Shown here: in pieces, positions 1-64,000 of the stretch
How positions within the stretch are numbered: the first letter of the stretch is position 1
How the letters are laid out: the number at the start of each line of letters is the position of its first letter
Virus record (IMG/VR): IMGVR_UViG_3300044675_002751
Span: 1-64,000 of that record
Reading direction: 5' to 3' (one strand)
Length of the DNA: 64,000 bases
DNA from: a virus
Notes under the pieces: generated by a model
Told to the model about the DNA's origin: nothing
What the model saw: the letters and a program-made list of their open reading frames with translations, nothing else
The model's database searches: none
Translations under genes and position numbers: made by a program

Positions 1-180
1 AATACTTTTAAAGATAACTCAATCATGTCTAATGATAATAGATTTATTCCTGTAGTAAACACACACAAAACAGAACAAAAATCATCTATGAATTTTGTTG
101 TAAACGGTGTGCAAGTAAATGTTTCTACAGGTGCTAAAAACGTTAATATTACTAAAGATAGTATAGAAATTAACTTTTAA
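1..180 (+). CDS. 3' end of a hypothetical protein (truncated by window edge)
   Basis: Frame 1 is open from base 1 to TAA at 178-180 (...NFVVNGVQVNVSTGAKNVNITKDSIEINF*), followed by a terminator. Confidence 0.6.
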   Translation, partial: NTFKDNSIMSNDNRFIPVVNTHKTEQKSSMNFVVNGVQVNVSTGAKNVNITKDSIEINF

Positions 181-203
181 AGTATATATCATTTTTAACC
201 AAC

Positions 204-233
204 AAAAAGGGGTCTATTTAGATCCCTTTTTTT
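204..233 (+). terminator. Intrinsic terminator
   Basis: AAAAAGGGGTCT-ATTT-AGATCCCTTTTT hairpin with T tract. Confidence 0.75.
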
Positions 234-244
234 ATTTTAATATT

Positions 245-412
245 ATGAACTGGATAAAAAAACTTTTTACTTCTGAAACAAAGAAAACTTTGGAGAAAGA
301 AATAGAAATATTGAAAGTAAAACTAGAAGAACGCCAGGAAGCAATCAACAAGACTAATGCTTACTGGAAGAAAAAGATGAATGAAGTTCAAAGAAAATCT
401 GCTTCTAAATAA
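245..412 (+). CDS. Small coiled-coil hypothetical protein (55 aa, below ORF-track cutoff)
   Basis: ATG245..TAA412, MNWIKKLFTSETKKTLEKEIEILKVKLEERQEAINKTNAYWKKK... Confidence 0.65.
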   Translation: MNWIKKLFTSETKKTLEKEIEILKVKLEERQEAINKTNAYWKKKMNEVQRKSASK

Positions 413-501
413 TTATAGCTCTATTATACGGAGTATCTCCATTGTATGTATTGAATAACAACTTGTAGACCTTATTTTTATAATAATAAGATCCACAACC
501 T

Positions 502-759
502 ATGTTATATCAACTTCCTAATGGGAAGGTAATAGAAATCAGTACTGAGCAGTATTTGGAGATGTCTGATGAAGAACTAGAGTATCTTATTGCATACAAT
601 TACGGAGACGTAATGGAAGATCCATGGTTTGGATCTGTACTGCATAAAAGAGAAAAGGTCACTGTAGAAGTTCCAGAACAAGTAAACGATCTGATTGATA
701 TACCTGAAGAAGAAAAGCTATCACACTTAGATATTGATTACGAACCAGAAGAAGAATAG
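502..759 (+). CDS. Acidic hypothetical protein
   Basis: 85-aa ORF between a promoter-like region and a terminator. Confidence 0.75.
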   Translation: MLYQLPNGKVIEISTEQYLEMSDEELEYLIAYNYGDVMEDPWFGSVLHKREKVTVEVPEQVNDLIDIPEEEKLSHLDIDYEPEEE

Positions 760-781
760 AATTCCTGGTTTATAAACTTAT

Positions 782-809
782 GCCCTGGCTACATCAGCCG
801 GGGTTTTTT
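782..809 (+). terminator. Intrinsic terminator
   Basis: GCCCTGGCT-ACATC-AGCCGGGGT followed by T tract. Confidence 0.75.
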
Positions 810-831
810 ATTTACTCAAAAATCAAAACAC

Positions 832-1308
832 ATGTCAAACAAAGTAAAAGTCACTGCAGATCAACATGGAAACATTATTGGCATTTACCCTAATGCACCA
901 GAGAAAGGCTATGTTCGTGTTGAACAAGAGATTACAGTGATTAACCACAAAGGCTGGTTAAAACATGCAAAACGTTCAGCATTTATTAAAGGTTTAGTAT
1001 CAGATCTTCAAAAGTCTGGGTTTAAAACAGGTTCAGAAATTCCTGGTAAAATCATTATTATGGAGTCATTAAACCCTTTTAATGAAGAAAACCCAGATCG
1101 TGATCTTAAAGTAGCAGGAGATACTGGTATTGTATGCAGACTGGATGATCAACCTATTTACAGACAAGCATTCTTTACACCAGATGTAAACGCTTGTGAT
1201 CAGCTGATAGCTCATAATAACATGGATGAAATTCGTGAAGTTATGCAAGCAACAATGGCACTCAATGCTTTGCGTACAGAAAAGCCAGTAGAAGCAGACC
1301 TGAACTAA
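832..1308 (+). CDS. Hypothetical phage protein (beta-rich)
   Basis: 158-aa ORF flanked by terminators, A-rich leader. Confidence 0.75.
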   Translation: MSNKVKVTADQHGNIIGIYPNAPEKGYVRVEQEITVINHKGWLKHAKRSAFIKGLVSDLQKSGFKTGSEIPGKIIIMESLNPFNEENPDRDLKVAGDTGIVCRLDDQPIYRQAFFTPDVNACDQLIAHNNMDEIREVMQATMALNALRTEKPVEADLN

Positions 1309-1331
1309 ATCTTAATATAGAGTTTAATTAT

Positions 1332-1374
1332 AACCCGGCTTGGTTACTATAAAGTAACTAAGCTGGGTTTTTTT
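1332..1374 (+). terminator. Intrinsic terminator with 17-bp stem
   Basis: AACCCGGCTTGGTTACT-ATAA-AGTAACTAAGCTGGGTT plus T tract. Confidence 0.8.
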
Positions 1375-1383
1375 GTAGACTTA

Positions 1384-1415
1384 TTTGGAGAACTCAACTA
1401 AGTTCTCTACTTTTA
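1384..1415 (+). promoter_or_regulatory. Bacteroidota sigma-type promoter candidate
   Basis: TTTG (1384) - 20 nt - TACTTTTA (1408), resembling the -33 TTTG / -7 TAnnTTTG consensus. Confidence 0.5.
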
Positions 1416-1434
1416 ACCTTCTAAACTGTAGAAC

Positions 1435-1959
1435 ATGCGTATAAACCCACACAAAACGGTATGTGCTGGCACTAAAGGGATAATTATCTCTTTCAGAGAC
1501 GCCAACAAACATAGGTTTCTAGCCTATGAAAATGTACAAGTTGAAGAGATCCAAACTAAAGGACACGTTAAATACCAATCCTTAGAACAACCTGCATTCA
1601 ACAAACTGCAACAGAAACTTTATGCTGAAGCAGTGTATGGTCTTGGTTATTATTCCCACGAAGCTGTACAGCAGATGTCAAAATCTAAAAAGCTTCGTGT
1701 ACTGGCTAAATATGCCAAGGCTCAAAGAATTCTTAACCGTTGGAAACAAGAAATAGTATATGAAAAGGTAGATAGATTTTTTATGGATCTATTTCCTAAA
1801 TCAAGTATTACTAAAGCCCTTGTAGAGACAAATGGTTATGACAGAGAAATTCGTGAATCTCATACATTTAAAGAACTAGGTCTTTCACCTCAAGATGTAG
1901 CTTCTAAACTTGTTGAAACAAATCTTCTCCCTAAAGATTTTTTTGAATTAGCCGTATGA
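1435..1959 (+). CDS. Hypothetical protein
   Basis: 174-aa ORF, ATGA overlap with next gene. Confidence 0.75.
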   Translation: MRINPHKTVCAGTKGIIISFRDANKHRFLAYENVQVEEIQTKGHVKYQSLEQPAFNKLQQKLYAEAVYGLGYYSHEAVQQMSKSKKLRVLAKYAKAQRILNRWKQEIVYEKVDRFFMDLFPKSSITKALVETNGYDREIRESHTFKELGLSPQDVASKLVETNLLPKDFFELAV

Positions 1960-2351
1960 TACAATCAAAACTTAAACCCTGTGCGGGTTGTAAAGAACTC
2001 AAACATATCTGGAAGTCTCACGGTAAAGAAAAATACTGTAAAGACTGCTGGTATAAACTTGAGCAACCAAAGAAAATCTCTCCTATCTCTAATAAGATGA
2101 GAGTCACTTTGGATGAATACGGCAAAAAAAGAGCTGCTTTCCTAATAGTACATTCTATATGCCAAGCTAAACTGGTAGGATGTACTGGAGAAGCAACAGA
2201 CGTGCATCACAAAGCAGGCCGAGGTGAGAATCATCTCAAGATTTCCACCTGGCTTGCTGTATGCAGGTCCTGCCACAACTGGATTGAAGTTAATCCAACC
2301 GAAGCTAAAGAACTCGGATTTTCTGAAAACAGATTAAAAACCACAGAATGA
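1956..2351 (+). CDS. HNH-type endonuclease with N-terminal zinc finger
   Basis: CAGC..CKDC finger; C..C..ATDVHHKAGR..WLAVCRSCHNWIE HNH motif. Confidence 0.7.
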   Translation: MIQSKLKPCAGCKELKHIWKSHGKEKYCKDCWYKLEQPKKISPISNKMRVTLDEYGKKRAAFLIVHSICQAKLVGCTGEATDVHHKAGRGENHLKISTWLAVCRSCHNWIEVNPTEAKELGFSENRLKTTE

Positions 2352-2770
2352 AAAAACTCACCCTGCTGTTAATTATTATAGCAGCTGCTTTTACAGGATA
2401 CGCACAAGAAACTACACATCATTATACAGCTTATCGTACTGAACTGTATCGTAAGTATAAGTGGGAACAAGAATATGTTAAGGTTTACGCCAGACACGAG
2501 CAAGATATTCCTATCTCTCTGACAGGAAACACGCTTTTAATTAATGCTGATAAATCATCTGCATTTTTAATATATGGTGATTCTAAACAAATGCTTGACA
2601 ATGATAAACTAGAAATAGTTTCTTATGATGCTTATGAAATTACTGACAATCGTTTCTGTAAAGTAGAATTTGTTCTAATAAAAAGCACAAGTGATCTCAT
2701 TCTAGGTATAACTTATCTTGATCAAAAGACTAAAATAGGTCTTCATTACTTTATTCGTAAAAATAACTAA
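2348..2770 (+). CDS. Secreted/periplasmic hypothetical protein with signal peptide
   Basis: MKKLTLLLIIIAAAFTGYA|QE Bacteroidota-style signal peptide, beta-rich mature part. Confidence 0.65.
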   Translation: MKKLTLLLIIIAAAFTGYAQETTHHYTAYRTELYRKYKWEQEYVKVYARHEQDIPISLTGNTLLINADKSSAFLIYGDSKQMLDNDKLEIVSYDAYEITDNRFCKVEFVLIKSTSDLILGITYLDQKTKIGLHYFIRKNN

Positions 2771-2771
2771 T

Positions 2772-2972
2772 ATGATAGCAGTCTATCTAATCATAGGACT
2801 TCTTTATTGGTGTCTTAACTCTTTTGTACGTAAACTAGAAACAGATGGTGACTGGTTACTACCACTTGTGTGGTTTTTAGCCTGGCCATTAGCAGCTATA
2901 GGTTGGTTTCTTATTTTGATTGACAGAGTGTTTAACTACATTCTTACAAAAGCTTCAAAAAATCAGTTATGA
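2772..2972 (+). CDS. Small two-TM membrane protein
   Basis: Two hydrophobic segments, WFLAWP motif. Confidence 0.65.
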   Translation: MIAVYLIIGLLYWCLNSFVRKLETDGDWLLPLVWFLAWPLAAIGWFLILIDRVFNYILTKASKNQL

Positions 2973-3397
2973 GTCATCCATATCACCACGCTATATCCTC
3001 TGTAAAAACATACGGAGGCAAATGGGAAGACTATATAGAAATCCACAACTGGTTCGATGAGACAAAAGCTCATTATCCAGACATGAGACACCGGGCACTC
3101 CGACACCACGCAGAAGGTATCTTCTGGTGTGAGCAAATCTTTGGTATTGTAATCACTAATTCTGACGGTAAAAATATACCAGTCAGGTTTATTGGTGAAC
3201 AGCATATCAAAGAAGATATCGGGTTTATCCCGACTATTAAACAATACCTGGATAATATGTCCACCGAAGGTTGGATGTATAAACCAGGAGAAGGTAGAAA
3301 ACTGCTACAAGAAATAGCAGAAAACAAATTGGATTACGTAACAGAAAAAACTAAACAAGATGGCACAGAAGTTACACACAGAATTAAGCTTGATTGA
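2969..3397 (+). CDS. His-rich DUF6915-like protein
   Basis: HPYHHAISS..GG..EDY..IH.WFD.TK...D.RHRALRHHAEGI..E..FG..EQHIKED.GFIP signature. Confidence 0.65.
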   Translation: MSHPYHHAISSVKTYGGKWEDYIEIHNWFDETKAHYPDMRHRALRHHAEGIFWCEQIFGIVITNSDGKNIPVRFIGEQHIKEDIGFIPTIKQYLDNMSTEGWMYKPGEGRKLLQEIAENKLDYVTEKTKQDGTEVTHRIKLD

Positions 3398-4067
3398 ATG
3401 GTGTGACCAGCAGGTCAAAGAAGGTAAAGAATTATCCATGGGTTGGGAAGGTGGAGGTGACTCCGGCTGGTGTTATTTTCAAATAGATGGTAAACAGATT
3501 CCAGAAAGCAAAGAAAATGAGCATATACAAGTATTACTTAATGCTATGTATGACCAGCTAGATTATGGATCATGGGCTGGTGAGTTCAGTGCAAGTGGTA
3601 CAGCAGTTTATAATCCCACTGAAAAAGCCTTTGTTGGTACAGACTACTACTCAGAAGATGACACGGAATCATATCCGTGCAATATTCAAGTAAGAGTTCC
3701 TAAAAAACTCTGGTTTGACCGCATGGAGATAGCTATGGAAGGTGATGACAGTAATGGTTCAAATGCTGCATTCACCATGCGTAACGGTTTTCTTACAGAA
3801 GAACACAATGAGTTTATAACAAACTTTTTACAAGAATTTGACAAGAAAGTAGAAGAAGTAGTAGATCAATTCTGTAAGGAACCAGAAGGAGGTGAATATA
3901 GATCTATCTGGCAAAACTGGGATCTTCAAAGAAGTGAGTTTAAAGAAGAGGGTGATCACTTAGTATATGAAATTGATATGCTAGACATTGGCATCTGCAA
4001 TACAGATGAGAAGGATATCTATTTACAACTAGAACATGTAAACACAGAAAGCTATGATGAAGAATAA
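3360..4067 (+). CDS. Acidic DUF6878-like protein
   Basis: WEGGGDSG motif; follows the DUF6915-like gene. Confidence 0.5.
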   Translation: MAQKLHTELSLIEWCDQQVKEGKELSMGWEGGGDSGWCYFQIDGKQIPESKENEHIQVLLNAMYDQLDYGSWAGEFSASGTAVYNPTEKAFVGTDYYSEDDTESYPCNIQVRVPKKLWFDRMEIAMEGDDSNGSNAAFTMRNGFLTEEHNEFITNFLQEFDKKVEEVVDQFCKEPEGGEYRSIWQNWDLQRSEFKEEGDHLVYEIDMLDIGICNTDEKDIYLQLEHVNTESYDEE

Positions 4068-4800
4068 GTTTGAAGAATATGAGTATACTATCAATAACCG
4101 TCCAGGGTTTGGTCTAACAGATGCCTTGAGACTGTGGAAGACCAAGTACTCAGATATAAGAGACTTTGACAAAGAAGTAATAACACACGAAGGAATGTAT
4201 CCCTTCCGTGACTTTGTACATGAAATGTGGGAAAACATTGAACCAGTGACCGTACAAGAAGCTCTGGCTGTACAAAATACAGAAGAAAGACGTACATACT
4301 TTGACTGCATTGGTGTAGAGAAACTCTTTAAAGAATTACAGCCTACCCTGAGAGACAAGCAGGTCATCAAGAAAAAACGTACCCGCTGGGATGATAACAA
4401 CGACCAGTACCAGTATGAATTTGAAGACGTGTATGAACTATATGAACTGGATGGTACCAAACTTTATGAAACAGACCGCTGGGGAAGAGCTCCTCAACCT
4501 GTATTTGCAGTAAGATGTTGGTGTACAACGACTAACCGTGAGTACTGGATCTATGTCAATGAAGAAGCAGCTACAGGACGCAGACAATTTTTCTGGCCAG
4601 ATCAGAATAAACCTATGGTATATGATGCTATCCGTGCCATTGCTTGGACTATACGCCTAGATGTATCTCATCCCGAACGTATTTACCGCCAAGGTGATAT
4701 CATAGTAGCTAAGATTAGCCGTGCAGAAACAGAAAGTTCTGTACAGCCATATCATCTGTCTAAAGAACAGTATCTCAACCTTATGTATTCAGAAACCTAA
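4054..4800 (+). CDS. DUF6745-like protein
   Basis: N.EERR..F..IG.EK, VRCWCTTTNREYWIYV, AIRAIAWT and C-terminal YRQGD motifs. Confidence 0.55.
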   Translation: MMKNKFEEYEYTINNRPGFGLTDALRLWKTKYSDIRDFDKEVITHEGMYPFRDFVHEMWENIEPVTVQEALAVQNTEERRTYFDCIGVEKLFKELQPTLRDKQVIKKKRTRWDDNNDQYQYEFEDVYELYELDGTKLYETDRWGRAPQPVFAVRCWCTTTNREYWIYVNEEAATGRRQFFWPDQNKPMVYDAIRAIAWTIRLDVSHPERIYRQGDIIVAKISRAETESSVQPYHLSKEQYLNLMYSET

Positions 4801-4805
4801 TAATT

Positions 4806-5273
4806 ATGAGCATAGAATTAATAGGTCATGTAGGAGTTGATTCAGGTCAACTCCTACTATGTGACCCATGTTATATAGACAGTCAATGGGAAATAGAAGA
4901 ATTTAATATCACTAGAACATACAAAAATAAGATAACTGGAGAAACCCTTACTTGGATGAAAGACTTTTCTAACTATCAAGAAGTATTACCAAAGTATGGT
5001 AAGTGTATGAATGAACTTAATTATAGCGGAGAATGGGAAGAAATTGAAGATGAAATAAAAACAGTTCATGAGTTCAGTTATAATGCTTGTGCAAAAGCTA
5101 CATTATCAGAAGATGGTTTTGGTGAACTAAATTTTAAACATGGTCACCCTGGTGTAGGTGTAGCTTTTAGAACAGCATTTGGTGATGGTATGTACCCTGT
5201 ATATGCAAATTATATGCCTGACGGTACATTAAAAAGTGTAGAAGTAATATTTCAAGAAGAAGATGATGAATAA
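4806..5273 (+). CDS. DUF4241-like protein
   Basis: IGHVGVDSGQLLLCDPCY and TAFGDGMYPVY motifs. Confidence 0.55.
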   Translation: MSIELIGHVGVDSGQLLLCDPCYIDSQWEIEEFNITRTYKNKITGETLTWMKDFSNYQEVLPKYGKCMNELNYSGEWEEIEDEIKTVHEFSYNACAKATLSEDGFGELNFKHGHPGVGVAFRTAFGDGMYPVYANYMPDGTLKSVEVIFQEEDDE

Positions 5274-5277
5274 TCAC

Positions 5278-5373
5278 ATGGAAAAACAACTATTTGTTAT
5301 AGACGGATATCGTATCTGGGCTACTACATATGAGGAAGCTTATGAAAGCTATCTAAAAATTCTAACCTTTTAA
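5278..5373 (+). CDS. Tiny hypothetical protein (31 aa)
   Basis: MEKQLFVIDGYRIWATTYEEAYESYLKILTF* fills the gap between neighbours. Confidence 0.5.
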   Translation: MEKQLFVIDGYRIWATTYEEAYESYLKILTF

Positions 5374-5382
5374 TTAATAAAT

Positions 5383-5631
5383 ATGGAAAAGAAAGCTAAA
5401 CGTATCGTCCTTGGAGAAGGAGAAATTGTAGGTCACAAACACATTCTTGAAAGTGATGAAAACATTATGTACGAAGAAGGTACAGAATCTATCACTTTCA
5501 TGCTAAATTCTATGGGTATCCTAACTCATGATGAGCATGACCGTATGGTATTTGAACCTGGTACATACCGGTCTTATAACCAAGTAGAGTTTAACCCTTT
5601 TGATCAATCTGTTCAAAGAGTATTTGACTAA
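5383..5631 (+). CDS. His-rich small beta protein (usual partner of DUF6745)
   Basis: LGEGEIVGHKH...LTHDEH..FEPGTY..YNQVEFNPF...RVFD. Confidence 0.55.
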   Translation: MEKKAKRIVLGEGEIVGHKHILESDENIMYEEGTESITFMLNSMGILTHDEHDRMVFEPGTYRSYNQVEFNPFDQSVQRVFD

Positions 5632-5633
5632 TC

Positions 5634-6758
5634 ATGAGTAAAAGAGACCAGATTCAGCAAGAAGCTCTGGACGTTGCAATTAAACACAAACGCTGTGGAC
5701 TTGGGATTTCTATGGGTGTCGGTAAGACACTCATAGGTCTCAAGTACATAACATATTGTCAGAAAGTAAACACTGGTAAGCTCAAGGTATTAGTAGTAGC
5801 ACCTAAGCTTAGCATATTTGACTCCTGGCGTTCAGATGCAGAAAAGTTCGGGATATCCCTGGACAATATAGACTTTACTACCTATCTGTCTCTAAATAAA
5901 TACAATCCTTATAACTACAATTTGGTAGTATTAGACGAGTGTCATTCACTACTATACAATCATCACACTTTTCTAACTGTCTACACAGGACGGATACTTG
6001 GATTAACAGGTACTCCACCTAGGTATGGCAAATCAGAAAAAGGTGAGATGGTGCAGATGTATTGTCCTATTATGTATAAATACATAACAGATGATGCAGT
6101 AGAAGATGCTATTCTTAATGACTACAGAATTATAGTGCATAAGATGTCGTTAAATGCAAATAATAACCTCCCTGTTACAACAAAGAACGGTAAGTTCTAT
6201 ACATCAGAACAGAAAAGTTATGATTACTGGACTAAACGTATTTTAGAAGCAAGGAGTAAAAAAGAAGAACAGATTGGTTCTGTAATGAGAATGAGAGCCA
6301 TGATGGATTTTCCTACAAAAGAAAACTATACTAAAAAACTTCTATCTGAAATAGAAGAAAAATGTATTGTTTTCTGTAATACACAAGACCAAGCAGACAG
6401 AATTTGTACTCACTCCTATCATTCTAAAAATGACCAGAGTGAAGAAAATCTGCAGCAGTTCAAAAATGGAACTATTTCAGAACTATCCTGTGTAATGCAA
6501 CTTAATGAGGGTATAAATATTCCAAATCTTAGAGCAGGTATTATTATGCATTCATTTGGTAACGAGAGAAAATCTAGCCAACGCATTGGTAGACTTCTTA
6601 GATTAAACCCAGAAGAAACAGCTGTAGTACACATACTATGTTATAAAAACAGTGTAGATGAACGCTGGGTAAATGAAGCATTAAAAGACTTAGATCCAAG
6701 TAAGATTAAGCATTATGATGTAAATATTCAATCCCATGACATATCACTTCACAGGTAA
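5634..6758 (+). CDS. Superfamily 2 (DExH) DNA helicase
   Basis: Motif I MGVGKT, II DECH, III TGT, V EGINIP, VI QRIGRLLR. Confidence 0.9.
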   Translation: MSKRDQIQQEALDVAIKHKRCGLGISMGVGKTLIGLKYITYCQKVNTGKLKVLVVAPKLSIFDSWRSDAEKFGISLDNIDFTTYLSLNKYNPYNYNLVVLDECHSLLYNHHTFLTVYTGRILGLTGTPPRYGKSEKGEMVQMYCPIMYKYITDDAVEDAILNDYRIIVHKMSLNANNNLPVTTKNGKFYTSEQKSYDYWTKRILEARSKKEEQIGSVMRMRAMMDFPTKENYTKKLLSEIEEKCIVFCNTQDQADRICTHSYHSKNDQSEENLQQFKNGTISELSCVMQLNEGINIPNLRAGIIMHSFGNERKSSQRIGRLLRLNPEETAVVHILCYKNSVDERWVNEALKDLDPSKIKHYDVNIQSHDISLHR

Positions 6759-7131
6759 GTATGTAAAAAGACAAGGTGTGTTAAAACCGGTATCTACTGG
6801 TATATCTAAACAAGAAGAGTTATTTGTATCACATATACCAGAAGGTACTATAGTAGAATGTTTCTATGAAGTACAACATGATGATGGTACACTCCCGCAG
6901 CTGGCCAAACTACACGTAATTATACGTCAGTTGGCCAGCCATATCGGGGAAACTGTAGAAAATATGAAGATTCTTGTAAAAGACAGAGCAGGTTTATGTA
7001 TATCCAGAGAAGTAGCAGGTAAAGAATACTTTCTTGCTAAAAGCTTTGGAGAATGCTCTAAAGAAGAACTGTCTTTAGCAATACAAGCTGCTATAGAAAT
7101 AGGTGAAAACGTTAATTTTCTTGTTGGCTAG
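6736..7131 (+). CDS. NinB/Orf-like recombination accessory protein
   Basis: GTLPQLAKLH..IRQLA..IG...MK and KSF..CSKEELS..I pattern reminiscent of NinB. Confidence 0.45.
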   Translation: MTYHFTGKYVKRQGVLKPVSTGISKQEELFVSHIPEGTIVECFYEVQHDDGTLPQLAKLHVIIRQLASHIGETVENMKILVKDRAGLCISREVAGKEYFLAKSFGECSKEELSLAIQAAIEIGENVNFLVG

Positions 7132-7399
7132 GAGGTTCTTCAAGCTCCTCTTCTACAGCAAGACCTTTTTCTTGTGCAATCTGTTCCATTCTACGAATTA
7201 TCAGAGACAAGAAAGCTACGTGTTCGTACCAGTCTTCATCCCATTCTCTTTTAGAAATCTTTTCTTGAGCTAGCTGCATTTCTTCTTGAGTTTTATCGGA
7301 AAGAATATACAGCAAAAGCTTCTGAAAGTTTATTAACGTGTTACCTCCTACTTCTAAAGGAAAAGTAGCTTCTCTTTTAATTCCTATGTACTTAGCCAT
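7112..7399 (-). CDS. Hypothetical helical protein, lone antisense gene
   Basis: 95-aa ORF filling the gap between + genes, with its own promoter candidate. Confidence 0.7.
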   Translation of the reverse strand: MAKYIGIKREATFPLEVGGNTLINFQKLLLYILSDKTQEEMQLAQEKISKREWDEDWYEHVAFLSLIIRRMEQIAQEKGLAVEEELEEPPSQQEN

Positions 7400-7417
7400 A
7401 AAATATTATTTACTATC

Positions 7418-7447
7418 TGCAAATTTAGAGAACTTTTATGACACAAA
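7418..7447 (-). promoter_or_regulatory. Bacteroidota sigma-type promoter for 7112-7399
   Basis: Minus strand reads TTTG-16 nt-TAAATTTGCA (perfect TAnnTTTG) about 20 nt before the ATG. Confidence 0.6.
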
Positions 7448-8154
7448 CTGTAGACCTTGAAGAAATTAAAGCAAAACTTATAGAACGGCTTAAGCCTTCT
7501 GGATGGGCAAACAAACTAAAAAGCTTTGTGTACAGTTCAGACTTTGATAAAATTCTGCAAACGCTTTATGATGAGCGGGAAGCTGGTAAAAGATTTACTC
7601 CTCCGCTCAAACAAGTGTTTAGAGCATTTGAAGAATGCCCTGTAACTGATCTCAAAGTTGTAATGATTGGTCAAGATCCTTATCCCTATCTGGGTGTAGC
7701 AGACGGGATTGCATTTTCTTGTGGTAACACTGGTAAAGTACAACCCAGTCTTGAGCAAATTTTTGGTGCTGTCAGCAGAACAGTATATCCTGGAGAAATA
7801 GTTCATCAGGACCCAGATCTAACCCGATGGTCTAATCAAGGTGTATTGATGTTAAACAAAGCTCTTACATGCCAAGTAGACAAAGTAGGGTCACATTATG
7901 ATATATGGCATGACTTCATTATGTATGTCATTGATATGCTGAGTCTGACAAATTCAGGATTGATATTCTGTTTATTGGGACAAAAAGCCCAAGAACTAGA
8001 GAGTTCTATATCACAGAGTCATTATATACTAAAAGCGTCTCATCCCGCATCAGCATCCTATTCTAAAACAGATTGGGATTGTAATAACCTGTTTAATGAG
8101 GCCAACAGGATAATCCAACAAAATAACGGGCCTCAGTTTCAAATTAATTGGTAA
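7438..8154 (+). CDS. ung: Uracil-DNA glycosylase, family 1
   Basis: KVVMIGQDPY, ADGIAFS, PSL..IF, W..QGVLMLN..LT and SHP motifs. Confidence 0.93.
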   Translation: MTQTVDLEEIKAKLIERLKPSGWANKLKSFVYSSDFDKILQTLYDEREAGKRFTPPLKQVFRAFEECPVTDLKVVMIGQDPYPYLGVADGIAFSCGNTGKVQPSLEQIFGAVSRTVYPGEIVHQDPDLTRWSNQGVLMLNKALTCQVDKVGSHYDIWHDFIMYVIDMLSLTNSGLIFCLLGQKAQELESSISQSHYILKASHPASASYSKTDWDCNNLFNEANRIIQQNNGPQFQINW

Positions 8155-8174
8155 TCATTTAAAAACTGTAAAAC

Positions 8175-8579
8175 ATGCCAGTAGAAAAAGTACAGCTTGG
8201 CGTATCTGCCATCAAAGAACTCTTAAATAACGGTTATACATGGCTTAAGAAGGATGATCTAGGTTTTGGATCTATCCAAGAAAAGTATCAGGCATCTGAT
8301 GTACAGGTATCCGCCATCCGTAAACATCCATTGTTAAAAGACCTTGAGACCACTGCTAGAATTTTTGTAATCATAGACGACACTAAAGAGAATGGAACCA
8401 AAAACCCCGCCGTATCCGTTAACCGACCACTATCTGAACAGCATCTGGCAAGCATACCAGAGTCTAATAAAAAGCAATCCGAGTCTGGAAATGCAGTATT
8501 ACAAGTCAACAACGAAGATAATGGAAGAACATTTGCAGAAACAGATGCAGACTCCTTCTCAGCCTTTGCAAACCTCTGA
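8175..8579 (+). CDS. Hypothetical protein upstream of MoxR ATPase
   Basis: 134-aa ORF with A-rich leader; overlaps the longest version of the next ORF. Confidence 0.65.
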   Translation: MPVEKVQLGVSAIKELLNNGYTWLKKDDLGFGSIQEKYQASDVQVSAIRKHPLLKDLETTARIFVIIDDTKENGTKNPAVSVNRPLSEQHLASIPESNKKQSESGNAVLQVNNEDNGRTFAETDADSFSAFANL

Positions 8580-9960
8580 TATGAACAGACCAAGTCCAAC
8601 AGAAAGTGCTACATCATTTAGTGTAGGAACATTTAGAAGAGGTAACGATGGTAATTGGTGGCAAGTTCAGCAAGCTTCAAACGGCATACAACGCTGGGTA
8701 AAAGCTACTTATATTCCATACGCTCAACAATCTACGGCTCAGCCGTCAGTAATTCCCACTGTTAATCCAACAGCTGGCATTTCACAATCAAGTAATAATA
8801 AACCAGTCATGAAGACTAGATCAATCAGTAAGAAAACAGCTCAGGAAGTACGTACAATTGAGACCTCTTTGATTAACAAGGAAGAAGTATTTAAAATGCT
8901 TGCTCTTGCAGAGAGTACAGGACTCCCATTATTATTAGTGGGTCAACCCGGTGTGGCTAAAACCAAAACAGTATTGGAGTATGCAAAAGCCTGGCTAAAC
9001 CGTGATGGTAAAATGACACCGCAGGACTTTGCTAATAAAGTGTACATCCTAGAAACAGACGAAGGAACCAAGGCTTCCGAGATCAAAGGTATGCCTGACC
9101 TAGGTAAGCTGTTTACAGAAAATAAATACGAGCTTGCTGCACCTATTGCAGAAGCTGAGATCGTTATCATCAACGAAGTGGATAAAGCTAGCTCTGCTAT
9201 CCGTAACGCCATGTTGGGTGTAATGAACGAGAAGTTCTTGTTTAACGGTAAACATAAGATTCCATGTAAGTGGAAACTCTTTGTTGCTACATGTAACGAG
9301 ATCCCTAAAGAAGAGATTGGTTCTCCTTTCTGGGACAGGTTCATGCTCAAGCAAACTGTTAACCGTGTATCTGCCGGTGAACTCGTGAAGTATTATAATA
9401 AGGGTGCTCGTGATTACAAAGAGACCTTTAAGATTGGTGTACCTACAAAAGCAGAAATTGGTGCTTTAGAAGTACCAGCTAACAAACTTGAGAAGTATCT
9501 CGAGGTTGGTTATTCTTCTAGCTCTGACCGTACACTGACATTTGTACCTACGCTCACTAAAGCTGTAAGTTATATCTGGGATATTAGCATTGACAAAGCT
9601 CTTGTCAAAACTGCTCAGATCATGATTTCTCAGACAGCAGGTTCTGAACTTCAGAATAAACTGATGAGTCCAGAAGTAAAAGCTGTAATGAGCAAGGTAG
9701 AAATGTTGCACAGTTATAATGTTAACGAGCAGCTGGAGCTGGCTGTAGCTGAGATTGAGAGTCTTATTAACACCTACACTTCTCGTAATTTAATGGATGA
9801 AGGACAAGTGGAAGAGATTGAGCTTTCTATGCAGTATATCTTGTCTAATCACCCTGCTCGTCAAGACTATGTATCTGCCGAGGAGTTTGATAACATGATG
9901 GAAGCAGCAGAACTGCCTTCACAAGCAATGACTCCGTCTAGCCCTTTTTTAGTTCCCTAA
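8392..9960 (+). CDS. MoxR/RavA-like AAA+ ATPase with N-terminal extension (alternative start ATG 8581)
   Basis: Walker A LLVGQPGVAKT, Walker B-like IIINEVDKA, N.ML..MNEK, ATCNE sensor, DRF arginine finger; adjacent vWA gene. Confidence 0.85.
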   Translation: MEPKTPPYPLTDHYLNSIWQAYQSLIKSNPSLEMQYYKSTTKIMEEHLQKQMQTPSQPLQTSDMNRPSPTESATSFSVGTFRRGNDGNWWQVQQASNGIQRWVKATYIPYAQQSTAQPSVIPTVNPTAGISQSSNNKPVMKTRSISKKTAQEVRTIETSLINKEEVFKMLALAESTGLPLLLVGQPGVAKTKTVLEYAKAWLNRDGKMTPQDFANKVYILETDEGTKASEIKGMPDLGKLFTENKYELAAPIAEAEIVIINEVDKASSAIRNAMLGVMNEKFLFNGKHKIPCKWKLFVATCNEIPKEEIGSPFWDRFMLKQTVNRVSAGELVKYYNKGARDYKETFKIGVPTKAEIGALEVPANKLEKYLEVGYSSSSDRTLTFVPTLTKAVSYIWDISIDKALVKTAQIMISQTAGSELQNKLMSPEVKAVMSKVEMLHSYNVNEQLELAVAEIESLINTYTSRNLMDEGQVEEIELSMQYILSNHPARQDYVSAEEFDNMMEAAELPSQAMTPSSPFLVP

Positions 9961-9970
9961 TATTAGACTT

Positions 9971-10020
9971 ACATACCTCAAGGGTCCCGGTAATTCAGCC
10001 GGGATCCCACGAGGATATGT
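9971..10020 (+). other. GC-rich intergenic hairpin without U tract between MoxR and vWA genes
   Basis: ACATA/TATGT, CCTC/GAGG and GGGTCCCGG/CCGGGATCCC stems around a TAATTCAG loop. Confidence 0.55.
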
Positions 10021-10044
10021 TACATCTGCTAAAACAACTTGAAC

Positions 10045-11559
10045 ATGGCAACAAAGAGTAAGCAATATAAAAATGTATACACTATTCTTGAAAAAGTCAA
10101 GAAAGGTGAGATATCATCCCAGAACTATTATAAAGATAAAGACGGTCTTTTTGGTAAGCTCAATTTCTATAAGAAAGCAGACTTAGTAAAACCTTATGTT
10201 CACTATATAGATGAGAATAAAATCCAGTCTATTGTAGAAAAGGATATCAACTCTGTAGATTCTATCAAAGACTACTATAAAAGGTTTTCTGGTAGTAACG
10301 CTTTTGGTAAACTTCAAGAAGATCAGAAACCAGATCTGCAAAAATTTCATGAAAAGCTTAAAGAAAACTATCAAAAGTTTCCTAAGCATTTGAAATATGA
10401 CATCCACAAGATGTACTATCACAAGGTAGATAAGCTTGAGTTTGAAGGACGTACAGATGCTAACCGAACAAGATATAAATTCCTGGAGAAAGCTAATAAT
10501 CCAGTTGGTAAGATAATGAGTGAAAGCTCTAATCTAAAAAGTGCCATCTTTACCAAGCAGATGATGCTCTATTACATGATGCAAATGACCATGATGGAGT
10601 ATATAGATCCAGATGCACATAACCAAATGCAGCAGGGTCTCAACGGTGGAGCTGATAATCAGTTCAACAATGATGACATAGATGACGCTATGGAAAAAAT
10701 GATGAACAATCAGATCAGTAAAAACATGCTAGAAAAAGCCATGCAGGATGCTCAAGAAACTTGCAAACTAATGGACGAAAACCTAGACAAAGATGTGCAA
10801 GAAAAAATGTTTGAGGAAGCTAATAGGAATGGTGGTGATGAAGCAGGAAAACTTTCACCTGATTACTTCAGACAAATAGCAGCAAGACTAGAATCTGTCA
10901 GATTATCTATGGGTTCTCTTAAAGAAAAACTACAGAAACTTTTAGACAAGAGTGCTGCTTACTTTTCTGCCCGTAAAATAACCATCTATGATGACTTACT
11001 AAATACTCAAGATGTATCTGGTCTGGATGAGTATATACTGCTTCATCCAAAACTCAGAAAGATTTTTGTTGAAGACATTCAGATCAAAGAACACAAATAT
11101 GTGGGAAAGATAGATGTTTATGTAGATGTATCTGGTTCTATGGGTAGTAGTTGTGGTGTAAAAAATGTTCAAGGACAACAAATCAGTAAGATAGACTTTG
11201 CAAAAAGCATGATTGCCAAGCTTAAAGAACTTGACATGCTTAACGATGTCTATCTGTTTGATACCAAAGTTAAGAAATATAGAAATGATTTAGTGTCTAT
11301 ATCTATGATTGACTGTGGAGGCGGTACAACTATTGATAACGCTATACGCTCTATTGAAAAGGTAGGAAACAATGCTCTAGTAATTACAGATGCTGAAGAT
11401 TCCTGTCACAATCATTCCGACTTGGCATTCTTTATAGGTGTAGAAGGAGCTCGTTTTAATGGGTTCAATCAAAGATATATGGAAAAAAACCAGTGTATAG
11501 TATTTGACGGACACAGCGTCAAAAAAGTTGACATACATGGTCATGTAGTTAATAAATAA
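10045..11559 (+). CDS. vWA-domain protein (ViaA/CoxE-like MoxR partner)
   Basis: C-terminal MIDAS: YVDVSGSM, GGGTT, VITDAED; ATG10045 preferred over TTG10039. Confidence 0.85.
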   Translation: MATKSKQYKNVYTILEKVKKGEISSQNYYKDKDGLFGKLNFYKKADLVKPYVHYIDENKIQSIVEKDINSVDSIKDYYKRFSGSNAFGKLQEDQKPDLQKFHEKLKENYQKFPKHLKYDIHKMYYHKVDKLEFEGRTDANRTRYKFLEKANNPVGKIMSESSNLKSAIFTKQMMLYYMMQMTMMEYIDPDAHNQMQQGLNGGADNQFNNDDIDDAMEKMMNNQISKNMLEKAMQDAQETCKLMDENLDKDVQEKMFEEANRNGGDEAGKLSPDYFRQIAARLESVRLSMGSLKEKLQKLLDKSAAYFSARKITIYDDLLNTQDVSGLDEYILLHPKLRKIFVEDIQIKEHKYVGKIDVYVDVSGSMGSSCGVKNVQGQQISKIDFAKSMIAKLKELDMLNDVYLFDTKVKKYRNDLVSISMIDCGGGTTIDNAIRSIEKVGNNALVITDAEDSCHNHSDLAFFIGVEGARFNGFNQRYMEKNQCIVFDGHSVKKVDIHGHVVNK

Positions 11560-11588
11560 AAAAGGGGAGCTTAACTGCTCCCCTTCTT
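11558..11588. terminator. Bidirectional terminator at convergence of accessory and lysis blocks
   Basis: A tract-AAGGGGAGC-TTAACT-GCTCCCCTT-CTTATTT. Confidence 0.75.
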
Positions 11589-11792
11589 ATTTAAGTATCT
11601 TGTAAGTAATATATAACAAAGCCAGAAAAACCCGGAAACCGAGTAGAAGACTGCGTCTGCCGTCCAGTATGATCCAGTTACTTCCATGATCATTTTGAAT
11701 AACATGTCGTAACCAAACGGTAGAAAGAACATTGCAAGCATCAGAGATGTCTGTCTGTAAACCTCGAGTTTTCTTTTTCTGTTTACTGTCAC
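11571..11792 (-). CDS. Two-TM membrane protein (holin-like candidate)
   Basis: LMLAMFFLPFGY and VFYSVSGFFWLCYILL helices, basic termini, last gene of lysis cassette; GTG start. Confidence 0.55.
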   Translation of the reverse strand: MTVNRKRKLEVYRQTSLMLAMFFLPFGYDMLFKMIMEVTGSYWTADAVFYSVSGFFWLCYILLTRYLNKKGSS

Positions 11793-11814
11793 CGTCCATA
11801 TGTTTTAAGATTCG

Positions 11815-11940
11815 TTAACGACCTTGTGCCCTGTACTTAGATACAGGTTTGTCTTTTGGGCCTCTACGCTTCTGGGCTTTACCCTTTCTACGTTTGCCAA
11901 AAGATATCTTACGGCTTTCACCGCCTTTACCTTTTCCCAT
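11815..11940 (-). CDS. Small highly basic peptide (41 aa), missed by the ORF track
   Basis: MGKGKGGESRKISFGKRRKGKAQKRRGPKDKPVSKYRAQGR*. Confidence 0.65.
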   Translation of the reverse strand: MGKGKGGESRKISFGKRRKGKAQKRRGPKDKPVSKYRAQGR

Positions 11941-11962
11941 ATTGATATAAGTTTAAAATATA

Positions 11963-12367
11963 TTAACCTCCACAGAAGAAGTTGATAGTCCAATTACCTT
12001 CATTCGACAGATTAGCTGCCACATCAGGTTTTAGTAAAAGAGATATTGTTAAGCCGCTAGCTTCCCATTTACCTAAAAAACCGTAGGATTTATTTAGTTT
12101 AAACAGTACAGCAGCTACTGTAGTATCATATAAACTAACAGACAATACTGAGTTTCCATTAGAAAACAGAGTAAATCCTTGAAAGCAGATTTCATCTGGA
12201 TCACCAGGTAAAGCAGTTTCTGACACTCTTATATAACCACATTCCATTTTCATAGGTACTTCTATCCAACCTGCAAGAGGTTCAGGATAAGTACCGTTAG
12301 TAAGAATAAGAGATCCTGGTACAATGTCACCACATTTTTTGTAACGTACAAAAGCTCTGTTTGGCAT
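11963..12367 (-). CDS. Hypothetical (possibly structural) protein
   Basis: 134-aa ORF; N-terminal AFVRY..G.IVPGSLI motif shared with 15189-15440. Confidence 0.7.
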   Translation of the reverse strand: MPNRAFVRYKKCGDIVPGSLILTNGTYPEPLAGWIEVPMKMECGYIRVSETALPGDPDEICFQGFTLFSNGNSVLSVSLYDTTVAAVLFKLNKSYGFLGKWEASGLTISLLLKPDVAANLSNEGNWTINFFCGG

Positions 12368-12369
12368 AG

Positions 12370-13020
12370 TTATAATGATTTAAGCATCTGAATAAGCTTA
12401 GGATGAGGATAGACATCCACTTTGTCTTTTCTAACTGAATTGTGTGTAAATACACCACTAGCAGCTTTAAGAGCTCTTGGAGTGATATCCCATATATCCT
12501 CATAGTAGTCCAGAGGAATACCATATCTTTCTTTCCAAAGAAGTAATAACTGCTTTACAGACTCTATCTGAGCATCAGTGTAGTTATGAAAAAACTTATG
12601 TCCCTTAAACGGTTTCTCAAGCTCACAAACCTGTGATGCAGGTAGCTCTCGATTAACATAAGTAAAAAATTTACCGTCTTTTTGTGTAAGCTGTCCCCAG
12701 TTACAGATTTCTATACCAATAGATATCTTATCTAATGACTTGTATGGCAGACCGGCTTTTTGAAACGTAGATTCTTTTAATCCCAGGTGAAAAGCCCAGT
12801 GCTTAGAACTAAAACCCTGGATAATCTGACCGTCTACACATCCCTGACCTGGTCCTGATATAGTAACACAGGTAGCAATGCGTTCCTGGTTACCTTCCCA
12901 ATGCTGAAATACTTTCACACCATCTGCATTACCTGCAGTGTGGTGTAAATAAATCTGTTTTTTAGGATGCTCTTCTGCTATATACTGATTAGCAGGAAAG
13001 CTTACTTGTTTAATGTTCAT
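12370..13020 (-). CDS. Endolysin, N-acetylmuramoyl-L-alanine amidase (Amidase_2)
   Basis: IYLHHTAG, AFHLG, SIGIEICNWG, YTDAQIES and FTHNSVRKDKVD zinc-amidase motifs. Confidence 0.88.
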   Translation of the reverse strand: MNIKQVSFPANQYIAEEHPKKQIYLHHTAGNADGVKVFQHWEGNQERIATCVTISGPGQGCVDGQIIQGFSSKHWAFHLGLKESTFQKAGLPYKSLDKISIGIEICNWGQLTQKDGKFFTYVNRELPASQVCELEKPFKGHKFFHNYTDAQIESVKQLLLLWKERYGIPLDYYEDIWDITPRALKAASGVFTHNSVRKDKVDVYPHPKLIQMLKSL

Positions 13021-13035
13021 AAAATATAATGTCCA

Positions 13036-13296
13036 CTACTTTTTTATAGTGTCTCTATGCTTGTGCATATGCTCCAGCTTAAAGATCCGGCGTTCATGCC
13101 GATCCAGATCATTAACAATCACACTGTCTATGTACATAAAATCTTGCTGCTTGAGCATAATCAAAGAGTCACTAGCTAAATCTTCTCTTAGAAGTTTATT
13201 CTTTTCAGACTCTCTGTGATCTATAAACATGAATACAGTGAACAGTAGTATTGCTACTACTGCCACTGCAATCAATATGATATCTTTAGTTTTCAT
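13036..13296 (-). CDS. Single-TM membrane protein with coiled-coil tail
   Basis: N-terminal hydrophobic helix, in lysis cassette. Confidence 0.6.
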   Translation of the reverse strand: MKTKDIILIAVAVVAILLFTVFMFIDHRESEKNKLLREDLASDSLIMLKQQDFMYIDSVIVNDLDRHERRIFKLEHMHKHRDTIKK

Positions 13297-13559
13297 TATT
13301 CTTCAGAGTTAGTGTTTAACTTATCCTGTAAGTCTTGGTTCTTTTTTTCCAAGTCACGAATAATAGCAGCACTGTCATCATCACCGGTGATCTTCTTAAT
13401 AGAAGTAGCCATTGCACCAAAGAGTGCAGACACAAACGCAATAAGAATCTCACGGTTAGACGCAGGCATTTCTTGCCTCATCAGCATAAAAAAGATAGAT
13501 ATGGCAATAGCCATTACTAAAAGAGAACCTATAAAACTGAGTATTTTATCTGCTTTCAT
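13296..13559 (-). CDS. Putative holin (two TM)
   Basis: Two hydrophobic helices, charged C-terminal tail, between two endolysins. Confidence 0.6.
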   Translation of the reverse strand: MKADKILSFIGSLLVMAIAISIFFMLMRQEMPASNREILIAFVSALFGAMATSIKKITGDDDSAAIIRDLEKKNQDLQDKLNTNSEE

Positions 13560-13565
13560 TTTCTG

Positions 13566-14033
13566 TTATTTATATGGTTGATAAGCTGTTTTACCTCCAG
13601 ACTTTACAGCTTTAAGCATCTGCTTACGCTGCTTACCAGAAGTTTCGTAAGACACATGTACCCAGTCAGGGTTTTTGTCTGTACCAAATTCCCAGATAAG
13701 CTGGTCAAACTCTAGATTATTCTTGATGTAGTTAAAAACATCAGCATTAGATACTCCAGACGCTGATCCGTCCATGTCTATGTCAATAGCTTCACCTGAA
13801 CAATGTTGAGAGGTTAAACTTCCACCGATAGCAGCATTCAGTTCTTTACTTCTGTAACCAGAACTAATGTGAATAGGCACTTTAAAATGCTCACGTATAG
13901 GTTCAAATATTTTCTCAGCTAGTTTCTTGAAATTCTCAAGATGTTCAGCAGTGGGCTGGTTAGAAATACCTTTACGTTTGGCTGAGTCAGAGCGTGTGAC
14001 TTCAGCCAGGCTTAAATGCTTGGAAAGTTGCAT
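13566..14033 (-). CDS. Endolysin, peptidase M15 family
   Basis: ISSGYRS..LN.AIGGS..SQH..GEAIDI...FDQLIWEF..WVHVSY. Confidence 0.9.
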   Translation of the reverse strand: MQLSKHLSLAEVTRSDSAKRKGISNQPTAEHLENFKKLAEKIFEPIREHFKVPIHISSGYRSKELNAAIGGSLTSQHCSGEAIDIDMDGSASGVSNADVFNYIKNNLEFDQLIWEFGTDKNPDWVHVSYETSGKQRKQMLKAVKSGGKTAYQPYK

Positions 14034-14050
14034 AGAATATGGAGTTTAGA

Positions 14051-14239
14051 TTATAAGCTGTTATTCCTAGGCTTAGCCTTTACAACCTTTTTCTTTTTAG
14101 GTTGCAACACCTCTTCTTCAGGAACAATTACAACAGGTTGTTCTTCAACCACAGGCATATACTCTTCTGCTATAGTAACAGGAAGTTCTACTGGTTTCTT
14201 AGAAGAAAACATCTTGGCAAAAAAGCTGAACAGTTTCAT
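14051..14239 (-). CDS. Small hypothetical protein with acidic middle and Lys-rich tail
   Basis: 62-aa ORF tightly packed in the operon. Confidence 0.6.
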   Translation of the reverse strand: MKLFSFFAKMFSSKKPVELPVTIAEEYMPVVEEQPVVIVPEEEVLQPKKKKVVKAKPRNNSL

Positions 14240-14241
14240 AT

Positions 14242-14859
14242 TTATTTTTTAAAGGTGAGTCTCCAGTAAGATTGCACTCCATAACCTACCTGCATACCAG
14301 GCATCAGAGTCACATATCCACCGATTATCTTATCATTTTTAGTCTTGTACAAAACACCTAGTTGTGTGCTGTTTTGAAAAGACTTATTAGAAGCAAATCC
14401 ACCACCTATATATAATTCTCCTTTCTTTGGAGCTTGTACTGTCTTTGTTATAAAGATGCTGTCTCTTATAATGGGTATCATATAATCAGCCATATAAGAC
14501 CTAATACCCAACTTATTAGCTTTTACGGTGTCATATACTATCACGTGACCTAGAGTACCAATCTTAAAAGTGTCTTCGTATATGTTTTTAGCCAGGTGTT
14601 CTTTAACTAATTCCTCATACTGAACTTTCAAGCTGTCATACATTGGATCAGCTATGTATTCAGGAGGTAACGTATCATGTATCACCTTTGTAATAACCAT
14701 TGGTTTCTTTACTACGGTGTCATAATGTTCCCATACAGTGTCTGTTTTGTACAAGGTGTCAGACTGAACAGCTGGTATATCAGAACTACATCCTTTAATC
14801 TGACTCATCAATAAGTAGCCTAAAGTAAAACCGGCTACAATAAGTAGTAATTGTCTCAT
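14242..14859 (-). CDS. Membrane-anchored protein, spanin-like candidate
   Basis: N-terminal hydrophobic segment followed by Cys (KGCSS), repeated DT(L/V) units, C-terminal amphipathic beta strands. Confidence 0.5.
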   Translation of the reverse strand: MRQLLLIVAGFTLGYLLMSQIKGCSSDIPAVQSDTLYKTDTVWEHYDTVVKKPMVITKVIHDTLPPEYIADPMYDSLKVQYEELVKEHLAKNIYEDTFKIGTLGHVIVYDTVKANKLGIRSYMADYMIPIIRDSIFITKTVQAPKKGELYIGGGFASNKSFQNSTQLGVLYKTKNDKIIGGYVTLMPGMQVGYGVQSYWRLTFKK

Positions 14860-14868
14860 ATATTGGTT

Positions 14869-15165
14869 TTAACATTCTTCCTCATCTTCCATTTCATTCT
14901 TAGCAGGTAAGAACTCTGTAGTAATGAGTTTTATAGGGGCCGGTATTGGATCCTGGTTATTTTTAGATGATATTGGAGATTGTATTGGATATATCATCCT
15001 TTCCAGATTGTCTATTCTAGTCTTATCTATGTTGCTTTGAGCAAGTAAAACCTTTACATCACTCTTAATCTCTTTTATCTCTTGCCAGATAAAAATGCCT
15101 ATAATGGAAACCATTGTAGGAAACAACCAAACTTTTATTTTATCTATAGCAGCACTACTTGACAT
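14869..15165 (-). CDS. Single-TM coiled-coil membrane protein
   Basis: WLFPTMVSIIGIFIW followed by a heptad-rich segment. Confidence 0.6.
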   Translation of the reverse strand: MSSSAAIDKIKVWLFPTMVSIIGIFIWQEIKEIKSDVKVLLAQSNIDKTRIDNLERMIYPIQSPISSKNNQDPIPAPIKLITTEFLPAKNEMEDEEEC

Positions 15166-15188
15166 CTCACATTACGTTTAAAAGGTTA

Positions 15189-15440
15189 TTAAGCTGGTAA
15201 ACGAAACTCCAGTACGTTTCCTTTGGGTGTTACTTTGCTGATAATCAAGCTGTTAGGTATTATTTGGTTTTTACTGTCTCTACGTACAAAATATCTCAAA
15301 CCATCAGGGTGAGCTTTAAACTGACTTGCAGTTGTTGTAGGAATCTCTAAAGAAACAGAAGGTACAATGCTGTTAGACATCATAGTACCTGGAATCGGAA
15401 ACCCTAAAGCATCCTTTTGAGCATAGAACTTTTTAGCCAT
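15189..15440 (-). CDS. Hypothetical protein with internal duplication
   Basis: KFYAQKDALGFPIPGTMM / RYFVRRDSKNQIIPNSLI. Confidence 0.7.
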   Translation of the reverse strand: MAKKFYAQKDALGFPIPGTMMSNSIVPSVSLEIPTTTASQFKAHPDGLRYFVRRDSKNQIIPNSLIISKVTPKGNVLEFRLPA

Positions 15441-15481
15441 AATAACAGGTTTTAAACTTTAAAACTGTACATCTTTGATAC

Positions 15482-15533
15482 AGTCTACAATATAATATAC
15501 AAAATCTTGTAGACTTTCCATACATTTGTAGAT
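15482..15533. promoter_or_regulatory. Divergent promoter region (lysis block on -, replication block on +)
   Basis: Minus strand GTATATTATATTGTAGA (15484-15500); plus strand TACATTTG (15521); 9-bp inverted repeat AGTCTACAA/TTGTAGACT. Confidence 0.6.
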
Positions 15534-15550
15534 CTAAATATTAGAAGTTT

Positions 15551-16048
15551 ATGACAGAATCACGTGTTTATGCAGTTCAGTTAGAAAAGAAACTCATTAA
15601 TGAGTTCAAGCAGAAGTTTAATGAAAAATTTGGGTACGAGCCTGTTGTGTTCACTCAGGTTGAAAACTCCCCGTATGCTATGCCAATGATGTCTTTACAG
15701 CAGTTAGCAGAATATTTTGAACCGTTTCTACCTTATTTGTATGGTAAAAAACTTACCCTGTTTTGCAAAAGCAGAAAAAGAGAAGTAGTAGAACTCCGGA
15801 TGATGTACTGTTTTTTAGCCCGTATGATGAAATATAAGCTGGAAACGGTTGGTAAAATGTTGGGGGGTCGTGACCACACTACAATCATACATAATGTAAC
15901 ATGCTTTACTAATCTGATGGAAACAAACGATCAGTTTAGAGATAAGTTTTTTGAAATCCTAAATCACATAAAAGAAAACCATGAGTCATCAAATCTGGAT
16001 AAACTTAATCAAGCACAATGTGAGTCCGAATCTGTTATACTTTCTTGA
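15551..16048 (+). CDS. Protein with DnaA C-terminal (domain IV) DNA-binding domain
   Basis: SRKREVVELRMMYCFLAR...LETVGKMLGGRDHTTIIH matches the DnaA-IV signature GGRDHTTV; no AAA+ domain. Confidence 0.8.
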   Translation: MTESRVYAVQLEKKLINEFKQKFNEKFGYEPVVFTQVENSPYAMPMMSLQQLAEYFEPFLPYLYGKKLTLFCKSRKREVVELRMMYCFLARMMKYKLETVGKMLGGRDHTTIIHNVTCFTNLMETNDQFRDKFFEILNHIKENHESSNLDKLNQAQCESESVILS

Positions 16049-16571
16049 TTGTTGCCGTAATAAAATTAAACCTACAAATATCATAAATGCAGACGCTGAA
16101 AGGATTATAGCCCATTCAAAAGGTTTGCTTGATGATAATGGTGTACTAACAGCAAAAGCTCTTGTAGTGCTAGAAGATTTTGAAACACTCTTGGTTAAAA
16201 CTAAGAAAAAAGTAACTACAGAAGTTTTGGGAGATAACTTTCTAGAACAGATTGACATATACAGGCAACTATTTCCAGCAGGTATATTACCTACAGGTGT
16301 AGTGGGTAGATCTACTGTTCAGGAAGTAAAAGATAAGTTCGTATGGTTCTTTAAAAAGTATCCTGAATTTACTTGGGACACAGTATTAGAAGCTGCTAAC
16401 TATTATAAGTTTTTAAAAGATAATCCAGAAAAAAGAAAATATATGATGAATGCTTCAGCTTTCATTCAAAAAACAGATACAATTACCAAAACGGTTAAGT
16501 CCACCCTGGCAGAATACTGTCAGATGATCATAGATGATCCAGATGTCATCTTTAAAGAAAATCAACAATAA
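15981..16571 (+). CDS. Hypothetical replication-module protein (initiator-like)
   Basis: 196-aa ORF between DnaA-IV protein and helicase; wHTH-like N-terminus. Confidence 0.6.
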   Translation: MSHQIWINLIKHNVSPNLLYFLDCCRNKIKPTNIINADAERIIAHSKGLLDDNGVLTAKALVVLEDFETLLVKTKKKVTTEVLGDNFLEQIDIYRQLFPAGILPTGVVGRSTVQEVKDKFVWFFKKYPEFTWDTVLEAANYYKFLKDNPEKRKYMMNASAFIQKTDTITKTVKSTLAEYCQMIIDDPDVIFKENQQ

Positions 16572-16573
16572 AC

Positions 16574-16756
16574 ATGTCTGCAACTGAAAAAACAGTTCAC
16601 AAGCTACTCTTAAGTATTATTTACGCACTTTTTAACTGGATGATCGTCAACTGGTTAGTTGTAGAACTATCCTTTTGGAAATATCTAATTATAGAACTTT
16701 TCTTGTTAGTCTCCATGAAGTTCTATATATTTACAACCCGTAAAATGAATCTGTAA
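16574..16756 (+). CDS. Small two-TM membrane protein
   Basis: 60 aa, hydrophobic. Confidence 0.6.
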   Translation: MSATEKTVHKLLLSIIYALFNWMIVNWLVVELSFWKYLIIELFLLVSMKFYIFTTRKMNL

Positions 16757-16968
16757 TGCAAAAAATCCCAGAAACAAATGAAGAAGAAATTAGAGAACTA
16801 TTTGAAAAACTTTCAGTAGAAGTACCGGGTACTAATGGACTTAGAGCCATGAACCTGCAGGCCTTTAAATTAGGCGTAGATAAAATGATGAACCAAGCTT
16901 TTGTTGAAGGAAGTCAAAATTCACTAAAAACTGCTGAAGACATCATAAACAGAGTCTTCAACAAATAG
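16756..16968 (+). CDS. Hypothetical protein
   Basis: 70-aa ORF, TAATG coupling with previous gene. Confidence 0.65.
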   Translation: MQKIPETNEEEIRELFEKLSVEVPGTNGLRAMNLQAFKLGVDKMMNQAFVEGSQNSLKTAEDIINRVFNK

Positions 16969-16973
16969 TAGAA

Positions 16974-18044
16974 ATGACCGGACAACAAAATCCTTTTGGT
17001 GGTAAGAGTTATTCAGAGGTCCTCAGAGAAGGTCTCAAGTATATAGATGACCGCAGAACAGGAAGGGTAAAGTCATTCAAGACTCCCTGGACCGGCCTGA
17101 ATTATGCGGGTATTGGCGGACTGGAATGGGGTTCAATGTTAACCATTGGTGCCAGACCAGGTGCAGGTAAAACCATGATAGTTTCCCAGATACTGAGGGA
17201 GTCACGTCTTCACAATCCGGACCAGGATTTTTCTATCCTGGAATTCCAGTTTGAGATGGGTGACAAACAGTATGCAGCCAGACAGTTTGCTGCTGAAATG
17301 GCTTTAGATTATAACCAAGTGCTAAGTAGTTACAAAATGCTTGATGACTTCATTTATAAACAAATGGAACAGTATCTAAAAGATACAGAAGCATTAGAAA
17401 AATTAGGTGTCCAGCGTACTTTGATTGGTAAACCTCAAACTGTTTCCGATATGGAAAAAGCTATTAGGTTTTATCATAAACAAATGAAAGCTAAACACAT
17501 GATTGTAACTATAGACCACTCATGGCTTATTAAAAAAGCAGCTGGAGAAAAAGATAAGTTTGACGTACTGTATAGTACAGCAGAAATGCTCATGCAGTTG
17601 AAAAACGAAATCCCAATCATTGTCTTAATGATTACCCAGATGAACAGAACAATGGAAGAAGCTTCTAGACTACATCCTGGTCAAGTGGCTAACTACCCTA
17701 CTTCCTCAGACATTTTTGGAGGTGACGCTTTAATGCAATCATCAGATATGGTAATAGCCATAAACCGACCACATAAAGTGAACATAAATGTCTATGGTCC
17801 TAAGAAGTATGCTACACACAAAGATCAGATCTATATGCACCTGTTAAAAGTGCGTAACGGTGGAGATGATAATAATGTATTGTTTATGAACGGAGAGTTT
17901 AATAAACAAAAGATTGTTGAAACTATAGAGCCACAGATAGCATCTACTTCTAATGGATACATACCATTTAACCCAGGTCGTGGACGAGGTGGAAGTAACA
18001 ACACAAACAGTACTATATCAGCAGATATAGGATCAGAACTTTAA
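16974..18044 (+). CDS. Replicative SF4 (DnaB-like) DNA helicase
   Basis: IGARPGAGKT, FEM, TIDH, ITQMNR, P..SDIFGGDALMQSSD and LLKVRNG motifs. Confidence 0.9.
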   Translation: MTGQQNPFGGKSYSEVLREGLKYIDDRRTGRVKSFKTPWTGLNYAGIGGLEWGSMLTIGARPGAGKTMIVSQILRESRLHNPDQDFSILEFQFEMGDKQYAARQFAAEMALDYNQVLSSYKMLDDFIYKQMEQYLKDTEALEKLGVQRTLIGKPQTVSDMEKAIRFYHKQMKAKHMIVTIDHSWLIKKAAGEKDKFDVLYSTAEMLMQLKNEIPIIVLMITQMNRTMEEASRLHPGQVANYPTSSDIFGGDALMQSSDMVIAINRPHKVNINVYGPKKYATHKDQIYMHLLKVRNGGDDNNVLFMNGEFNKQKIVETIEPQIASTSNGYIPFNPGRGRGGSNNTNSTISADIGSEL

Positions 18045-18061
18045 ATTTTAAACCATACAAA

Positions 18062-18646
18062 ATGTCACAATTAAATTTTGTACAAGCAGAGTCTGTAGAC
18101 CGGTATGGGAATCCTAAAGAGTGGAAAAAAATGAAACTCGATCAGATCCGTGAATATCATGGACCTCTGATTAGAGCTCTTGGAATTTCTCCTCTTGACT
18201 TTAACATGAAAATGCCTTTTTATGACAGAGTAGGACGGCAAGTAATTGGTGTATTTGGCTCAGAATTCAAAAAAGATAAAGGTTTCTATTTTGAACTAGT
18301 GACTAGAGATCTAGATCCATTAGAGTCAGATCGTAAAGTGTATAGGATTGCTCGTAATGACAATCATGAAGAAGAGTATGAAATGAACGAAAAAGGTTCA
18401 TTTTTGGTACCAGTAGAAGAACTACGTGTAATTAATCCTACAGGACCTCAAACTCTAACAAAGAAACTAGAGCCAGTTCAGCCAGCTCCAGTATTCAGTA
18501 CTAAAGCTCAGACAGTTGAAGAAGACGCTCCTTATTCAGAAATGACTATTAGAGATTATGTTGCTATTCAAACTGGAAAACCTGTAAGCTTAAAACCATG
18601 GCTGAACGAAATATTACAACAGAGTAACCAATCATTTCCATTTTAA
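18062..18646 (+). CDS. Hypothetical protein
   Basis: 194-aa ORF in replication operon; C-terminal MTIRDYVAI motif. Confidence 0.7.
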   Translation: MSQLNFVQAESVDRYGNPKEWKKMKLDQIREYHGPLIRALGISPLDFNMKMPFYDRVGRQVIGVFGSEFKKDKGFYFELVTRDLDPLESDRKVYRIARNDNHEEEYEMNEKGSFLVPVEELRVINPTGPQTLTKKLEPVQPAPVFSTKAQTVEEDAPYSEMTIRDYVAIQTGKPVSLKPWLNEILQQSNQSFPF

Positions 18647-18648
18647 TT

Positions 18649-19332
18649 ATGGCAGCAGGAATTCTAGTTATTGCAGAATCCGGTGCAGGTAAATCTACAG
18701 CTATAGAAAACCTAGATCCGGCAGAAACATTTATTATCAATGTAGCTAACAAGCCCCTTCCTTTTAGAGGTTGGAAAAAGAAGTACACCGTATGGAGTAA
18801 AGACAATCCTAACGGTAACATGTACTACGGAAACTCACCTCAAAATATAGAGGCTTGTATTAAGTATGTCAGTGAAAAACGTAAAGAGATCAAAAACCTA
18901 GTTATTGATGACTTTCAGTACATGAGTTCTTTTGAATTCTTTGACCGTGTAGACGAAAAAGGTTACGAAAAGTTTACCCAAATCGGTGCACATCTGGCAC
19001 GTATTGCTCGTATGCCAAAAGACCTGAGAGAAGATCTTATGGTATTTTTTCTTACACATGCTGAAGAGTCTACAGACTTAGAAGGTAAACGTAAGTTTAA
19101 AGCCAAGACTATCGGTAAAATGGTAGATGAGAAACTCACCTTAGAAGGTCTTTTCTCTATTGTGATATTCGGTAAGATCAAAAAGAACAAGGATGGAGAA
19201 ATCCGTCATGTCTTTGAGACACGTAACAACGGAGAAAACACATGCAAAACTCCTAAAGATATGTTCTCAGAGTTTGAAGTGGCTAACGACCTGCAGGTAG
19301 TTAGAAAAGCTATACTTGATTATGAAATCTAA
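18649..19332 (+). CDS. P-loop ATPase, AAA_24/Sak4-like recombinase
   Basis: VIAESGAGKST, LVIDDFQY, FLTH, K.KTIGKMVD..LTLEGLFSIV and KTP motifs. Confidence 0.8.
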   Translation: MAAGILVIAESGAGKSTAIENLDPAETFIINVANKPLPFRGWKKKYTVWSKDNPNGNMYYGNSPQNIEACIKYVSEKRKEIKNLVIDDFQYMSSFEFFDRVDEKGYEKFTQIGAHLARIARMPKDLREDLMVFFLTHAEESTDLEGKRKFKAKTIGKMVDEKLTLEGLFSIVIFGKIKKNKDGEIRHVFETRNNGENTCKTPKDMFSEFEVANDLQVVRKAILDYEI

Positions 19333-19364
19333 ATCTCTCACTCTTAATTTTTAAAAAGAAAGCT

Positions 19365-19976
19365 ATGTTCAGTACAAAAGGACAAGAAGTAAAATCTGGT
19401 AGTGGAACTATGAAATCATTCCAACCAGGCGTAGTTTATGCCCACATTTACAGTGGCAACATTAGAACCTCCAAAAACGGAGATAAGAAGTCTTTGGAAC
19501 TCATTCTTGAGGGTCCAGCTCTTGAAAACTTTGAAGGATGGAGCATTGACAAAAATGATCCAGAAGGACCTAAGTTTCAGGGTTTATCAAGCAGAGTAGC
19601 AGCAACAATTTGGACAGACCAATGGGCTGACAGTAATATTGCAAACAATGAAATTTTGCATAGAGTGTTAGTCATTGCAGAACAGCTGGGTCTTAAGAAA
19701 GCAGTTGATGAAATATCTGCTAACAATATAGAAGATTGGACTGCTCAAGCAGTAAATATTCTAAAAGGACATGATATCTACTGGTTCTTAAACGGAAAAG
19801 AAGAAGAATACAATGGTAAAACTATTGTAAAACTTTCTTTCCCCCGCTATAAGTTCTGCTCACTTGATGAAAACAAGTTGGACAAGTTTGATAAAAATAA
19901 TAAGTATCATTTCCGTGCACTTGAAACAAAGCCTGTAACAAGCTTTGAGCCAGTAAATGATGACTTTGATATGTAA
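19365..19976 (+). CDS. Putative single-stranded DNA-binding protein
   Basis: Follows the Sak4-like gene, beta-rich, acidic C-terminus NDDFDM. Confidence 0.5.
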   Translation: MFSTKGQEVKSGSGTMKSFQPGVVYAHIYSGNIRTSKNGDKKSLELILEGPALENFEGWSIDKNDPEGPKFQGLSSRVAATIWTDQWADSNIANNEILHRVLVIAEQLGLKKAVDEISANNIEDWTAQAVNILKGHDIYWFLNGKEEEYNGKTIVKLSFPRYKFCSLDENKLDKFDKNNKYHFRALETKPVTSFEPVNDDFDM

Positions 19977-20015
19977 TCTCCTGTGTAATGTGGTTCATGA
20001 TATATAGTTTTTAAC

Positions 20016-20046
20016 GGGGGAGGTTTCTACTTCCCCCATATTTTTT
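20016..20046 (+). terminator. Intrinsic terminator
   Basis: GGGGGAGGT-TTCT-ACTTCCCCC then ATATTTTTT. Confidence 0.7.
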
Positions 20047-20058
20047 AAATAATAGTAT

Positions 20059-21045
20059 ATGTTCACAACTAAAAACTTGGTACACGATATTAAAGATGTT
20101 CCTGTACCCTGGATATTTGAACACTTCTGTAAACTAAAAGAAAAACTATCAGGTCAAGATGTGAAAATTAAAAGTATGTTCAATCCAAAAGAACGTACAC
20201 CTTCTATGTGTATATATTATGATACCAAAAAAGGTAATTATCATTTCAAAGACTTCTCTACGGGTAAAGGAGGTTCAGCTATAGAATTAGTAAAAGAAGT
20301 TACACAACTACCTTATTATAAAGCATGCAGCACTGTAGTAGAAAAATTCAATGATTATGTTTTACACAACAACGGTGGGTATGATCTACAAGAATTCAAA
20401 CAAGCCAGTAAGTATAAAGTATCACAGTACGTATTCCGTTCCTGGAATACTTCTGACCAGTACTTTTGGACCCAGTTTAACATCGGGTCCCGTTTGCTGG
20501 ACGAGTACTGTGTTAAACCTTTAGAATATTATACACTCGTAAAAGAAGTAGACGGTGAGTCTCGTGAATTAAATATACGCAGCAATTATCTGTATGGGTA
20601 TTTTAAGAAAGACGGAAGTCTGTATAAAATATATCAACCAAAAACGTTGGATAAGAAATTTATAAAGGTTAACGATTACATCCAAGGTTCTGAACAAGTT
20701 AAAAATCAGAAGTATCTAATAATAACTAGTTCACTCAAAGATATCATGGCTCTTCGTAGCCTAAAAATTCCTATAGATATTATAGCTCCGGACTCAGAAA
20801 ACTCTATCATCCGTAAAGAAATAATGCAACAGTATATTAAAGACTATGAAAAAGTTATAGTACTGTTTGATTATGATGATGCCGGTATAAAAGCTATGGA
20901 GCGGTACCAAGAAGTATACCCGCAGGTAACTACATGTATTCTTCCTATGAGTAAAGATCCTGCAGACTCTATTAAAGATTATGGTGCCAAAGAAGTTTTC
21001 TTCAGACTGGTTCCTATTTTAAACAAAAAGTTGGAGAACTTATAG
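20059..21045 (+). CDS. DNA primase (Toprim, crAss-like)
   Basis: ERTPSM..FKDFSTGKGG N-domain; TSSLKD and LFDYDDAG..KDPAD Toprim motifs. Confidence 0.82.
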   Translation: MFTTKNLVHDIKDVPVPWIFEHFCKLKEKLSGQDVKIKSMFNPKERTPSMCIYYDTKKGNYHFKDFSTGKGGSAIELVKEVTQLPYYKACSTVVEKFNDYVLHNNGGYDLQEFKQASKYKVSQYVFRSWNTSDQYFWTQFNIGSRLLDEYCVKPLEYYTLVKEVDGESRELNIRSNYLYGYFKKDGSLYKIYQPKTLDKKFIKVNDYIQGSEQVKNQKYLIITSSLKDIMALRSLKIPIDIIAPDSENSIIRKEIMQQYIKDYEKVIVLFDYDDAGIKAMERYQEVYPQVTTCILPMSKDPADSIKDYGAKEVFFRLVPILNKKLENL

Positions 21046-21049
21046 CTGT

Positions 21050-21080
21050 TCTACAGTATATTTGTAGACTTAATCTACAA
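21050..21080 (+). promoter_or_regulatory. Promoter candidate with three TGTAGA half-sites
   Basis: TCTACA-G-TATATTTG-TAGACTTAATCTACAA; TATATTTG is a perfect Bacteroidota -7 element. Confidence 0.6.
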
Positions 21081-21081
21081 C

Positions 21082-21486
21082 ATGGCCCGTTCAAAATCCG
21101 CTCCTAAAAAATCTCGTGTAGCTAAAACACGCAATGCAGGCACTATGACCGAGTCTGCATTCTGGAGTTTTATTAGATCTGCTCTCAGACAAAAATCTAG
21201 ATGGTGGAAACCTATTACACAATGTAAAATGCAAGCACGCAGGCCCTATAAAGGACCTAACAAACGTCAGAAGTTTGAATACCTCTGTGCTAGCTGCAAT
21301 AAATATTACCCGGAAAAGAAGATTAACGTAGACCACATGGTCCCGGCAGGTTCCCTAAACAATGCCCAGGATCTGCCAGGTTTTGTAGAACGTCTTTTCT
21401 GTGAACAAGACAACCTGCAGGTCTTATGTGAGACCTGCCATGATAAAAAAACTAAAGCTGAAAAAAATGGAATACTTACCATTTGA
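21082..21486 (+). CDS. HNH endonuclease
   Basis: CASC..INVDHMVP..NLQVLCETCHDKKT. Confidence 0.85.
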   Translation: MARSKSAPKKSRVAKTRNAGTMTESAFWSFIRSALRQKSRWWKPITQCKMQARRPYKGPNKRQKFEYLCASCNKYYPEKKINVDHMVPAGSLNNAQDLPGFVERLFCEQDNLQVLCETCHDKKTKAEKNGILTI

Positions 21487-21706
21487 AGTTACCGAGTATA
21501 ATGATTTCGGAGAAGACAAGATAGTTGTTTTAAACTCTGACGAAGGACGTCTATACATTCGTGTTGGAAAGTTAGATATTTCTATAAAGCAATCAGACGA
21601 TGGACTTGGTGTAATCATAGACTGTACAGATGCAGAACTATGCCATCAAGATCTTGGAACTATGACTGTCTGGTTTGATGATATTGAAGAACTCTCAAAT
21701 GATTAA
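21467..21706 (+). CDS. Acidic hypothetical protein
   Basis: Internal ATG21467 (MEYLPF...) of the 21401 ORF avoids a long overlap. Confidence 0.6.
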   Translation: MEYLPFEVTEYNDFGEDKIVVLNSDEGRLYIRVGKLDISIKQSDDGLGVIIDCTDAELCHQDLGTMTVWFDDIEELSND

Positions 21707-21709
21707 ACT

Positions 21710-21790
21710 ATGATAGGTGTAGCCTTATTTGTAATCATAGCATTCTTATATGCTATCAATGAAAACGTTCGTAGAATAAATAAAAACTAG
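21710..21790 (+). CDS. Tiny single-TM peptide (26 aa)
   Basis: MIGVALFVIIAFLYAINENVRRINKN* fills the gap exactly. Confidence 0.45.
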   Translation: MIGVALFVIIAFLYAINENVRRINKN

Positions 21791-21794
21791 TTAT

Positions 21795-21995
21795 ATGAGT
21801 CTACTTGCATTTCCTGCTCCTGAGACAGATGAGCAATTTTATTTAGATGAGCTTGATAAAGCTAATAGAAAGCTTGACGCAGCTATACAGTTTATAGAAC
21901 TGTTAGAAGGACTGACAACAGACAAAGATACAGCCAACCGTATTCGTAAATATTTACAACAAGAAGGTATATGGCCATTACCACAGAAGAAATAA
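21795..21995 (+). CDS. Hypothetical protein
   Basis: 66-aa ORF. Confidence 0.6.
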   Translation: MSLLAFPAPETDEQFYLDELDKANRKLDAAIQFIELLEGLTTDKDTANRIRKYLQQEGIWPLPQKK

Positions 21996-22414
21996 TTAAG
22001 AAGTATCCTAAGATCTTTGAAGATTACGAAGGTAATCCTGGAGGCTGCAACTGGTACGGTGTACCAAACGGTTGGCTTCCTATTATAGACAAGCTATGCG
22101 GATGTATTCAGGAGTATACAGACAACACAACACGATATACCAAAGACGGTCCTGTAAAACCTGAACAAGTCACTTGTGTACAGATGAAAGAAAAGTTTGG
22201 AGGACTATGCTTCTATACTAATGGTCACAATGATGAGGTAGAAGGTATGCTCAGGATGGCAGAATATATGTGTGATAACACTTGTCAAGACTGCGGATCA
22301 GAAAACGACCTTGGTCAGACATCCGGATGGATTAGTATACTTTGTAGAAACTGTGCCATAGCTAATGGTGACAGAGCAATCAACTCTTGGAAATCAAAAA
22401 CTCAAACTTTATGA
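21971..22414 (+). CDS. Conserved phage protein with QxKEKFG motif and C-terminal zinc finger
   Basis: GWLPII..L, QMKEKFGGLCFY, TCQDCG..GWI..LCRNC. Confidence 0.7.
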   Translation: MAITTEEIIKKYPKIFEDYEGNPGGCNWYGVPNGWLPIIDKLCGCIQEYTDNTTRYTKDGPVKPEQVTCVQMKEKFGGLCFYTNGHNDEVEGMLRMAEYMCDNTCQDCGSENDLGQTSGWISILCRNCAIANGDRAINSWKSKTQTL

Positions 22415-23451
22415 TTGATACACAATTAGAAGATCTAATGCAGGAATCTATAGAACATTTAGAAACAGACTTTTATAAAAAGAAGTTTTACTTCAGTTAT
22501 AGTAGTTTAAACAAGCTCCTCTGGAATCCTGCAGTATTTTACCAGCTCTATGTACTAGGTATGAAAGAAGAAAAAGTAGACTCTCATCTAGTACAAGGTA
22601 AGATCATTCACGCTTTGTTACTAGAAGAAGAAAAGTTTAATGATCTTTTTATTGTCTCCCCTGCTAACCTACCTACTGGTAACCTGCGTACGGTAATTGA
22701 CCGTGTGTTTTATCATCATACAGAACTCAAACGTAATGGTGACAGCAGAGAAAAGCTTGAAGAGTTTGATCAAGCTGTCTTAGATGTAATGAAAGATATG
22801 AACTATCATCAGAGTCTAAAGACAGATCAACAAAGACTTGATAAGATATTCACTGCAGAAGCTTTTAACTATTGGACTTTTCTGCAAATGAAAGGTAATA
22901 AAACTCTGATTGATCAAGAAAGTTATGAGTTCTGTAAAAACGCTGTAGATATAATCAAAACTAATAAGCAACTGTGTTCACTAATTGGTTGCAATCTCAC
23001 TGAGTTTGATAACAAAGAAGTGTTTAACGAGATGACTTTTACGTTTGATATTCCTGGTCTACCGTTTGGTCTGAAAGGTATTGTAGATAATATAGTCGTA
23101 GACCACGATGCTAAAACTATCTGTGTCAATGACATTAAAACTACTAGTAAAGACTTAAAAGATTTCCCTGAGTCTATTGAATACTATTCTTACTGGCTTC
23201 AAGCTGTTATTTATGTATCCATGGCTGCTTTAAAACATAATGATCTTATAGAACAGCAAGGATACATTCTGAAGTTTCATTTTGTAGTGATTGATAGAGC
23301 CTTCCAAACATATGCATTCCCTGTACAGGAATCCACACTTACTAAATGGTTGGATAAGTATAAAGAGGTAATTGATATTGCGTATTGGCATTATACTAAT
23401 AAAAACTATGAGCTACCCTACCAATTTGCCAAAGGACTAGTAGCTCTATAA
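22411..23451 (+). CDS. PD-(D/E)XK exonuclease (RecE/Cas4-like)
   Basis: FSYSSL, G.IIH..LLE, LKGIVD, NDIKTT and Y.YWLQAVIY motifs; ATGA coupling at 22411. Confidence 0.8.
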   Translation: MIDTQLEDLMQESIEHLETDFYKKKFYFSYSSLNKLLWNPAVFYQLYVLGMKEEKVDSHLVQGKIIHALLLEEEKFNDLFIVSPANLPTGNLRTVIDRVFYHHTELKRNGDSREKLEEFDQAVLDVMKDMNYHQSLKTDQQRLDKIFTAEAFNYWTFLQMKGNKTLIDQESYEFCKNAVDIIKTNKQLCSLIGCNLTEFDNKEVFNEMTFTFDIPGLPFGLKGIVDNIVVDHDAKTICVNDIKTTSKDLKDFPESIEYYSYWLQAVIYVSMAALKHNDLIEQQGYILKFHFVVIDRAFQTYAFPVQESTLTKWLDKYKEVIDIAYWHYTNKNYELPYQFAKGLVAL

Positions 23452-23461
23452 GAAGTAAATT

Positions 23462-24022
23462 ATGATAGATAATCTGTACACAAAGTATTTCCAAAAATCT
23501 AGATCATTCTTATATCCAGCCCTGGGTATAAAACGTACAGCTCACCATACACCTTCTGGTACCTATATAGCTCTTGATGGGCTAATAGGTCCAGAAGATA
23601 TGAAACTAGCTGTAACCTTTAAAGAAAATGATACAGAAGGGTTTAAAACATTTGAAGAACAAATGCTTTTATCAAATCCTTTATACTCTAGTATAATAAA
23701 TATACAAGAATATAATGTTTATCTGTTTGATTTTGAAAGCTACAAGAATGACTGGTTCAACTTTATTATGGGCAAATATTCTAAGTTCTCCAATCCTCTG
23801 AAGAAAGCCATCAGGCTCTATTATGGAGAGGCCAGCTCAGAATACAAGTATATGGACTCCTATCTCAATCCTGAGAAGTATTACGAAGTATACGCCAAAC
23901 TACTTGGTATAGAGCCATCTGTTATAAAAGCAGTGGGTGAGCTATGTGACCCCTGTGATATAGAAAAAGAAACTTTAAAAATTCCTGTAGAACATTTGGA
24001 GAGCTTGAAAAAAGTTCTTTAA
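23462..24022 (+). CDS. Hypothetical phage protein
   Basis: 186-aa ORF (KSRSFLYPALG..F..GKYSKFS). Confidence 0.75.
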   Translation: MIDNLYTKYFQKSRSFLYPALGIKRTAHHTPSGTYIALDGLIGPEDMKLAVTFKENDTEGFKTFEEQMLLSNPLYSSIINIQEYNVYLFDFESYKNDWFNFIMGKYSKFSNPLKKAIRLYYGEASSEYKYMDSYLNPEKYYEVYAKLLGIEPSVIKAVGELCDPCDIEKETLKIPVEHLESLKKVL

Positions 24023-24045
24023 TTTGTAGACCTAATATTTTAACC

Positions 24046-24450
24046 ATGACAAAATCTATGATGCTTATCACCGGTAACTGGGGTCAGAAAAAGACCTTTA
24101 AGATGATACCGCTAACTAATGACTGTGTATATAATGAAGGTATATATGATGCTGAGAACAAAGTACTTGCCCTTGTAAGCAAAGAAAAAAAGCAAAGCAT
24201 GCATATGGTTGCCAAATTAGATGACTTTGGTGATGTAAAACCAATGAAGGTTGGACGCCGTACAAACGGTAAAGACTATGCAGAAGAACGGAAAACTCTA
24301 GAGACATACTATGAATATTACTTAGACAATCCTGAAGAGATTAAAGCTTTCATTAATATGATAGCTTTTAACTCTGACACGTTTGACGTAGACCAATATC
24401 TTAAAGAGTCAGGTCTGACAATTGCAAGCAGCAGTATTGTAACTGTATAA
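24046..24450 (+). CDS. Hypothetical phage protein
   Basis: 134-aa ORF behind a TTGTAGAC box. Confidence 0.75.
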   Translation: MTKSMMLITGNWGQKKTFKMIPLTNDCVYNEGIYDAENKVLALVSKEKKQSMHMVAKLDDFGDVKPMKVGRRTNGKDYAEERKTLETYYEYYLDNPEEIKAFINMIAFNSDTFDVDQYLKESGLTIASSSIVTV

Positions 24451-24461
24451 ATCATTAGCCC

Positions 24462-24470
24462 TGTGGATAA
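24462..24470 (-). promoter_or_regulatory. Perfect DnaA box
   Basis: TGTGGATAA (= TTATCCACA on minus strand) in the intergenic region before the polymerase gene. Confidence 0.35.
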
Positions 24471-24476
24471 CCGTGA

Positions 24477-24503
24477 AGAAGGCAGCAAGAGTCTGCCTTT
24501 TTC
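24477..24503 (+). terminator. Intrinsic terminator
   Basis: AGAAGGCAG-CAAGAGT-CTGCCTTTTT. Confidence 0.7.
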
Positions 24504-24539
24504 TAATTAAGGGGAACAGCTGAACTGAACACCTACAAT

Positions 24540-26474
24540 ATGTCACAAGCTATACACTGGGTAATGGACTACGAAACCATTTGCAACACGTTTGTTGCAG
24601 TATTCCAGCATTATAAAGATGACTCTGTCAGAAAAGTGTTTGTAATAAACAAAGACCAAAATGACATTGTTCCGTTTGTTAAATTCTTGTCTGAATGTAA
24701 GACAAAGAATCAATGGCATATCTCTTATAACGGACTAGACTTTGACGCCCAGATCACCCAGCACATAATGAAGAATCAACCGCTTTATACAAAAATGTCA
24801 GGTGATAAGATAGCTGAAAAAATCTATGGATATGCTCAGGAAACTATAGCCCGAAAAAACCGGGGTGAGTTTGTAGAGTTTGCACCTTATAAGCTATGGA
24901 TTAGACAGATAGATCTGTTTAGACTAAACCACTGGGACAATAAAGCCAAAAGTTCTTCTCTAAAATGGGTCCAGTATGCTATGGACTGGGAGAATGTAGA
25001 AGAGATGCCTCATCACCATGCTGAACCTGTGACAGACAGTCACACTTTGCAGAATGTGATCAGTTATTGCATTAATGACGTTCTTTCTACCAAACAGATC
25101 CTGGATCATTCTAAAGAGCAGATCAAGCTAAGACAGGTATTGACCAAAGAATACGGAATAGATCTCTATTCTGCATCAGAACCCCGTATATCTAAAGAAC
25201 TATTCTTGTATTTTCTAGAAAAGAAGACTGGTATTGAAAAAGCAGAACTGAAACGCATGCGTACACCACGTACTCATATTGTTCTAGGGGACTGTATTCT
25301 TGACTATGTCAAGTTTGAAACTCCTGAAATGCAAAAGATGCTAGACTTCTTTCGTAAAACTGTAATCACATCTACTAAAGATGGATTTAAGTACAGAATG
25401 GAATACAAAGGAGTAAAGACTGATTACGGTTTAGGTGGACTCCACGGTGCAACAGACGCAGGTCTTTATGAAGCCAAACCAGGGTGGACAATAATGACGT
25501 CTGACGTTACTAGTTTCTATCCTAATCTGGCTATCAAGAACGGCTTTGCACCTCAGCATTTACCTAAGAAAGAATTCCTGGATCTGTACGAATGGTTCTT
25601 TGAAGAAAGAAAGAAAATTCCTAAAACTGATCCTAAGAACTATGTGTACAAGATTATTCTTAACAGTACGTATGGTCTTACTGGTGACGAGAATTCTTTT
25701 CTGTATGATCCTCGAATGACCATGCAGATTACAGTGAATGGTCAGCTGTTGCTCTCTATGTTATATGAGATGTTATCTCTAGCTATACCTGAAGCTGTAC
25801 CTCTAATGCAGAACACAGATGGTTTAGAAATGATGATTCCTTCAGGATCTGTAGAAACTTATATGAAAGTGTGTGCTGAATGGGAAAAGATGACCAAGCT
25901 TTCCCTGGAACATGACGAGTATAAGAAAATGATTATCCGTGACGTAAACAACTACATAGCAATCAACGTAAAAGATAAAGTTAAGTGTAAAGGTGCATTT
26001 GAGTGGGAAGACTTAGAGAAAAAGAAAGTAGCTACGTTCCATAAAAACAAGAGCTTCTTAATTATCCCCAAAGCTATCTACGCTTATTTTGTCAACGGTG
26101 TGCATCCAGAAGACTTTCTTAGAGACAACACCAATGTTATGGACTACTGTGCCGGTGTTAAATCTAAAGGATCTTGGTACTATGAAGAACGTTATGTAGA
26201 TAAAGGTGAGCTAAATGTCAACCGCCTGCAGAAGATAGTTAGATATTATGTATCTAAAAACGGAGGTAAAATTGTCAAGTGTCATCCAGACGGAAGAGAA
26301 ATCCAAGTGGAGTCTGGCAGCTGGCTACAAACTGTAGTCAACCAAATTGATCCTTCAGTTTCTATAGACCAATATGATATCAACTATAGTTACTATCTAG
26401 AAGAAATCAATAAACAGATACAAGGTATTGAGGTTTACAAACCTAAATCTATTACACAACTTTTACTTTTTTAA
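24540..26474 (+). CDS. Family B DNA polymerase with 3'-5' exonuclease
   Basis: ExoI DYE, ExoII YNGLDFD, ExoIII YCINDV; region II DVTSFYPN, region III KIILNSTYG, region I NTDG. Confidence 0.92.
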   Translation: MSQAIHWVMDYETICNTFVAVFQHYKDDSVRKVFVINKDQNDIVPFVKFLSECKTKNQWHISYNGLDFDAQITQHIMKNQPLYTKMSGDKIAEKIYGYAQETIARKNRGEFVEFAPYKLWIRQIDLFRLNHWDNKAKSSSLKWVQYAMDWENVEEMPHHHAEPVTDSHTLQNVISYCINDVLSTKQILDHSKEQIKLRQVLTKEYGIDLYSASEPRISKELFLYFLEKKTGIEKAELKRMRTPRTHIVLGDCILDYVKFETPEMQKMLDFFRKTVITSTKDGFKYRMEYKGVKTDYGLGGLHGATDAGLYEAKPGWTIMTSDVTSFYPNLAIKNGFAPQHLPKKEFLDLYEWFFEERKKIPKTDPKNYVYKIILNSTYGLTGDENSFLYDPRMTMQITVNGQLLLSMLYEMLSLAIPEAVPLMQNTDGLEMMIPSGSVETYMKVCAEWEKMTKLSLEHDEYKKMIIRDVNNYIAINVKDKVKCKGAFEWEDLEKKKVATFHKNKSFLIIPKAIYAYFVNGVHPEDFLRDNTNVMDYCAGVKSKGSWYYEERYVDKGELNVNRLQKIVRYYVSKNGGKIVKCHPDGREIQVESGSWLQTVVNQIDPSVSIDQYDINYSYYLEEINKQIQGIEVYKPKSITQLLLF

Positions 26475-26485
26475 CAAATAAGACT

Positions 26486-27346
26486 ATGCCTATTAAGACA
26501 AGCTTCGTTACAGCAGAAGCAATTAGAAACTTTGAACTTCCCCAACACGGGAAGTCTTACACTGTGATCCCTCATGGTCACGCTATAGACGAAACGTATA
26601 AAGCATTACTTTCTACAGGTTTTAACCTAAAGAATGAAATGTACAAATGTACATTAGACGGGCAGGTTGCCCAAGGTATTTATCATCTTGATTATAGCAA
26701 CGATCCTGACATGGGACTTATGTTTGTTTGGTCCAACTCATATGATAAAAGCATGAGTTTTAAATGTGCTGTAGGAGCACATGTGTTTGTATGCATGAAC
26801 GGAATAGTAAGTGGAGACATGGCTAGTTTTGTCCGTAAACATACTGGTTCTGCACTTTATGATGCTGCTGTAAATATCAATGAGCAGCTTTTAAAAGCTA
26901 AAGAATACTTTGATGTACTTGTCCAGGACAAAGAAGAACTTAAAGATGTTATCCTTACGCAAAAAGAAAAAGGTACAATATTAGGAAGACTCTTTGCAGA
27001 ACAAGAAATTCTTACACTTACGCAGGTGGGTATTGTTAAGCGTGAGCTGGATAAACCATCTCATAATTACAACTGTAATCCTAACAGTGCATGGGCTATG
27101 TATAACCATGTAACCTTAGCACTAAAAGAATCTCATCCGCAGACGTTCCTGGAAGATCATGAAGTGCTTCATAGTTTCTTTATTAATGAGTATGGACAAC
27201 TAAGCAAACCTTCTATAGTAGATCATCACGATGATAGAGAGTTTACAGAAGAAGCTATGGTGTCTCCATTTACACCAAATTATGAAGAACAACCTGAAGA
27301 TTTTGAGCTTGAGCCTGCTGGAGCCTTTGGTGTAACATTTATGTAA
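26486..27346 (+). CDS. DUF932-like protein
   Basis: YTVIPH, NSYDKS, G..VFVCMNG, AW.MYN.VT..LK. Confidence 0.7.
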   Translation: MPIKTSFVTAEAIRNFELPQHGKSYTVIPHGHAIDETYKALLSTGFNLKNEMYKCTLDGQVAQGIYHLDYSNDPDMGLMFVWSNSYDKSMSFKCAVGAHVFVCMNGIVSGDMASFVRKHTGSALYDAAVNINEQLLKAKEYFDVLVQDKEELKDVILTQKEKGTILGRLFAEQEILTLTQVGIVKRELDKPSHNYNCNPNSAWAMYNHVTLALKESHPQTFLEDHEVLHSFFINEYGQLSKPSIVDHHDDREFTEEAMVSPFTPNYEEQPEDFELEPAGAFGVTFM

Positions 27347-27352
27347 TTAATT

Positions 27353-27388
27353 AAGGAGCAGAAATTAGTGTCTGCTCCTTTTTATTTT
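27353..27388 (+). terminator. Intrinsic terminator
   Basis: AAGGAGCAGA-AATTAGTG-TCTGCTCCTT plus TTTATTTT. Confidence 0.8.
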
Positions 27389-27399
27389 CCCTATCCCAT

Positions 27400-27756
27400 A
27401 TGTCAGAACTGAGGAAAGATACTGTAGGAGAATTATTTATGAATCTCTTGCAACACATGAAGTGTATAGAAGTAAGATTAGATTATGCTAAAGCAGCTAC
27501 TACTCAAAAACAAAAGTATGCTATTGATAATGCTGTAAGAAAAGTAAGAGTTGCTATTAATCATATATGTGATCTTTTAGGAGATAGTAATCAAGTGATG
27601 ATAGTAAAATCAGAGTTAGACAAGGTAGATCTGGTATATGTAATGGTATTAACTGAACAATTATTTTGTACACCAAAAGAAGACATGGAAAAAATAAGTG
27701 AAATGATTGACAAGTATTTATCTGATAAGTATGACTCACAAAACCCTGAAACATGA
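27400..27756 (+). CDS. Hypothetical helical protein
   Basis: 118-aa ORF, ATGA coupling with next gene. Confidence 0.7.
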   Translation: MSELRKDTVGELFMNLLQHMKCIEVRLDYAKAATTQKQKYAIDNAVRKVRVAINHICDLLGDSNQVMIVKSELDKVDLVYVMVLTEQLFCTPKEDMEKISEMIDKYLSDKYDSQNPET

Positions 27757-28460
27757 TTATAGGAATTAACGGCTACTCAGGTAGCGGAAAAGACACTATT
27801 GGTAAGCTAATACAAATAATAACCTGTAAAAAAATTCCTGACGGCTATGATTTAGAAGAGCTAATAGCTTTCTACCATGTACAACATGAATGGTGGCTGG
27901 AAGAAGAGTCTGGCTGGGAAATCAAGAAGTGGGCAGGTAAGTTAAAGACTATTGCTTCTCTTCTAACTGGCATTCCTGTACAGAAATTTGAAGACCAAGA
28001 GTTCAAGAAGACTAATCTGGGATCAGAATGGTCTACGTGGATACCTTATGAGAGTGACTCTCCTTGGATAGCAGAAGGAGAAAAAGCAGAGATGCGTATG
28101 ACAGTGAGAGACTTCTTACAAAAACTTGGTACAGAAGGATTACGTACAGGTCTTCATGAAAACACTTGGGTAAACGCCCTGATGGCTGACTACCAACCGC
28201 TAGGTTATGACCCACTTACAGAAGCAGAAATATATCCTAACTGGATCATAACCGACACCCGGTTTCCTAATGAAGCTAAAGCTATCAAGGATGCAGGTGG
28301 TATCATTATCCGTGTAGATCGTCCTGGAGTTAGTGCAATAAATGCACACCCTTCTGAAACAGGACTGGACAACTGGGACTTTGATCACAAGATCATGAAC
28401 GGTTCTGATTTAGTTTCTCTAATGTTTACAGTGCACAATATTCTTAAAAAGAAAAAATAG
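27753..28460 (+). CDS. Deoxynucleoside monophosphate kinase (T4 gp1-like)
   Basis: IIGINGYSGSGKDT, R.FLQKLGTE..R, W, ITDTRFPNE and HPSE motifs. Confidence 0.88.
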   Translation: MIIGINGYSGSGKDTIGKLIQIITCKKIPDGYDLEELIAFYHVQHEWWLEEESGWEIKKWAGKLKTIASLLTGIPVQKFEDQEFKKTNLGSEWSTWIPYESDSPWIAEGEKAEMRMTVRDFLQKLGTEGLRTGLHENTWVNALMADYQPLGYDPLTEAEIYPNWIITDTRFPNEAKAIKDAGGIIIRVDRPGVSAINAHPSETGLDNWDFDHKIMNGSDLVSLMFTVHNILKKKK

Positions 28461-28464
28461 CAGA

Positions 28465-28815
28465 ATGATTACAGATGATAGATGTCAATGGGCAATTGAT
28501 AATAATTTAAGTAATCCAAATTGCCATAAAGATTTCTGTGCTTGTAGCAAAAGATCATTATCTCTTGCTAAAACAAAAAGTAATGATAGAAAGTGGACAA
28601 TATTTGAAAATGCTTGTAAAGAGCTTGACAAAAAAGGTATCCCTTATAAACAGATCGGCTCAACAAGAAATATTCTAATAGGAAATATTATGACCTTCTA
28701 TACCCTAGATAATGAATTTACATTTAAAGGTAATAACAAAAGATATTCTTTAGGTAACAAGAAAAAAGCTTATGAATTTATTGAACGTATTGTGAAACAA
28801 TACAATTTAATATGA
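28465..28815 (+). CDS. Hypothetical protein, AT-rich, Cys-rich N-terminus
   Basis: 116-aa ORF. Confidence 0.55.
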   Translation: MITDDRCQWAIDNNLSNPNCHKDFCACSKRSLSLAKTKSNDRKWTIFENACKELDKKGIPYKQIGSTRNILIGNIMTFYTLDNEFTFKGNNKRYSLGNKKKAYEFIERIVKQYNLI

Positions 28816-29666
28816 AAATAATTAAACAAAAAACCAAGACATTAATCACTCGTGACAACGGAAGAAGTTCTGATGCTATCAGTCCAAACTTTATATACGG
28901 GTGCCTAGGTGGTTGCATGTCTTCCTATTGTTATGTAGGAAGATACAACCATGACCGAGTATATGTTAATGAAAATACTGATGATGTATTACACTCTGTA
29001 AACAAATGGATTGGTAAACAATCCTGGCCTAAGACACCTAACCAAGTAGACGAAAAATATTACACTATAGATATTGGCTGCAGTACAGATGTTCCCCTGA
29101 TGCGTAAACATTACAACTGGCAGGAGGTATTTGACTACTTCAGCTTCAAAGACTCCATGGCCAAGAGCACATTTGCTACTAAGTATCCTACAATGTTTTT
29201 ACCTATGAAGTATGATCTAGACAAAGCCAAACACAGAATCAGGGTGAGTTTAATGCCTCAGGAGTATTCTGATGTCCTGGAACCAGGTACAGATAAGATA
29301 ACTGCACGCATAGAAGAGATACCTAAGCTAATGGAGCATTTAGAAGTACATATTAACTTCTCACCTATTATTTATGCTGAAAACTGGCTTGCCAAATACA
29401 GAAGTTTGTTTGAACAAATAAAAGCTTCAGGCATAGACACCAAGTGTGAATGTATCTTCTTAACCCATAACATCCACCAGCATGAGCGTAACTCTCAGCC
29501 TGTCCGTAATTTAATATGGCGTCCTGATATACAAGAAGCTAAAGACTCTCAGTATGCTCCTGATAATATCCGTTACAAGTGGCAGATTAAACAACAGATG
29601 ATACAAGACTTTACCAACCTGTACTCAGAATTCTTTAACCCGGCTGGTATCCGATACATTTTTTAA
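28812..29666 (+). CDS. Spore photoproduct lyase-family radical SAM protein
   Basis: GCLGGCMSSYCYV, DIGCSTD, FATKY, RIRVSLMP, VHINFSPII, IFLTHN and NIRYK motifs. Confidence 0.8.
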   Translation: MKIIKQKTKTLITRDNGRSSDAISPNFIYGCLGGCMSSYCYVGRYNHDRVYVNENTDDVLHSVNKWIGKQSWPKTPNQVDEKYYTIDIGCSTDVPLMRKHYNWQEVFDYFSFKDSMAKSTFATKYPTMFLPMKYDLDKAKHRIRVSLMPQEYSDVLEPGTDKITARIEEIPKLMEHLEVHINFSPIIYAENWLAKYRSLFEQIKASGIDTKCECIFLTHNIHQHERNSQPVRNLIWRPDIQEAKDSQYAPDNIRYKWQIKQQMIQDFTNLYSEFFNPAGIRYIF

Positions 29667-29677
29667 CTCTTTCCAAA

Positions 29678-29926
29678 ATGGAAACAACTCAAACTATAAA
29701 ACAACAGACACCCGTAGAACGCTTGGCTGATTATATCCGGTCTCGTTATGAAACTAACCAGGTTTTTGAAAACCTAGTGGACAATCTTATAGAAAAAGAA
29801 AAAAGAAATATCATAGAAGCCATCATCTACGCTTTAGATGAAGATGGGCATACTGGTGATTGGAAAATCAAGTTTGCTAAAGACTACTATACCAAACATT
29901 ATGAAAAAACTATACAAATATCTTAA
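29678..29926 (+). CDS. Hypothetical protein (QTPVE..EKE..I..A family)
   Basis: 82-aa ORF. Confidence 0.65.
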   Translation: METTQTIKQQTPVERLADYIRSRYETNQVFENLVDNLIEKEKRNIIEAIIYALDEDGHTGDWKIKFAKDYYTKHYEKTIQIS

Positions 29927-29991
29927 GTGGTTAGAAGAGTATAGACTCACTCTTATGGAAAGAACAGGTAGAGGTTATTAAATCTTACGTT

Positions 29992-30684
29992 ATGAAAATA
30001 CTCCACATATCAGACACTCATGGTTTTCACGGAATGTTCCCTGACGAACGCTTTAAAGATATAGATGTAGTCATACACTCTGGTGACTGCTCTAACTGGA
30101 GAGATCCGTATCGTAATGAGCCTGAAGTGAGAAACTTCATTGAGTGGTATAAGAATGTACAGGTCAAGCATAAGATCTATGTAGCAGGTAATCATGATAC
30201 ATCTATTGAAAGACGTATGGTTACTCCTGGAGACTTTGCAGCAGCTGGTATCATCTACTTGGAAAACGAAGCAACTATTATTGACGGTATCAAGTTTTGG
30301 GGCTCTCCTATCACACCTACGTTTAATGATTGGGCTTTCATGAAAAAGCGGGAGAAAATCAATCTTGTTTGGCAGATGATACCAGAAGATACAGACGTAC
30401 TTATTACACATGGTCCACCTAAAGGTGTCAGAGATTTATCTTTTGACAGATATGGTGAGTTAGAAATGTGTGGCTGCTCAGCTCTCATGAAACGTTGCTA
30501 TGCTCTAAAAGATACACTAAAACTAGTATGCTTTGGGCATATCCATAATATGGACGGTGTTGACACAAATCAAGGAGTATCTCATTACTCTCGTGTTGAT
30601 ACAATCTACTCCAATGGTGCATGTGTATATGACGGTAAATATGACCTTGGACTTACTTCTCACGGAAACATCATTACATTATGA
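29992..30684 (+). CDS. Calcineurin-like metallophosphoesterase
   Basis: HISDTH, HSGD, AGNHD, LITHGPP and FGHIH motifs. Confidence 0.9.
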   Translation: MKILHISDTHGFHGMFPDERFKDIDVVIHSGDCSNWRDPYRNEPEVRNFIEWYKNVQVKHKIYVAGNHDTSIERRMVTPGDFAAAGIIYLENEATIIDGIKFWGSPITPTFNDWAFMKKREKINLVWQMIPEDTDVLITHGPPKGVRDLSFDRYGELEMCGCSALMKRCYALKDTLKLVCFGHIHNMDGVDTNQGVSHYSRVDTIYSNGACVYDGKYDLGLTSHGNIITL

Positions 30685-30851
30685 ATTACAAATCTCTTCC
30701 TGAACAGCTTACTTCTTGGATCTATGGTAAAAAGTCCAAAAAGAAAAGCAAGAAAACAAAAACTAGTCCCTGGGCAAAAAAGCATCCCGGGTTGCGTAAA
30801 CTAAAAATAACAATAGAAGATTATAACAATCTGTATGGAAAAGATAAATAG
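30681..30851 (+). CDS. Small Lys-rich hypothetical protein (56 aa)
   Basis: ATGA coupling; MNYKSLPEQLTSWIYGKKSKKKSKKTK... Confidence 0.5.
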   Translation: MNYKSLPEQLTSWIYGKKSKKKSKKTKTSPWAKKHPGLRKLKITIEDYNNLYGKDK

Positions 30852-31053
30852 ACGAAACATCAGTGGCATCTACATCTTCCACAAGTTTGATGAAGATGAA
30901 AGACGTGAACCCACATGCTTTGAAGACTGCCCCGAATCTAAACAAGATGAGTGGCTTAATTCCCTTGACGCTGAAGGTGTCAAGAACCTAGCTAAAATGT
31001 TAGGTAATACAATTAGATCTATTGCAGACCAATTAGACTTATATGGAAACTAG
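30835..31053 (+). CDS. Hypothetical protein
   Basis: 72-aa ORF (RNISGIY..CFEDC). Confidence 0.65.
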   Translation: MEKINRRNISGIYIFHKFDEDERREPTCFEDCPESKQDEWLNSLDAEGVKNLAKMLGNTIRSIADQLDLYGN

Positions 31054-31288
31054 ACCTCGTATTTCAAAGACAGAAGAGCTGTTTATCTTTTACAAAAGAG
31101 GCACAGCAGGCAGCGGGTTCACCGCACTTATAGACGCTATATTCAAACTTGATAGACCTAACCGGGCTAAAATAGCTCTGGGTTATCCTGAACTAGTTGA
31201 GGTTTGTAATCGGTACAATGACGAAACAGGGTACTGGGAAGATCTTCAACAAAGATTTAAAGAAACTGCTCATGCTATAAATTTCTAA
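31043..31288 (+). CDS. Hypothetical protein
   Basis: 81-aa ORF (GSGFTALIDA..D..N.AKI..GYPELV). Confidence 0.7.
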   Translation: METRPRISKTEELFIFYKRGTAGSGFTALIDAIFKLDRPNRAKIALGYPELVEVCNRYNDETGYWEDLQQRFKETAHAINF

Positions 31289-31299
31289 ATCTAAATGTT

Positions 31300-31527
31300 A
31301 TGAAAGACTGTTGTGTTATCTGTAGTAACGAAACCCTCTATGATTTTACGGACCACATTGATATGCGGTACGGATACATAGAAGGTCTTGGTCAGCTATG
31401 TATAGACTGCTTTACTGGAAAAAGTAAATCTGTTCAGATACCAATTAAGTTGGTAAAAGACACACCAAATGATATGGAACTTGGAAACAAAGTCCGTAGA
31501 ATGTACTGGGAAAATGGGGAACATTAA
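31300..31527 (+). CDS. Small zinc-finger protein
   Basis: CVIC...HID.R.GYIEGLGQLCIDC, TPNDMELG. Confidence 0.7.
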   Translation: MKDCCVICSNETLYDFTDHIDMRYGYIEGLGQLCIDCFTGKSKSVQIPIKLVKDTPNDMELGNKVRRMYWENGEH

Positions 31528-31542
31528 GTTCTCCATTTTCTT

Positions 31543-31573
31543 TTTGTAGACTTTGGAAAGTTCTCTAACTTTA
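31543..31573 (+). promoter_or_regulatory. Bacteroidota sigma-type promoter
   Basis: TTTG-19 nt-TAACTTTA, overlapping TTGTAGAC and AAGTTCTC boxes. Confidence 0.6.
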
Positions 31574-31596
31574 CAAAACCTAACCCCCTATAACAA

Positions 31597-31869
31597 ATGT
31601 TGCAAAGAATAAGTGTGAACCAGACGGGTGATAATACTTGTATAAAAGTTTATAACCCTGCAGAACAAAAGTTAATAGCTGTATTTGAAAACTATAAAAA
31701 AGCTGGTAATAAACTAGGAATTAGTGCTGCCCTTGTACAACATGCCTGTGTAAAAAAAGGTAGAGCGTACTGCCCTCTTATTGGTATGGAAGTAGCATTA
31801 AGATTATCTGCTATTAAAGAAGGAGATGATGACCGGATTTCTATTTGTAATAAAAAAACTCTCTTATGA
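31597..31869 (+). CDS. Stand-alone NUMOD1-like HTH DNA-binding protein
   Basis: KVYN...KLIAVFENYKKAGNKLGISAALVQHAC pattern. Confidence 0.55.
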   Translation: MLQRISVNQTGDNTCIKVYNPAEQKLIAVFENYKKAGNKLGISAALVQHACVKKGRAYCPLIGMEVALRLSAIKEGDDDRISICNKKTLL

Positions 31870-31970
31870 AAAAGTATGATTGGGTAACATCAGTTACGTG
31901 GTCATCAATACTGCTTATATCATCAGCAGTATGGTACTACATGCTTACTTGTATAATCTATAAACTATGA
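31866..31970 (+). CDS. Tiny single-TM peptide (34 aa)
   Basis: ATGA-coupled at both ends; MKKYDWVTSVTWSSILLISSAVWYYMLTCIIYKL*. Confidence 0.5.
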   Translation: MKKYDWVTSVTWSSILLISSAVWYYMLTCIIYKL

Positions 31971-32377
31971 AAGTATCTTTTGATTTTGACGGCACCCTGG
32001 AGTTTCAAAATGTCCAGAAATATGCCAAGCAGCTTCTTGAACAAGGAGTTGAAGTGTGGGTGGTTACCACCAGGTGGGATGAAAACCACAAACATAAATA
32101 CCCCATGAACGCCACACTGGACGATCTCTGGGAAGTAGTTGACAGAATAGGTATACCAAGACATCAGGTAAGGTTTACCTGCATGGAGTGGAAGCACACT
32201 TATCTAAAAGGGACCAACTTTATTTGGCACCTTGATGACAATGAAACAGAGTTTGATCATGCTAGAAAAAATCAATGCAACGTACCCATGGTATCTGTAG
32301 ACATGAACGGCTGGCAAGATAAATGTGATAGGTTACTAGAAGAGCGTATAAATCAAAATCAAACTACTGCATCATGA
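31967..32377 (+). CDS. HAD-superfamily phosphatase
   Basis: SFDFDGTL (DxDGT), VVTTR, K and HLDD motifs. Confidence 0.8.
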   Translation: MKVSFDFDGTLEFQNVQKYAKQLLEQGVEVWVVTTRWDENHKHKYPMNATLDDLWEVVDRIGIPRHQVRFTCMEWKHTYLKGTNFIWHLDDNETEFDHARKNQCNVPMVSVDMNGWQDKCDRLLEERINQNQTTAS

Positions 32378-32541
32378 CTATGAAACGATTATCTACAGGA
32401 TTATTTATCCTATTTGGAGCTGCGGCTGCTTATGATTATTACAACTGTGGCACTACAGCAGCTGCCTGGGGCGTACTAGCTATCACAGCTTTTGGCTTCT
32501 GGATGGAAAGCACTATTAAAGAACATCTTAAAAAACAGTAA
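32374..32541 (+). CDS. Small two-TM protein (55 aa)
   Basis: Coupled at both ends; MTMKRLSTGLFILFGAAAAY...AWGVLAITAFGFW. Confidence 0.55.
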   Translation: MTMKRLSTGLFILFGAAAAYDYYNCGTTAAAWGVLAITAFGFWMESTIKEHLKKQ

Positions 32542-33305
32542 TGAGTAACACTGTAGAACTGTTAGGATACTACGGAGGAGACAAAGAACATGCAATGAGT
32601 GCATGGACTTCTACCAGCCGTGATTACAAAAGCAAGAAAGAACGCATGCCAGGTTTGCTAAAAATGTTAGCATCAGAGGGACATCACACTCCCTTTGAAA
32701 AGAGTACGTTGCATTTTCTGGTCAACACAGACATTGCTACGCACATCCACCTCATTAAACACAGGGTGGGTGTATCGGTCAACGCTGAGTCAGCTCGATA
32801 TAAAGAGCTCAAGGAAGATAAGTTTTATATTCCTGAAGACTGGACATTAGTAAGCAGATTTGATGACGTCTATTTGAATGATGATGACGCAGAACCTACT
32901 ACAGCACTTAATAAAACTCGGTGCTATGAATATGATAGTGCATTAAACGCACTTCTTGAAGATGCTGATAGTTCAGAACAAAGTGAAACGTGGCATGGAC
33001 TATTAGAAGCATATACTAAACTAGGTAACAAATTGTACCATGCTGCTCTTGAAGATTTAACACCTGTTTTGGGACGCAAGCGTGCTAAAGAGTCCGCCAG
33101 ATTCTTTAAGACCTACAACTCTCAGATTTGTGCTGATGTACAGTTTAACTTCCGCAGCTTTATGCATTTCCAGGGTTTACGCAACTCTGAGCATGCTCAA
33201 TTGGAAGTTAGAGAAGTAGCTCAGCAAATGCTGAAGCTTGTACAAGACATCCCAGGTAATCCATTTATACAATCACTTAAAGCTTTTGGTTATGATTCTC
33301 AGTGA
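32541..33305 (+). CDS. thyX: Flavin-dependent thymidylate synthase
   Basis: GHHTPFE, KHRVGVSVNAESARY (RHRx7S-like), KESARF, NFRSFMHF..LR..HAQLEVR. Confidence 0.9.
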   Translation: MSNTVELLGYYGGDKEHAMSAWTSTSRDYKSKKERMPGLLKMLASEGHHTPFEKSTLHFLVNTDIATHIHLIKHRVGVSVNAESARYKELKEDKFYIPEDWTLVSRFDDVYLNDDDAEPTTALNKTRCYEYDSALNALLEDADSSEQSETWHGLLEAYTKLGNKLYHAALEDLTPVLGRKRAKESARFFKTYNSQICADVQFNFRSFMHFQGLRNSEHAQLEVREVAQQMLKLVQDIPGNPFIQSLKAFGYDSQ

Positions 33306-33828
33306 CAAGACTATTCTACAAGAGATAGCAGCAGGTAATATTGTAATTGATCCACTCAATCTTGCACATGTAAACCCAAACAGTGTAGACTTAACGTTGG
33401 CTCCAGAGTTTAAACGTTATGCTCCTGGTGTACTAGATCCTCGTAAACCCTCAGAAATTTATTCATTTAAGATACCTGAAGAAGGTATGGTCATTGCACC
33501 TGGTGATGTATATCTCTATGCATGTAACGAACGCATTGGTGTAAAGAATAACATCCGTGCTAAGGTAGAAGGTAAATCATCATTAGGAAGACTAGGACTG
33601 TTTATTCACGTTACGGCGGGTTTTATAGACACTGGTTTTGAAGGAAGCCTGGTCCTGGAACTAGTAGCTACACGTGCTATCAAGCTTTATCCTAATATGA
33701 AAATCTGCCAGGTAGAGTTTGCCCGGGTAGAAGGAGAAATACTAGAAACCTATGACAAGAAATCAGGAAGTAAATATCACGGACAGACCGGTGTTCAAGA
33801 ATCAAAGTATCATGAAAACTTCAAGTGA
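33292..33828 (+). CDS. dcd: dCTP deaminase (possibly dUMP-forming)
   Basis: MILSD, NPNSVDLTL, EGKSSLGRLG, AGFIDTGFEG..LE, YPNMKICQ and SKYHGQ motifs; true start ATG33292. Confidence 0.9.
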   Translation: MILSDKTILQEIAAGNIVIDPLNLAHVNPNSVDLTLAPEFKRYAPGVLDPRKPSEIYSFKIPEEGMVIAPGDVYLYACNERIGVKNNIRAKVEGKSSLGRLGLFIHVTAGFIDTGFEGSLVLELVATRAIKLYPNMKICQVEFARVEGEILETYDKKSGSKYHGQTGVQESKYHENFK

Positions 33829-34393
33829 TTACTACGAAGAAGATGGTAAAATAGTTCTGACAGCAGACTTCCACATCAAACGTGGAAGCTGCTGCGGAAA
33901 GGTGTGCCGTCATTGTCCATATACTAAACCTCACACTAAAGGAAACAAAACCCTTGAAAAAATGAAAAGAGCTCTGTATTTAGATGACGTTCGTACACCT
34001 ACCACTACGATCAACGGTTACGAACCGTGGTATGTTGTAAGAAACTACGAAGAGTTTGTAGGATGGATTACAGAGAACGGTATACCGGATCTAATATCCT
34101 TTGACCATGACCTAGCTGAAGAACATGTAGAAGACTACTTCAGTCAGTTAGCTCTTAATGGATTCCAGTATCCAACATATGAAAAATATGTAGAGAAGAC
34201 TGGGCTTGACTGTGCCCGCTGGCTGGCAGAATATGTCCAGAATAACAATGCAGTGCTAAAGTCTGTATGTGTACACTCACACAATCCTGTGGGTGCAACT
34301 AACATACAGAGCTTTATCAACGGCCTGAAAAAACATATGGGATGGGAGCAAGATTGCTACCTAGGTCGTCATCCCTTTACAACCGAAAAATAA
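33812..34393 (+). CDS. DUF5522-like Cys motif fused to a cyclic-phosphate-processing receiver-like domain
   Basis: DYY.EDGKIVLT..FH.KRG.CCG..CRHCPY, then LYLDDVR.P..ISFDHDL..TG.DCA.WL..VHS.NPVG. Confidence 0.65.
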   Translation: MKTSSDYYEEDGKIVLTADFHIKRGSCCGKVCRHCPYTKPHTKGNKTLEKMKRALYLDDVRTPTTTINGYEPWYVVRNYEEFVGWITENGIPDLISFDHDLAEEHVEDYFSQLALNGFQYPTYEKYVEKTGLDCARWLAEYVQNNNAVLKSVCVHSHNPVGATNIQSFINGLKKHMGWEQDCYLGRHPFTTEK

Positions 34394-34398
34394 AATAA

Positions 34399-34569
34399 AT
34401 GTTTGAAGTAAAAGTGATACTGATCAGTTCCTCAGAAATGTTATTTGGAACAATGCTCGACACAGGAGAAATGGAAGTAGAAGAAAGTATGTGGGTAAAG
34501 TTTACCAGGTTCCGTTTAGGACTGATATTCTTTACCCTTGACTTTACTTACTTTACTCCTAAGTTTTAA
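34399..34569 (+). CDS. Small hydrophobic protein (56 aa)
   Basis: ATG34399..TAA34569, abuts the convergent giant gene. Confidence 0.5.
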   Translation: MFEVKVILISSSEMLFGTMLDTGEMEVEESMWVKFTRFRLGLIFFTLDFTYFTPKF

Positions 34570-34570
34570 G

Positions 34571-37500
34571 TTACTTACGTCCAAACTCCATCTTTCTTAA
34601 GGCAGTTACCGGGTCTACCTGAGATCCGGTAACTCCAAAGATGTCAGCTACGTCATTTAACAGTTTTGGCTGTCCCTCTTTTTGGAACCAGTAAGGACCA
34701 GCATCTCTTTTATAATAACCAGCTGGGTTATCACTTAGAAACTGACTTGTGTGATCCAAGAATTCCAAAGGTTTCTTAATCGTAGTACCATACAGTGTTC
34801 TAGGATCTAATATAGCACCTGATGTACTTTTGAGTACCTTCCAGTTTCTTCCTAATGTTGTTGGACCCCATGAGCCAAATGATTCTACTTCAGAAAGAGT
34901 ACCCAGTGTAGCAACTAACCCATGGTTAAACAACCAACCACCGAAGTTAAAGTCATCTTGATTTAAAGCACCACTTCGTTTTCTCATCTTTTCAAACCTG
35001 TCTTCATCACCTTCTTCGTATCCAAAGACAGATGAAAGTATTATTAAAATAGCCATCTGATGAGTTATGTCTGATGCAAACTTCAGCATGTTTCTCTTTT
35101 GTTCATCTGTTGTCCACTGCATGCTAGATGTACCATATTTCATGATATCTCTTGCCACCTGTATTACGGAGGTATAATAACCTGTACTAACCCCGCCAAG
35201 TGCTGCACTAGGACGTGTGACCGCAACTCTGTTCATCAGCATTGATGTAAAGTAACGTTTTAAGAACATGGCTATAGACATGAGAGCATAACGCTGTGCT
35301 TCAGGCTGGTCCATACGTGCGTATGTACCATTAAGTCTATTACCTAACTCGTGTATCCTGTTCTTAACTTCATTGAACTTTTTACCACCTGGTGCATACT
35401 CTTTGTCTATACCAGACTTAAGTTCTATCTGACCATTTACAACTTCAAATGCATCTATATAGTCTATCTCTTTAGGTTTACCATCAACTATCTGCTCTAC
35501 CTTTACATGATGCATTACACCGCTAAAGAGTTCAACAACAGTTTCTATTTCTAACCACTTTCTTGGAGACATCATAAAACTCAGACTGGCTGCATCTGAT
35601 GCCAAAGAACGACCAAACTGTCCACCCATATCAGTTGCAGAACCATCACCTAATGTTGTATTAAGTACCTCTTGTGTAGGATCAAAAATCTGCAACAGCT
35701 GCGTATCCAAAGAACGGTTGCCTGTCTTGTATAGTTGTGAAGAATATATTGAGAGCATCTTGAAAGCACGAAACTTACCACGCCGATAGCTGTTCCAGTT
35801 TATATATCTACCACTGCTGGCTTCATTCTGCAGCTGAACAATAGCACTTTGTCTGTTTTTGATAGCTGAAGGTAAGATGTTCATTGAAAACATTCCAAAG
35901 CTAGCTAACTTAAGTAAGGCATTTATACTCTTCAAAGCAATAGGTGTATCACTTAACCAGCCTGTTTTAGTCTTACCTTCAAACTCTCTTTCATATAAGT
36001 TACCAATTGCCTTAGCCCTAACACTAGCTCCTTTTTTAGAAAGATAAGATTTGACACCAGTCTTCTGATACTGCCATTTATTAATCTTACCCATTTCCTT
36101 AATAGCATTGTCTGGGCTGCCTACTGCTTTTTTCAAAGCTTGAGCAAAAGGATTAAGCTCAATAAGTTTTTTCTGCTTTAGACCAGAGTGCATATATCTA
36201 AGCATGCTGTCTGCTATATTCATAGACACCTGCCCTGGATCCAGAGCATAGAGACCAGTGATAGGTACCTTGTTGATTTCTTCATCAAACATGTCTGCAT
36301 AAATCAGCTGCTCAGGCTTAAAGTTTAATCCATCCTGAACATCATCTGGAGCTTTAGCAAAATACTGTTTTACACGTGTAGCCCATTCATAAAACTTATT
36401 ACCGGTCTTACTAGCCTGCAATGATTCCAAAGCAGGTTTACGGTAACGTGGTATTTGCATATACAATTTACTTTCACGAGCTAATCCTTCCTGGAACTTA
36501 AGATGATATTCTTTCATCTTTTCCAGTACAGCAAATGCTGCTGGATCTTCACGGCGTAGTTTTTCATAATCAGGATTGTAATACCTGTCATCTACAGCTC
36601 CTTCTTCTAAAGACTTAGGTAGCCAGTTACCACGGTTATCTATAGTCTTACCCACTTCACGCTTTGTACGGAATTCTTTCTTTACACCACGGTAGAAATA
36701 AGAAAGGTTTGGTTTACCCATAATCACTTCACCGCTGGATAATGTGATCTTTTCGTAATGATCAGGGTTGTTAGGACGTGTACGGTTCCATATAAAAAGA
36801 CGCTCATATACAATCTTGGTGTCATTAATACTTTTATCAAACACCTCTTTAGCTATATGATTATCTTTAAACCATTGCTCAAACTCAGGAGACTCTTTGA
36901 ACAGCTCAACATAAGATGCAGGATCTAATAATGTAGAGGCAGAGTCGTTATCTACAGGAGCTCTGCCCATCTTACCTAAGTAGTTATTTATAATATCTAC
37001 ATAGTAATCCGTAGCTTCCTTACTCTGAAGATCACCTAGCTTAGAATAAAGAGCTTGCATTTCAGTTTTAGTAAACTTATCTACGCCAAGGCTATTCTTA
37101 CGTTCAATAAGCTCATCCATTCTTCCACGCTCCTCTTGAGAAAGCTTTTCACGAGCTACAATCTTTTGGAAGTAACCAGAAAGTTCATCCATTTCTTCTC
37201 TGGTAAGACCAGAGAAACCTGCCATAGAGTTACGTTTAGCAAGAGCTGCCTCTTGTAACTGACGTACTTTCTTTTTACTATTCTCAGATATATCTGTACC
37301 AATCACCTGACCGTCCTGGTCACGAAACCCGGTTGCTATATCAAGCATACCTTCCATTTCTTCTGAAGAGTCAACAGCTTTACGTATTTCAGGACTGAGA
37401 CCGGCCATTAATTCGTTAAGATCTGCTAACACTTTATTACGTTCTTCAAAAAACTCTGGAGTGTAAGCTATAACTGTATTGTTCTTAATCCACTTATCAC

Positions 37501-40500
37501 GTTTTTCCTTATACTCATCTGACTTCTCATCTACACCATTGTCTACAAGACTCTGCTCAAAACGCTTTAAGTTAGATTCAAATAAACCCTGTATAGGAAC
37601 CCATTCAAAAAAGTCTCTTGATGCTTTACGATACTCTTTTTCAATCTTAGCCAGCTCCAGATCACGACCTGTTTTTGGATTACCATTAAGATCAGTGAGA
37701 GAAGCAAGCTGAGAATACTCTCTCCAAAGAATCTTTTTCTCTTCTGCAATAAAGTCAAGTGCATCATCATCATAGTTCATAGCATCCAGTTCTTGAATCT
37801 GGTTAAGCAAGATCTGCTTACGCCTGTATGCCTCACGACCCATCTCAGAATCATAGATCTTCTCACGCTCATAGTACTCAGGTACATACTCCTGGTGGAA
37901 ATAATCTCTACGTAACTTACGCATTTCTTTGAGCTTCTGATCAGCCAAAGTCTGGTCACCATCAGCTACTGCCTGGTCATAATCATATTTAAGTTGGGCA
38001 GAGTCAGCAGTGAAGTTATTAAACTTATCTTTAAAAGACCACACCTCTTTAGTAGCAAAATTACCTTTCTCATCTATGTAAGGAACTTTTTCTAGGCTAA
38101 CTATTTTACCCATCAGCTCAGAATAGTTTCTACGACTATAACCAGCTGCGTTCAATAATGGGTCAAGATCACGTACAAAATCATTTATATTACGTTGGGC
38201 TTTGGCATCTACGTCATTATATGCATTCTTAATAAACATAGCAAAACCTCCCACAATAGGATCTGGTGAGTTTGTATATGCTTCTAAAAATGCAGAGTAA
38301 CTATTAGTGTCACCAAGTTTACCTGTCAGCATATCTTTAAGTTTTTCCTTATCAATACGCATCTTTTCATACTTTGCCTTCACTTCATCTATCTTAGCTT
38401 TAGGAGCATTCTTGGCTACAAGAGCATCTATTTCTGCAGTGTACATCCTATCAATCTCTTTAGCCAATGGTTCTAAAGCCTCGTATATAACATCGTTTAC
38501 ATTATCACTATAGATCTTGTTAATGATCCTTTCTGTCTGAGCAACTGTATTTTGAACACCAGATACCACTCTTCCAAATTCTGTATTTGGATTAAGACCT
38601 GCATCAGCTAAACGGTCAACGGTTTCATTAATAAACTTATCCCAGTTACGTACAAGAAGATCATAGTAAAATATGTTCCCTATCACCTCTTTAGAATCAC
38701 CTTGTTTAGCCAACTCACGGACGTGATTTAGAATACTGTCACTCAGTTTCTGCAAACGAAGCATAGAGTGTACAAAACTTTGGGTAGTCTTAGCCCTTAT
38801 TGTAAGATCGTCAAAGATGTCAGCAAGTCTTTCATCTATCTCAGAGTTAGAAAGCGTAGACTTCAGTTCTTGTAACTGACCCCTACCGGTTTCATCTACC
38901 AAGAACTTACGGGCTTCGTTGTAGTTCTTGTTTTCACGTATACGTCTAATGTGATTAGACACTACATCATAAAAACGTTTTACAGAATTAGACACTCCGC
39001 TATATTCTACAGCATTAAGCTCATTCATAAAGTTACTGATATCACGGATATAATCTACCATGTCAGCTTCTGTAACAATATCAGTTGAGATGTTGAATTT
39101 ATTTCCTCTGAGCATCTCAGCCAGTTCTGCCAATGAAGTGTCAGTAGATAGCTTGTCTATATTTATAGAAGTACCAAATACCTTACGGAACATTTGCTTT
39201 AGGGCAAATATCATCTTCTTAATAAATTCACTAAACCCAACACTATCTTTTACACCATTTATCTGATTCTGAGCTTTAGCCGTTAATCCTCTAACAATAA
39301 CTTCCTCCCTGAACTTCTGATCTGTCTCATTAACCTCAGGATATAACGCCTGTACACCAGCAATAATACTTTGTCCTTCTGGAGTAGAAGCAAGTTGGTT
39401 GTAAAGATTATTAAACAGTGTAGGATTCTGAACTGCAACAGCAGCTATAAGTGGGTGAGAAAACTCATGTAGGACATTCTCTGTAGAAAAACCACCGTCT
39501 ACAAAATACACCTGACCATTAAAAAAGAAAGCTTTTTCTCCTCTCCATGGATTAGATGCATTAGCAGTTATCTCGGCAGCTTGTGCTGCAGTAACCATAG
39601 TGTAAGGAACACCTAGGTTCTCAGCTATGGTATCAGCCATAGTGCGGACAATATTTTGTCCTACCTCTATCTTCTGAGCTTGTTCTGTAGGTAATGTTGG
39701 CTCACTAACAACAGGATTAGTTAACTGAGAAAGGATTACATCCCCTGTTCTATCTTCTTGTCTAAATCCTTCAGTATCTCTTTGATCTCCTTGATCTCTT
39801 CTTTGGACATCTTGTCCTGCTGATACATTGCCAACATTCCTTGAAACGTTCCCTTCACCGACTCTAGAGAGCTCGTTTCCTTCAAAGCTTTTTGATAGAT
39901 TTCTTGTAGAGGACTTGTCATATTCATATTTTAGTTTTTTATATGTATCAAAATGTTTCTTGTATACAGAACGCATTAACCCCTCAAAGTAGGGATACTT
40001 GCCTGTGGCATATATGTTACCATATAATTTAGCAAGAGCTGTTGTAAAGCTAGCACCTTCACCCGACACTGTAGTGTGATTAATTTCGTGGATGATGATA
40101 TGGGTCATAAGACCAGTAGCTGCTTCTGCACTTTCTATGTTAAAAGACAATGGGTTAATAAAAATAGCATCAATAACCTTACTAACATGCACACCGCCAT
40201 AACTCTTATCTATAGAAACACCTGCAAAAAACTTACGGTCTGTACCTGAAAGTTTTTCATACTGGTAACCCAATTCTTTACCAGCAAATCTTACCATATC
40301 ATAGACTACAGAGCCAAAGTCACTAAAAAACTCAATAGCTCCTGGTACGGCCAGGTAATCAAAGTTAGTATTGTTATGATACTGAGGCTCATTTTCTTTA
40401 AAACCGCTGGTGTCTACAGTGTTTTTACCAAGTTCAATATCTTTATCAGCTTTAAAGCTAGAACCATATTTTTTCTCACGCTCTACTTCTACCTGATCAC

Positions 40501-42085
40501 CTGTCTCTTCATCCTTTACGCTATTACCAGTAATAACAAGCCTAGTTTTCTTGCGTGGTAATACGTCTTTGTACTTCTCATTTAGTCTCTTACGTTCAGC
40601 AATAGCATCATCCACCTCTTTATAAATCTTCTCTCTTTCTTCAGGAGTAAGTATCTTGTTTGGATCAGTCTTAGGTAGAGCACGGATGTTCTTAAATACA
40701 TCTGCTGCGTCTTTTTCTGCCTCACCGGCTGCATACTTTCGTAGATATGCATACAAGCTGTTAATGTCTTCGGTGACAGTGTTTTTAAAATCTTCTCTTT
40801 GATTATTGAAAGGATACTGCTCAGCAGTAGATCCAACAGACGGTTTAATGTTTATTACTATATTGTAAGGAATAGGCTCATAGTCTCTAAATTCAATACG
40901 TTTACTAAACTGAAAGAGTCCAGAAGAAAGTACCTCATGTCTTGGACTTTCTGTCTTCTCTTCTCCTACATATACTTCTGCTTCACCCCATGCAAACTTT
41001 ACATTAGAGAGCAGTGGTGGTAGTACTTCTTTAGAAATGTTTGCACCAATAGGTAACACTTGATTTTTTGTACTATTTCTCTTAGTTACATTCACACTGA
41101 CATTCAAATTACCAATAAGTGGACGAGTTAAAATGTCAAATCTGTCTACAGGATTAGATGCATACTCACCTGGGAAATCAATAGATCTGGTAGTTCCTTC
41201 AGGAGTAGTATAACTCTCAGGTATCTTAACCTTTACAAACGTACCATTAGGTTCAGATGTAGGTTCAGTACGGATCTGAAAGTCATCATTATATAGTTCA
41301 AGATTAGTAGCTTTTATAGAAGTCTTTATACCGTCTCGAACGGTAGCTACTTCTACATACTCACTACCTAATAAAAATTGCACTTTAGCCAAACCAAAAC
41401 CTCCAGAACGCTCACCTTCAGAAAGTCCTTCTTTATTAGTACCACCTATAGAAAGAAATGCACTCTTTACAATGTCAGGTGTCATACCAATACCATCATC
41501 TTTTATAGATATAGTACGCTCATCATAGTTAACATCAAGAGTGATATTACCCGGAGCGGCTGTATTTACAACCTGGGTACTTGGTTTAAAGTTTTGAATT
41601 TTTTGCTCTAAATCCTGCCTTCTATTAAACAATTCATTGACTTTCCATGGATCACCTGTAAGTACCTCACCTTGATCATCAAATGTAATCTTTTTACTTT
41701 CAGCAGACATGTCTACCATCACTTTATTAAACTCCCTGATAAGAGCTTGCTTTTGCTCCTGTGGATTACCAACTACAGTTTCTTTCTTACTAAGATTCTG
41801 TACGGTCTTAATGGCATCAAATGAGTTTTGTAACAACTCCTTTACTGCAACTTGTGCCAAAGGTTTGTTATACATAGTAGGACCAAGCAGCATAAGTAAC
41901 TGCTTCTTGTTTACACCAATCTGTCCTTGTTCTACAGAACCTTCTCTGTTATACATGACATATTCTTTGGCAGTAGGAATGCTCCCATTACCAATGGTCA
42001 TATAAGCACGGAAAGCTTCTTTCTCTCCGAGCTGTTCAACGAGACTAGTCCACTCTACTGAATTTTTGTTAGGGCAGGTTAACAT
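34571..42085 (-). CDS. Giant virion/ejection protein (2504 aa) with HtpG-like GHKL ATPase and two zincin HExxH motifs
   Basis: KELLQNSFDA, IKDDGIGM, GGFGLA and NGT GHKL boxes; HEINH and HEFSH..EE; directly downstream of the virion RNAP. Confidence 0.8.
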   Translation of the reverse strand: MLTCPNKNSVEWTSLVEQLGEKEAFRAYMTIGNGSIPTAKEYVMYNREGSVEQGQIGVNKKQLLMLLGPTMYNKPLAQVAVKELLQNSFDAIKTVQNLSKKETVVGNPQEQKQALIREFNKVMVDMSAESKKITFDDQGEVLTGDPWKVNELFNRRQDLEQKIQNFKPSTQVVNTAAPGNITLDVNYDERTISIKDDGIGMTPDIVKSAFLSIGGTNKEGLSEGERSGGFGLAKVQFLLGSEYVEVATVRDGIKTSIKATNLELYNDDFQIRTEPTSEPNGTFVKVKIPESYTTPEGTTRSIDFPGEYASNPVDRFDILTRPLIGNLNVSVNVTKRNSTKNQVLPIGANISKEVLPPLLSNVKFAWGEAEVYVGEEKTESPRHEVLSSGLFQFSKRIEFRDYEPIPYNIVINIKPSVGSTAEQYPFNNQREDFKNTVTEDINSLYAYLRKYAAGEAEKDAADVFKNIRALPKTDPNKILTPEEREKIYKEVDDAIAERKRLNEKYKDVLPRKKTRLVITGNSVKDEETGDQVEVEREKKYGSSFKADKDIELGKNTVDTSGFKENEPQYHNNTNFDYLAVPGAIEFFSDFGSVVYDMVRFAGKELGYQYEKLSGTDRKFFAGVSIDKSYGGVHVSKVIDAIFINPLSFNIESAEAATGLMTHIIIHEINHTTVSGEGASFTTALAKLYGNIYATGKYPYFEGLMRSVYKKHFDTYKKLKYEYDKSSTRNLSKSFEGNELSRVGEGNVSRNVGNVSAGQDVQRRDQGDQRDTEGFRQEDRTGDVILSQLTNPVVSEPTLPTEQAQKIEVGQNIVRTMADTIAENLGVPYTMVTAAQAAEITANASNPWRGEKAFFFNGQVYFVDGGFSTENVLHEFSHPLIAAVAVQNPTLFNNLYNQLASTPEGQSIIAGVQALYPEVNETDQKFREEVIVRGLTAKAQNQINGVKDSVGFSEFIKKMIFALKQMFRKVFGTSINIDKLSTDTSLAELAEMLRGNKFNISTDIVTEADMVDYIRDISNFMNELNAVEYSGVSNSVKRFYDVVSNHIRRIRENKNYNEARKFLVDETGRGQLQELKSTLSNSEIDERLADIFDDLTIRAKTTQSFVHSMLRLQKLSDSILNHVRELAKQGDSKEVIGNIFYYDLLVRNWDKFINETVDRLADAGLNPNTEFGRVVSGVQNTVAQTERIINKIYSDNVNDVIYEALEPLAKEIDRMYTAEIDALVAKNAPKAKIDEVKAKYEKMRIDKEKLKDMLTGKLGDTNSYSAFLEAYTNSPDPIVGGFAMFIKNAYNDVDAKAQRNINDFVRDLDPLLNAAGYSRRNYSELMGKIVSLEKVPYIDEKGNFATKEVWSFKDKFNNFTADSAQLKYDYDQAVADGDQTLADQKLKEMRKLRRDYFHQEYVPEYYEREKIYDSEMGREAYRRKQILLNQIQELDAMNYDDDALDFIAEEKKILWREYSQLASLTDLNGNPKTGRDLELAKIEKEYRKASRDFFEWVPIQGLFESNLKRFEQSLVDNGVDEKSDEYKEKRDKWIKNNTVIAYTPEFFEERNKVLADLNELMAGLSPEIRKAVDSSEEMEGMLDIATGFRDQDGQVIGTDISENSKKKVRQLQEAALAKRNSMAGFSGLTREEMDELSGYFQKIVAREKLSQEERGRMDELIERKNSLGVDKFTKTEMQALYSKLGDLQSKEATDYYVDIINNYLGKMGRAPVDNDSASTLLDPASYVELFKESPEFEQWFKDNHIAKEVFDKSINDTKIVYERLFIWNRTRPNNPDHYEKITLSSGEVIMGKPNLSYFYRGVKKEFRTKREVGKTIDNRGNWLPKSLEEGAVDDRYYNPDYEKLRREDPAAFAVLEKMKEYHLKFQEGLARESKLYMQIPRYRKPALESLQASKTGNKFYEWATRVKQYFAKAPDDVQDGLNFKPEQLIYADMFDEEINKVPITGLYALDPGQVSMNIADSMLRYMHSGLKQKKLIELNPFAQALKKAVGSPDNAIKEMGKINKWQYQKTGVKSYLSKKGASVRAKAIGNLYEREFEGKTKTGWLSDTPIALKSINALLKLASFGMFSMNILPSAIKNRQSAIVQLQNEASSGRYINWNSYRRGKFRAFKMLSIYSSQLYKTGNRSLDTQLLQIFDPTQEVLNTTLGDGSATDMGGQFGRSLASDAASLSFMMSPRKWLEIETVVELFSGVMHHVKVEQIVDGKPKEIDYIDAFEVVNGQIELKSGIDKEYAPGGKKFNEVKNRIHELGNRLNGTYARMDQPEAQRYALMSIAMFLKRYFTSMLMNRVAVTRPSAALGGVSTGYYTSVIQVARDIMKYGTSSMQWTTDEQKRNMLKFASDITHQMAILIILSSVFGYEEGDEDRFEKMRKRSGALNQDDFNFGGWLFNHGLVATLGTLSEVESFGSWGPTTLGRNWKVLKSTSGAILDPRTLYGTTIKKPLEFLDHTSQFLSDNPAGYYKRDAGPYWFQKEGQPKLLNDVADIFGVTGSQVDPVTALRKMEFGRK

Positions 42086-42102
42086 AGGGTATGTTCTTTA
42101 TA

Positions 42103-45100
42103 TTATTCTCCAAAGCATTTCTTCATAAACTCATCCACCATCTCATCGGTGATGTCTTGGTTAGACTGCATTTGCTTACGTAAAGCAGCATCTGTTTCTG
42201 ATCCAGGCATTACATAGTTAAGACGCTTGTACAGCTCTAATACCATATAGTTCTTTGTACGTGGAGCAGCAGCCAACATGTCTTTACCATTTACCACTGT
42301 CAGTCCTTGTTCAGGAAAAGCTACTTCATTACCATTTTCATATTGTGTTTCTATAGCAGTAATAGCATCATTAATCATCTTAGCATTTTCTTCAAAAGTC
42401 TCATCACTAAGAACTTTCTTACCGTCCTGAGTAATTGGAAAGCTAATACTGTTGTTAGCTTTCTGCATTACACCAAATACATCTTTGCTATCTTTAAAGT
42501 TTGGATATACAAGCATTATACTGCTATTTTTTTCTAACAATGCCTTAGCACTGCCTGCTCCGGCTATTGAAGGATATACAAACAGTCCTTGGATATTCTT
42601 AGTTAGTTGTGTTCCATCAGTTGAACTTGTACTAACTGATGACACATCCGGTGTATACAAATAGTTACGAAATCTCTGACGAGTAGAAGAATTAGAAGTA
42701 TTCCATATATCTGTAAACCGTTTAAAGTAGTCATTTAACAACTTAGACTTATCCTTCATTTCTGTAATCTCTTTCAAAGGTTCAGCCATAAGTTTAAGCA
42801 AAGTATCTTTTGGTAAAATGGAAGCTAAGTTATTAGAGCTTTTTGTAGCACCGGCTCTAATGTATTCAGCTACAATCATTCTGTTAAAGAACCTACTAAT
42901 CTCAGCGTTCTGTACAGGGTTTTCCACTTTTACAGTCATTGGATCAGCTAGACGTACCAAGTTTTCATGGAGTACATTTGCAAGATCTTTGTCTGTACGG
43001 GAAGAAGTAAGCTTCAGAGTCTTAAGTTTCTTATTGTTTGACTGAACAACATTACCTTCAGAATCAGCTTTAGCTCCTTCATTTACATAACCCAGCTGAT
43101 CAAATATCATATATTGTTCAGCCAGCTGTGGATACTTAGCTTTAATAGCCAGGAACTGGTCAGCTATACTAACACCAGGAGCCTTAAGCATATGATAAAA
43201 GTTAAAACTAAGTTCTAGAGCTCGAGTTGCTAGCTTTTGTTCATAAACTTCTCTTGACTCATTACCAACAGGTGTAATAGACCTAAGATGCTCACGCTCC
43301 ATTACAAAGTGAATATACTCCTGTAAGTTCTGGTAGTTACCACCCATGTTAAAAGTTTCAGCGTCAACAGTAGCCAAGCCCTGAGATTTGTAACCTTGAC
43401 CAGCAAATGCTTTAGTATTAAAATCAGACTCTATCTGGTTAAAGTCTAAGTACATCACTCCATCTTTTACAAAAGCACCTTGGCGTAACTGGACATTTTT
43501 AACCGGCAAAGCCTGCTTTACAGAAAGTCCTTTATACTCTTTAATGTTGTTAATATCTACCCCTTTCAGATAGTTCTGTAAGAGATACATTGGAAGGTCA
43601 TTATGAAAAGTAGCTACAAACTTTTCAGCAATTGGAAAAGCAGTAGCAAAAGATCTTGACTTTACTTTACTCAATAAAAAAGAGTTTATCTGAGCGTCAC
43701 CCCTCAGTTGCATAAGAGGTTTAAGTATACCCAACTGAAACTTTTGAACCAAGAAGGAACTAATTGGAGAATCTGTAAGAATCTTATCCTTCATATTTTC
43801 TGGTACTGCATCTACATACTCTAGTCCTTCAATCTTATCAAGACGCTCAGTTGCAGCAAACAAACTTTTAGAAGGAGCTGTATCTACGTTAACAGTGAGC
43901 TTGATGTTAGTCAGTTGCTTAGTAACTTCTTCTAGTTCTATAAAATGCAGTAATCCTGCAATAGCTTCAGGACTATTTCTGTCCTTAGACTTGATCACTT
44001 TTTCTAAAGAAGCTACATCATAGGTCCTGTTTTTATTAAAGTTTTCTATAGCTTTATACAGCAGATCGTTGGTAAGGTTTCCATCTTTGGTTAAAGCACC
44101 GATACCCAAACGAGTATAGAAATCTTTCTTGATACCAAATTTTCTCAAGCCTTTTTGTGAGCTAGCCTGATTCTCAGGATTAGCTGCATTGTAAAACGGA
44201 GACTCCACCTTGTACATCTCCTTGATATAGTCTACCACTAAAGGCTGTGATACAAAATAAGCTGCTGTACGGAAATCTACACCTGCTTCAAGCATAAACA
44301 ACAACACCGGACCGGCTATGTTATTACCGTTGATGTTAAAAATCCAGGCGTCTTTTTCAATGTCCACCCATCCGTTCATCAACTGACCAATAAGGTCACT
44401 CACCTTGTCCATAGTTACTGTGTTGATATCAGAAAGAGATATATACTCTTCCCCTTTCTCAGTCATTGTATTATGCTTCATCCTGATATTAATAGGACGA
44501 ACCTGTGGTTTTTTGCTTAAATCTATCTGACCGGTTTCTTTGTTAAAGTTGTAGTGTGTGTATGTCTTTTCAAGACGGGCACCCACTCTTTTAAATATAG
44601 AAGAGTAAGCATTATCCACGGCACCAATACCTAGAGTCTTCTTACCTATGTTGGTACGATCATGCACGAACATGTTGTAACGTGGCTCAAGTACACGAGT
44701 TGGAGAAATAACCTTAGTTTCTTTACCTTTTATTATAGCGGTACGCGGCTTGCCAGTCTTAACAGCAAAAGGATCGTATCCCTGAATGTTTTCACTAGCC
44801 AGTTCATCAGCTACACCTTTAACAAGGTCGGTATTGTTTGGACGTATAAGAGCATCAAAGTTGTCAGGGTGTTCAAGGATCTCACGGATCTTTTCTACCA
44901 CTTTATTTTCTGATGATTTAAGTCCTTTACCTTTTATGTATGTAGGCAGTTCATCAGTTGCTTCCTGTAAAAGAACCTTGTATACTTTCTGCTCGTCTTC
45001 AGTGAGCTCGTAAACAGAAAAGTCATTCTCTGCAGCATCTAGGATAATGTTAATGTTATCCATGCTAAAATCAAGATCCGGATACTTAGTTGACAGCTCT

Positions 45101-48100
45101 TTTATCTTACCCTTACTCTTGTCTCTGTTAATCTTAATACCAATGTTTGGTTGGAAAATTGTAAGTTTATCAATGTCAAAGTCAGCACCAGACTTGGCTA
45201 CGATTTCTGCAGGAGGAACAATGATAGACCCGGCTTCTTCAGGCAGGAACTCATACACCTCCATGAACTCCATGGAGTTTAATCCCTGTACGGGAATACG
45301 TACACCCACCATAGTGATCATCTTACGGTTATCACCTTTGTCTAGCCACTGGTCATCTTTGATCATCTCGTTAAGACGCTCACGGGTGCCGATCTTCTGG
45401 CCGTCATTGTGTTTCAGGTTAAGAAGTTTATAGTAATCACCCTTCAGAGAGATCTTCACCTTCATTGCGGTGGTCTTACCGCGTTTACCATTTTTATCTT
45501 TTTCACCAGGACGGTAAGTAGGTAGGTCGTTAGTACCACGATATTTCTTGATTTCTTCTTCTGAAGGATTGGTATAACGGTTACGAGATTCAAAACCGGC
45601 ACCAGATACCTGGACCAACATCTCACCATTCATCTTTTGTTTGACTAAACGCTTTACAACTATATTGTTTAGCATCTTCTCAATCTTCTCAGCGTTTAGT
45701 GAAAAGCTAAGATCTGTAAAGCTTCCTGATTCCAAGCTCTCTCGTACAAAGTCAATCTCATGTTCTGGCAATTCCAAACGCTCCATTTCACGAGCTACAA
45801 ACTCTAAAAGACTACGCATACTACCAGTAAGTTCCCCAGATGCATTCTCTTTCCAGCCAACTTGCTTTAAGAGTTCCTGCTTCTTATACTCCTGCATCTC
45901 TTCCAGCAAACCTTCGAAGTCTTTTACCAGTTTATCAAAGTCACCGGTAAGGGCAAAACCCTGTTTAAAAGTATCATTGATAATCAGCTTTCTAAGCTGC
46001 GTAGAAAATACAGTCTTATTTTTCCATGTAGACTGGATGTCGACTTGGTCTTTTAAATACTGTATAAAAATGTCATTAGGAGTGTAAGTAGGTTCACCCT
46101 CGTTCCATGGTTTTACAACACGGTTGTTGTAGTCATCATTCTCATATAAAGAGTCAGGCTTTCCATTAGAAGTGATAGTAGCTAGCTTTGATCCAGATTC
46201 AAACAATGCATAATCTACACCCTGCTTAACAAGGTTATCATGAAACACTTCCATGTTAGTTCCTTTTACCAGACTTGGGATAAGTGGTACCAAAGAGAAT
46301 TTATGGAATCCTTGTACATGTAGTTTCTCAGTCTTTACAGGACCAGCGTATTGGAACTTCTTGGTTGGGAAGAACTCAGTGATCTCAGCAGGATCTACTT
46401 GCTCACCAGCAATAATTCTATTGTAAAGATCATTCTGTTTTTCAGACCATGCACCTTCTAGTATAGAAAGTATTCTGTATGCATCAAAAGTAATCCAGCC
46501 CTGACCATCACCTTCTGTCATTTTCTCATATGGTTCAAGAATCTTAATGGCTTCCTCTTTACTATATTTTTCTGTAAGAGCTTCTAAGTATTCTTTATAA
46601 TAAACAGACGGTACATTATTATCTTTAAAGACCGCTGTTCTGATTGTACCATCGAAGCTTCTTTCGTTGGCACCAATAGCACGGGCATAACCACGACCTA
46701 GGTTGTTTATAAACTGATTAACAGCTTCATCACTGGCAAAGATCCTACCAGTAGAACCAATAGACGCATTACGTTTATGAAACTCTTCTTTGTTATGATT
46801 ATATAAAGCTAGATCTCCATAAAAAAGAGACACCATTTCCATATTGTGAATCAGAGCATTAACCGTAAATGCCTTGATAGCTACATCCTGCAGCATTGCT
46901 GTCTGGTCTTCACCTACAGCTACAGAAACGTCTTTACGTATATAAGAAGCTATATCTTTTCCATCTCTTGAGCTGTGTAAAAGCTCAGGAGAAATAAAAG
47001 GCATTTCCTGGAAAAACTTCATATTTTCCTCAAACAGTCCGTTTAGATATACACGGATATCATCTGTAATCTTTTGTTTGATCTCGGGTGCATTAATAAC
47101 TGATAAAGAGTCATCAGCATTAGCCATTTTTTTAAGCTGCTCCTTAGTATTGATTAAAATGTCATCAAACATCATAAACTCTTGACCACGCTCGTTAAAT
47201 CCTGGGATGTTTGGAACCTGTCCTTGTTTGATGATAGCCATACGCTCCATCTCAGCTGCAATCTTTGGTAAAAGAAGGTCTACACTATGACTTAACCAAT
47301 TACCTTTTGCACCACCTTCTTTCTCATAAAAATGACCAGGGCTGATATAAAGATGACGGGTATCCTTTGTATTAAATGGAGAGTTAATCTTAGATACGCT
47401 TATGCCATAAGCAGTTGACTTAGATGCATGCCTTGGTAGTTCCATTATACCTTGCCCAAGCATAGTATGAATGTCAAACAAAAACTTAGATGCTGGATCT
47501 AGGTTAGTAGTTTTAATACCAGACTGAACACTTTGTCCACCAGCTATTGTTTCTATAACACTCTTAATACCATCTAGGTTAACAATGTTCATAGTCACAA
47601 AACCACTGGACAAGTTAGTTCCATCAGCAATACGCTTATTTTTATTAGCCATATCTACTAACTTACCACTTGGTATACTAAACATAGAGTTTAGCAGTAT
47701 TGCGTACTTTGCGTGAGGATTTCTACGAAAGTCTAAATGTTGCAAATGGGCATATTGAACTAGCCCTCTTTTTTTAGTCGGATTATCTTTATCAAGGCTA
47801 TCATCTTCATCAACACTATAATCTAACTCAGGATTATTTATATCGTTAAGCAACTTAGTAATAGAGTTATTTAAAGAAAGGTCGTATACAATGTCACCGT
47901 TTACGTTAGTAACAGCATTGTTAGTGTACTTACCGCTATCCTGTGCTTCTATAGATAGAATCTTATTTACATTGGAAGACTCACCTCCTTTAGGTCCTGC
48001 TTTACGTAGTGCGTTTATAGGGTTGGACGGCATCTGGTTTTTCTCTGCCATCCACTTTACAGCGTTGTACAGGAATCCAATAGACTTATAGTTATCTCTT

Positions 48101-51100
48101 ATCTGTTCCCTAATAGCGTTATTATCTGTAAGGAAGAAACCTATGGATCTCAAAAACTGCAAAGCTTTTTCCTCATTAATAATAATATTGTCTTTACCAA
48201 ATATTTGATAATATGGAAAGTCTTTAATAACCTGTTTAGTGTTCAGCTCATTACCAGCTGCAGACTTGTTAATATATGCACCACGGGGCATTCCCTGAAA
48301 CTGTGATACAAATGTTTTTTCTACCTGGCGGAACTGGGGAGATACTTCTGAAAACTCAAAACTAAATCCACCTTCACTGTCAGATATCAAACGTCCTTCT
48401 TTAATAGGTACTCTGTATACAGAAAAGTCTCTAAAGAAGTTGATCCATATCTTCATGTATGGCCAGTTCTTAGTTTGTGTATGGTCCAACGGATTACGCA
48501 TTCGGTCCACCAAGGCCTTTAGCTCAGGAAAACGTTGAGAAGCTTCTGATAACTTACCATACATCTGGTTAGTTGTATTAGAACCAGCCACTGTATTTAT
48601 TACAATACTCCAGGTTTTGTTAAAGTCAACCAATTTGGGTACACCTAAAGCATTAAGTACAGGATTACCTTTCCTATCTACTTGAGGAAGACTTTTGATA
48701 AGATATACTATCTCGTTAGATGCAAGTTCACGTACAGAGAGTTCGTTACCCTTACGCTCAAAAGCGTTCTGTCCATACTCTTCACGCATCTGCTGTTCGG
48801 TCTTAGCCAGGGGATTTTCTGTGTCTTTAACTTCAGCAGCTTCTTCATTTACACTTTGGTCATACCCATCCATATCAACCACCCTGTCTTCAAATGTGAA
48901 GTAAGAGCTTCTTTTCTTATGGAAAGCAATGACACCAGTAGTTTGTTCACCCTTTGCCACCTTGGAGAAATCTCCCCAGTTTGCAAGAGCAAAGTCTAGA
49001 ATACGTGCTGCAGCAGGTTTATCTACCAAATCTTCTCTCAGCTTTTCTAACTTATTTTTAATATCTATCTCATAAAGTGGACCTATTAACTCAGGCCTGG
49101 TAAATATTGATCCAATGCTAAATTTGTAATCAGAAAGTGTAGATGCTATTAAAGAGTCTATAGTTTCTACTAGTGTAATAGAATCCTGGTAGTTCAGTGA
49201 CTCATCCACCTTTGGATCTACAGCCTCCATTCCTTTATTAAGAACACCAAACTGTACGTTCTTTATAGAAGGTGTATAATCATTGATGTCTCCTATATAT
49301 AGTTTATCATATAGTTCTTGAATACCTTTAACAGCAGTACGGTCAGCAGCTATGTCTTTAAAGCTGTATCCGCTAAACAACTGCTTTAGAAAGTTCCATA
49401 TCTTTCTAAAGAGGCTATTACGTACAGGACGTCCATTAATAACATTCTTACGGTCAGAGAGTACGTACTTTCTAAAGTCTTCTGCCATAAACTCTTCCAG
49501 CTGCATATCAGTGGCTGCACTAAACTTTACAGTGCGTCCGTCAGCAGTTTTAAAACTACCAGTAAGTTTACGGGCTTCATTATAAAGAGCTTTCTTCTGC
49601 TCTTTAGTTAAGAACATCTGTGAGAAAGCATGCCAACCCTCATGATAAAGATCTGTAAAGTTAGATCCGCTCCATAGTGTAATACCAGAAACAGTAAACT
49701 CAGCTAGTGCATTGGAGTTTACTACATTAAACATTACCTGAAAAGGAACAATCTTAGATAGTGGTGAGTTATTATACCACTTTTCAGCAGCATCAATCTG
49801 CTCTTTGGTAGCTGTACTATCAAGTAGTAAAGACTTTTTTAAAGAAAAGTCTGTACGGTCAAGCAATGCTTTAAACGCACTGACTGGGGTATCTGTAGGT
49901 GTAGACTGCTCTAAAGAAGAAGTTTGTTCTTTAGGCTGAACCTTTACCTCACCAAAAATCTTTTTCTGTGTTTCTGCAGTAGGGAATATAGTATTATAAG
50001 CATTAAGGCTTACTATCTTACCCTCCTCATTTTTAGCCAGGTTAGTATAAAAGTTATCAGCCAAAAAGTTATTATAACGCTCTGGCTGCAGTGTCACCTT
50101 ACCATCCAGGTTAACCGGCATATTAAAAGTTGTACCAACTAAGTCTTTATTAATGTTTACAGTTTGAGTGTTCAGGTTTGTTACAAACTTGTCCTTGTTC
50201 TCAGCTGTCACCTCAAAGGTCTCTCCACCTTGTTTGATCATAAGCTTACCATCTATCTCAAAGATGTTTGTATCATTAGAGAAAGTAAACTGCTTTAGTG
50301 TTTTGATCTTGTCAATATTGGAAACGTCAGCGTTAAAGATCATATCAGCCAGGTTCGGTACTAGGCTAGGTATGTTCTGAAACTTAGGTCTGCGTATAAG
50401 AAGCGGAAACTCGTAATCTGGTACATTAAAATAAACACCCCCGTTAATAAGAATACCAGTTTCTTGGTTAGAAATCCAAGGTTTAAAACCTTCAGGTAGC
50501 TCAATAGAACTTATAGAATTTTTCTTAGAAAAGTCTTCCTTTACATAACCGTTCTTACCTGGACTAACAGAAAACAATAACACCTGACTTGGGTTAGATA
50601 TAATAAACTGTCTTGATTTTTCCAAGACATCCATTTCCTGGTTACGTTCTTTAGTAAGTTCTTCCACTGTACCAAAACCTTTTCGTACAAGATCTGCTAC
50701 AGTTTGTACACGACCCACCATACGCTGACCTGCCACTTGTCCTTTAGCCTCGTTGCTCTTAGACGGTGTATATGGTCTACGCATCTTTCCATAAGCAATG
50801 ACACCCTTATCTTTTTCTACAGGAGTTCCCTGTTGGTCAAAGTATAAAATATTACCCTGCTTGTCAGAAAATACAAGATATGTTTCATCACCTTTATCCC
50901 TCTGCTCCATTTTCTGCTGAGCTGTTTTAGCAAACGGGGTTCCTGCAGCATCATCTGTAGAATAGTATTGTTTGTCTGCCTCTTGTAATTGATCAAATGG
51001 AATCATAGAAGCAGGTATCAATCTTAAGTAGATACCAGTTACATTACCCAGAGTTAGTTTATCAGCTGTAGGTCTGTTGTACTGACTCATCAGATTGTTG

Positions 51101-51702
51101 AGCTTCCTTACTACAGCATAGTAGGCACGTTTAACTGGATCCGGATCTGGTATATTCTGTTCTGCCTTTACTCCACCATAAGCTTTAGCTTCTTGGTTAA
51201 ATACAGCAAAAGCTGTTTCCGGGGCGGCAACAAAACTAATTTCAGAGTTTAGTAATGCTTTTTTCTTTTCCTCATCCTTTTTTTCAATTTCTGTGTACCC
51301 ATCTGTCGGTAGCACACCTGTAGAAGGGTTGCTTTCCTCTATAATTTCAGCCGCTGCTTCATTAGTTGCTAAGGCAGGTTGAAGAAACTTAGCTACGTTT
51401 TGTATGTCAGCATTAAAGTCTGCGTCTAACTGATCAAGCTCAGAAAGATTTACAGCACTTTTTCTCATATGAGCTTTACTATCTTCAAACATAGCATAGC
51501 TCAGTAGCAACATACTTGGCATATGCTGTATGTAGTCCATAGCATTTGCCTGCTCTGCACCAGCATCAACGAGTGTTTTATACAAGTCTCGGATAGCTTG
51601 TAAAGCATTAAAATTATCACCACGATTTTTAGAAGCAATGACTGCTCCGTGTACAACACCAAATAGTGATGATATCTGATCTTCTGATAATCTACAAGCC
51701 AT
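42103..51702 (-). CDS. Virion-encapsidated single-chain RNA polymerase (phi14:2 gp66-like), with N-terminal zincin motif
   Basis: GADFDIDKL catalytic loop (45169-45183), RIP.QG..SM, DGQG, STQ.RK; YHEGWH..EE.MAE.F. Confidence 0.9.
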   Translation of the reverse strand: MACRLSEDQISSLFGVVHGAVIASKNRGDNFNALQAIRDLYKTLVDAGAEQANAMDYIQHMPSMLLLSYAMFEDSKAHMRKSAVNLSELDQLDADFNADIQNVAKFLQPALATNEAAAEIIEESNPSTGVLPTDGYTEIEKKDEEKKKALLNSEISFVAAPETAFAVFNQEAKAYGGVKAEQNIPDPDPVKRAYYAVVRKLNNLMSQYNRPTADKLTLGNVTGIYLRLIPASMIPFDQLQEADKQYYSTDDAAGTPFAKTAQQKMEQRDKGDETYLVFSDKQGNILYFDQQGTPVEKDKGVIAYGKMRRPYTPSKSNEAKGQVAGQRMVGRVQTVADLVRKGFGTVEELTKERNQEMDVLEKSRQFIISNPSQVLLFSVSPGKNGYVKEDFSKKNSISSIELPEGFKPWISNQETGILINGGVYFNVPDYEFPLLIRRPKFQNIPSLVPNLADMIFNADVSNIDKIKTLKQFTFSNDTNIFEIDGKLMIKQGGETFEVTAENKDKFVTNLNTQTVNINKDLVGTTFNMPVNLDGKVTLQPERYNNFLADNFYTNLAKNEEGKIVSLNAYNTIFPTAETQKKIFGEVKVQPKEQTSSLEQSTPTDTPVSAFKALLDRTDFSLKKSLLLDSTATKEQIDAAEKWYNNSPLSKIVPFQVMFNVVNSNALAEFTVSGITLWSGSNFTDLYHEGWHAFSQMFLTKEQKKALYNEARKLTGSFKTADGRTVKFSAATDMQLEEFMAEDFRKYVLSDRKNVINGRPVRNSLFRKIWNFLKQLFSGYSFKDIAADRTAVKGIQELYDKLYIGDINDYTPSIKNVQFGVLNKGMEAVDPKVDESLNYQDSITLVETIDSLIASTLSDYKFSIGSIFTRPELIGPLYEIDIKNKLEKLREDLVDKPAAARILDFALANWGDFSKVAKGEQTTGVIAFHKKRSSYFTFEDRVVDMDGYDQSVNEEAAEVKDTENPLAKTEQQMREEYGQNAFERKGNELSVRELASNEIVYLIKSLPQVDRKGNPVLNALGVPKLVDFNKTWSIVINTVAGSNTTNQMYGKLSEASQRFPELKALVDRMRNPLDHTQTKNWPYMKIWINFFRDFSVYRVPIKEGRLISDSEGGFSFEFSEVSPQFRQVEKTFVSQFQGMPRGAYINKSAAGNELNTKQVIKDFPYYQIFGKDNIIINEEKALQFLRSIGFFLTDNNAIREQIRDNYKSIGFLYNAVKWMAEKNQMPSNPINALRKAGPKGGESSNVNKILSIEAQDSGKYTNNAVTNVNGDIVYDLSLNNSITKLLNDINNPELDYSVDEDDSLDKDNPTKKRGLVQYAHLQHLDFRRNPHAKYAILLNSMFSIPSGKLVDMANKNKRIADGTNLSSGFVTMNIVNLDGIKSVIETIAGGQSVQSGIKTTNLDPASKFLFDIHTMLGQGIMELPRHASKSTAYGISVSKINSPFNTKDTRHLYISPGHFYEKEGGAKGNWLSHSVDLLLPKIAAEMERMAIIKQGQVPNIPGFNERGQEFMMFDDILINTKEQLKKMANADDSLSVINAPEIKQKITDDIRVYLNGLFEENMKFFQEMPFISPELLHSSRDGKDIASYIRKDVSVAVGEDQTAMLQDVAIKAFTVNALIHNMEMVSLFYGDLALYNHNKEEFHKRNASIGSTGRIFASDEAVNQFINNLGRGYARAIGANERSFDGTIRTAVFKDNNVPSVYYKEYLEALTEKYSKEEAIKILEPYEKMTEGDGQGWITFDAYRILSILEGAWSEKQNDLYNRIIAGEQVDPAEITEFFPTKKFQYAGPVKTEKLHVQGFHKFSLVPLIPSLVKGTNMEVFHDNLVKQGVDYALFESGSKLATITSNGKPDSLYENDDYNNRVVKPWNEGEPTYTPNDIFIQYLKDQVDIQSTWKNKTVFSTQLRKLIINDTFKQGFALTGDFDKLVKDFEGLLEEMQEYKKQELLKQVGWKENASGELTGSMRSLLEFVAREMERLELPEHEIDFVRESLESGSFTDLSFSLNAEKIEKMLNNIVVKRLVKQKMNGEMLVQVSGAGFESRNRYTNPSEEEIKKYRGTNDLPTYRPGEKDKNGKRGKTTAMKVKISLKGDYYKLLNLKHNDGQKIGTRERLNEMIKDDQWLDKGDNRKMITMVGVRIPVQGLNSMEFMEVYEFLPEEAGSIIVPPAEIVAKSGADFDIDKLTIFQPNIGIKINRDKSKGKIKELSTKYPDLDFSMDNINIILDAAENDFSVYELTEDEQKVYKVLLQEATDELPTYIKGKGLKSSENKVVEKIREILEHPDNFDALIRPNNTDLVKGVADELASENIQGYDPFAVKTGKPRTAIIKGKETKVISPTRVLEPRYNMFVHDRTNIGKKTLGIGAVDNAYSSIFKRVGARLEKTYTHYNFNKETGQIDLSKKPQVRPINIRMKHNTMTEKGEEYISLSDINTVTMDKVSDLIGQLMNGWVDIEKDAWIFNINGNNIAGPVLLFMLEAGVDFRTAAYFVSQPLVVDYIKEMYKVESPFYNAANPENQASSQKGLRKFGIKKDFYTRLGIGALTKDGNLTNDLLYKAIENFNKNRTYDVASLEKVIKSKDRNSPEAIAGLLHFIELEEVTKQLTNIKLTVNVDTAPSKSLFAATERLDKIEGLEYVDAVPENMKDKILTDSPISSFLVQKFQLGILKPLMQLRGDAQINSFLLSKVKSRSFATAFPIAEKFVATFHNDLPMYLLQNYLKGVDINNIKEYKGLSVKQALPVKNVQLRQGAFVKDGVMYLDFNQIESDFNTKAFAGQGYKSQGLATVDAETFNMGGNYQNLQEYIHFVMEREHLRSITPVGNESREVYEQKLATRALELSFNFYHMLKAPGVSIADQFLAIKAKYPQLAEQYMIFDQLGYVNEGAKADSEGNVVQSNNKKLKTLKLTSSRTDKDLANVLHENLVRLADPMTVKVENPVQNAEISRFFNRMIVAEYIRAGATKSSNNLASILPKDTLLKLMAEPLKEITEMKDKSKLLNDYFKRFTDIWNTSNSSTRQRFRNYLYTPDVSSVSTSSTDGTQLTKNIQGLFVYPSIAGAGSAKALLEKNSSIMLVYPNFKDSKDVFGVMQKANNSISFPITQDGKKVLSDETFEENAKMINDAITAIETQYENGNEVAFPEQGLTVVNGKDMLAAAPRTKNYMVLELYKRLNYVMPGSETDAALRKQMQSNQDITDEMVDEFMKKCFGE

Positions 51703-51705
51703 TGC

Positions 51706-54700
51706 TTACTTTGTTTTACATCCTAGGTTCTGAAGAAGATTGTTAAGATTTTGCTGGTTATCTGTACCTGCAGCTTTAGCCGCATTCTCTCCTGCTTGTT
51801 TTACTGCAGCAGAATTTTGTGTAAATGCACTTTTAGTATCCTGTGAAGCCTCGACTTCTTTTTTATCTTGCGGGGTTATTTCTATATCTGGGGTGGGTTC
51901 CATAGAGACAGCTTTACCAGGTTCAACATTAGAGATTTTCTGAGACAGGTCTTTGGCAGCAATAACTTCTGCAACACTCTGTGAACTACCGGCAATCTTT
52001 ACACTTACTTCGTTATTGTTTACAGATTTTACAAAGCCTTTTCTACCGTCTACAAATGTAACTATATCACCTTTCTGTAGATCTTTTGGGGATATGTTCT
52101 GTAGAAGTTCTCCACGTCTTTTAGCAAGCATTGTAGTTATATCTTTACTCTTAGCTTGACCAGTAGAGATAAGCTCAATAAGATCTATTGTAATTGGTTT
52201 ACTATCTGCTTTAGATAAATCAGGAAGGTCTTTAATAGAAGATACAGAATCTATAAGTTCCTGAGCTTTTTGAGAACCTGTTTTTTCTGCAGGTCCAGGC
52301 TTTTCTGTTTCATCTACTTCAGGAGTAGTTTCAGCAGGTTTAGCTCCTTCTAAAGCAGCTAGTTCTGCGTTATATTTAGTATTTAAAGCATCAACTGCAT
52401 CTTGATACTTTTTAATGTAAGTAGTTTCATCTACTCCAAGTTTCTTAGCATCATCCTTTAAATTAGCCTGGTTAGGAAGCTGCCACTTATTAGTACTGGC
52501 ATTCCAAAATGATTTACTAACTAAGTAATTATTGTCTCTATCTACAATAGCAGCAATCTTTTCATTCTTATCTGCATACGCAAATAGACCATTGCCTAAA
52601 TCTATATAAACACCGTTAGGTAGTGCTTGAGATAAAGGAATGCTGCCTGAGATTGTACCATATAGTGTTTTTTCTATATCAGCTTTCTTATCAGAAACTT
52701 GTGTAACAACAGGTTCTGTACGAGCTGTTCCTTGTGCTTGTGCAAGAGGAGAATCGTTAGGTTGAAGAACAGCCGTTGTAGTACTTGTTGTGGCTGGCGT
52801 AGCTGCTGCTGCAGGTTGAGCTTTTCCTTTGTTAAACTGAGCTTTAATCCTAGCAGCTCTTGGGGAAATACGTACAAACTCATCAAAGCTCATTTCTGAA
52901 CCATACTCTTCTATGTATTGATTATAAGCGTCCTCAAGTTTAAGTTGAAGTTCAGGATCTAAAACTTCTGCAGCAGGTGTCGTAGTACTAGTAGTATCAG
53001 CTGGTTTAGAGTCTTGAGTAGCTACTGGTTTTTCAACAACTGGGTCAGCTGTAACAGGAGGAGCATCATCTCTAATCTGATCATCTATTTCCAAAATAGC
53101 CTGTACTGCAGCATACTTAGGTGAACTAGGATCCAGATCTTTTAATGTACCAGCATCAATAAACGTAGTAGGTTTTTTACCTGTACGTACGAACTCTTGA
53201 AGTTCTTCAGGATCCAACATTACTCCCTGAGCAGTTATTGCTTTAATAAGCTCATTCATTTCCATAATACGCTGACCACGCTCTATACGGGTAGCTGTGT
53301 CTGCTTCTCTATTTTGAAACAAGTCCGTTAACTTAGCATTTAATCTTTCAGCATGCTTAAAAAGATTACCAGGGTCCAGTAGGTTATTAACTATTTGATT
53401 ATAATTACGAGCATTACTATTTAGATTATAGTAGTCTAATAGTTTTACAAAAGAGTCATCAATCTTATCATCAAATACGTAATCACTATTTACAGCAGCT
53501 ATCTGCTTTAAATAAGCTTTATAACTTTCTTTTAAAGGATCAATAGTGTCTTGTCCAAACTGTATAATAATCTGACCGTTCTCTTCTACCTCAGTAGTGT
53601 TTGCTTTTTCAAGATGGGTACGAAGCTTATCTCTATAATCCATTAACCGGTCAAGTCTTTCTTTCTTTTGCTCTCCTAGTTTCTTTTGTTCAGGTTCTGT
53701 AATTGCCTGGTAGGATTTAACTTCTTTGTCAAGAAGAGATATTTCATTATCAAGAACATCTAAACTTGTAAGGACAGTAAAGTCTGATGAAGAAGCTTTT
53801 GATACAGGACGGTTGCTAGCAAGATCACTATATAAACCATTCATTCTTTGTAACGAACGGTCAAAGTTATACTGAGAAGCAATAGCTGTTTTCTTTGCTG
53901 CTTCAAATGCTCTGAAGGCAATAGCTTCCTGAGTAAACTCAGGAGTGCCTTTCTTTATCTTGTTAGGTGTAAATGGATTCTTAAACTGCTTACTGATAGT
54001 ATCATATCTATGTTTTATTTCTTCAGCACGTGATATGATCTCTTGAAGTTTCTCTGTATTTTTAGCTGACTCAGGTGTACCAAGAAAATTAGCAAGTTCT
54101 TTACTATCAAGTTTAGAAAGTTCCTTGTAGTTATCTATTAATCCTTCAAATGTTCCGTTGTCCAGAGCAGTAAAGATGTGGTCAAACATCTTTAAATCTT
54201 TAGCATCCTGGAATGTTTTAGCATCCCCTGCAGCCTCAGCTTGGTTCATCACATCTGAAGTGTGTTTCTGTACAACAGCACTCTCGTTAGTAGAACTAAA
54301 ATATTTAAGAGGATTTTTATAAAGTTCATTTAACCCATCAATAGCTTCTTGACGTGTTTTCTGTTTGTTAGCTTTAAATTCAGCATACTTTTTTGGCTGA
54401 GCCACTCTATAATAAATACTAGGTACATCTTTAAGGAAAAGATTCTGAGCTTTTCCCATAAACCCTCCCATAAGAAATCCTGAAGCAAAAGTGTCTAGTC
54501 CACGAGTAGACGTAAATTCTTTACTGATTGCATCCCACGCATGACCAGCAGCATAATCAAAACCACCTAGTGTAGGATCTTTATATACTCCATCATAGTA
54601 TGCACTAACAGCATCTGATGTTACATTCTGTAAGTTTTCCTGAATACCCTCAGCAAAGTTTCTTCTAAAGTAACTTAATCCCATGCCAACATAAGCCTTT

Positions 54701-56118
54701 GGGTTCATTAAGTTATTTTTAGTACTCTTTACCCATCCGTCCGCCAAGGCATCAAAATATCCTGTTCCCTTCTTAAACCCAACACCTTTTTGTGCCATCT
54801 CAGCTGCCTCATCCAGGGTCTTAAAACCACGGAACTTAAACAGACCGTCAAGCACAACACGGTTGGTCAGGTATATAGTAGGGAAGTTAATAGCTGTTAC
54901 ACCATAACCAGTATCTTCTGCTTGCTCATATATTCTTTCAAGATCTTTTCCTTCTGGAGCTTTACCGTTGTCTTTCTCATATTTATCCATCAGCTCGTTA
55001 ATCTTATCTAACCTAGCACTACCACCTTCTAACTTTGATTCAGAAAGTGCCAGATTAAGATCACGCATATCTCTATAGAAAGATCCAAATGTCTGCTTAG
55101 CTTTAGCTGCATTACTTGCATTACGAATACTTGCAGTACCCCTTGCCATATCTACAACATCATCTGTAGTACGTGTAAGAGGATTTACAAACTGTAAAGC
55201 TCCTTTACCTAAAGTGTAAGCACCAGCTTTTGCTGCTGTATAAAATGTCTTTGCGTCTTGTATTTTAGAAAGAGACTTAGCAAGAGCTACTCCTCCGCTT
55301 GCAATATTACCTATAGCATTAGTATTGTATCCTTGCTTTACTCCTTTACCAAAACGAGCAAAGTTTGCTGCTGTTCTCATTGCAGCAATACCACCCATTG
55401 CACCTTCAGAAACAACGGTTGCACCAAACAATGCAGCTTCTTCAGCTAAAATACTTAAACCAATACCGACTGTATATGCAGAGTTAAGAGCAAAGTTATT
55501 TACCCAAGCTCCTACTCCGGCTAGTCCTCCTTCTCTGCTAGACATCCCTATAGACTGAAGTCTTGCAAAGTTTTCTGCAGTCTGATCATCAGGACTAAAA
55601 AAATCATCACCTTTTGCTAAACTTGCCATTGATCTATAACCAGATACACCTCCTTCATAAGCTAGTGATCCAAAGACAGAAGCCATACGACCATAGTCCT
55701 GCCAGATAGTAGTGTTCTTATTAAAGTTCTTTTCGTTATCTACAAAAGGAGAAAAGCCCACCTTGTTAAATGTCTCTTTACCATAGCCTAGATAACGATC
55801 TACGTTTAGTTTCTTAGCATCAAATTCTGCTACCCTAGCTGCTTGAAACTGGTTACGACTTTGATTAGCCATCTGAGCAATACCGCCACCTTCTGTTAAT
55901 CCTTTTAACCACTGACGCTGTATATCTGAACGCTTTTTTAGATCAGCCATAGTTACTGGCTTCTTCTTAGCAGGAGGATCACCAGGATCAGTTTGGTTAT
56001 TTTCTAACTCCTGTAAATCAAAAGCACCTAGTGCATCTGTAGGGTCTGTAACACCTCCCAGATCTAGACCAGCACCTATTGCCTGAGTATCAAGAGTATT
56101 TAATGTATCTACTGCCAT
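51706..56118 (-). CDS. Giant virion/ejection protein (1470 aa)
   Basis: Gly/Ala-rich hydrophobic N-terminal helices, coiled coils, C-terminal KOW/SH3-like segment; directly upstream of RNAP. Confidence 0.75.
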   Translation of the reverse strand: MAVDTLNTLDTQAIGAGLDLGGVTDPTDALGAFDLQELENNQTDPGDPPAKKKPVTMADLKKRSDIQRQWLKGLTEGGGIAQMANQSRNQFQAARVAEFDAKKLNVDRYLGYGKETFNKVGFSPFVDNEKNFNKNTTIWQDYGRMASVFGSLAYEGGVSGYRSMASLAKGDDFFSPDDQTAENFARLQSIGMSSREGGLAGVGAWVNNFALNSAYTVGIGLSILAEEAALFGATVVSEGAMGGIAAMRTAANFARFGKGVKQGYNTNAIGNIASGGVALAKSLSKIQDAKTFYTAAKAGAYTLGKGALQFVNPLTRTTDDVVDMARGTASIRNASNAAKAKQTFGSFYRDMRDLNLALSESKLEGGSARLDKINELMDKYEKDNGKAPEGKDLERIYEQAEDTGYGVTAINFPTIYLTNRVVLDGLFKFRGFKTLDEAAEMAQKGVGFKKGTGYFDALADGWVKSTKNNLMNPKAYVGMGLSYFRRNFAEGIQENLQNVTSDAVSAYYDGVYKDPTLGGFDYAAGHAWDAISKEFTSTRGLDTFASGFLMGGFMGKAQNLFLKDVPSIYYRVAQPKKYAEFKANKQKTRQEAIDGLNELYKNPLKYFSSTNESAVVQKHTSDVMNQAEAAGDAKTFQDAKDLKMFDHIFTALDNGTFEGLIDNYKELSKLDSKELANFLGTPESAKNTEKLQEIISRAEEIKHRYDTISKQFKNPFTPNKIKKGTPEFTQEAIAFRAFEAAKKTAIASQYNFDRSLQRMNGLYSDLASNRPVSKASSSDFTVLTSLDVLDNEISLLDKEVKSYQAITEPEQKKLGEQKKERLDRLMDYRDKLRTHLEKANTTEVEENGQIIIQFGQDTIDPLKESYKAYLKQIAAVNSDYVFDDKIDDSFVKLLDYYNLNSNARNYNQIVNNLLDPGNLFKHAERLNAKLTDLFQNREADTATRIERGQRIMEMNELIKAITAQGVMLDPEELQEFVRTGKKPTTFIDAGTLKDLDPSSPKYAAVQAILEIDDQIRDDAPPVTADPVVEKPVATQDSKPADTTSTTTPAAEVLDPELQLKLEDAYNQYIEEYGSEMSFDEFVRISPRAARIKAQFNKGKAQPAAAATPATTSTTTAVLQPNDSPLAQAQGTARTEPVVTQVSDKKADIEKTLYGTISGSIPLSQALPNGVYIDLGNGLFAYADKNEKIAAIVDRDNNYLVSKSFWNASTNKWQLPNQANLKDDAKKLGVDETTYIKKYQDAVDALNTKYNAELAALEGAKPAETTPEVDETEKPGPAEKTGSQKAQELIDSVSSIKDLPDLSKADSKPITIDLIELISTGQAKSKDITTMLAKRRGELLQNISPKDLQKGDIVTFVDGRKGFVKSVNNNEVSVKIAGSSQSVAEVIAAKDLSQKISNVEPGKAVSMEPTPDIEITPQDKKEVEASQDTKSAFTQNSAAVKQAGENAAKAAGTDNQQNLNNLLQNLGCKTK

Positions 56119-56119
56119 A

Positions 56120-57988
56120 TTAATTACCAGATAACTGTTTAGGATCTCTGACGCCTTTAAGTTGTGAGTGCTCTCTTATCAACTGCCTGTTAATTCGGAA
56201 GTTCTCAAGAGCTTTCTTATATAGATCTATATCTAACTGATCCAGATCAACGCTCAGATCATGTCTATTTTTAACACCCGGTAAGTCTTTAATGTCAAAT
56301 GTGTCCATTTTAGCCGTTTCCAAATTATAAGCAACACCATTTCCAGTGACCACATACTCACCTTTCTTCTTGTCCAATACTATATTATAGGTCATGCTGC
56401 TAGGAATAGTTCTACTAAAAGTACCGTTTCCACTAAGGTTAATCATACCTTCTACAGGAGATATGCTTGTACCTTTCATTGACTGCTTTCCTATTGTAGT
56501 AGTACCACTTACATTCTTTGGTACATAAATTGTAATACCGGATCTAACAAACTTGTGATTTTTACCATCTGAGTCCCTGGCAATGTCTGGATTGTCTTTT
56601 GTTCCAAGATGTCTGTCAAAATAAGAAGAACGCATTTTAATATGATAGGCATGGTAATTTTCATCACCACCGGATATCGGTACAAAAGAAATATCACCTG
56701 TTACACGTTTATCACTATTTTTTTTACGATCAGTGTTTACAATATCATCTTGTAAATCTTGCCAAATTACCTTAACCATATTCTTAGAAGCCTCATCAGT
56801 TTCAGACGGAATCTCAACATTGGTTTCATCTAACTCTCCTTGTGCAAAAAGTACATCATCACTACTAGTAATAACTTTCAGTAGATTAATAGTATTTTTC
56901 ATCTCCTCTTTTACCTGATTATCATCATCAAATGCATCATCCATATCAAACTTATACTGCTGTTTAGAAACAGTTGTTTTGATCCCACCTGCATTATTAT
57001 CCATTAAACCTTCTGCTGCTGCTTTAATCTTTCTGGTTTTGGGATTCTTGTTATACTCTTCAAACACTCTTCTTAATACATCGTCATAATTCAAATTCTT
57101 ATATTTGTTAGCAAGTATTTGATACTGAGCTTGCTCAAGCATACCGTAACCTTCTTCACTATTTTGCATTTTAGGTCTAGAGTCTAGTGGAATCGTTTTA
57201 CCACTTGAGGACGGAGTTACAACAACTCCATACGGAGTTTTAACACGTTGACCAGGCTTTGCCTCTTGAGCCCATTTACCAGCCATAGGGTTTGGCATGT
57301 CCGTACGCTGCATAAATAAAGATCCACCAAGAGGTTTAGGGTTTTTCTTTCTCCACTCTTCTAATTCTGTATTTATTAAATTAGCCTGGTATTGTTTTAT
57401 ATCTTTTATAGCCTGATTACGATTCTTAAATTGTCCGTCATCAGTTAACAATAGTTTATGCCAACCGTTGACTTTCATCTTAGCATCAACATTAATAGCT
57501 GCATTTTTAATATCACCGAACATTATCTTATTTGCCTCAGCTATATATCCAAAATCATCATCTACTCTCTTTTGTAACTTAAGTAATTCAACAGCCTGGT
57601 CGTCATCAATGTCTGGATTTGTAGCAGCCATCTTAGCCTGCTCGTATAGCTGATCACCATATTTTTCTATGAGAGCTGGTATTTGATCTAAGTTTTCAAT
57701 AGGTTTCCCTTTTATTTTAGGTAAACCCTGTGATAGCTGAAATGCTTGAACAACATAGTTACTTAAATCTTCATTGTATGCTTTATACTGATTTTGAAGA
57801 TATTTATTATTTACTTCATACAAAGGAGTTTCATCTTTCTTCTGATTCTTTTCAACATAAATATGCCCACCCATCATAGAAGTCACCCTAACACCATCAT
57901 CTTTTGATGTTGTTGCTGTTTCTTTAGTAGATTTGGTAGCACCTTTTATTGGATCTTCTCCCCCATCAAATGTTTGCATATCTTCCAT
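56120..57988 (-). CDS. Putative internal virion protein (622 aa)
   Basis: Cys-free, co-oriented and tightly coupled with the giant genes. Confidence 0.65.
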   Translation of the reverse strand: MEDMQTFDGGEDPIKGATKSTKETATTSKDDGVRVTSMMGGHIYVEKNQKKDETPLYEVNNKYLQNQYKAYNEDLSNYVVQAFQLSQGLPKIKGKPIENLDQIPALIEKYGDQLYEQAKMAATNPDIDDDQAVELLKLQKRVDDDFGYIAEANKIMFGDIKNAAINVDAKMKVNGWHKLLLTDDGQFKNRNQAIKDIKQYQANLINTELEEWRKKNPKPLGGSLFMQRTDMPNPMAGKWAQEAKPGQRVKTPYGVVVTPSSSGKTIPLDSRPKMQNSEEGYGMLEQAQYQILANKYKNLNYDDVLRRVFEEYNKNPKTRKIKAAAEGLMDNNAGGIKTTVSKQQYKFDMDDAFDDDNQVKEEMKNTINLLKVITSSDDVLFAQGELDETNVEIPSETDEASKNMVKVIWQDLQDDIVNTDRKKNSDKRVTGDISFVPISGGDENYHAYHIKMRSSYFDRHLGTKDNPDIARDSDGKNHKFVRSGITIYVPKNVSGTTTIGKQSMKGTSISPVEGMINLSGNGTFSRTIPSSMTYNIVLDKKKGEYVVTGNGVAYNLETAKMDTFDIKDLPGVKNRHDLSVDLDQLDIDLYKKALENFRINRQLIREHSQLKGVRDPKQLSGN

Positions 57989-57999
57989 ACAGTTCTTTT

Positions 58000-59421
58000 T
58001 TACTGACCTCCTTTATTTACATCACGAGAATCAAGATCAGAATTGTTTTGATCAACACCACCATTTATAATAGCATTCTGACTATTCTGCTTTTGCTCTT
58101 TTTGATTTCTTTCTTTTTTTTCTTTTTCAGTCTCAGGTTTATTACTTGAGTTAGGTTTAATACCTCTTTTAATCTGCTCATCCATAAATAGGACTTTATT
58201 AAACTGCCTTAGATTTTCTAAAGTGATAGAACGATTTAAAGCTAGCTGGCTATTAAGTTTAGCCATATATTGAGGATCAGCTTTTGCAATAGATTCTGCA
58301 TCTTTGTATGCTAAGAGTCTAGCTATCTTATCAGCCTTATCTGTATAACTTGCAAATACTACAGCATTATCTACAGCTGTTCTTAAGTCATCAATATTAG
58401 TAAGATCTGCTGTATTTAGTACGGTGCTTTCATTTCTACTGTTTTCTGCAGCTTCTTCTGCAGCTTGAAGTCTACTTACATCCTCTAAATACTTCTTATG
58501 CTCATCACTACCAGGTATAATACCACGAGTTGTAATAACTTTTTCCCAAGAGTCTTTACGAGCTCTCAGATCTTTTACTTCTTGTGAATCTGCAACTACC
58601 TGGTCTTTCTGCACCTTACCTAGTTGAGAGTATATCTCTTTTAAATACTCTCTTTCTGCAGCTTGTTCACTACCATAAACTGCAGCATTAGCTTTCATAA
58701 AGTCCCTACGCTGTACATAAGCCTCAGCTCTCATCATGTCCTTAATAGCTGGGTCACTAGCAAAGAGTGTATTTACCATAGACTGTGTAAGTGGTAAAGC
58801 AATATCACCATTCTTCTTGGTCCAGATGTACCCACCATCTCTAACATCTTGTTTAACACTTATACCCATTTCCTTATACATCTTAGTGGCAACACCCATA
58901 AGATCAACATTAGGAATATACTTAGGAGTGTTCATAGAAAGAGCACTAGCTCTATCTGCATTCTTAAACTCTTCAGCTTGGTATTGCAAATATTTCATCC
59001 CAGTGTCCCAATATTGACGCCTAGTTTCAGGATTAGATGATGTACGCATTTGTTCAGCGTCACTAGCTGTCTGATAATAGCTTTTCGTCCAAAGAATATC
59101 TTTTATAATATCCTTGTCATTTTGCAATGGCTCAAACAAGTTTAATGCATACTCCTGGTTCTGAACTAAAGACAGATCCATGGTGCTAGCATTCTTTAAA
59201 CTTTCTGAAATCTCTTTTAGGTAGGCATCACGTCTTTCTATATTACCATCACGCATTAAAGGTGACTGAAACACTGAATCATAAATTGACTTTACTTTAC
59301 GTGCACCCTCTGCATATGCGGTACTTCTGAGCATAAGACCACGCTCAACTCTATTCCAATCAGGTTTAAAGTTGGGCTGCTTTGGGAAGACATCAGTAAT
59401 ACCAGGTAAGTATGTTGCCAT
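58000..59421 (-). CDS. Putative internal virion (cargo) protein, helical (473 aa)
   Basis: Cys-free, coiled-coil rich, first gene after a late-promoter-like motif. Confidence 0.65.
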   Translation of the reverse strand: MATYLPGITDVFPKQPNFKPDWNRVERGLMLRSTAYAEGARKVKSIYDSVFQSPLMRDGNIERRDAYLKEISESLKNASTMDLSLVQNQEYALNLFEPLQNDKDIIKDILWTKSYYQTASDAEQMRTSSNPETRRQYWDTGMKYLQYQAEEFKNADRASALSMNTPKYIPNVDLMGVATKMYKEMGISVKQDVRDGGYIWTKKNGDIALPLTQSMVNTLFASDPAIKDMMRAEAYVQRRDFMKANAAVYGSEQAAEREYLKEIYSQLGKVQKDQVVADSQEVKDLRARKDSWEKVITTRGIIPGSDEHKKYLEDVSRLQAAEEAAENSRNESTVLNTADLTNIDDLRTAVDNAVVFASYTDKADKIARLLAYKDAESIAKADPQYMAKLNSQLALNRSITLENLRQFNKVLFMDEQIKRGIKPNSSNKPETEKEKKERNQKEQKQNSQNAIINGGVDQNNSDLDSRDVNKGGQ

Positions 59422-59426
59422 AAGGT

Positions 59427-59446
59427 TCTACATATATAATATAAAC
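59427..59446 (-). promoter_or_regulatory. Putative late promoter
   Basis: Minus strand GTTTATATTATATATGTAGA, matching GTATATTATATTGTAGA at 15484-15500. Confidence 0.5.
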
Positions 59447-59480
59447 TAAAATCTGCTAAGTTTAAAACTAAACTTAGCAG
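59445..59480 (-). terminator. Perfect 11-bp hairpin, probable terminator
   Basis: CTGCTAAGTTT-AAAACT-AAACTTAGCAG followed on the minus strand by ATTTTAGTTT. Confidence 0.65.
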
Positions 59481-59490
59481 GTTTAAAAGA

Positions 59491-62052
59491 CTAGTTGTTA
59501 CTACCTAAAGAAAGACTTGATCTCCTACGACTGGAAGATTTGGGGAATCCAAAAGCATCATATGACTGTGTATTTGTCTGACGAGCTCCTGTCAAAGCTT
59601 GTATAGTCAAACGCTCTGCCATTTGTTCTCTACGCTTTTCATCTTTAATATCTTTCAAGTTGTCATATATATTCTTATACGTAGTGTTTGCAGATGCTCC
59701 TAGATTATCTAGACCTCCAGCTCCATTAGTTCCATAACCTGAAGCATACTTAAATATGTCACCCGCATTTCCTTTAAAAATGGTTTTATAGCTTGCAGGA
59801 TCACGGTAGAAATATGGATCACGCATATTAATATCATAAAGATCACCACGGTTTTCCCAAGCTGCTCCAAACTTATCTGCAACATTAGCCAGATATTCCC
59901 TCTGTGCATTTTCATAAGCTTGTCTTGCACGTACAGAGTTATCATAACGATCTTTAGCGTTCATGGTATTATACATTGTCACCTTGTCTTTACGATCCTG
60001 TTCCCTGGCAGAAAACTCGTTAAACACACCTACAGATTGTAAAGCATTATTAGCAATAGTCTGACCAACTGCGTCTCCTGTTTTACCAGCAAGGAATGAA
60101 AGATTTGAAGCTAAAGCAGAAGCAGGTCCGTATGTTGCCTGTGTATCCCCGGCAATATTATATGTTTGTTGTAACTGTTGAGCCTGGCTTAACCAATCAG
60201 GTAAAGCATATTGTCCTTTTTGAAATGCCATGTCTGGTGAAAAAGGCATATATACATTAGGAGGAATAGCTCCAGCAGCAAGTAGATTTGCTACGTCCGG
60301 AGCCAAAAATCCAAACGGAGCTTGTCTTGTAGGTCTTAACTCATCTGGTTTTTTTAATGGATCAGGATCTGGATCTTTCTTTTTTTCCTCAACAGGAGGA
60401 TCTTCCTTTTTAACAGGTTTTTCTTTCTTCACCCAAGCTGGAGCACTAAATGTATGCTGACCAAACTTATCATCCAGACCGTAAGCATCTTTACCACTAA
60501 AGTAAGACGGGTCTACATTTTTATTATACCATTCCTGGAACTTGCGTGTTGAACCAACTTTTGTAGGATCCCAATTAGGATTTTGTTTAAAGAACTCAGG
60601 AAACCTCTTTTTAAAGTCAGCCATTCGTGCTGCACTAGTCCAGTCTTCTTTTCCATATACACGTTTATTACCAATAGCACTTTGTGTAGCTGGCATGTTT
60701 TCATCAAACCCTTCTGGATATATAAGATCGTAATCTTCTTTCTTCTTAGGTTCCAATACTGTTGTCTTAAATGCTGGTTGATATGTAGGCACTGTACTGC
60801 TACCTTTCTTTCCTTGAAACTTAGGCATAACATACCCACCATATGCCATTTCAGAGGCACCTAATATGGCTTCACTAAGAGCTGGTGCAGGAAGGCCTTT
60901 CATAGCTTCTTGTACCATAGCCAGCTTAGCAAGCATTTCATTATTTTTTTCAAACATACGTTTATCAGAGTTTATGCCTATACTATCACTCTCACGAGTC
61001 TTATCTTCTAATCTGGCTTTGTAGTCATTGAGTTTAAACTTCTTTGCTATGGTTGCAGGTGTTACACCACCAGCTTTGTAACTCACACCAAACATTGCTA
61101 ATATTTCTGGATCTTTAATCTTCATTTTCTTAGTATCTGAAAATATAAACGATCCTGCTGGAGCTTGTTCCTCAGTAAGCTTAGTACCATTGTTATAGTG
61201 TCTTTCTCCACCTATAACAAAATGAGTACCGTCTGGACGCCATATAGTTTCTCCTCTTTCAGCTTCTAAGACTTTCATACCCGACTTTTCACTCATAGCA
61301 TTTGTAGCTGTTTCAGAAGATGAATCTTCCATATCTGTGTACACCTTCCTGCGGCCAAGATCTAAACCATAGTTTGACTGTCCGCCATATTCCATTTTAG
61401 GTGCACTTGTAATACGTATTTTCATAGGATTAATATTAGATTGTCCACCATAAGCAAACATACCTTCATTAGGTGTTGGTAGTTTATTAGGTTGAAATAC
61501 ACCAGAGTTTGTCATGTAGTTTCCTCTAAACATTTCAGTAGCCTGGGGATTAAGATTATTCATGTATTGCTGTCCTCTATCTTCATCTAGCTTTTTCTCA
61601 TTTCCAAAATAGTTAGTAAAAAAATTACCAACATTTATTAGTCCTGTAGCTAAAGCACTATAAGCTCCAAGTTTTTTACCAAACTTATTAAAAGGACTTG
61701 CTTTAACGTCCTCAGTTGTGGTAGCAGTCTTTTGACTTGAGTTCATAGGATTAGAAGCTGTTCCCTCATTACCTGTAGTTTTGAAAGCGTTAGTAGGTAA
61801 ACCTTTTTTACGTCTGTCACTAAACTCTCTCATCTTTTCAAATAATCTTTTTTCAGCTTCTGCCTCTTGTGGAGTGACACACTTCTGTAGTACTGCACTA
61901 TAAGTTTGACCAGGAGGACATGTAGATGAATCACTAGGTTGATTATAAAAGTTTGCTGGATCATTCTCCCATTCAGAATGCCAACCAACCTGGCTGGGTT
62001 CTTCATCACCCTGAAACTTTCTAACACCTTTTTTTGTAATACGTATTTTCAT
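59491..62052 (-). CDS. Putative virion/cargo protein (853 aa) with EAE.GE..H..GT domain and YGG motifs
   Basis: LEAERGET..GERHYNNGT..FIFSD..TPA.IAKK; FAYGG, MEYGG, MAYGG. Confidence 0.7.
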   Translation of the reverse strand: MKIRITKKGVRKFQGDEEPSQVGWHSEWENDPANFYNQPSDSSTCPPGQTYSAVLQKCVTPQEAEAEKRLFEKMREFSDRRKKGLPTNAFKTTGNEGTASNPMNSSQKTATTTEDVKASPFNKFGKKLGAYSALATGLINVGNFFTNYFGNEKKLDEDRGQQYMNNLNPQATEMFRGNYMTNSGVFQPNKLPTPNEGMFAYGGQSNINPMKIRITSAPKMEYGGQSNYGLDLGRRKVYTDMEDSSSETATNAMSEKSGMKVLEAERGETIWRPDGTHFVIGGERHYNNGTKLTEEQAPAGSFIFSDTKKMKIKDPEILAMFGVSYKAGGVTPATIAKKFKLNDYKARLEDKTRESDSIGINSDKRMFEKNNEMLAKLAMVQEAMKGLPAPALSEAILGASEMAYGGYVMPKFQGKKGSSTVPTYQPAFKTTVLEPKKKEDYDLIYPEGFDENMPATQSAIGNKRVYGKEDWTSAARMADFKKRFPEFFKQNPNWDPTKVGSTRKFQEWYNKNVDPSYFSGKDAYGLDDKFGQHTFSAPAWVKKEKPVKKEDPPVEEKKKDPDPDPLKKPDELRPTRQAPFGFLAPDVANLLAAGAIPPNVYMPFSPDMAFQKGQYALPDWLSQAQQLQQTYNIAGDTQATYGPASALASNLSFLAGKTGDAVGQTIANNALQSVGVFNEFSAREQDRKDKVTMYNTMNAKDRYDNSVRARQAYENAQREYLANVADKFGAAWENRGDLYDINMRDPYFYRDPASYKTIFKGNAGDIFKYASGYGTNGAGGLDNLGASANTTYKNIYDNLKDIKDEKRREQMAERLTIQALTGARQTNTQSYDAFGFPKSSSRRRSSLSLGSNN

Positions 62053-62053
62053 A
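61407..62053 (-). repeat. 20-bp exact direct repeat encoding MKIRIT (61407-61426 and 62034-62053)
   Basis: TTGTAATACGTATTTTCATA occurs twice, 627 bp (209 codons) apart. Confidence 0.85.
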
Positions 62054-62055
62054 AG

Positions 62056-63390
62056 TTAGAGTATTTCAAATTCATAACCTTGAGCACGGAGTTGTTCTAG
62101 TTGTGCAGGACTTACTTCCATCTCTTGACCTACAACAGGACCTCCTTGTCTATAACTAGCAGTTGGCATAAACTCAGGAATATATCCTCCATAAGCATAA
62201 CCTGCATTCCCAGACCAAGTTGGAGTTTTTGATCTCTGACGTCTACCATTATAATCTATATAACCACCCCTACCATATATCATTGAATAGTCTACATCTT
62301 CGTCATCATCATCTGCAGAAGAACTTTCTTCTTGAGCAGCAGGAACTTCTTGTTCAGATGATTCTTCTTCATCTACTTCTTCTACATCTTCTTCATACTC
62401 TTCCTGAGCTTCTGGCATATCCTGTTGATCCGCTTGAACTATTTCTTGATACATCTGCATAAGAAGTTGCTCTTGTTCTTCTTCACTTCTTTGCTGTAAT
62501 TCACCAACAATAGCTTCTACAGACATAGCTGAATAATCAGCATATGCTTGTATTATTTCTTCTGCAGAAGGCATGTTTTCCAACTCACCACCATCTTGCC
62601 AGGTAGCTCTAGCAAATGCTCTGAAGTATGGATTCTTATCCAGGTTCTTTTTATGACGAGCATAAAAGGCTTTTTTCCTTTCAGGATCTCTTGGATGCTG
62701 ACCAAGCTTTGAGTCACCAAAGTATTTAACAGTACCATCAGGTCCTGTTACTTTATGTGTTTTTCCTTTTCTATCATTGCTTCTGCTTACAACATATCCA
62801 CCTTTTTTCATTTTTTCCATTTGCTCAGAAGCTTCAGGACCATACATTAAATAGTCAGATATAGCATCTGCACTATGATCCATAACAGCTAGCTTAGAAG
62901 CAATCCACGGATCAAGATTCTCATCTGGTTTTATAAACTTCAACAGCTTACTCATTTTATCAGATACAGCAGCCATCTGACCCATTGCCATTTCACCATT
63001 AGCTTCTCCACCATCTGCCATAAACGGATAAGCCATACCACCATATGCCATGTTTTCAATAATCTTAGCCTGAACATATTCAGGGAGGGCTTGAAAACCT
63101 GCGTTCTGAGGTTCTCCACCTTGAGCCATAGAACTCATCTTTTGTTGAAGAGCATTACCTGAATACCCTTGAGCTTTAAGCTGTGCTTCTAAAAGCCAAT
63201 TAGGTTTACCACCATCTGCCATCATTGGTATTTCCATACCATATTCAGCTTTACGCCAGGTTCCACCTTTACCTTTGTACCACTTAGCAGCCCAGCCGTT
63301 AGCATAAGCACTTGGATATACATCAAATTTTTGTTTAGCTAAAGACTTAGCTTTAGACCACAGACTGGGGTTATTAGGTTTGTTTGCCAT
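62056..63390 (-). CDS. Modular protein (444 aa) of small domains separated by xxxGG motifs
   Basis: MADGG x2, MAQGG, MAYGG, MKKGG, WQDGG, YGRGG, YAYGG, YRQGG. Confidence 0.75.
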   Translation of the reverse strand: MANKPNNPSLWSKAKSLAKQKFDVYPSAYANGWAAKWYKGKGGTWRKAEYGMEIPMMADGGKPNWLLEAQLKAQGYSGNALQQKMSSMAQGGEPQNAGFQALPEYVQAKIIENMAYGGMAYPFMADGGEANGEMAMGQMAAVSDKMSKLLKFIKPDENLDPWIASKLAVMDHSADAISDYLMYGPEASEQMEKMKKGGYVVSRSNDRKGKTHKVTGPDGTVKYFGDSKLGQHPRDPERKKAFYARHKKNLDKNPYFRAFARATWQDGGELENMPSAEEIIQAYADYSAMSVEAIVGELQQRSEEEQEQLLMQMYQEIVQADQQDMPEAQEEYEEDVEEVDEEESSEQEVPAAQEESSSADDDDEDVDYSMIYGRGGYIDYNGRRQRSKTPTWSGNAGYAYGGYIPEFMPTASYRQGGPVVGQEMEVSPAQLEQLRAQGYEFEIL

Positions 63391-63398
63391 AGGATATA

Positions 63399-64000
63399 TT
63401 AATTTCTTTTATGATTGTAGTTAATACGTTGAGATGATGTCTTATTTCTTTTAAACTTAGCTTTCTCAGCAGAACTCATTTCAGATGAAGTCTTTGGAGT
63501 TTCAGAAGATACTCTTTTAGAAGGACGACATGCAGGATAACCTTTACGACTTTCTCCTTCTTGTCTACCACAAGTTTTTCCTGTCTTTACATCAACCCAC
63601 TTTTCAGCAAACCATCTGTCCAATCCACCGTGCTGACCACCTTTGGCCATCATATTAATTTCTCCACCTTGTTTCTTTTGAAAGAATAATGGCAGATTCT
63701 CTGTTTTATTTTTAACATACTGCATATAACCACCTGGACTCAAAAAAGATTTAGGATTAATATCATATATATCATATACTCCTTTCTTAGAGTTAAACTT
63801 GACATTACCAGATACATTATCAACATCTAAAGCAATACCTTTATCTCTTAACTGTTTTGCTTGTTTAAGAAATAGTGCGTAAGCATCTCTACTTGATAGA
63901 TTTAGTTTTTCAACATTAGTATTATTAAGATTATCCATAATACTAACTTCATTTTTTGTAGGACCAGTACCTTTCCATACTGACGGAGTATCAAAGTTTT
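63399..64000 (-). CDS. C-terminal part of a modular protein (5'-truncated by window): kinase-like remnant plus GLxRWF..CRP module
   Basis: Frame stays open from 63938 to the window end; LRDKGIALD..SGNV..IYD; KKQGG, MAKGG; GLDRWFAEKWVD..CG..YPACRPSKRVS..TPKT. Confidence 0.65.
   Translation of the reverse strand, partial: NFDTPSVWKGTGPTKNEVSIMDNLNNTNVEKLNLSSRDAYALFLKQAKQLRDKGIALDVDNVSGNVKFNSKKGVYDIYDINPKSFLSPGGYMQYVKNKTENLPLFFQKKQGGEINMMAKGGQHGGLDRWFAEKWVDVKTGKTCGRQEGESRKGYPACRPSKRVSSETPKTSSEMSSAEKAKFKRNKTSSQRINYNHKRN

What the first reader, a model, noticed from the sequence alone, without database searches (positions are those of the whole stretch)
39700..41950. HtpG/Hsp90-like GHKL ATPase plus zincin module built into an ejection protein
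Seen: after a short N-terminal CPN..EW peptide come complete GHKL boxes (VNKKQLL.LL...MY..KELLQNSFDA, DDGIGM, F..IGGT.K, GGFGLA, NGT), with a roughly 85-aa helical insertion after the N box. A transducer-like region follows, then HEINH, a low-complexity linker and a second HEFSH zincin. Established: crAss-like giant virion proteins are delivered into the cell and often carry zincin domains. Inference: an injected ATP-driven chaperone or remodeler coupled to a protease, which could refold the co-ejected RNAP or disable host defences before phage gene expression. I do not recall this architecture being described.
Basis: partly seen in the sequence, partly recalled or inferred. Interest (0 to 1): 0.8.

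Follow-up and report, generated by a model that had tools for sequence, protein, structure and literature searches.

The report
Hsp90-like ATPase–protease cassette in ejected protein
A crAss-like phage carries, at the front of one of its giant virion proteins, an optional 750-residue cassette that fuses an Hsp90-type ATPase to a small Wss1-like zinc protease; the same cassette recurs in hundreds of giant proteins of uncultured phages, no paper found here describes it, and it may be an ATP-switched protease delivered into the host.

Summary
ORF 34571-42085 (-) encodes 2504 aa. Residues 45-795 form a discrete cassette: an Hsp90-like GHKL ATPase (N and middle domains), a helical linker, a WLM/Wss1-like HExxH zincin and a low-complexity linker.

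Support for the ATPase: Pfam HATPase_c_3 above cut-off, hhalign 97.6% to E. coli HtpG, and an AlphaFold model matching Hsp90 at Z 20. The zincin model's best structural match is Wss1 (Z 8.4).

All ATP-binding, catalytic and zinc-ligand residues are invariant or nearly so in 222 homologous cassettes.

The cassette sits exactly between a conserved 43-aa leader and the backbone, which carries the second zincin (HEFSH). The backbone is homologous and syntenic to phi14:2 gp65, a virion protein next to the virion RNA polymerase.

Close relatives (79% identical backbone, 72% identical RNAP) lack the cassette. Others carry different cargo in the same slot. So it is an accessory, laterally exchanged effector, not a required RNAP chaperone.

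The cassette occurs in about 800 protein clusters, mostly giant polyvalent proteins of uncultured phages, and rarely as a stand-alone cellular gene. No GenBank phage or PLSDB plasmid searched has it. The scan's first readers noted the same cassette in two other genomes.

Function is inferred: probably an ATP-gated protease effector.

The parts
34571..42085 (-). Whole gene: 2504-aa giant virion (ejection) protein, gp65-type, carrying the cassette
   Evidence: Single open frame. Last gene of the co-oriented block 1470 aa - 3199 aa RNAP - 2504 aa, the same order as phi14:2 g067-g066-g065.
41957..42085 (-). Conserved N-terminal leader, aa 1-43 (MLxCPNK..EW..LV..GE.EA.R.Y)
   Evidence: Present in orthologues with and without cargo. 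In cassette-less proteins it is joined directly to the backbone.
41186..41914 (-). GHKL (Bergerat) ATP-binding domain, Hsp90-like, aa ~58-300
   Evidence: Pfam PF13589 above cut-off. Profile hits to HtpG/TRAP1. hhalign 97.6% to HtpG residues 4-182. Invariant E83, N87, D90, D196, G200, K218, G228-G231 and T282.
41561..41797 (-). Lineage-specific, mostly helical insertion in the ATPase domain, aa 97-175
   Evidence: Most homologues lack it: their alignments split here. hhalign places it between HtpG residues 62 and 63. Confidently modelled helices.
40721..41185 (-). Middle (transducer-like) domain with the catalytic-loop motif YPFNNQRE, aa ~301-455
   Evidence: The structural alignment runs through model residues 14-411 against Hsp90-beta 19-415, and equally through GyrB/TopoVI-B transducers. 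R430 is invariant in 222 cassettes. The motif resembles HtpG LPLNVSRE.
40394..40720 (-). Helical hairpin and poorly ordered linker between ATPase and zincin, aa ~456-564
   Evidence: Two long helices followed by a low-pLDDT stretch. Variable length among homologues.
39884..40393 (-). WLM/Wss1-like zincin domain of the cassette, aa ~565-734. HEINH at 40076-40090; third ligand E676.
   Evidence: Model pLDDT 92.5. Wss1 ranks first in Foldseek and in the wide VIA search (Z 8.4, 111 aligned, rmsd 3.0), and the other top hits (Z 5 or more) are zincin-fold metallohydrolases. H666, E667 and H670 are 100% conserved. Position 676 is H or E in 221 of 222 cassettes.
39701..39883 (-). Low-complexity Gly/Asn/Asp/Arg/Gln-rich linker ending the cassette, aa 735-795
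   Evidence: pLDDT below 50. Absent, with the rest of the cassette, from P0249, P0250 and P0251.
39056..39700 (-). Backbone zincin domain, aa ~796-1010 (HEFSH at 39455-39469)
   Evidence: HExxH sits at the equivalent place in nearly all of ~120 backbone orthologues, with or without the cassette. The literature notes a Zincin-like domain in gp65 orthologues. The fold was not predicted here.
34574..39055 (-). Conserved backbone of the gp65-type virion protein, aa ~1011-2504
   Evidence: About 120 orthologues. hhalign of the backbone profile to phi14:2 g065: 97.7%, E 1.5e-12, 574 columns.
42103..51702 (-). Neighbouring 3199-aa crAss-type virion RNA polymerase (context)
   Evidence: phmmer hit to PDB 6VR4 (phi14:2 gp66), E 2e-27. 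tblastn hits only Crassvirales phages.

Best explanation
Residues 45-795 of this gp65-type crAss-like virion protein are a self-contained, laterally exchanged cargo cassette. It sits in a hypervariable slot between the conserved leader and the backbone.

The cassette is one functional unit with two enzyme parts:
- a catalytically complete Hsp90-type GHKL ATPase (nucleotide-binding domain plus a middle domain supplying a catalytic-loop arginine);
- a small WLM/Wss1-type zinc metalloprotease, joined by a helical linker.

Proposed mechanism (inferred). The protein is packed in the capsid, where there is no ATP. It is then ejected into the cell with the RNA polymerase. In the cytoplasm, ATP binding and hydrolysis by the GHKL clamp would switch on or steer the attached protease. 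The protease would then cut a target protein, most likely of the host.

The cassette is therefore an accessory, early-acting effector (host takeover or counter-defence). It is not a core part of ejection or of RNAP activation.

Shown here: fold, motifs, cassette boundaries, obligate ATPase-zincin coupling, dispensability, patchy distribution, and virion-protein homology of the backbone.

Inferred: virion packaging of this particular protein, ATPase and protease activity, ATP gating, and the target.

The confidence of 0.5 is for the whole statement. The anatomy and evolutionary reading alone I put near 0.9. The ATP-gated effector mechanism I put near 0.4.
For: ATPase identity:
- Pfam PF13589 at 34.7 bits against a cut-off of 25.
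- The PDB profile search is topped only by the Hsp90 family, E 1.8e-12.
- hhalign to E. coli HtpG: 97.6%.
- AlphaFold model with pLDDT 84 and pTM 0.73.
- Foldseek and VIA match Hsp90 N+M at Z 20.4, 286 residues, rmsd 3.5.

Catalytic completeness. E83, Q86, N87, D90, G200, M201, K218, G231, K234, R430, H666, E667 and H670 are 100% conserved in 222 cassettes, and D196 in 221 (99.5%). Position 676 is H or E in 221 of 222.

Zincin fold. Model pLDDT 92.5. Wss1 ranks first in two independent searches. Homologues give sub-threshold Pfam WLM hits.

Obligate coupling. HExxH follows the N box by 450-750 aa in 78 of 80 IMG/VR loci; the other two ORFs run off the contig.

Accessory and mobile:
- P0249, P0250 and P0251 (75-79% identical backbone) join the leader directly to the backbone.
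- L001 has the same synteny, a 72% identical RNAP and no cassette.
- The cassette appears at six or more separate places on the backbone tree.
- The cassette is 65-79% identical where backbones are only 25-50% identical.
- Other orthologues carry ART-PolyVal, LysM or unknown cargo in the slot.

Effector company. Elsewhere the cassette is embedded in giant proteins with ART-PolyVal, ParB, RadC, MutS-I, InPase, SLT, LPD38 and LPD39. These are the polyvalent proteins that Iyer et al. 2017 (PMC5512222) propose are injected with the DNA.

Virion link. The backbone profile matches phi14:2 g065 at 97.7% in the same gene order. g065 and its orthologues are virion proteins. The PhicrAss001 RNAP-associated cargo proteins were found by virion mass spectrometry.
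Against: - No activity, target or virion proteomics exists for this protein or any member of the cassette family. No cultured phage in INPHARED carries it.
- ATP gating of the protease is pure inference from the fusion.
- Stand-alone homologues sit among housekeeping genes in two MAG contigs, so the ancestral role may be cellular proteostasis rather than conflict.
- The match to Wss1 is moderate (Z 8.4; Foldseek E 0.05).
- In this copy the third metal ligand is Glu rather than the majority His.
- GyrB and TopoVI-B tie with Hsp90 structurally, so a DNA-clamp role cannot be excluded from the fold alone.
Confidence: 0.5

Rival explanations
1. One reading: an injected Hsp90-type chaperone or remodeler that refolds the co-ejected RNA polymerase and other cargo, which must pass the tail partly unfolded. 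The protease would serve as a quality-control or maturation partner.
For: The sequence relation is specifically to Hsp90 chaperones. Cargo proteins of crassviruses are thought to unfold for ejection and refold in the cytoplasm (PMC10172136). The gene lies next to the RNAP. One stand-alone homologue lies next to ftsH.
Against: A relative with a 72% identical RNAP and a 74% identical backbone has no cassette, and the cassette is scattered on the backbone tree. Most carriers found are giant proteins on uncultured-phage contigs of 13-115 kb, and few of them share this backbone. No match to the Hsp90 C-terminal dimerisation/client domain was seen. The zincin is obligately fused, which a pure foldase would not need.
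Confidence: 0.15
2. ATP-gated self-processing device. Once in the cytoplasm, the cassette cuts its own giant protein (or neighbouring cargo) at linkers, releasing the individual domains. This is the role Iyer et al. proposed for zincin (MPTase) domains of polyvalent proteins.
For: Iyer et al. 2017 argue that MPTase domains autoprocess polyvalent proteins after delivery. The cassette is bounded by a disordered low-complexity linker. ATP is absent from the capsid, so an ATP switch would delay cleavage until entry. The cassette is nearly always embedded in multi-domain giants.
Against: The backbone already has its own conserved zincin, which is what the literature links to processing. Stand-alone 545-700-aa versions have nothing to process. 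Many polyvalent and gp65-type proteins manage without the cassette.
Confidence: 0.2
3. DNA-tracking anti-restriction device. The GHKL part acts as an ATP-closed clamp on the entering DNA (as in GyrB, TopoVI-B and MORC). The Wss1/SprT-like protease, which in eukaryotes is a DNA-dependent protease, would remove host proteins bound to phage DNA.
For: GyrB and TopoVI-B ATPase-transducer modules tie with Hsp90 in the structural search, Z 19-20. The nearest protease folds are Wss1 and Spartan. It co-occurs with DNA-directed domains (ParB, MutS-I, FtsK-gamma, RadC) in other carriers. The anti-restriction protein ArdC pairs a DNA-binding domain with a zincin.
Against: Sequence profiles point to Hsp90, not to MutL, MORC or GyrB. 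No DNA-binding domain or motif was identified in the cassette. There are no PADLOC or other system-level links.
Confidence: 0.12
4. A decayed or purely structural passenger domain with no enzymatic role.
For: It is dispensable in close relatives.
Against: Every catalytic and ligand residue of both enzymes is conserved in 222 cassettes and intact in this copy. The cassette is more conserved than the backbone.
Confidence: 0.03

Closest known systems
Hsp90 family (bacterial HtpG, mitochondrial TRAP1), N-terminal and middle domains
   Same: Bergerat ATP-binding fold with Hsp90-type N-terminal helix and N box (..QLL.LL...MY......KEL.QN..DA), G1 and G2 boxes. A middle domain with a P-x-N-x-[SQ]-R-E catalytic-loop motif. 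Best sequence-profile and structural matches.
   Different: No match to the Hsp90 C-terminal dimerisation domain was seen: after the middle domain come a helical hairpin and a zincin. There is an 80-aa insertion in this lineage. Scores lie far below the HtpG family cut-offs. The profile relation covers the N domain only.
Polyvalent proteins of phages and conjugative elements (Iyer, Burroughs, Anand, de Souza, Aravind 2017, PMC5512222)
   Same: Giant multi-domain proteins of mobile elements that combine unrelated enzymatic domains with a zincin, have architectures that vary between relatives, and are proposed to be delivered with the DNA. Cassette carriers hold that paper's signature domains: ART-PolyVal, LPD38, LPD39, DdrB-ParB, InPase.
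   Different: The main text of that paper does not mention an Hsp90, GHKL or HATPase domain. Its supplements could not be read. The cassette's zincin is not matched by any Pfam model above cut-off.
phi14:2 gp65 / PhicrAss001 RNAP-associated cargo proteins (Crassvirales virion proteins)
   Same: The backbone (aa ~796-2504) is homologous to gp65 (97.7%). It has the same position after the virion RNAP and the same zincin-bearing N-terminal part noted in the literature.
   Different: gp65 has 1421 aa and no cassette. Backbone identity is low (18% in the hhalign alignment). Virion presence is shown for phi14:2 and PhicrAss001, not for this phage.
Wss1 / SprT (Spartan) WLM-type zincins, and the ArdC-type MPTase
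   Same: Small zincin fold. Metal motif HExxHx5[H/E], as in Wss1's HExxHx5H (spacing from my own knowledge). Top structural hits. Sub-threshold Pfam WLM hits in homologues.
   Different: Below Pfam threshold. This copy has Glu as third ligand. No SHP/VIM/SIM or DNA-binding appendages were identified. It is fused to an ATPase, which these families are not.
T4 rIIA (phage protein with an N-terminal GHKL ATPase domain)
   Same: A phage-encoded GHKL ATPase with a variable C-terminal part, linked to counter-defence (PMC7824862). Weak tblastn similarity limited to the ATP-binding domain.
   Different: No PHROG match for this protein. rIIA has no zincin. As far as I know it is not a virion protein.

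Membership tests
GHKL (Bergerat-fold) ATPase superfamily | N box (ExxxNxxD), G1 (DxGxG), G2 (GxxGxG) and G3 (GT) motifs in order | tested here: met
   E83/N87/D90, D196-G198-G200, G228-G229-x-G231 and G281-T282 are present and conserved in 222 homologues. Pfam PF13589 is above cut-off.
GHKL (Bergerat-fold) ATPase superfamily | Bergerat alpha/beta sandwich followed by a transducer-type second domain | tested here: met
   AlphaFold model pLDDT 84. Z 19-20 to Hsp90, GyrB43 and TopoVI-B over ~285 residues spanning both domains.
Hsp90 / HtpG family | Hsp90-type N domain detectable by family profiles | tested here: met
   The top 60 PDB profile hits are all Hsp90-family proteins. hhalign to HtpG 97.6%. 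The best NCBIfam match is 'HSP90 family protein'.
Hsp90 / HtpG family | Middle-domain catalytic loop with the conserved arginine (..NxSRE..) | tested here: inconclusive
   YPFNNQRE with R430 invariant resembles HtpG LPLNVSRE and lies inside the structurally aligned range. I could not read the residue-level structural equivalence.
Hsp90 / HtpG family | C-terminal dimerisation domain and full-length family score | tested here: not met
   NCBIfam HtpG/HSP90 scores are 23-55 bits against cut-offs of 371-455. Most structural alignments end near model residue 411, and none reaches the Hsp90 C-terminal domain (chain ranges stop by ~residue 480). A zincin follows instead.
Zincin metallopeptidases, WLM/SprT-like branch | HExxH on the active-site helix plus a third ligand five residues later, on a small beta-sheet plus helices fold | tested here: met
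   HEINHx5E in this copy. The pattern is H/E/H invariant plus H or E in 221 of 222 cassettes. The top structural hits (Z 5 or more) are all zincin-fold metallohydrolases.
Zincin metallopeptidases, WLM/SprT-like branch | Membership of Pfam WLM (PF08325) by score | tested here: inconclusive
   No hit for this copy. Homologues P0192 and P0217 score 23 and 18 bits against a cut-off of 26. Wss1 is the top structural match at Z 8.4.
Polyvalent proteins (Iyer et al. 2017) | Giant phage or plasmid protein combining a zincin with several unrelated domains, with architecture varying among close relatives | tested here: met
   Two zincins plus a GHKL ATPase in 2504 aa. Orthologues swap cargo in the same slot. 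Cassette carriers hold ART-PolyVal, LPD38 and LPD39.
Polyvalent proteins (Iyer et al. 2017) | Delivered into the recipient cell with the DNA | not testable with these tools
   Only indirect evidence: homology and synteny with the virion protein phi14:2 gp65.
Crassvirales gp65-type RNAP-associated virion protein | Homology to phi14:2 gp65 and position directly after the virion RNAP gene | tested here: met
   hhalign 97.7%, E 1.5e-12, 574 columns. The RNAP neighbour matches 6VR4 at E 2e-27. The gene order is identical.
Known anti-phage defence proteins with GHKL domains (e.g. Tiamat TmtA, MORC-like) | Match to a PADLOC model | tested here: inconclusive
   No match for the cassette. The only traces in homologues are a TmtA hit at E 0.009 for P0217 and a REase_II hit at E 0.003 for the L010 stand-alone.

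The most novel reading that the evidence does not exclude
The cassette defines a new kind of energy-dependent protease. An Hsp90-type GHKL clamp, rather than an AAA+ ring, captures a client protein and presents it to a covalently attached Wss1-type zincin. Uncultured phages have spread this machine through their injected giant proteins, to destroy specific host proteins (for example defence or DNA-bound proteins) in the first moments of infection.
Probability: 0.25. Interest if true: 0.85.

Novelty: new variant of a known kind. Interest (0 to 1): 0.62.

Why it matters
Injected phage proteins decide the first minutes of infection, and in crassviruses almost nothing is known about them beyond the RNA polymerase.

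This work gives a cleanly delimited, swappable cargo slot in a crass-type virion protein. It also defines one widespread cargo: an Hsp90-like ATPase always fused to a Wss1-like zincin. All catalytic residues are conserved across about 800 protein clusters, yet the cassette is absent from every GenBank phage and PLSDB plasmid searched.

If the ATPase controls the protease, this would be a GHKL-driven protease, a combination I do not know from any characterised system. It would also be a new class of phage early effector.

The natural pairs of near-identical phages with and without the cassette point to a direct test: compare what the cassette does to host range or to defence systems.

Tried and rejected
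- PHROGs gave no family for the 2504-, 3199- or 1470-aa proteins. For 24 backbone orthologues it gave only unnamed single-member hits.
- tblastn of the cassette and of the backbone against 50,697 phage records found nothing. A typical stand-alone member found only partial ATP-domain hits to rIIA, HtpG and 'ATP-binding protein' genes in phages and plasmids.
- PADLOC gave no meaningful match.
- The backbone profile against the PDB gave only noise. The single backbone sequence against the PDB gave nothing.
- Pfam on three orthologues with other large cargo (P0259, P0270, P0305) found no family.
- Complex prediction on two copies of the ATPase plus middle domain returned 'no answer' (score 0.33, mark 0.42). 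It is not used as evidence either way.
- A search for direct repeats flanking the cassette found only short chance matches.
- Phage_Mu_F was not found in five cassette-bearing IMG/VR records. The T7-type portal family did not ring even in the control genomes, so that search was uninformative. The morphotype and virion context of the non-crass carriers remain open.
Gene neighbourhoods of the stand-alone forms could be seen only in two MAG loci.
- Supplements of Iyer et al. 2017 are not held. I cannot exclude that the cassette is listed there under another name.
- I considered MutL, MORC, GyrB and sacsin affinities. Sequence profiles favour Hsp90 throughout, although the structural scores do not separate Hsp90 from GyrB/TopoVI-B.
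Full report
**1. What is there**

The finding lies in one open frame, 34571..42085 on the minus strand, of 2504 aa.
- KELLQNSFDA from 82
- DDGIGM at 196
- IGGTNK at 213
- SGGFGLA at 227
- NGT at 280
- HEINH at 666
- HEFSH at 873

Pfam finds HATPase_c_3 at 34.7 bits, above its cut-off of 25.

A profile built from 34 homologues hits only Hsp90-family N domains at the top of the PDB list: HtpG 2IOR at E 1.8e-12 and TRAP1 at 1e-11. It aligns to E. coli HtpG residues 4-182 with 97.6% probability. NCBIfam's best match is 'HSP90 family protein', but at 23-55 bits against cut-offs of 371-455. The protein is Hsp90-like, not an HtpG.

**2. Fold**

AlphaFold2 on aa 45-760 with that alignment gave pLDDT 84 and pTM 0.73.
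- Foldseek returns full-length Hsp90s and GyrB 43K fragments at E 1e-11 to 1e-9.
- The VIA re-alignment gives Z 20.4, 286 aligned residues and rmsd 3.5 Å against human Hsp90-beta. Model residues 14-411 align to chain residues 19-415.
- GyrB and TopoVI-B ATPase-transducer fragments are tied at Z 19-20.

So there is a Bergerat domain plus a transducer-type second domain.

The middle domain carries YPFNNQRE. Its arginine (R430) is invariant in 222 homologous cassettes. The motif resembles HtpG's LPLNVSRE catalytic loop. I could not read the residue-level superposition, so that equivalence is probable, not shown.

The roughly 80-aa insertion after the N box (aa 97-175) is confidently modelled as mostly helical. 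It falls between HtpG residues 62 and 63. Most homologues lack it.

**3. The first HExxH is a real zincin and part of the same unit**

Folded alone, aa 556-740 gave pLDDT 92.5. Wss1 is the first hit in both searches:
- Foldseek: prob 0.87-0.89, E 0.05.
- The wide VIA search: S. cerevisiae Wss1 at Z 8.4, 111 of 128 residues, rmsd 3.0; S. pombe Wss1 at Z 7.2.

YbeY, Spartan and minigluzincins follow. All hits at Z 5 or more are zincin-fold metallohydrolases.

H666, E667 and H670 are 100% conserved. The residue five positions after the second His is His in 171 cassettes, Glu in 50 and Gly in 1 of 222. The motif is therefore HExxHx5[H/E], the Wss1 spacing (from my own knowledge). This copy has Glu. 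Two homologues give sub-threshold Pfam WLM hits.

In 80 IMG/VR loci, an HExxH follows the N box by 450-750 aa in 78. The other two ORFs run off the contig. ATPase and zincin are thus obligately coupled.

**4. Cassette boundaries and the host protein**

A search with the C-terminal 1200 aa found about 120 orthologous giant proteins.
- The closest that lack any GHKL domain (P0249, P0250, P0251; 1757-1776 aa; 75-79% identical) join the leader (...GDG-xIPTA) directly to the backbone (...IPTxQxQK..G(Q/N)...). This precisely omits aa ~41-795.
- The second zincin, HEFSH, has an HExxH at the equivalent position in nearly all orthologues. It belongs to the backbone.
- IMG/VR locus L001 shows the same gene order, a 72% identical RNAP and a 1761-aa protein without the cassette. 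L002 has the cassette.

**5. Virion context**

The adjacent 3199-aa protein matches the crystal structure of the phi14:2 virion RNA polymerase (6VR4, E 2e-27). In GenBank phages it hits only Crassvirales.

phi14:2 has the order g067 - g066 (RNAP) - g065, all detected by MS/MS in virions. The backbone profile aligns to g065 with 97.7% probability, E 1.5e-12, over 574 columns.

Drobysheva et al. state that gp65 orthologues are virion proteins carrying a Zincin-like domain (10.1101/2020.03.07.982082). Bayfield et al. found the three RNAP-associated proteins of PhicrAss001 in virions (PMC10172136).

So the carrier is a gp65-type ejected protein by homology and synteny. Packaging of this particular protein is inferred.

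**6. The cassette is accessory and mobile**

- On a tree of the backbone C-termini (124 proteins), the cassette appears in at least six separate places.
- The segment ahead of the backbone ranges from 39 to 1505 aa.
- Other occupants of the slot include ART-PolyVal, LysM, a duplicated copy of the backbone zincin bracketing about 1000 aa, and unrecognised sequence.
- The cassette is more conserved than its carrier: 79% against 43-50% for P0005, 67% against 31-33% for P0012, and 65% against 25-27% for P0009. This fits lateral exchange, strong constraint, or both.
- GC3 is somewhat lower in the cassette (0.257) than in the backbone (0.31) or the RNAP (0.32). This is weak evidence.

**7. Distribution**

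An exhaustive HMMER search found 795 representative clusters at E up to 0.001. Of these, 270 are at E up to 1e-30.
- The cassette sits at any position in proteins of up to 7154 aa. It also occurs in stand-alone proteins of about 545-830 aa.
- Carriers often hold the 'polyvalent protein' domains of Iyer et al. 2017: ART-PolyVal, LPD38, LPD39, DdrB-ParB, InPase, RadC and MutS-I.
- IMG/VR holds at least 169 viral contigs with it. In 68 complete ORFs the median length is 2846 aa.
- Among 185,579 species genomes, only seven MAG contigs matched.
- In two of those contigs a stand-alone copy sits among housekeeping genes: tilS - ftsH - X - aspS - pnp in one, and next to tgt in the other. The motifs are intact.
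- No GenBank phage or PLSDB plasmid has the full cassette.
- The ESM Atlas neighbours are unnamed, mostly viral clusters.
- First readers of this scan noted the same architecture in two other genomes.

**8. Is it described?**

The main text of Iyer et al. 2017 mentions no Hsp90, GHKL or HATPase domain. Its supplements are not held. Full-text searches pairing crAss-like or polyvalent proteins with Hsp90 or GHKL found nothing relevant. The known phage GHKL protein rIIA shares only the ATP-binding domain.

Within the limits of this library, the cassette appears undescribed. Its carrier class and the backbone zincin are known.

**9. Mechanism**

Shown:
- a catalytically complete Hsp90-type ATPase always fused to a complete WLM-type zincin;
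- placement in an optional cargo slot of a virion-protein homologue.

Inferred: after ejection into the ATP-containing cytoplasm, the ATPase cycle switches or steers the protease towards a target.

The cassette is dispensable in phages with nearly the same RNAP. It spreads across hundreds of other phage giant proteins, few of which share this backbone. It keeps company with host-modifying domains.

Self-processing of the giant protein and a DNA-clamp/DNA-dependent protease are live rivals. Nothing here identifies the substrate.

**10. Verdict**

This is a new variant (a new cargo module) of a known kind (polyvalent, injected phage proteins). Interest is moderate to high, because the family is large, enzymatically intact, apparently unstudied and directly testable.

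Noticed in passing
window 41957-42085 (-), aa 1-43: The short leader (M-L-x-C-P-N-K...E-W..L-V...G-E.E-A.R.Y) is conserved in gp65-type orthologues whatever cargo follows, including its single Cys. It may be a packaging, ejection or docking signal.
   Followed up: partly
window 49630-49644 (-), RNAP aa 687-691: The 3199-aa virion RNAP carries its own HExxH (LYHEGWHAF) in its N-terminal third, conserved in the L001 relative. It may be a further zincin, as Iyer et al. describe for N4-type virion RNAPs.
   Followed up: no
P0269, P0274, P0281, P0283, P0285, P0286, P0347 (orthologues): In these gp65-type proteins the backbone zincin region (query aa ~846-1000) occurs twice, bracketing about 1000 aa of unrecognised cargo. 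This suggests a second insertion point or a duplication-mediated way of gaining cargo.
   Followed up: partly
P0010 versus P0259: These two proteins have almost identical backbone C-termini but different N-terminal cargo: the GHKL-zincin cassette (pre-region 897 aa) against 1217 aa with no Pfam match. This looks like a very recent cargo swap.
   Followed up: partly
L011:7719-9839 (+) and L010:7647-9488 (+): Stand-alone 706- and 613-aa homologues of the cassette lie among housekeeping genes in MAG contigs of 95 and 67 kb. One (Chlamydiae MAG) sits between ftsH and aspS/pnp; the other sits next to tgt. A cellular branch of the family may exist.
   Followed up: partly
window 39701-41953 versus 34574-39700: Third-position GC is lower in the cassette (0.257) than in the backbone (0.31) or the RNAP (0.32). 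This is compatible with a different history.
   Followed up: partly
whole record (G000, 88,089 bases): The window's record is a linear IMG/VR viral contig that CheckV estimates as about 70% complete. Related contigs reach 110-133 kb, which is large for crass-like phages. Replication genes (family A DNA polymerase, DnaB, primase, thymidylate synthase) fill the plus strand at 1-34 kb.
   Followed up: partly

Follow-up and report, generated by a model that had tools for sequence, protein, structure and literature searches.

We examined a window of 64,000 nucleotides (positions 1 to 64,000 of IMG/VR virus record IMGVR_UViG_3300044675_002751), in which three giant genes follow one another on the minus strand. 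The first, p1470 (51706..56118), encodes 1470 aa, the second, p3199 (42103..51702), 3199 aa, and the third, p2504 (34571..42085), 2504 aa. The gaps between them are 3 nt and 17 nt, and the p2504 gene closes the minus-strand block. Two further minus-strand genes, p622 and p473 (56120..59421), lie directly upstream of p1470, and their products are candidate cargo.

We observed that the three giant proteins together contain only 4 cysteines in 7173 residues. The single cysteine of p1470 is residue 1467, the fourth from the C-terminus, within the tail motif NLGCKTK (codon TGT, 51718..51720, minus strand). The only cysteines of p3199 are residue 3, in a protein that starts MAC (TGT, 51694..51696, minus strand), and residue 3196, the fourth from its C-terminus (TGC, 42115..42117, minus strand). 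The single cysteine of p2504 is residue 4, in the start MLTCPNKN (TGC, 42074..42076, minus strand). The sequence-only reading had placed the four cysteines at these residues, and every coordinate was reproduced here. The translations also bore out its statements that the first protein has no N-terminal and the last no C-terminal cysteine, and that the 622- and 473-aa upstream proteins have none. A third protein, p444, is likewise without cysteine, as are the counterparts of p622 and p473 in relatives. These two stand outside the cysteine pattern.

The remaining ORFs of the window carry 156 cysteines in 10172 residues (1.53%), against 0.056% in the three giant proteins. At the former rate, ~110 cysteines would be expected in 7173 residues, where 4 are seen. 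Random placement of four cysteines into the four facing end zones of four residues each has a probability of (16/7173)^4, or ~2.5e-11. The starts of p3199 and p2504 are the first ATG past the upstream stop, and the N-terminal cysteines come after it.

By its sequence, p3199 is a virion RNA polymerase of the crAss type (i.e. that of phi14:2 gp66 / PDB 6VR4). It matched the phi14:2 RNA polymerase in PDB entry 6VR4 by phmmer in three collinear stretches (E 2.1e-27), and a local rerun against the phi14:2 polymerase gave E 1.9e-31. The catalytic metal-binding motif DFDIDK (residues 2174-2179; 45166..45183, minus strand) aligns to that of 6VR4, and D2174, D2176 and D2178 were invariant in a 27-sequence alignment (A1). 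Near the C-terminus, AlphaFold2 predicted an alpha/beta domain (~residues 3030-3185; 42148..42615, minus strand) with pLDDT 87-98. This domain overlaps a match to Pfam DUF7831 (E 7e-4, under the curated cut-off), and a Foldseek search of it against PDB folds gave no match at E <= 0.001. It is followed by a predicted terminal helix (residues 3186-3197; 42112..42147, minus strand) with Cys3196 at the helix end; in the model of the last 260 aa this helix corresponds to residues 247-258, with pLDDT ~75-78. The crAss001 homologues (the gp47/gp50/gp49 cargo) have been found in virions by mass spectrometry (PMC10172136), and the sequence annotation of the phi14:2 homologues records the same. By analogy with these homologues, p3199 would be packaged in the virion and ejected.

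For p1470 we found no match in Pfam, PHROG or PDB, and its C-terminal ~200 aa are kept in relatives. In p2504, residues 177-266 matched the HATPase_c_3 domain (31.2 bits; cut-off 25), and a PDB sequence search with this protein gave nothing usable. Its N-terminus is predicted to form a module of ~40 aa (41966..42085, minus strand), with an extended CPNxN segment and then a helical hairpin (AlphaFold2 pLDDT 83-93 over residues 1-40). This module is the sole part of the first 600 aa of p2504 common to most of the relatives compared; a close relative (L006) differs in that all 600 N-terminal residues align, at 73% identity. PHROGs held no family for p1470, p3199 or p2504, and a megablast of the region against a phage collection gave no match.

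We evaluated the conservation of the terminal cysteines in relatives. Both end cysteines were kept in 114 of 120 polymerase homologues (31-85% identity), one at position 3-6 and the other 1-6 residues from the end, mostly with no other cysteine; the other six look truncated, start-miscalled or fused. When the orthologous triplets in IMG/VR were tabulated, as the sequence-only reading had proposed, the full pattern was present in 48 of 49 complete non-redundant triplets, the single failure being an assembly frameshift. These triplets hold 203 terminal and 13 internal cysteines in 364,197 residues. In the alignments, Cys3 of the polymerase is an invariant column (A1), Cys3196 is one of two invariant columns (A2, the last 260 residues of the polymerase), and Cys4 of p2504 is the sole invariant column (A3, the N-terminal 80 aa in 21 relatives). 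In complete upstream proteins of relatives the cysteine lies 1-10 residues before the C-terminus. The pairs persist down to 27-31% identity, with both TGT and TGC in use, cysteine offsets of 1-10 residues and gene gaps of -13 to +18 nt.

The same rule is obeyed by phi14:2, crAss001-like phages, DAC15, p-crAssphage, crAss002, cr4_1, cr118_1, cr271_1 and Fpv3. In phi14:2, gp078 ends in a cysteine, gp077 has Cys3 and Cys2179, and gp076 has Cys3. In Kehishuvirus and DAC15 the gene of the first protein is inverted and non-adjacent, and its C-terminal cysteine is still kept. Phmmer and sequence comparison detected no similarity of p1470 or p2504 to the proteins at the corresponding places in phi14:2, crAss001-like phages or A-4L, and their equivalence to these therefore rests on position and pattern. 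In the literature searched, we found no description of the pattern for Crassvirales.

At 224 adjacent co-oriented junctions from 73 loci, which are related and hence not independent events, cysteines were present on both sides in 136 cases, on neither side in 86 and on one side in 2. Terminal cysteines are kept in pairs in Crassvirales and related phages, and within the polymerase module the 136 junctions with a C-terminal cysteine facing an N-terminal one have no real exception. Outside this module we noted two unpaired terminal cysteines, in an 861-aa protein of p-crAssphage and a 598-aa protein of Fpv3.

Gene splits and fusions followed the pattern, in at least four independent cases: split genes gain a cysteine pair at the split, and fused genes are without one. 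The C-terminal domain that belongs to the polymerase in L038 and L046 is a separate small protein in their close relatives L052 and L061, and only these split forms have, at that point, a pair in which one protein ends KKSC and the next starts MAC. Some loci have four links, with an extra protein of 242-757 aa that carries cysteines at both ends; the protein after it has a cysteine at its N-terminus only. Polymerase-downstream fusions (p-crAssphage, crAss002, cr271_1) and upstream-polymerase fusions (cr4_1, cr118_1) are without the pair, and the upstream-protein-polymerase fusion P0118 has a single cysteine and no junction pair. Fpv3, which was not aligned, is probably also an upstream-polymerase fusion without the pair.

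Every comparative test that was run backed a pairing of the facing terminal cysteines, which would be head to tail in the order A-RNAP-C. We consider it probable that the three proteins form a chain, with p1470 as the first link, the polymerase as the middle one and p2504 as the last, in which the single facing cysteines are bonded, most probably as disulfides. The sequence-only reading had proposed terminal disulfides; its head-to-tail pairing was supported by the conservation, the splits and fusions, the inverted genes and the nearly exclusive invariance of the cysteine column at each end, and its disulfide chemistry is suggested by analogy, the same signature in Anabaena phage A-4L being a disulfide by cryo-EM.

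In such a chain, the links may dock through their conserved end modules (i.e. the terminal helix of the polymerase and the ~40-aa N-terminal mini-domain of p2504). A complex prediction with the last 260 aa of the polymerase and the first 60 aa of p2504 (21-row alignment each) scored 0.31, the mark being 0.32. The cysteine that lies a few residues before the C-terminal end of one link would then bond the cysteine at position 3-4 of the next. The proteins would be packed as cargo, and their apposed thiols would become oxidized inside the virion; crAss001 virions do contain disulfides, in the tail (PMC10172136). The chain of ~7,200 residues would leave through the tail as a single thread of fixed order, each protein pulling its successor, and reductants of the host cytoplasm would act as scissors that sever the links and release the polymerase. 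Loss of all other cysteines would leave one possible pairing and would prevent unwanted cross-links inside the capsid or in the periplasm; the purge may be the cost of unique pairing. At a gene split, evolution would re-establish the link through a new cysteine pair.

The cytoplasm in which the proteins are made is reducing, and gut crassviruses live in anoxic habitats with strict anaerobes as hosts. Since these phages keep the pairs, a catalyst may be required to oxidize the thiols, or the bond may be of another chemistry. An alternative that we regard as unlikely, and still the best placed of those considered, is that the facing termini are joined by something other than a disulfide, such as a shared metal ion or other thiol chemistry suited to a reducing or anoxic setting. 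The pairing evidence is entirely blind to chemistry, and it is in phages of strict anaerobes that thiols would be least expected to oxidize spontaneously. In this phage's own 88-kb record (~70% complete) we detected no oxidoreductase of the phage: neither a thioredoxin nor a glutaredoxin gene was found, and a search of that record for an Erv1/ALR-like gene gave no match, a search whose own control also matched nowhere. However, each terminus has a single cysteine and the alignments show no conserved His, Cys or Asp beside it, which gives no sign of the four ligands that a normal metal site would have. The sole solved example of the signature, in A-4L, is a disulfide.

It is still less probable that the terminal cysteines are not bonded to each other and instead attach each protein to the portal, tail, capsid or a second copy, or act as redox sensors. 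Tail proteins of crAss001 do use disulfides, and the two unpaired cysteines noted above lie on other virion-module proteins. Separate attachment, however, would not account for three observations: no first protein has an N-terminal cysteine and no last protein a C-terminal one, facing cysteines occur together at 136 junctions (0 real exceptions within the module), and the two members of a pair arise together at splits and vanish together in fusions.

The tight spacing of the genes (3 and 17 nt), and the fact that the N-terminal positions hinge on the choice of start, could point to chance, a miscalled start or a nucleotide signal at the junction (e.g. for translational coupling) with no protein feature. 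This reading is already refuted by the comparative data and we give it a negligible chance. The probability of chance is ~1e-11, and conservation in relatives rules it out independently of the random-placement estimate; the pattern is kept to 27% identity, survives inversion and displacement of the first gene, and tolerates both codons and the varied offsets and gaps, and the starts are the first ATG available.

Three other candidates were rejected: CaaX-type prenylation or a lipobox (cysteine offsets of 1-10 residues, no signal peptide), intramolecular cyclization of the polymerase (the neighbouring proteins carry one cysteine each) and intein-like ligation (no intein domain, N-terminal cysteine not residue 1).

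Crassviruses are the most abundant phages of the human gut. At stake is how several proteins of 150-350 kDa, among them the polymerase needed for the first crassvirus transcripts, pass in order through the narrow crassvirus tail (PMC10172136). A covalent, reducible head-to-tail chain, if true, would be a simple physical answer, and would also explain the lack of cysteine in these proteins. The thread in this phage would be ~0.8 MDa in its 7,173 residues. We see about even prospects for the broader proposal that in Crassvirales, and independently in some unrelated podophages like A4, injected proteins are tied by terminal disulfides into a redox-cleavable thread. The cysteine rule is also an aid to annotation, as it marks true protein ends, tells which of the giant proteins are part of the injected set, and brings to light miscalled starts (crAss002 gp33) as well as frameshifts from assembly (L068).

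Among known systems, the signature is that of the cyanopodophage A4 (A-4L), where the pre-ejectosome seen by cryo-EM has a Cys1715-Cys5 disulfide between gp27 and gp26, and the C-terminal helix of one protein docks onto the following one, where the disulfide locks it in place (PNAS 2025, PMC12002296). In the sequences, gp27 has 1717 aa with Cys1715 as sole cysteine, and gp26 has 1114 aa with Cys5 as sole cysteine; these are adjacent large ejection proteins with one cysteine each, third from the C-terminus and fifth from the N-terminus. The window has two junctions of this type (a cysteine near a C-terminus facing one near an N-terminus), and its upstream partner, the polymerase, also ends in a predicted cysteine-bearing helix. 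A-4L, of another family (Saffermanviridae), has a single link and lacks a virion RNA polymerase, while the window phage would have two links, one on either side of a central polymerase, and some relatives would have three. The window proteins gave no phmmer match to A-4L gp26-gp29 at E 0.01, and the resemblance, judged from these comparisons, is one of design and not of descent. In the passages searched, the A4 paper treats the bond as a structural detail and draws from it neither a general rule nor a chain (PMC12002296).

The ejection operon of the Schitoviridae (N4 gp50-52; DEV gp71-73) similarly combines a giant virion RNA polymerase with ejected proteins encoded next to it, in all of which cysteine is strongly depleted; the depletion has been attributed to passage through the tail and periplasm (PMC11445570). 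This confirms the earlier statement that ejected proteins of the N4 type lack cysteine. However, the N4-like proteins are essentially cysteine-free, whereas the window, with internal cysteines absent, keeps a conserved cysteine at each facing terminus, four in all. The polymerases are unrelated, T7-like in N4 and of the two-barrel crAss type in the window.

Cellulophaga phage phi14:2, whose host is marine and aerobic, has a homologous polymerase, the same gene order and the same terminal cysteine pattern, but recognizable similarity to phi14:2 and crAss001 is confined to the polymerase core, and the proteins in the window are the longer ones (polymerase of 3199 aa, and 2180 aa in phi14:2). The crAss001 paper is silent on cysteine and reports disulfides in the tail only (PMC10172136). 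Lastly, the proposed chain may be likened to protease-cut viral polyproteins, in which several functional units are likewise carried in a single covalent chain and parted at the site of action; the units in the window, in contrast, are translated separately, would be joined by side-chain bonds and would be parted by reduction.

We observed that the minus strand carries large genes without interruption between 34571 and 64000, and that the plus strand opposite has no competing ORF of at least 150 aa. Three of these minus-strand genes encode giant proteins, p1470 (51706-56118), p3199 (42103-51702) and p2504 (34571-42085), and are separated by 3 nt and 17 nt. The sequence-only reading had claimed that these giants contain only four cysteines, all at facing termini, and translation bore out every position and coordinate: the sole Cys of p1470 is residue 1467, p3199 carries Cys3 and Cys3196, and p2504 has Cys4 only. 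The neighbouring proteins p622, p473 and p444 have none. Each of the four cysteines is no more than four residues away from one of the four mutually facing termini (probability of that placement at random about 2.5e-11), and the N-terminal ones are in each case downstream of the first ATG past the preceding stop codon. The cysteine content of the three giants is 0.056% (4 observed, about 110 expected), as against 1.53% in the other ORFs of the window. Chance or artefact as the source of the pattern is excluded. In sharp contrast to the Cys-free late block, four small plus-strand ORFs (1956-2351, 21082-21486, 21971-22414 and 28465-28815) are unusually Cys-rich (4-7%; the ORF at 21971-22414 has 10 Cys in 147 aa), and are probably zinc-binding early proteins.

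Homology identifies p3199 as a virion RNA polymerase of the crAss type. Its match to the phi14:2 enzyme (PDB 6VR4, E 2e-27) runs over three collinear stretches and takes in the catalytic DFDIDK motif, which showed no variation across 27 homologues. An HExxH motif (YHEGWHAF) was also seen in its N-terminal third (residues 687-691; 49630-49644, minus strand). H687, E688 and H691 are invariant in 27 homologues, and the motif looks like a zincin-type metallopeptidase site; no Pfam model matched this region. In p-crAssphage, a zincin protease fusion is annotated in the neighbouring protein, not in the polymerase. Searches of PHROG and the PDB gave no relatives for p1470 or p2504. p2504 is modular in build: residues 177-266 form a GHKL-type ATPase domain (HATPase_c_3, 31 bits), and residues 646-690 weakly match a YgjP-like metallopeptidase.

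The polymerase database search returned 573 homologues, and cysteine positions were taken from 120 listed matches (31-85% identity). Among these listed matches, 114 of the 120 have a Cys at positions 3-6 and another 1-6 residues from the end (the other 6 look truncated, start-miscalled or fused), and most have no further Cys across more than 3000 residues. An IMG/VR scan with a 27-polymerase alignment yielded 78 loci (27-72% identity). When the cysteines of orthologous triplets were tabulated, as the earlier reading had proposed, the pairs proved to be conserved: the full pattern (Cys only near the C-terminus of the upstream protein, at both ends of the polymerase, and only near the N-terminus of the downstream protein) was present in 48 of 49 complete non-redundant triplets. 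The complete triplets contain 203 terminal and 13 internal cysteines in 364,197 residues. The one failing triplet, L068 (IMGVR_UViG_3300042886_000261), has a frameshift in a lysine-rich stretch (locus positions 7670-7800) that cuts off the polymerase N-terminus, whose true start, MVNCSLSQ.., is in the neighbouring frame; the shift lies probably at an A-run and is probably an assembly error. Cys was the sole invariant column in the alignment of downstream N-termini, one of two at the polymerase C-terminus, and also invariant at the polymerase N-terminus, with variable flanking residues. Since TGT and TGC codons are both used, the Cys stands anywhere from 1 to 10 residues from the end, and the gene gaps vary from -13 to +18 nt, selection acts on the amino acid and not on a DNA signal.

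Across 73 non-redundant loci, we counted 224 junctions between adjacent, co-oriented genes. Terminal cysteines were on both sides in 136, on neither side in 86 and on a single side in 2, one of them the L068 frameshift and the other a small, Cys-rich ORF that is unrelated; these counts are not independent, since the loci are related to one another. Architecture changes, on the other hand, are independent tests of the pairing rule. The named crassviruses showed three architectures, with Cys pairs solely at real protein junctions. Steigviridae (phi14:2, Kehishuvirus, DAC15) have three links. Intestiviridae (p-crAssphage LMMB, crAss002, cr271_1) have an upstream protein and a polymerase-downstream fusion, while Suoliviridae (cr4_1, cr118_1) have an upstream-polymerase fusion and a downstream protein that begins MICPN.., a module shared with p2504. 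Fpv3 (a Flavobacterium phage with a 4287-aa protein) looks like the Suoliviridae type, as judged by the length and position of this protein and by its Cys pattern. The first protein of Kehishuvirus and DAC15 is encoded on the other strand, by a gene that converges on the remaining two, and yet keeps its C-terminal Cys, which excludes gene adjacency or translational coupling as an explanation. In these comparisons, three named Crassvirales families and 73 environmental relatives follow the rule.

A fourth link is present in 7 loci, where the polymerase is followed by an extra protein of 242-757 aa and only then by the last protein. Both termini of the extra protein carry a Cys, and its downstream neighbour has one at the N-terminus only. 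The 242-252-aa protein of loci L052 and L061 corresponds to the C-terminal domain of the L038 and L046 polymerases (polymerases 56-58% identical). A ..KKSC / MAC.. pair is present at the split point in L052 and L061 only, and the fused L038 and L046 have no internal Cys. In P0118 (4470 aa), a listed homologue in which the upstream protein and the polymerase are fused, the last residue is the sole Cys. Given this behaviour of the pairs on splitting and fusion, the termini are unlikely to bond to other partners.

In the named gut crassviruses covered here, proteins of 2,200-5,000 aa have 1-14 internal cysteines each, whereas the IMG/VR relatives (taken irrespective of habitat) have almost none; in this small sample, the contrast would be consistent with oxidative mispairing as the driver of a purge. 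The terminal pairs persist in phages of strict anaerobes. The annotated start of crAss002 gp33 (NC_055828.1) is probably 32 codons too far upstream: its internal Met33 (locus positions 8948-9050) gives MSCTPS.., an MSC.. start is also found in the p-crAssphage and cr271_1 homologues, and a start at Met33 restores the partner for the C-terminal Cys of gp32. In two virion-module proteins that do not belong to the polymerase trio, the sole Cys is terminal and faces no partner: one of 861 aa in LMMB (locus positions 5045-7630, Cys at -2) and one of 598 aa in Fpv3 (locus positions 799-2595, Cys5). The late genes annotated in the cr4_1 locus (NC_055893.1, 1543-24459) have many in-frame stops under table 11 (38 in gp26), as expected of a stop-codon-recoded crassvirus; the terminal Cys rule holds despite them.

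For the last 260 residues of the polymerase, AlphaFold2 predicted an alpha/beta domain with high confidence (pLDDT 87-98) and, after it, a terminal helix ending at Cys3196. The domain (residues ~3030-3185; 42148-42615) weakly matched Pfam DUF7831 and had no significant match among solved structures; its best rows weakly resembled dual-specificity phosphatases. The first 40 residues of p2504 were predicted as an extended CPNxN segment and then a helical hairpin (pLDDT 83-93). This module would fit a docking element, since it is the sole shared part of the N-terminal 600 residues in most compared relatives (the exception is a close relative, L006, which matches across all 600). The C-terminal tails and the next N-terminal modules sort into matching classes (..FMKKCFGE with M..CPNKN, ..EESKNCN with MACSIIRN, and ..DPFKC with M.CEVK.N), although genetic linkage could also be the source of this matching.

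The best-supported reading is a head-to-tail chain of p1470, the polymerase and p2504, joined at their facing termini. Of the earlier interpretation, the head-to-tail pairing is strongly supported by the comparative evidence; the disulfide chemistry comes from analogy with cyanopodophage A4, by which the joins are most probably disulfides. It is possible that the same junctions are bridged by metal or other thiol chemistry. In a disulfide-linked chain, the bonds would probably form after packaging or release, the chain would be extruded as one thread in order, and reduction in the host would release the links. No phage oxidoreductase was found in the source record, which is 88 kb long and ~70% complete (the window is its first 64 kb). 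The chain hypothesis is directly testable on cultured phages.

Our literature search found no paper describing a terminal Cys rule for Crassvirales. N4-like phages suppress Cys in the ejection operon (PMC11445570), in agreement with the absence of cysteine claimed earlier for N4-type ejected proteins; these have no terminal Cys, unlike the giants of the window. According to the crAss001 structure paper (PMC10172136), gp47, gp49 and gp50 are carried in the virion as cargo and have to unfold in part on their way through the tail, which is itself stabilised by disulfides; cysteines in the cargo are not mentioned there. In the cryo-EM structure of the A4 pre-ejectosome (PMC12002296), the C-terminal helix of gp27 sits inside gp26, where a Cys1715-Cys5 disulfide locks it. 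The genome of this phage (A-4L) encodes gp27 (1717 aa) next to gp26 (1114 aa), and these are the sole cysteines of each protein. Thus, in the one structure of this sequence signature, it corresponds to a real disulfide. The A-4L proteins have no sequence homology to the giants of the window. A single link is documented in phage A4, whereas the window would encode a multi-link chain with the polymerase in the middle.
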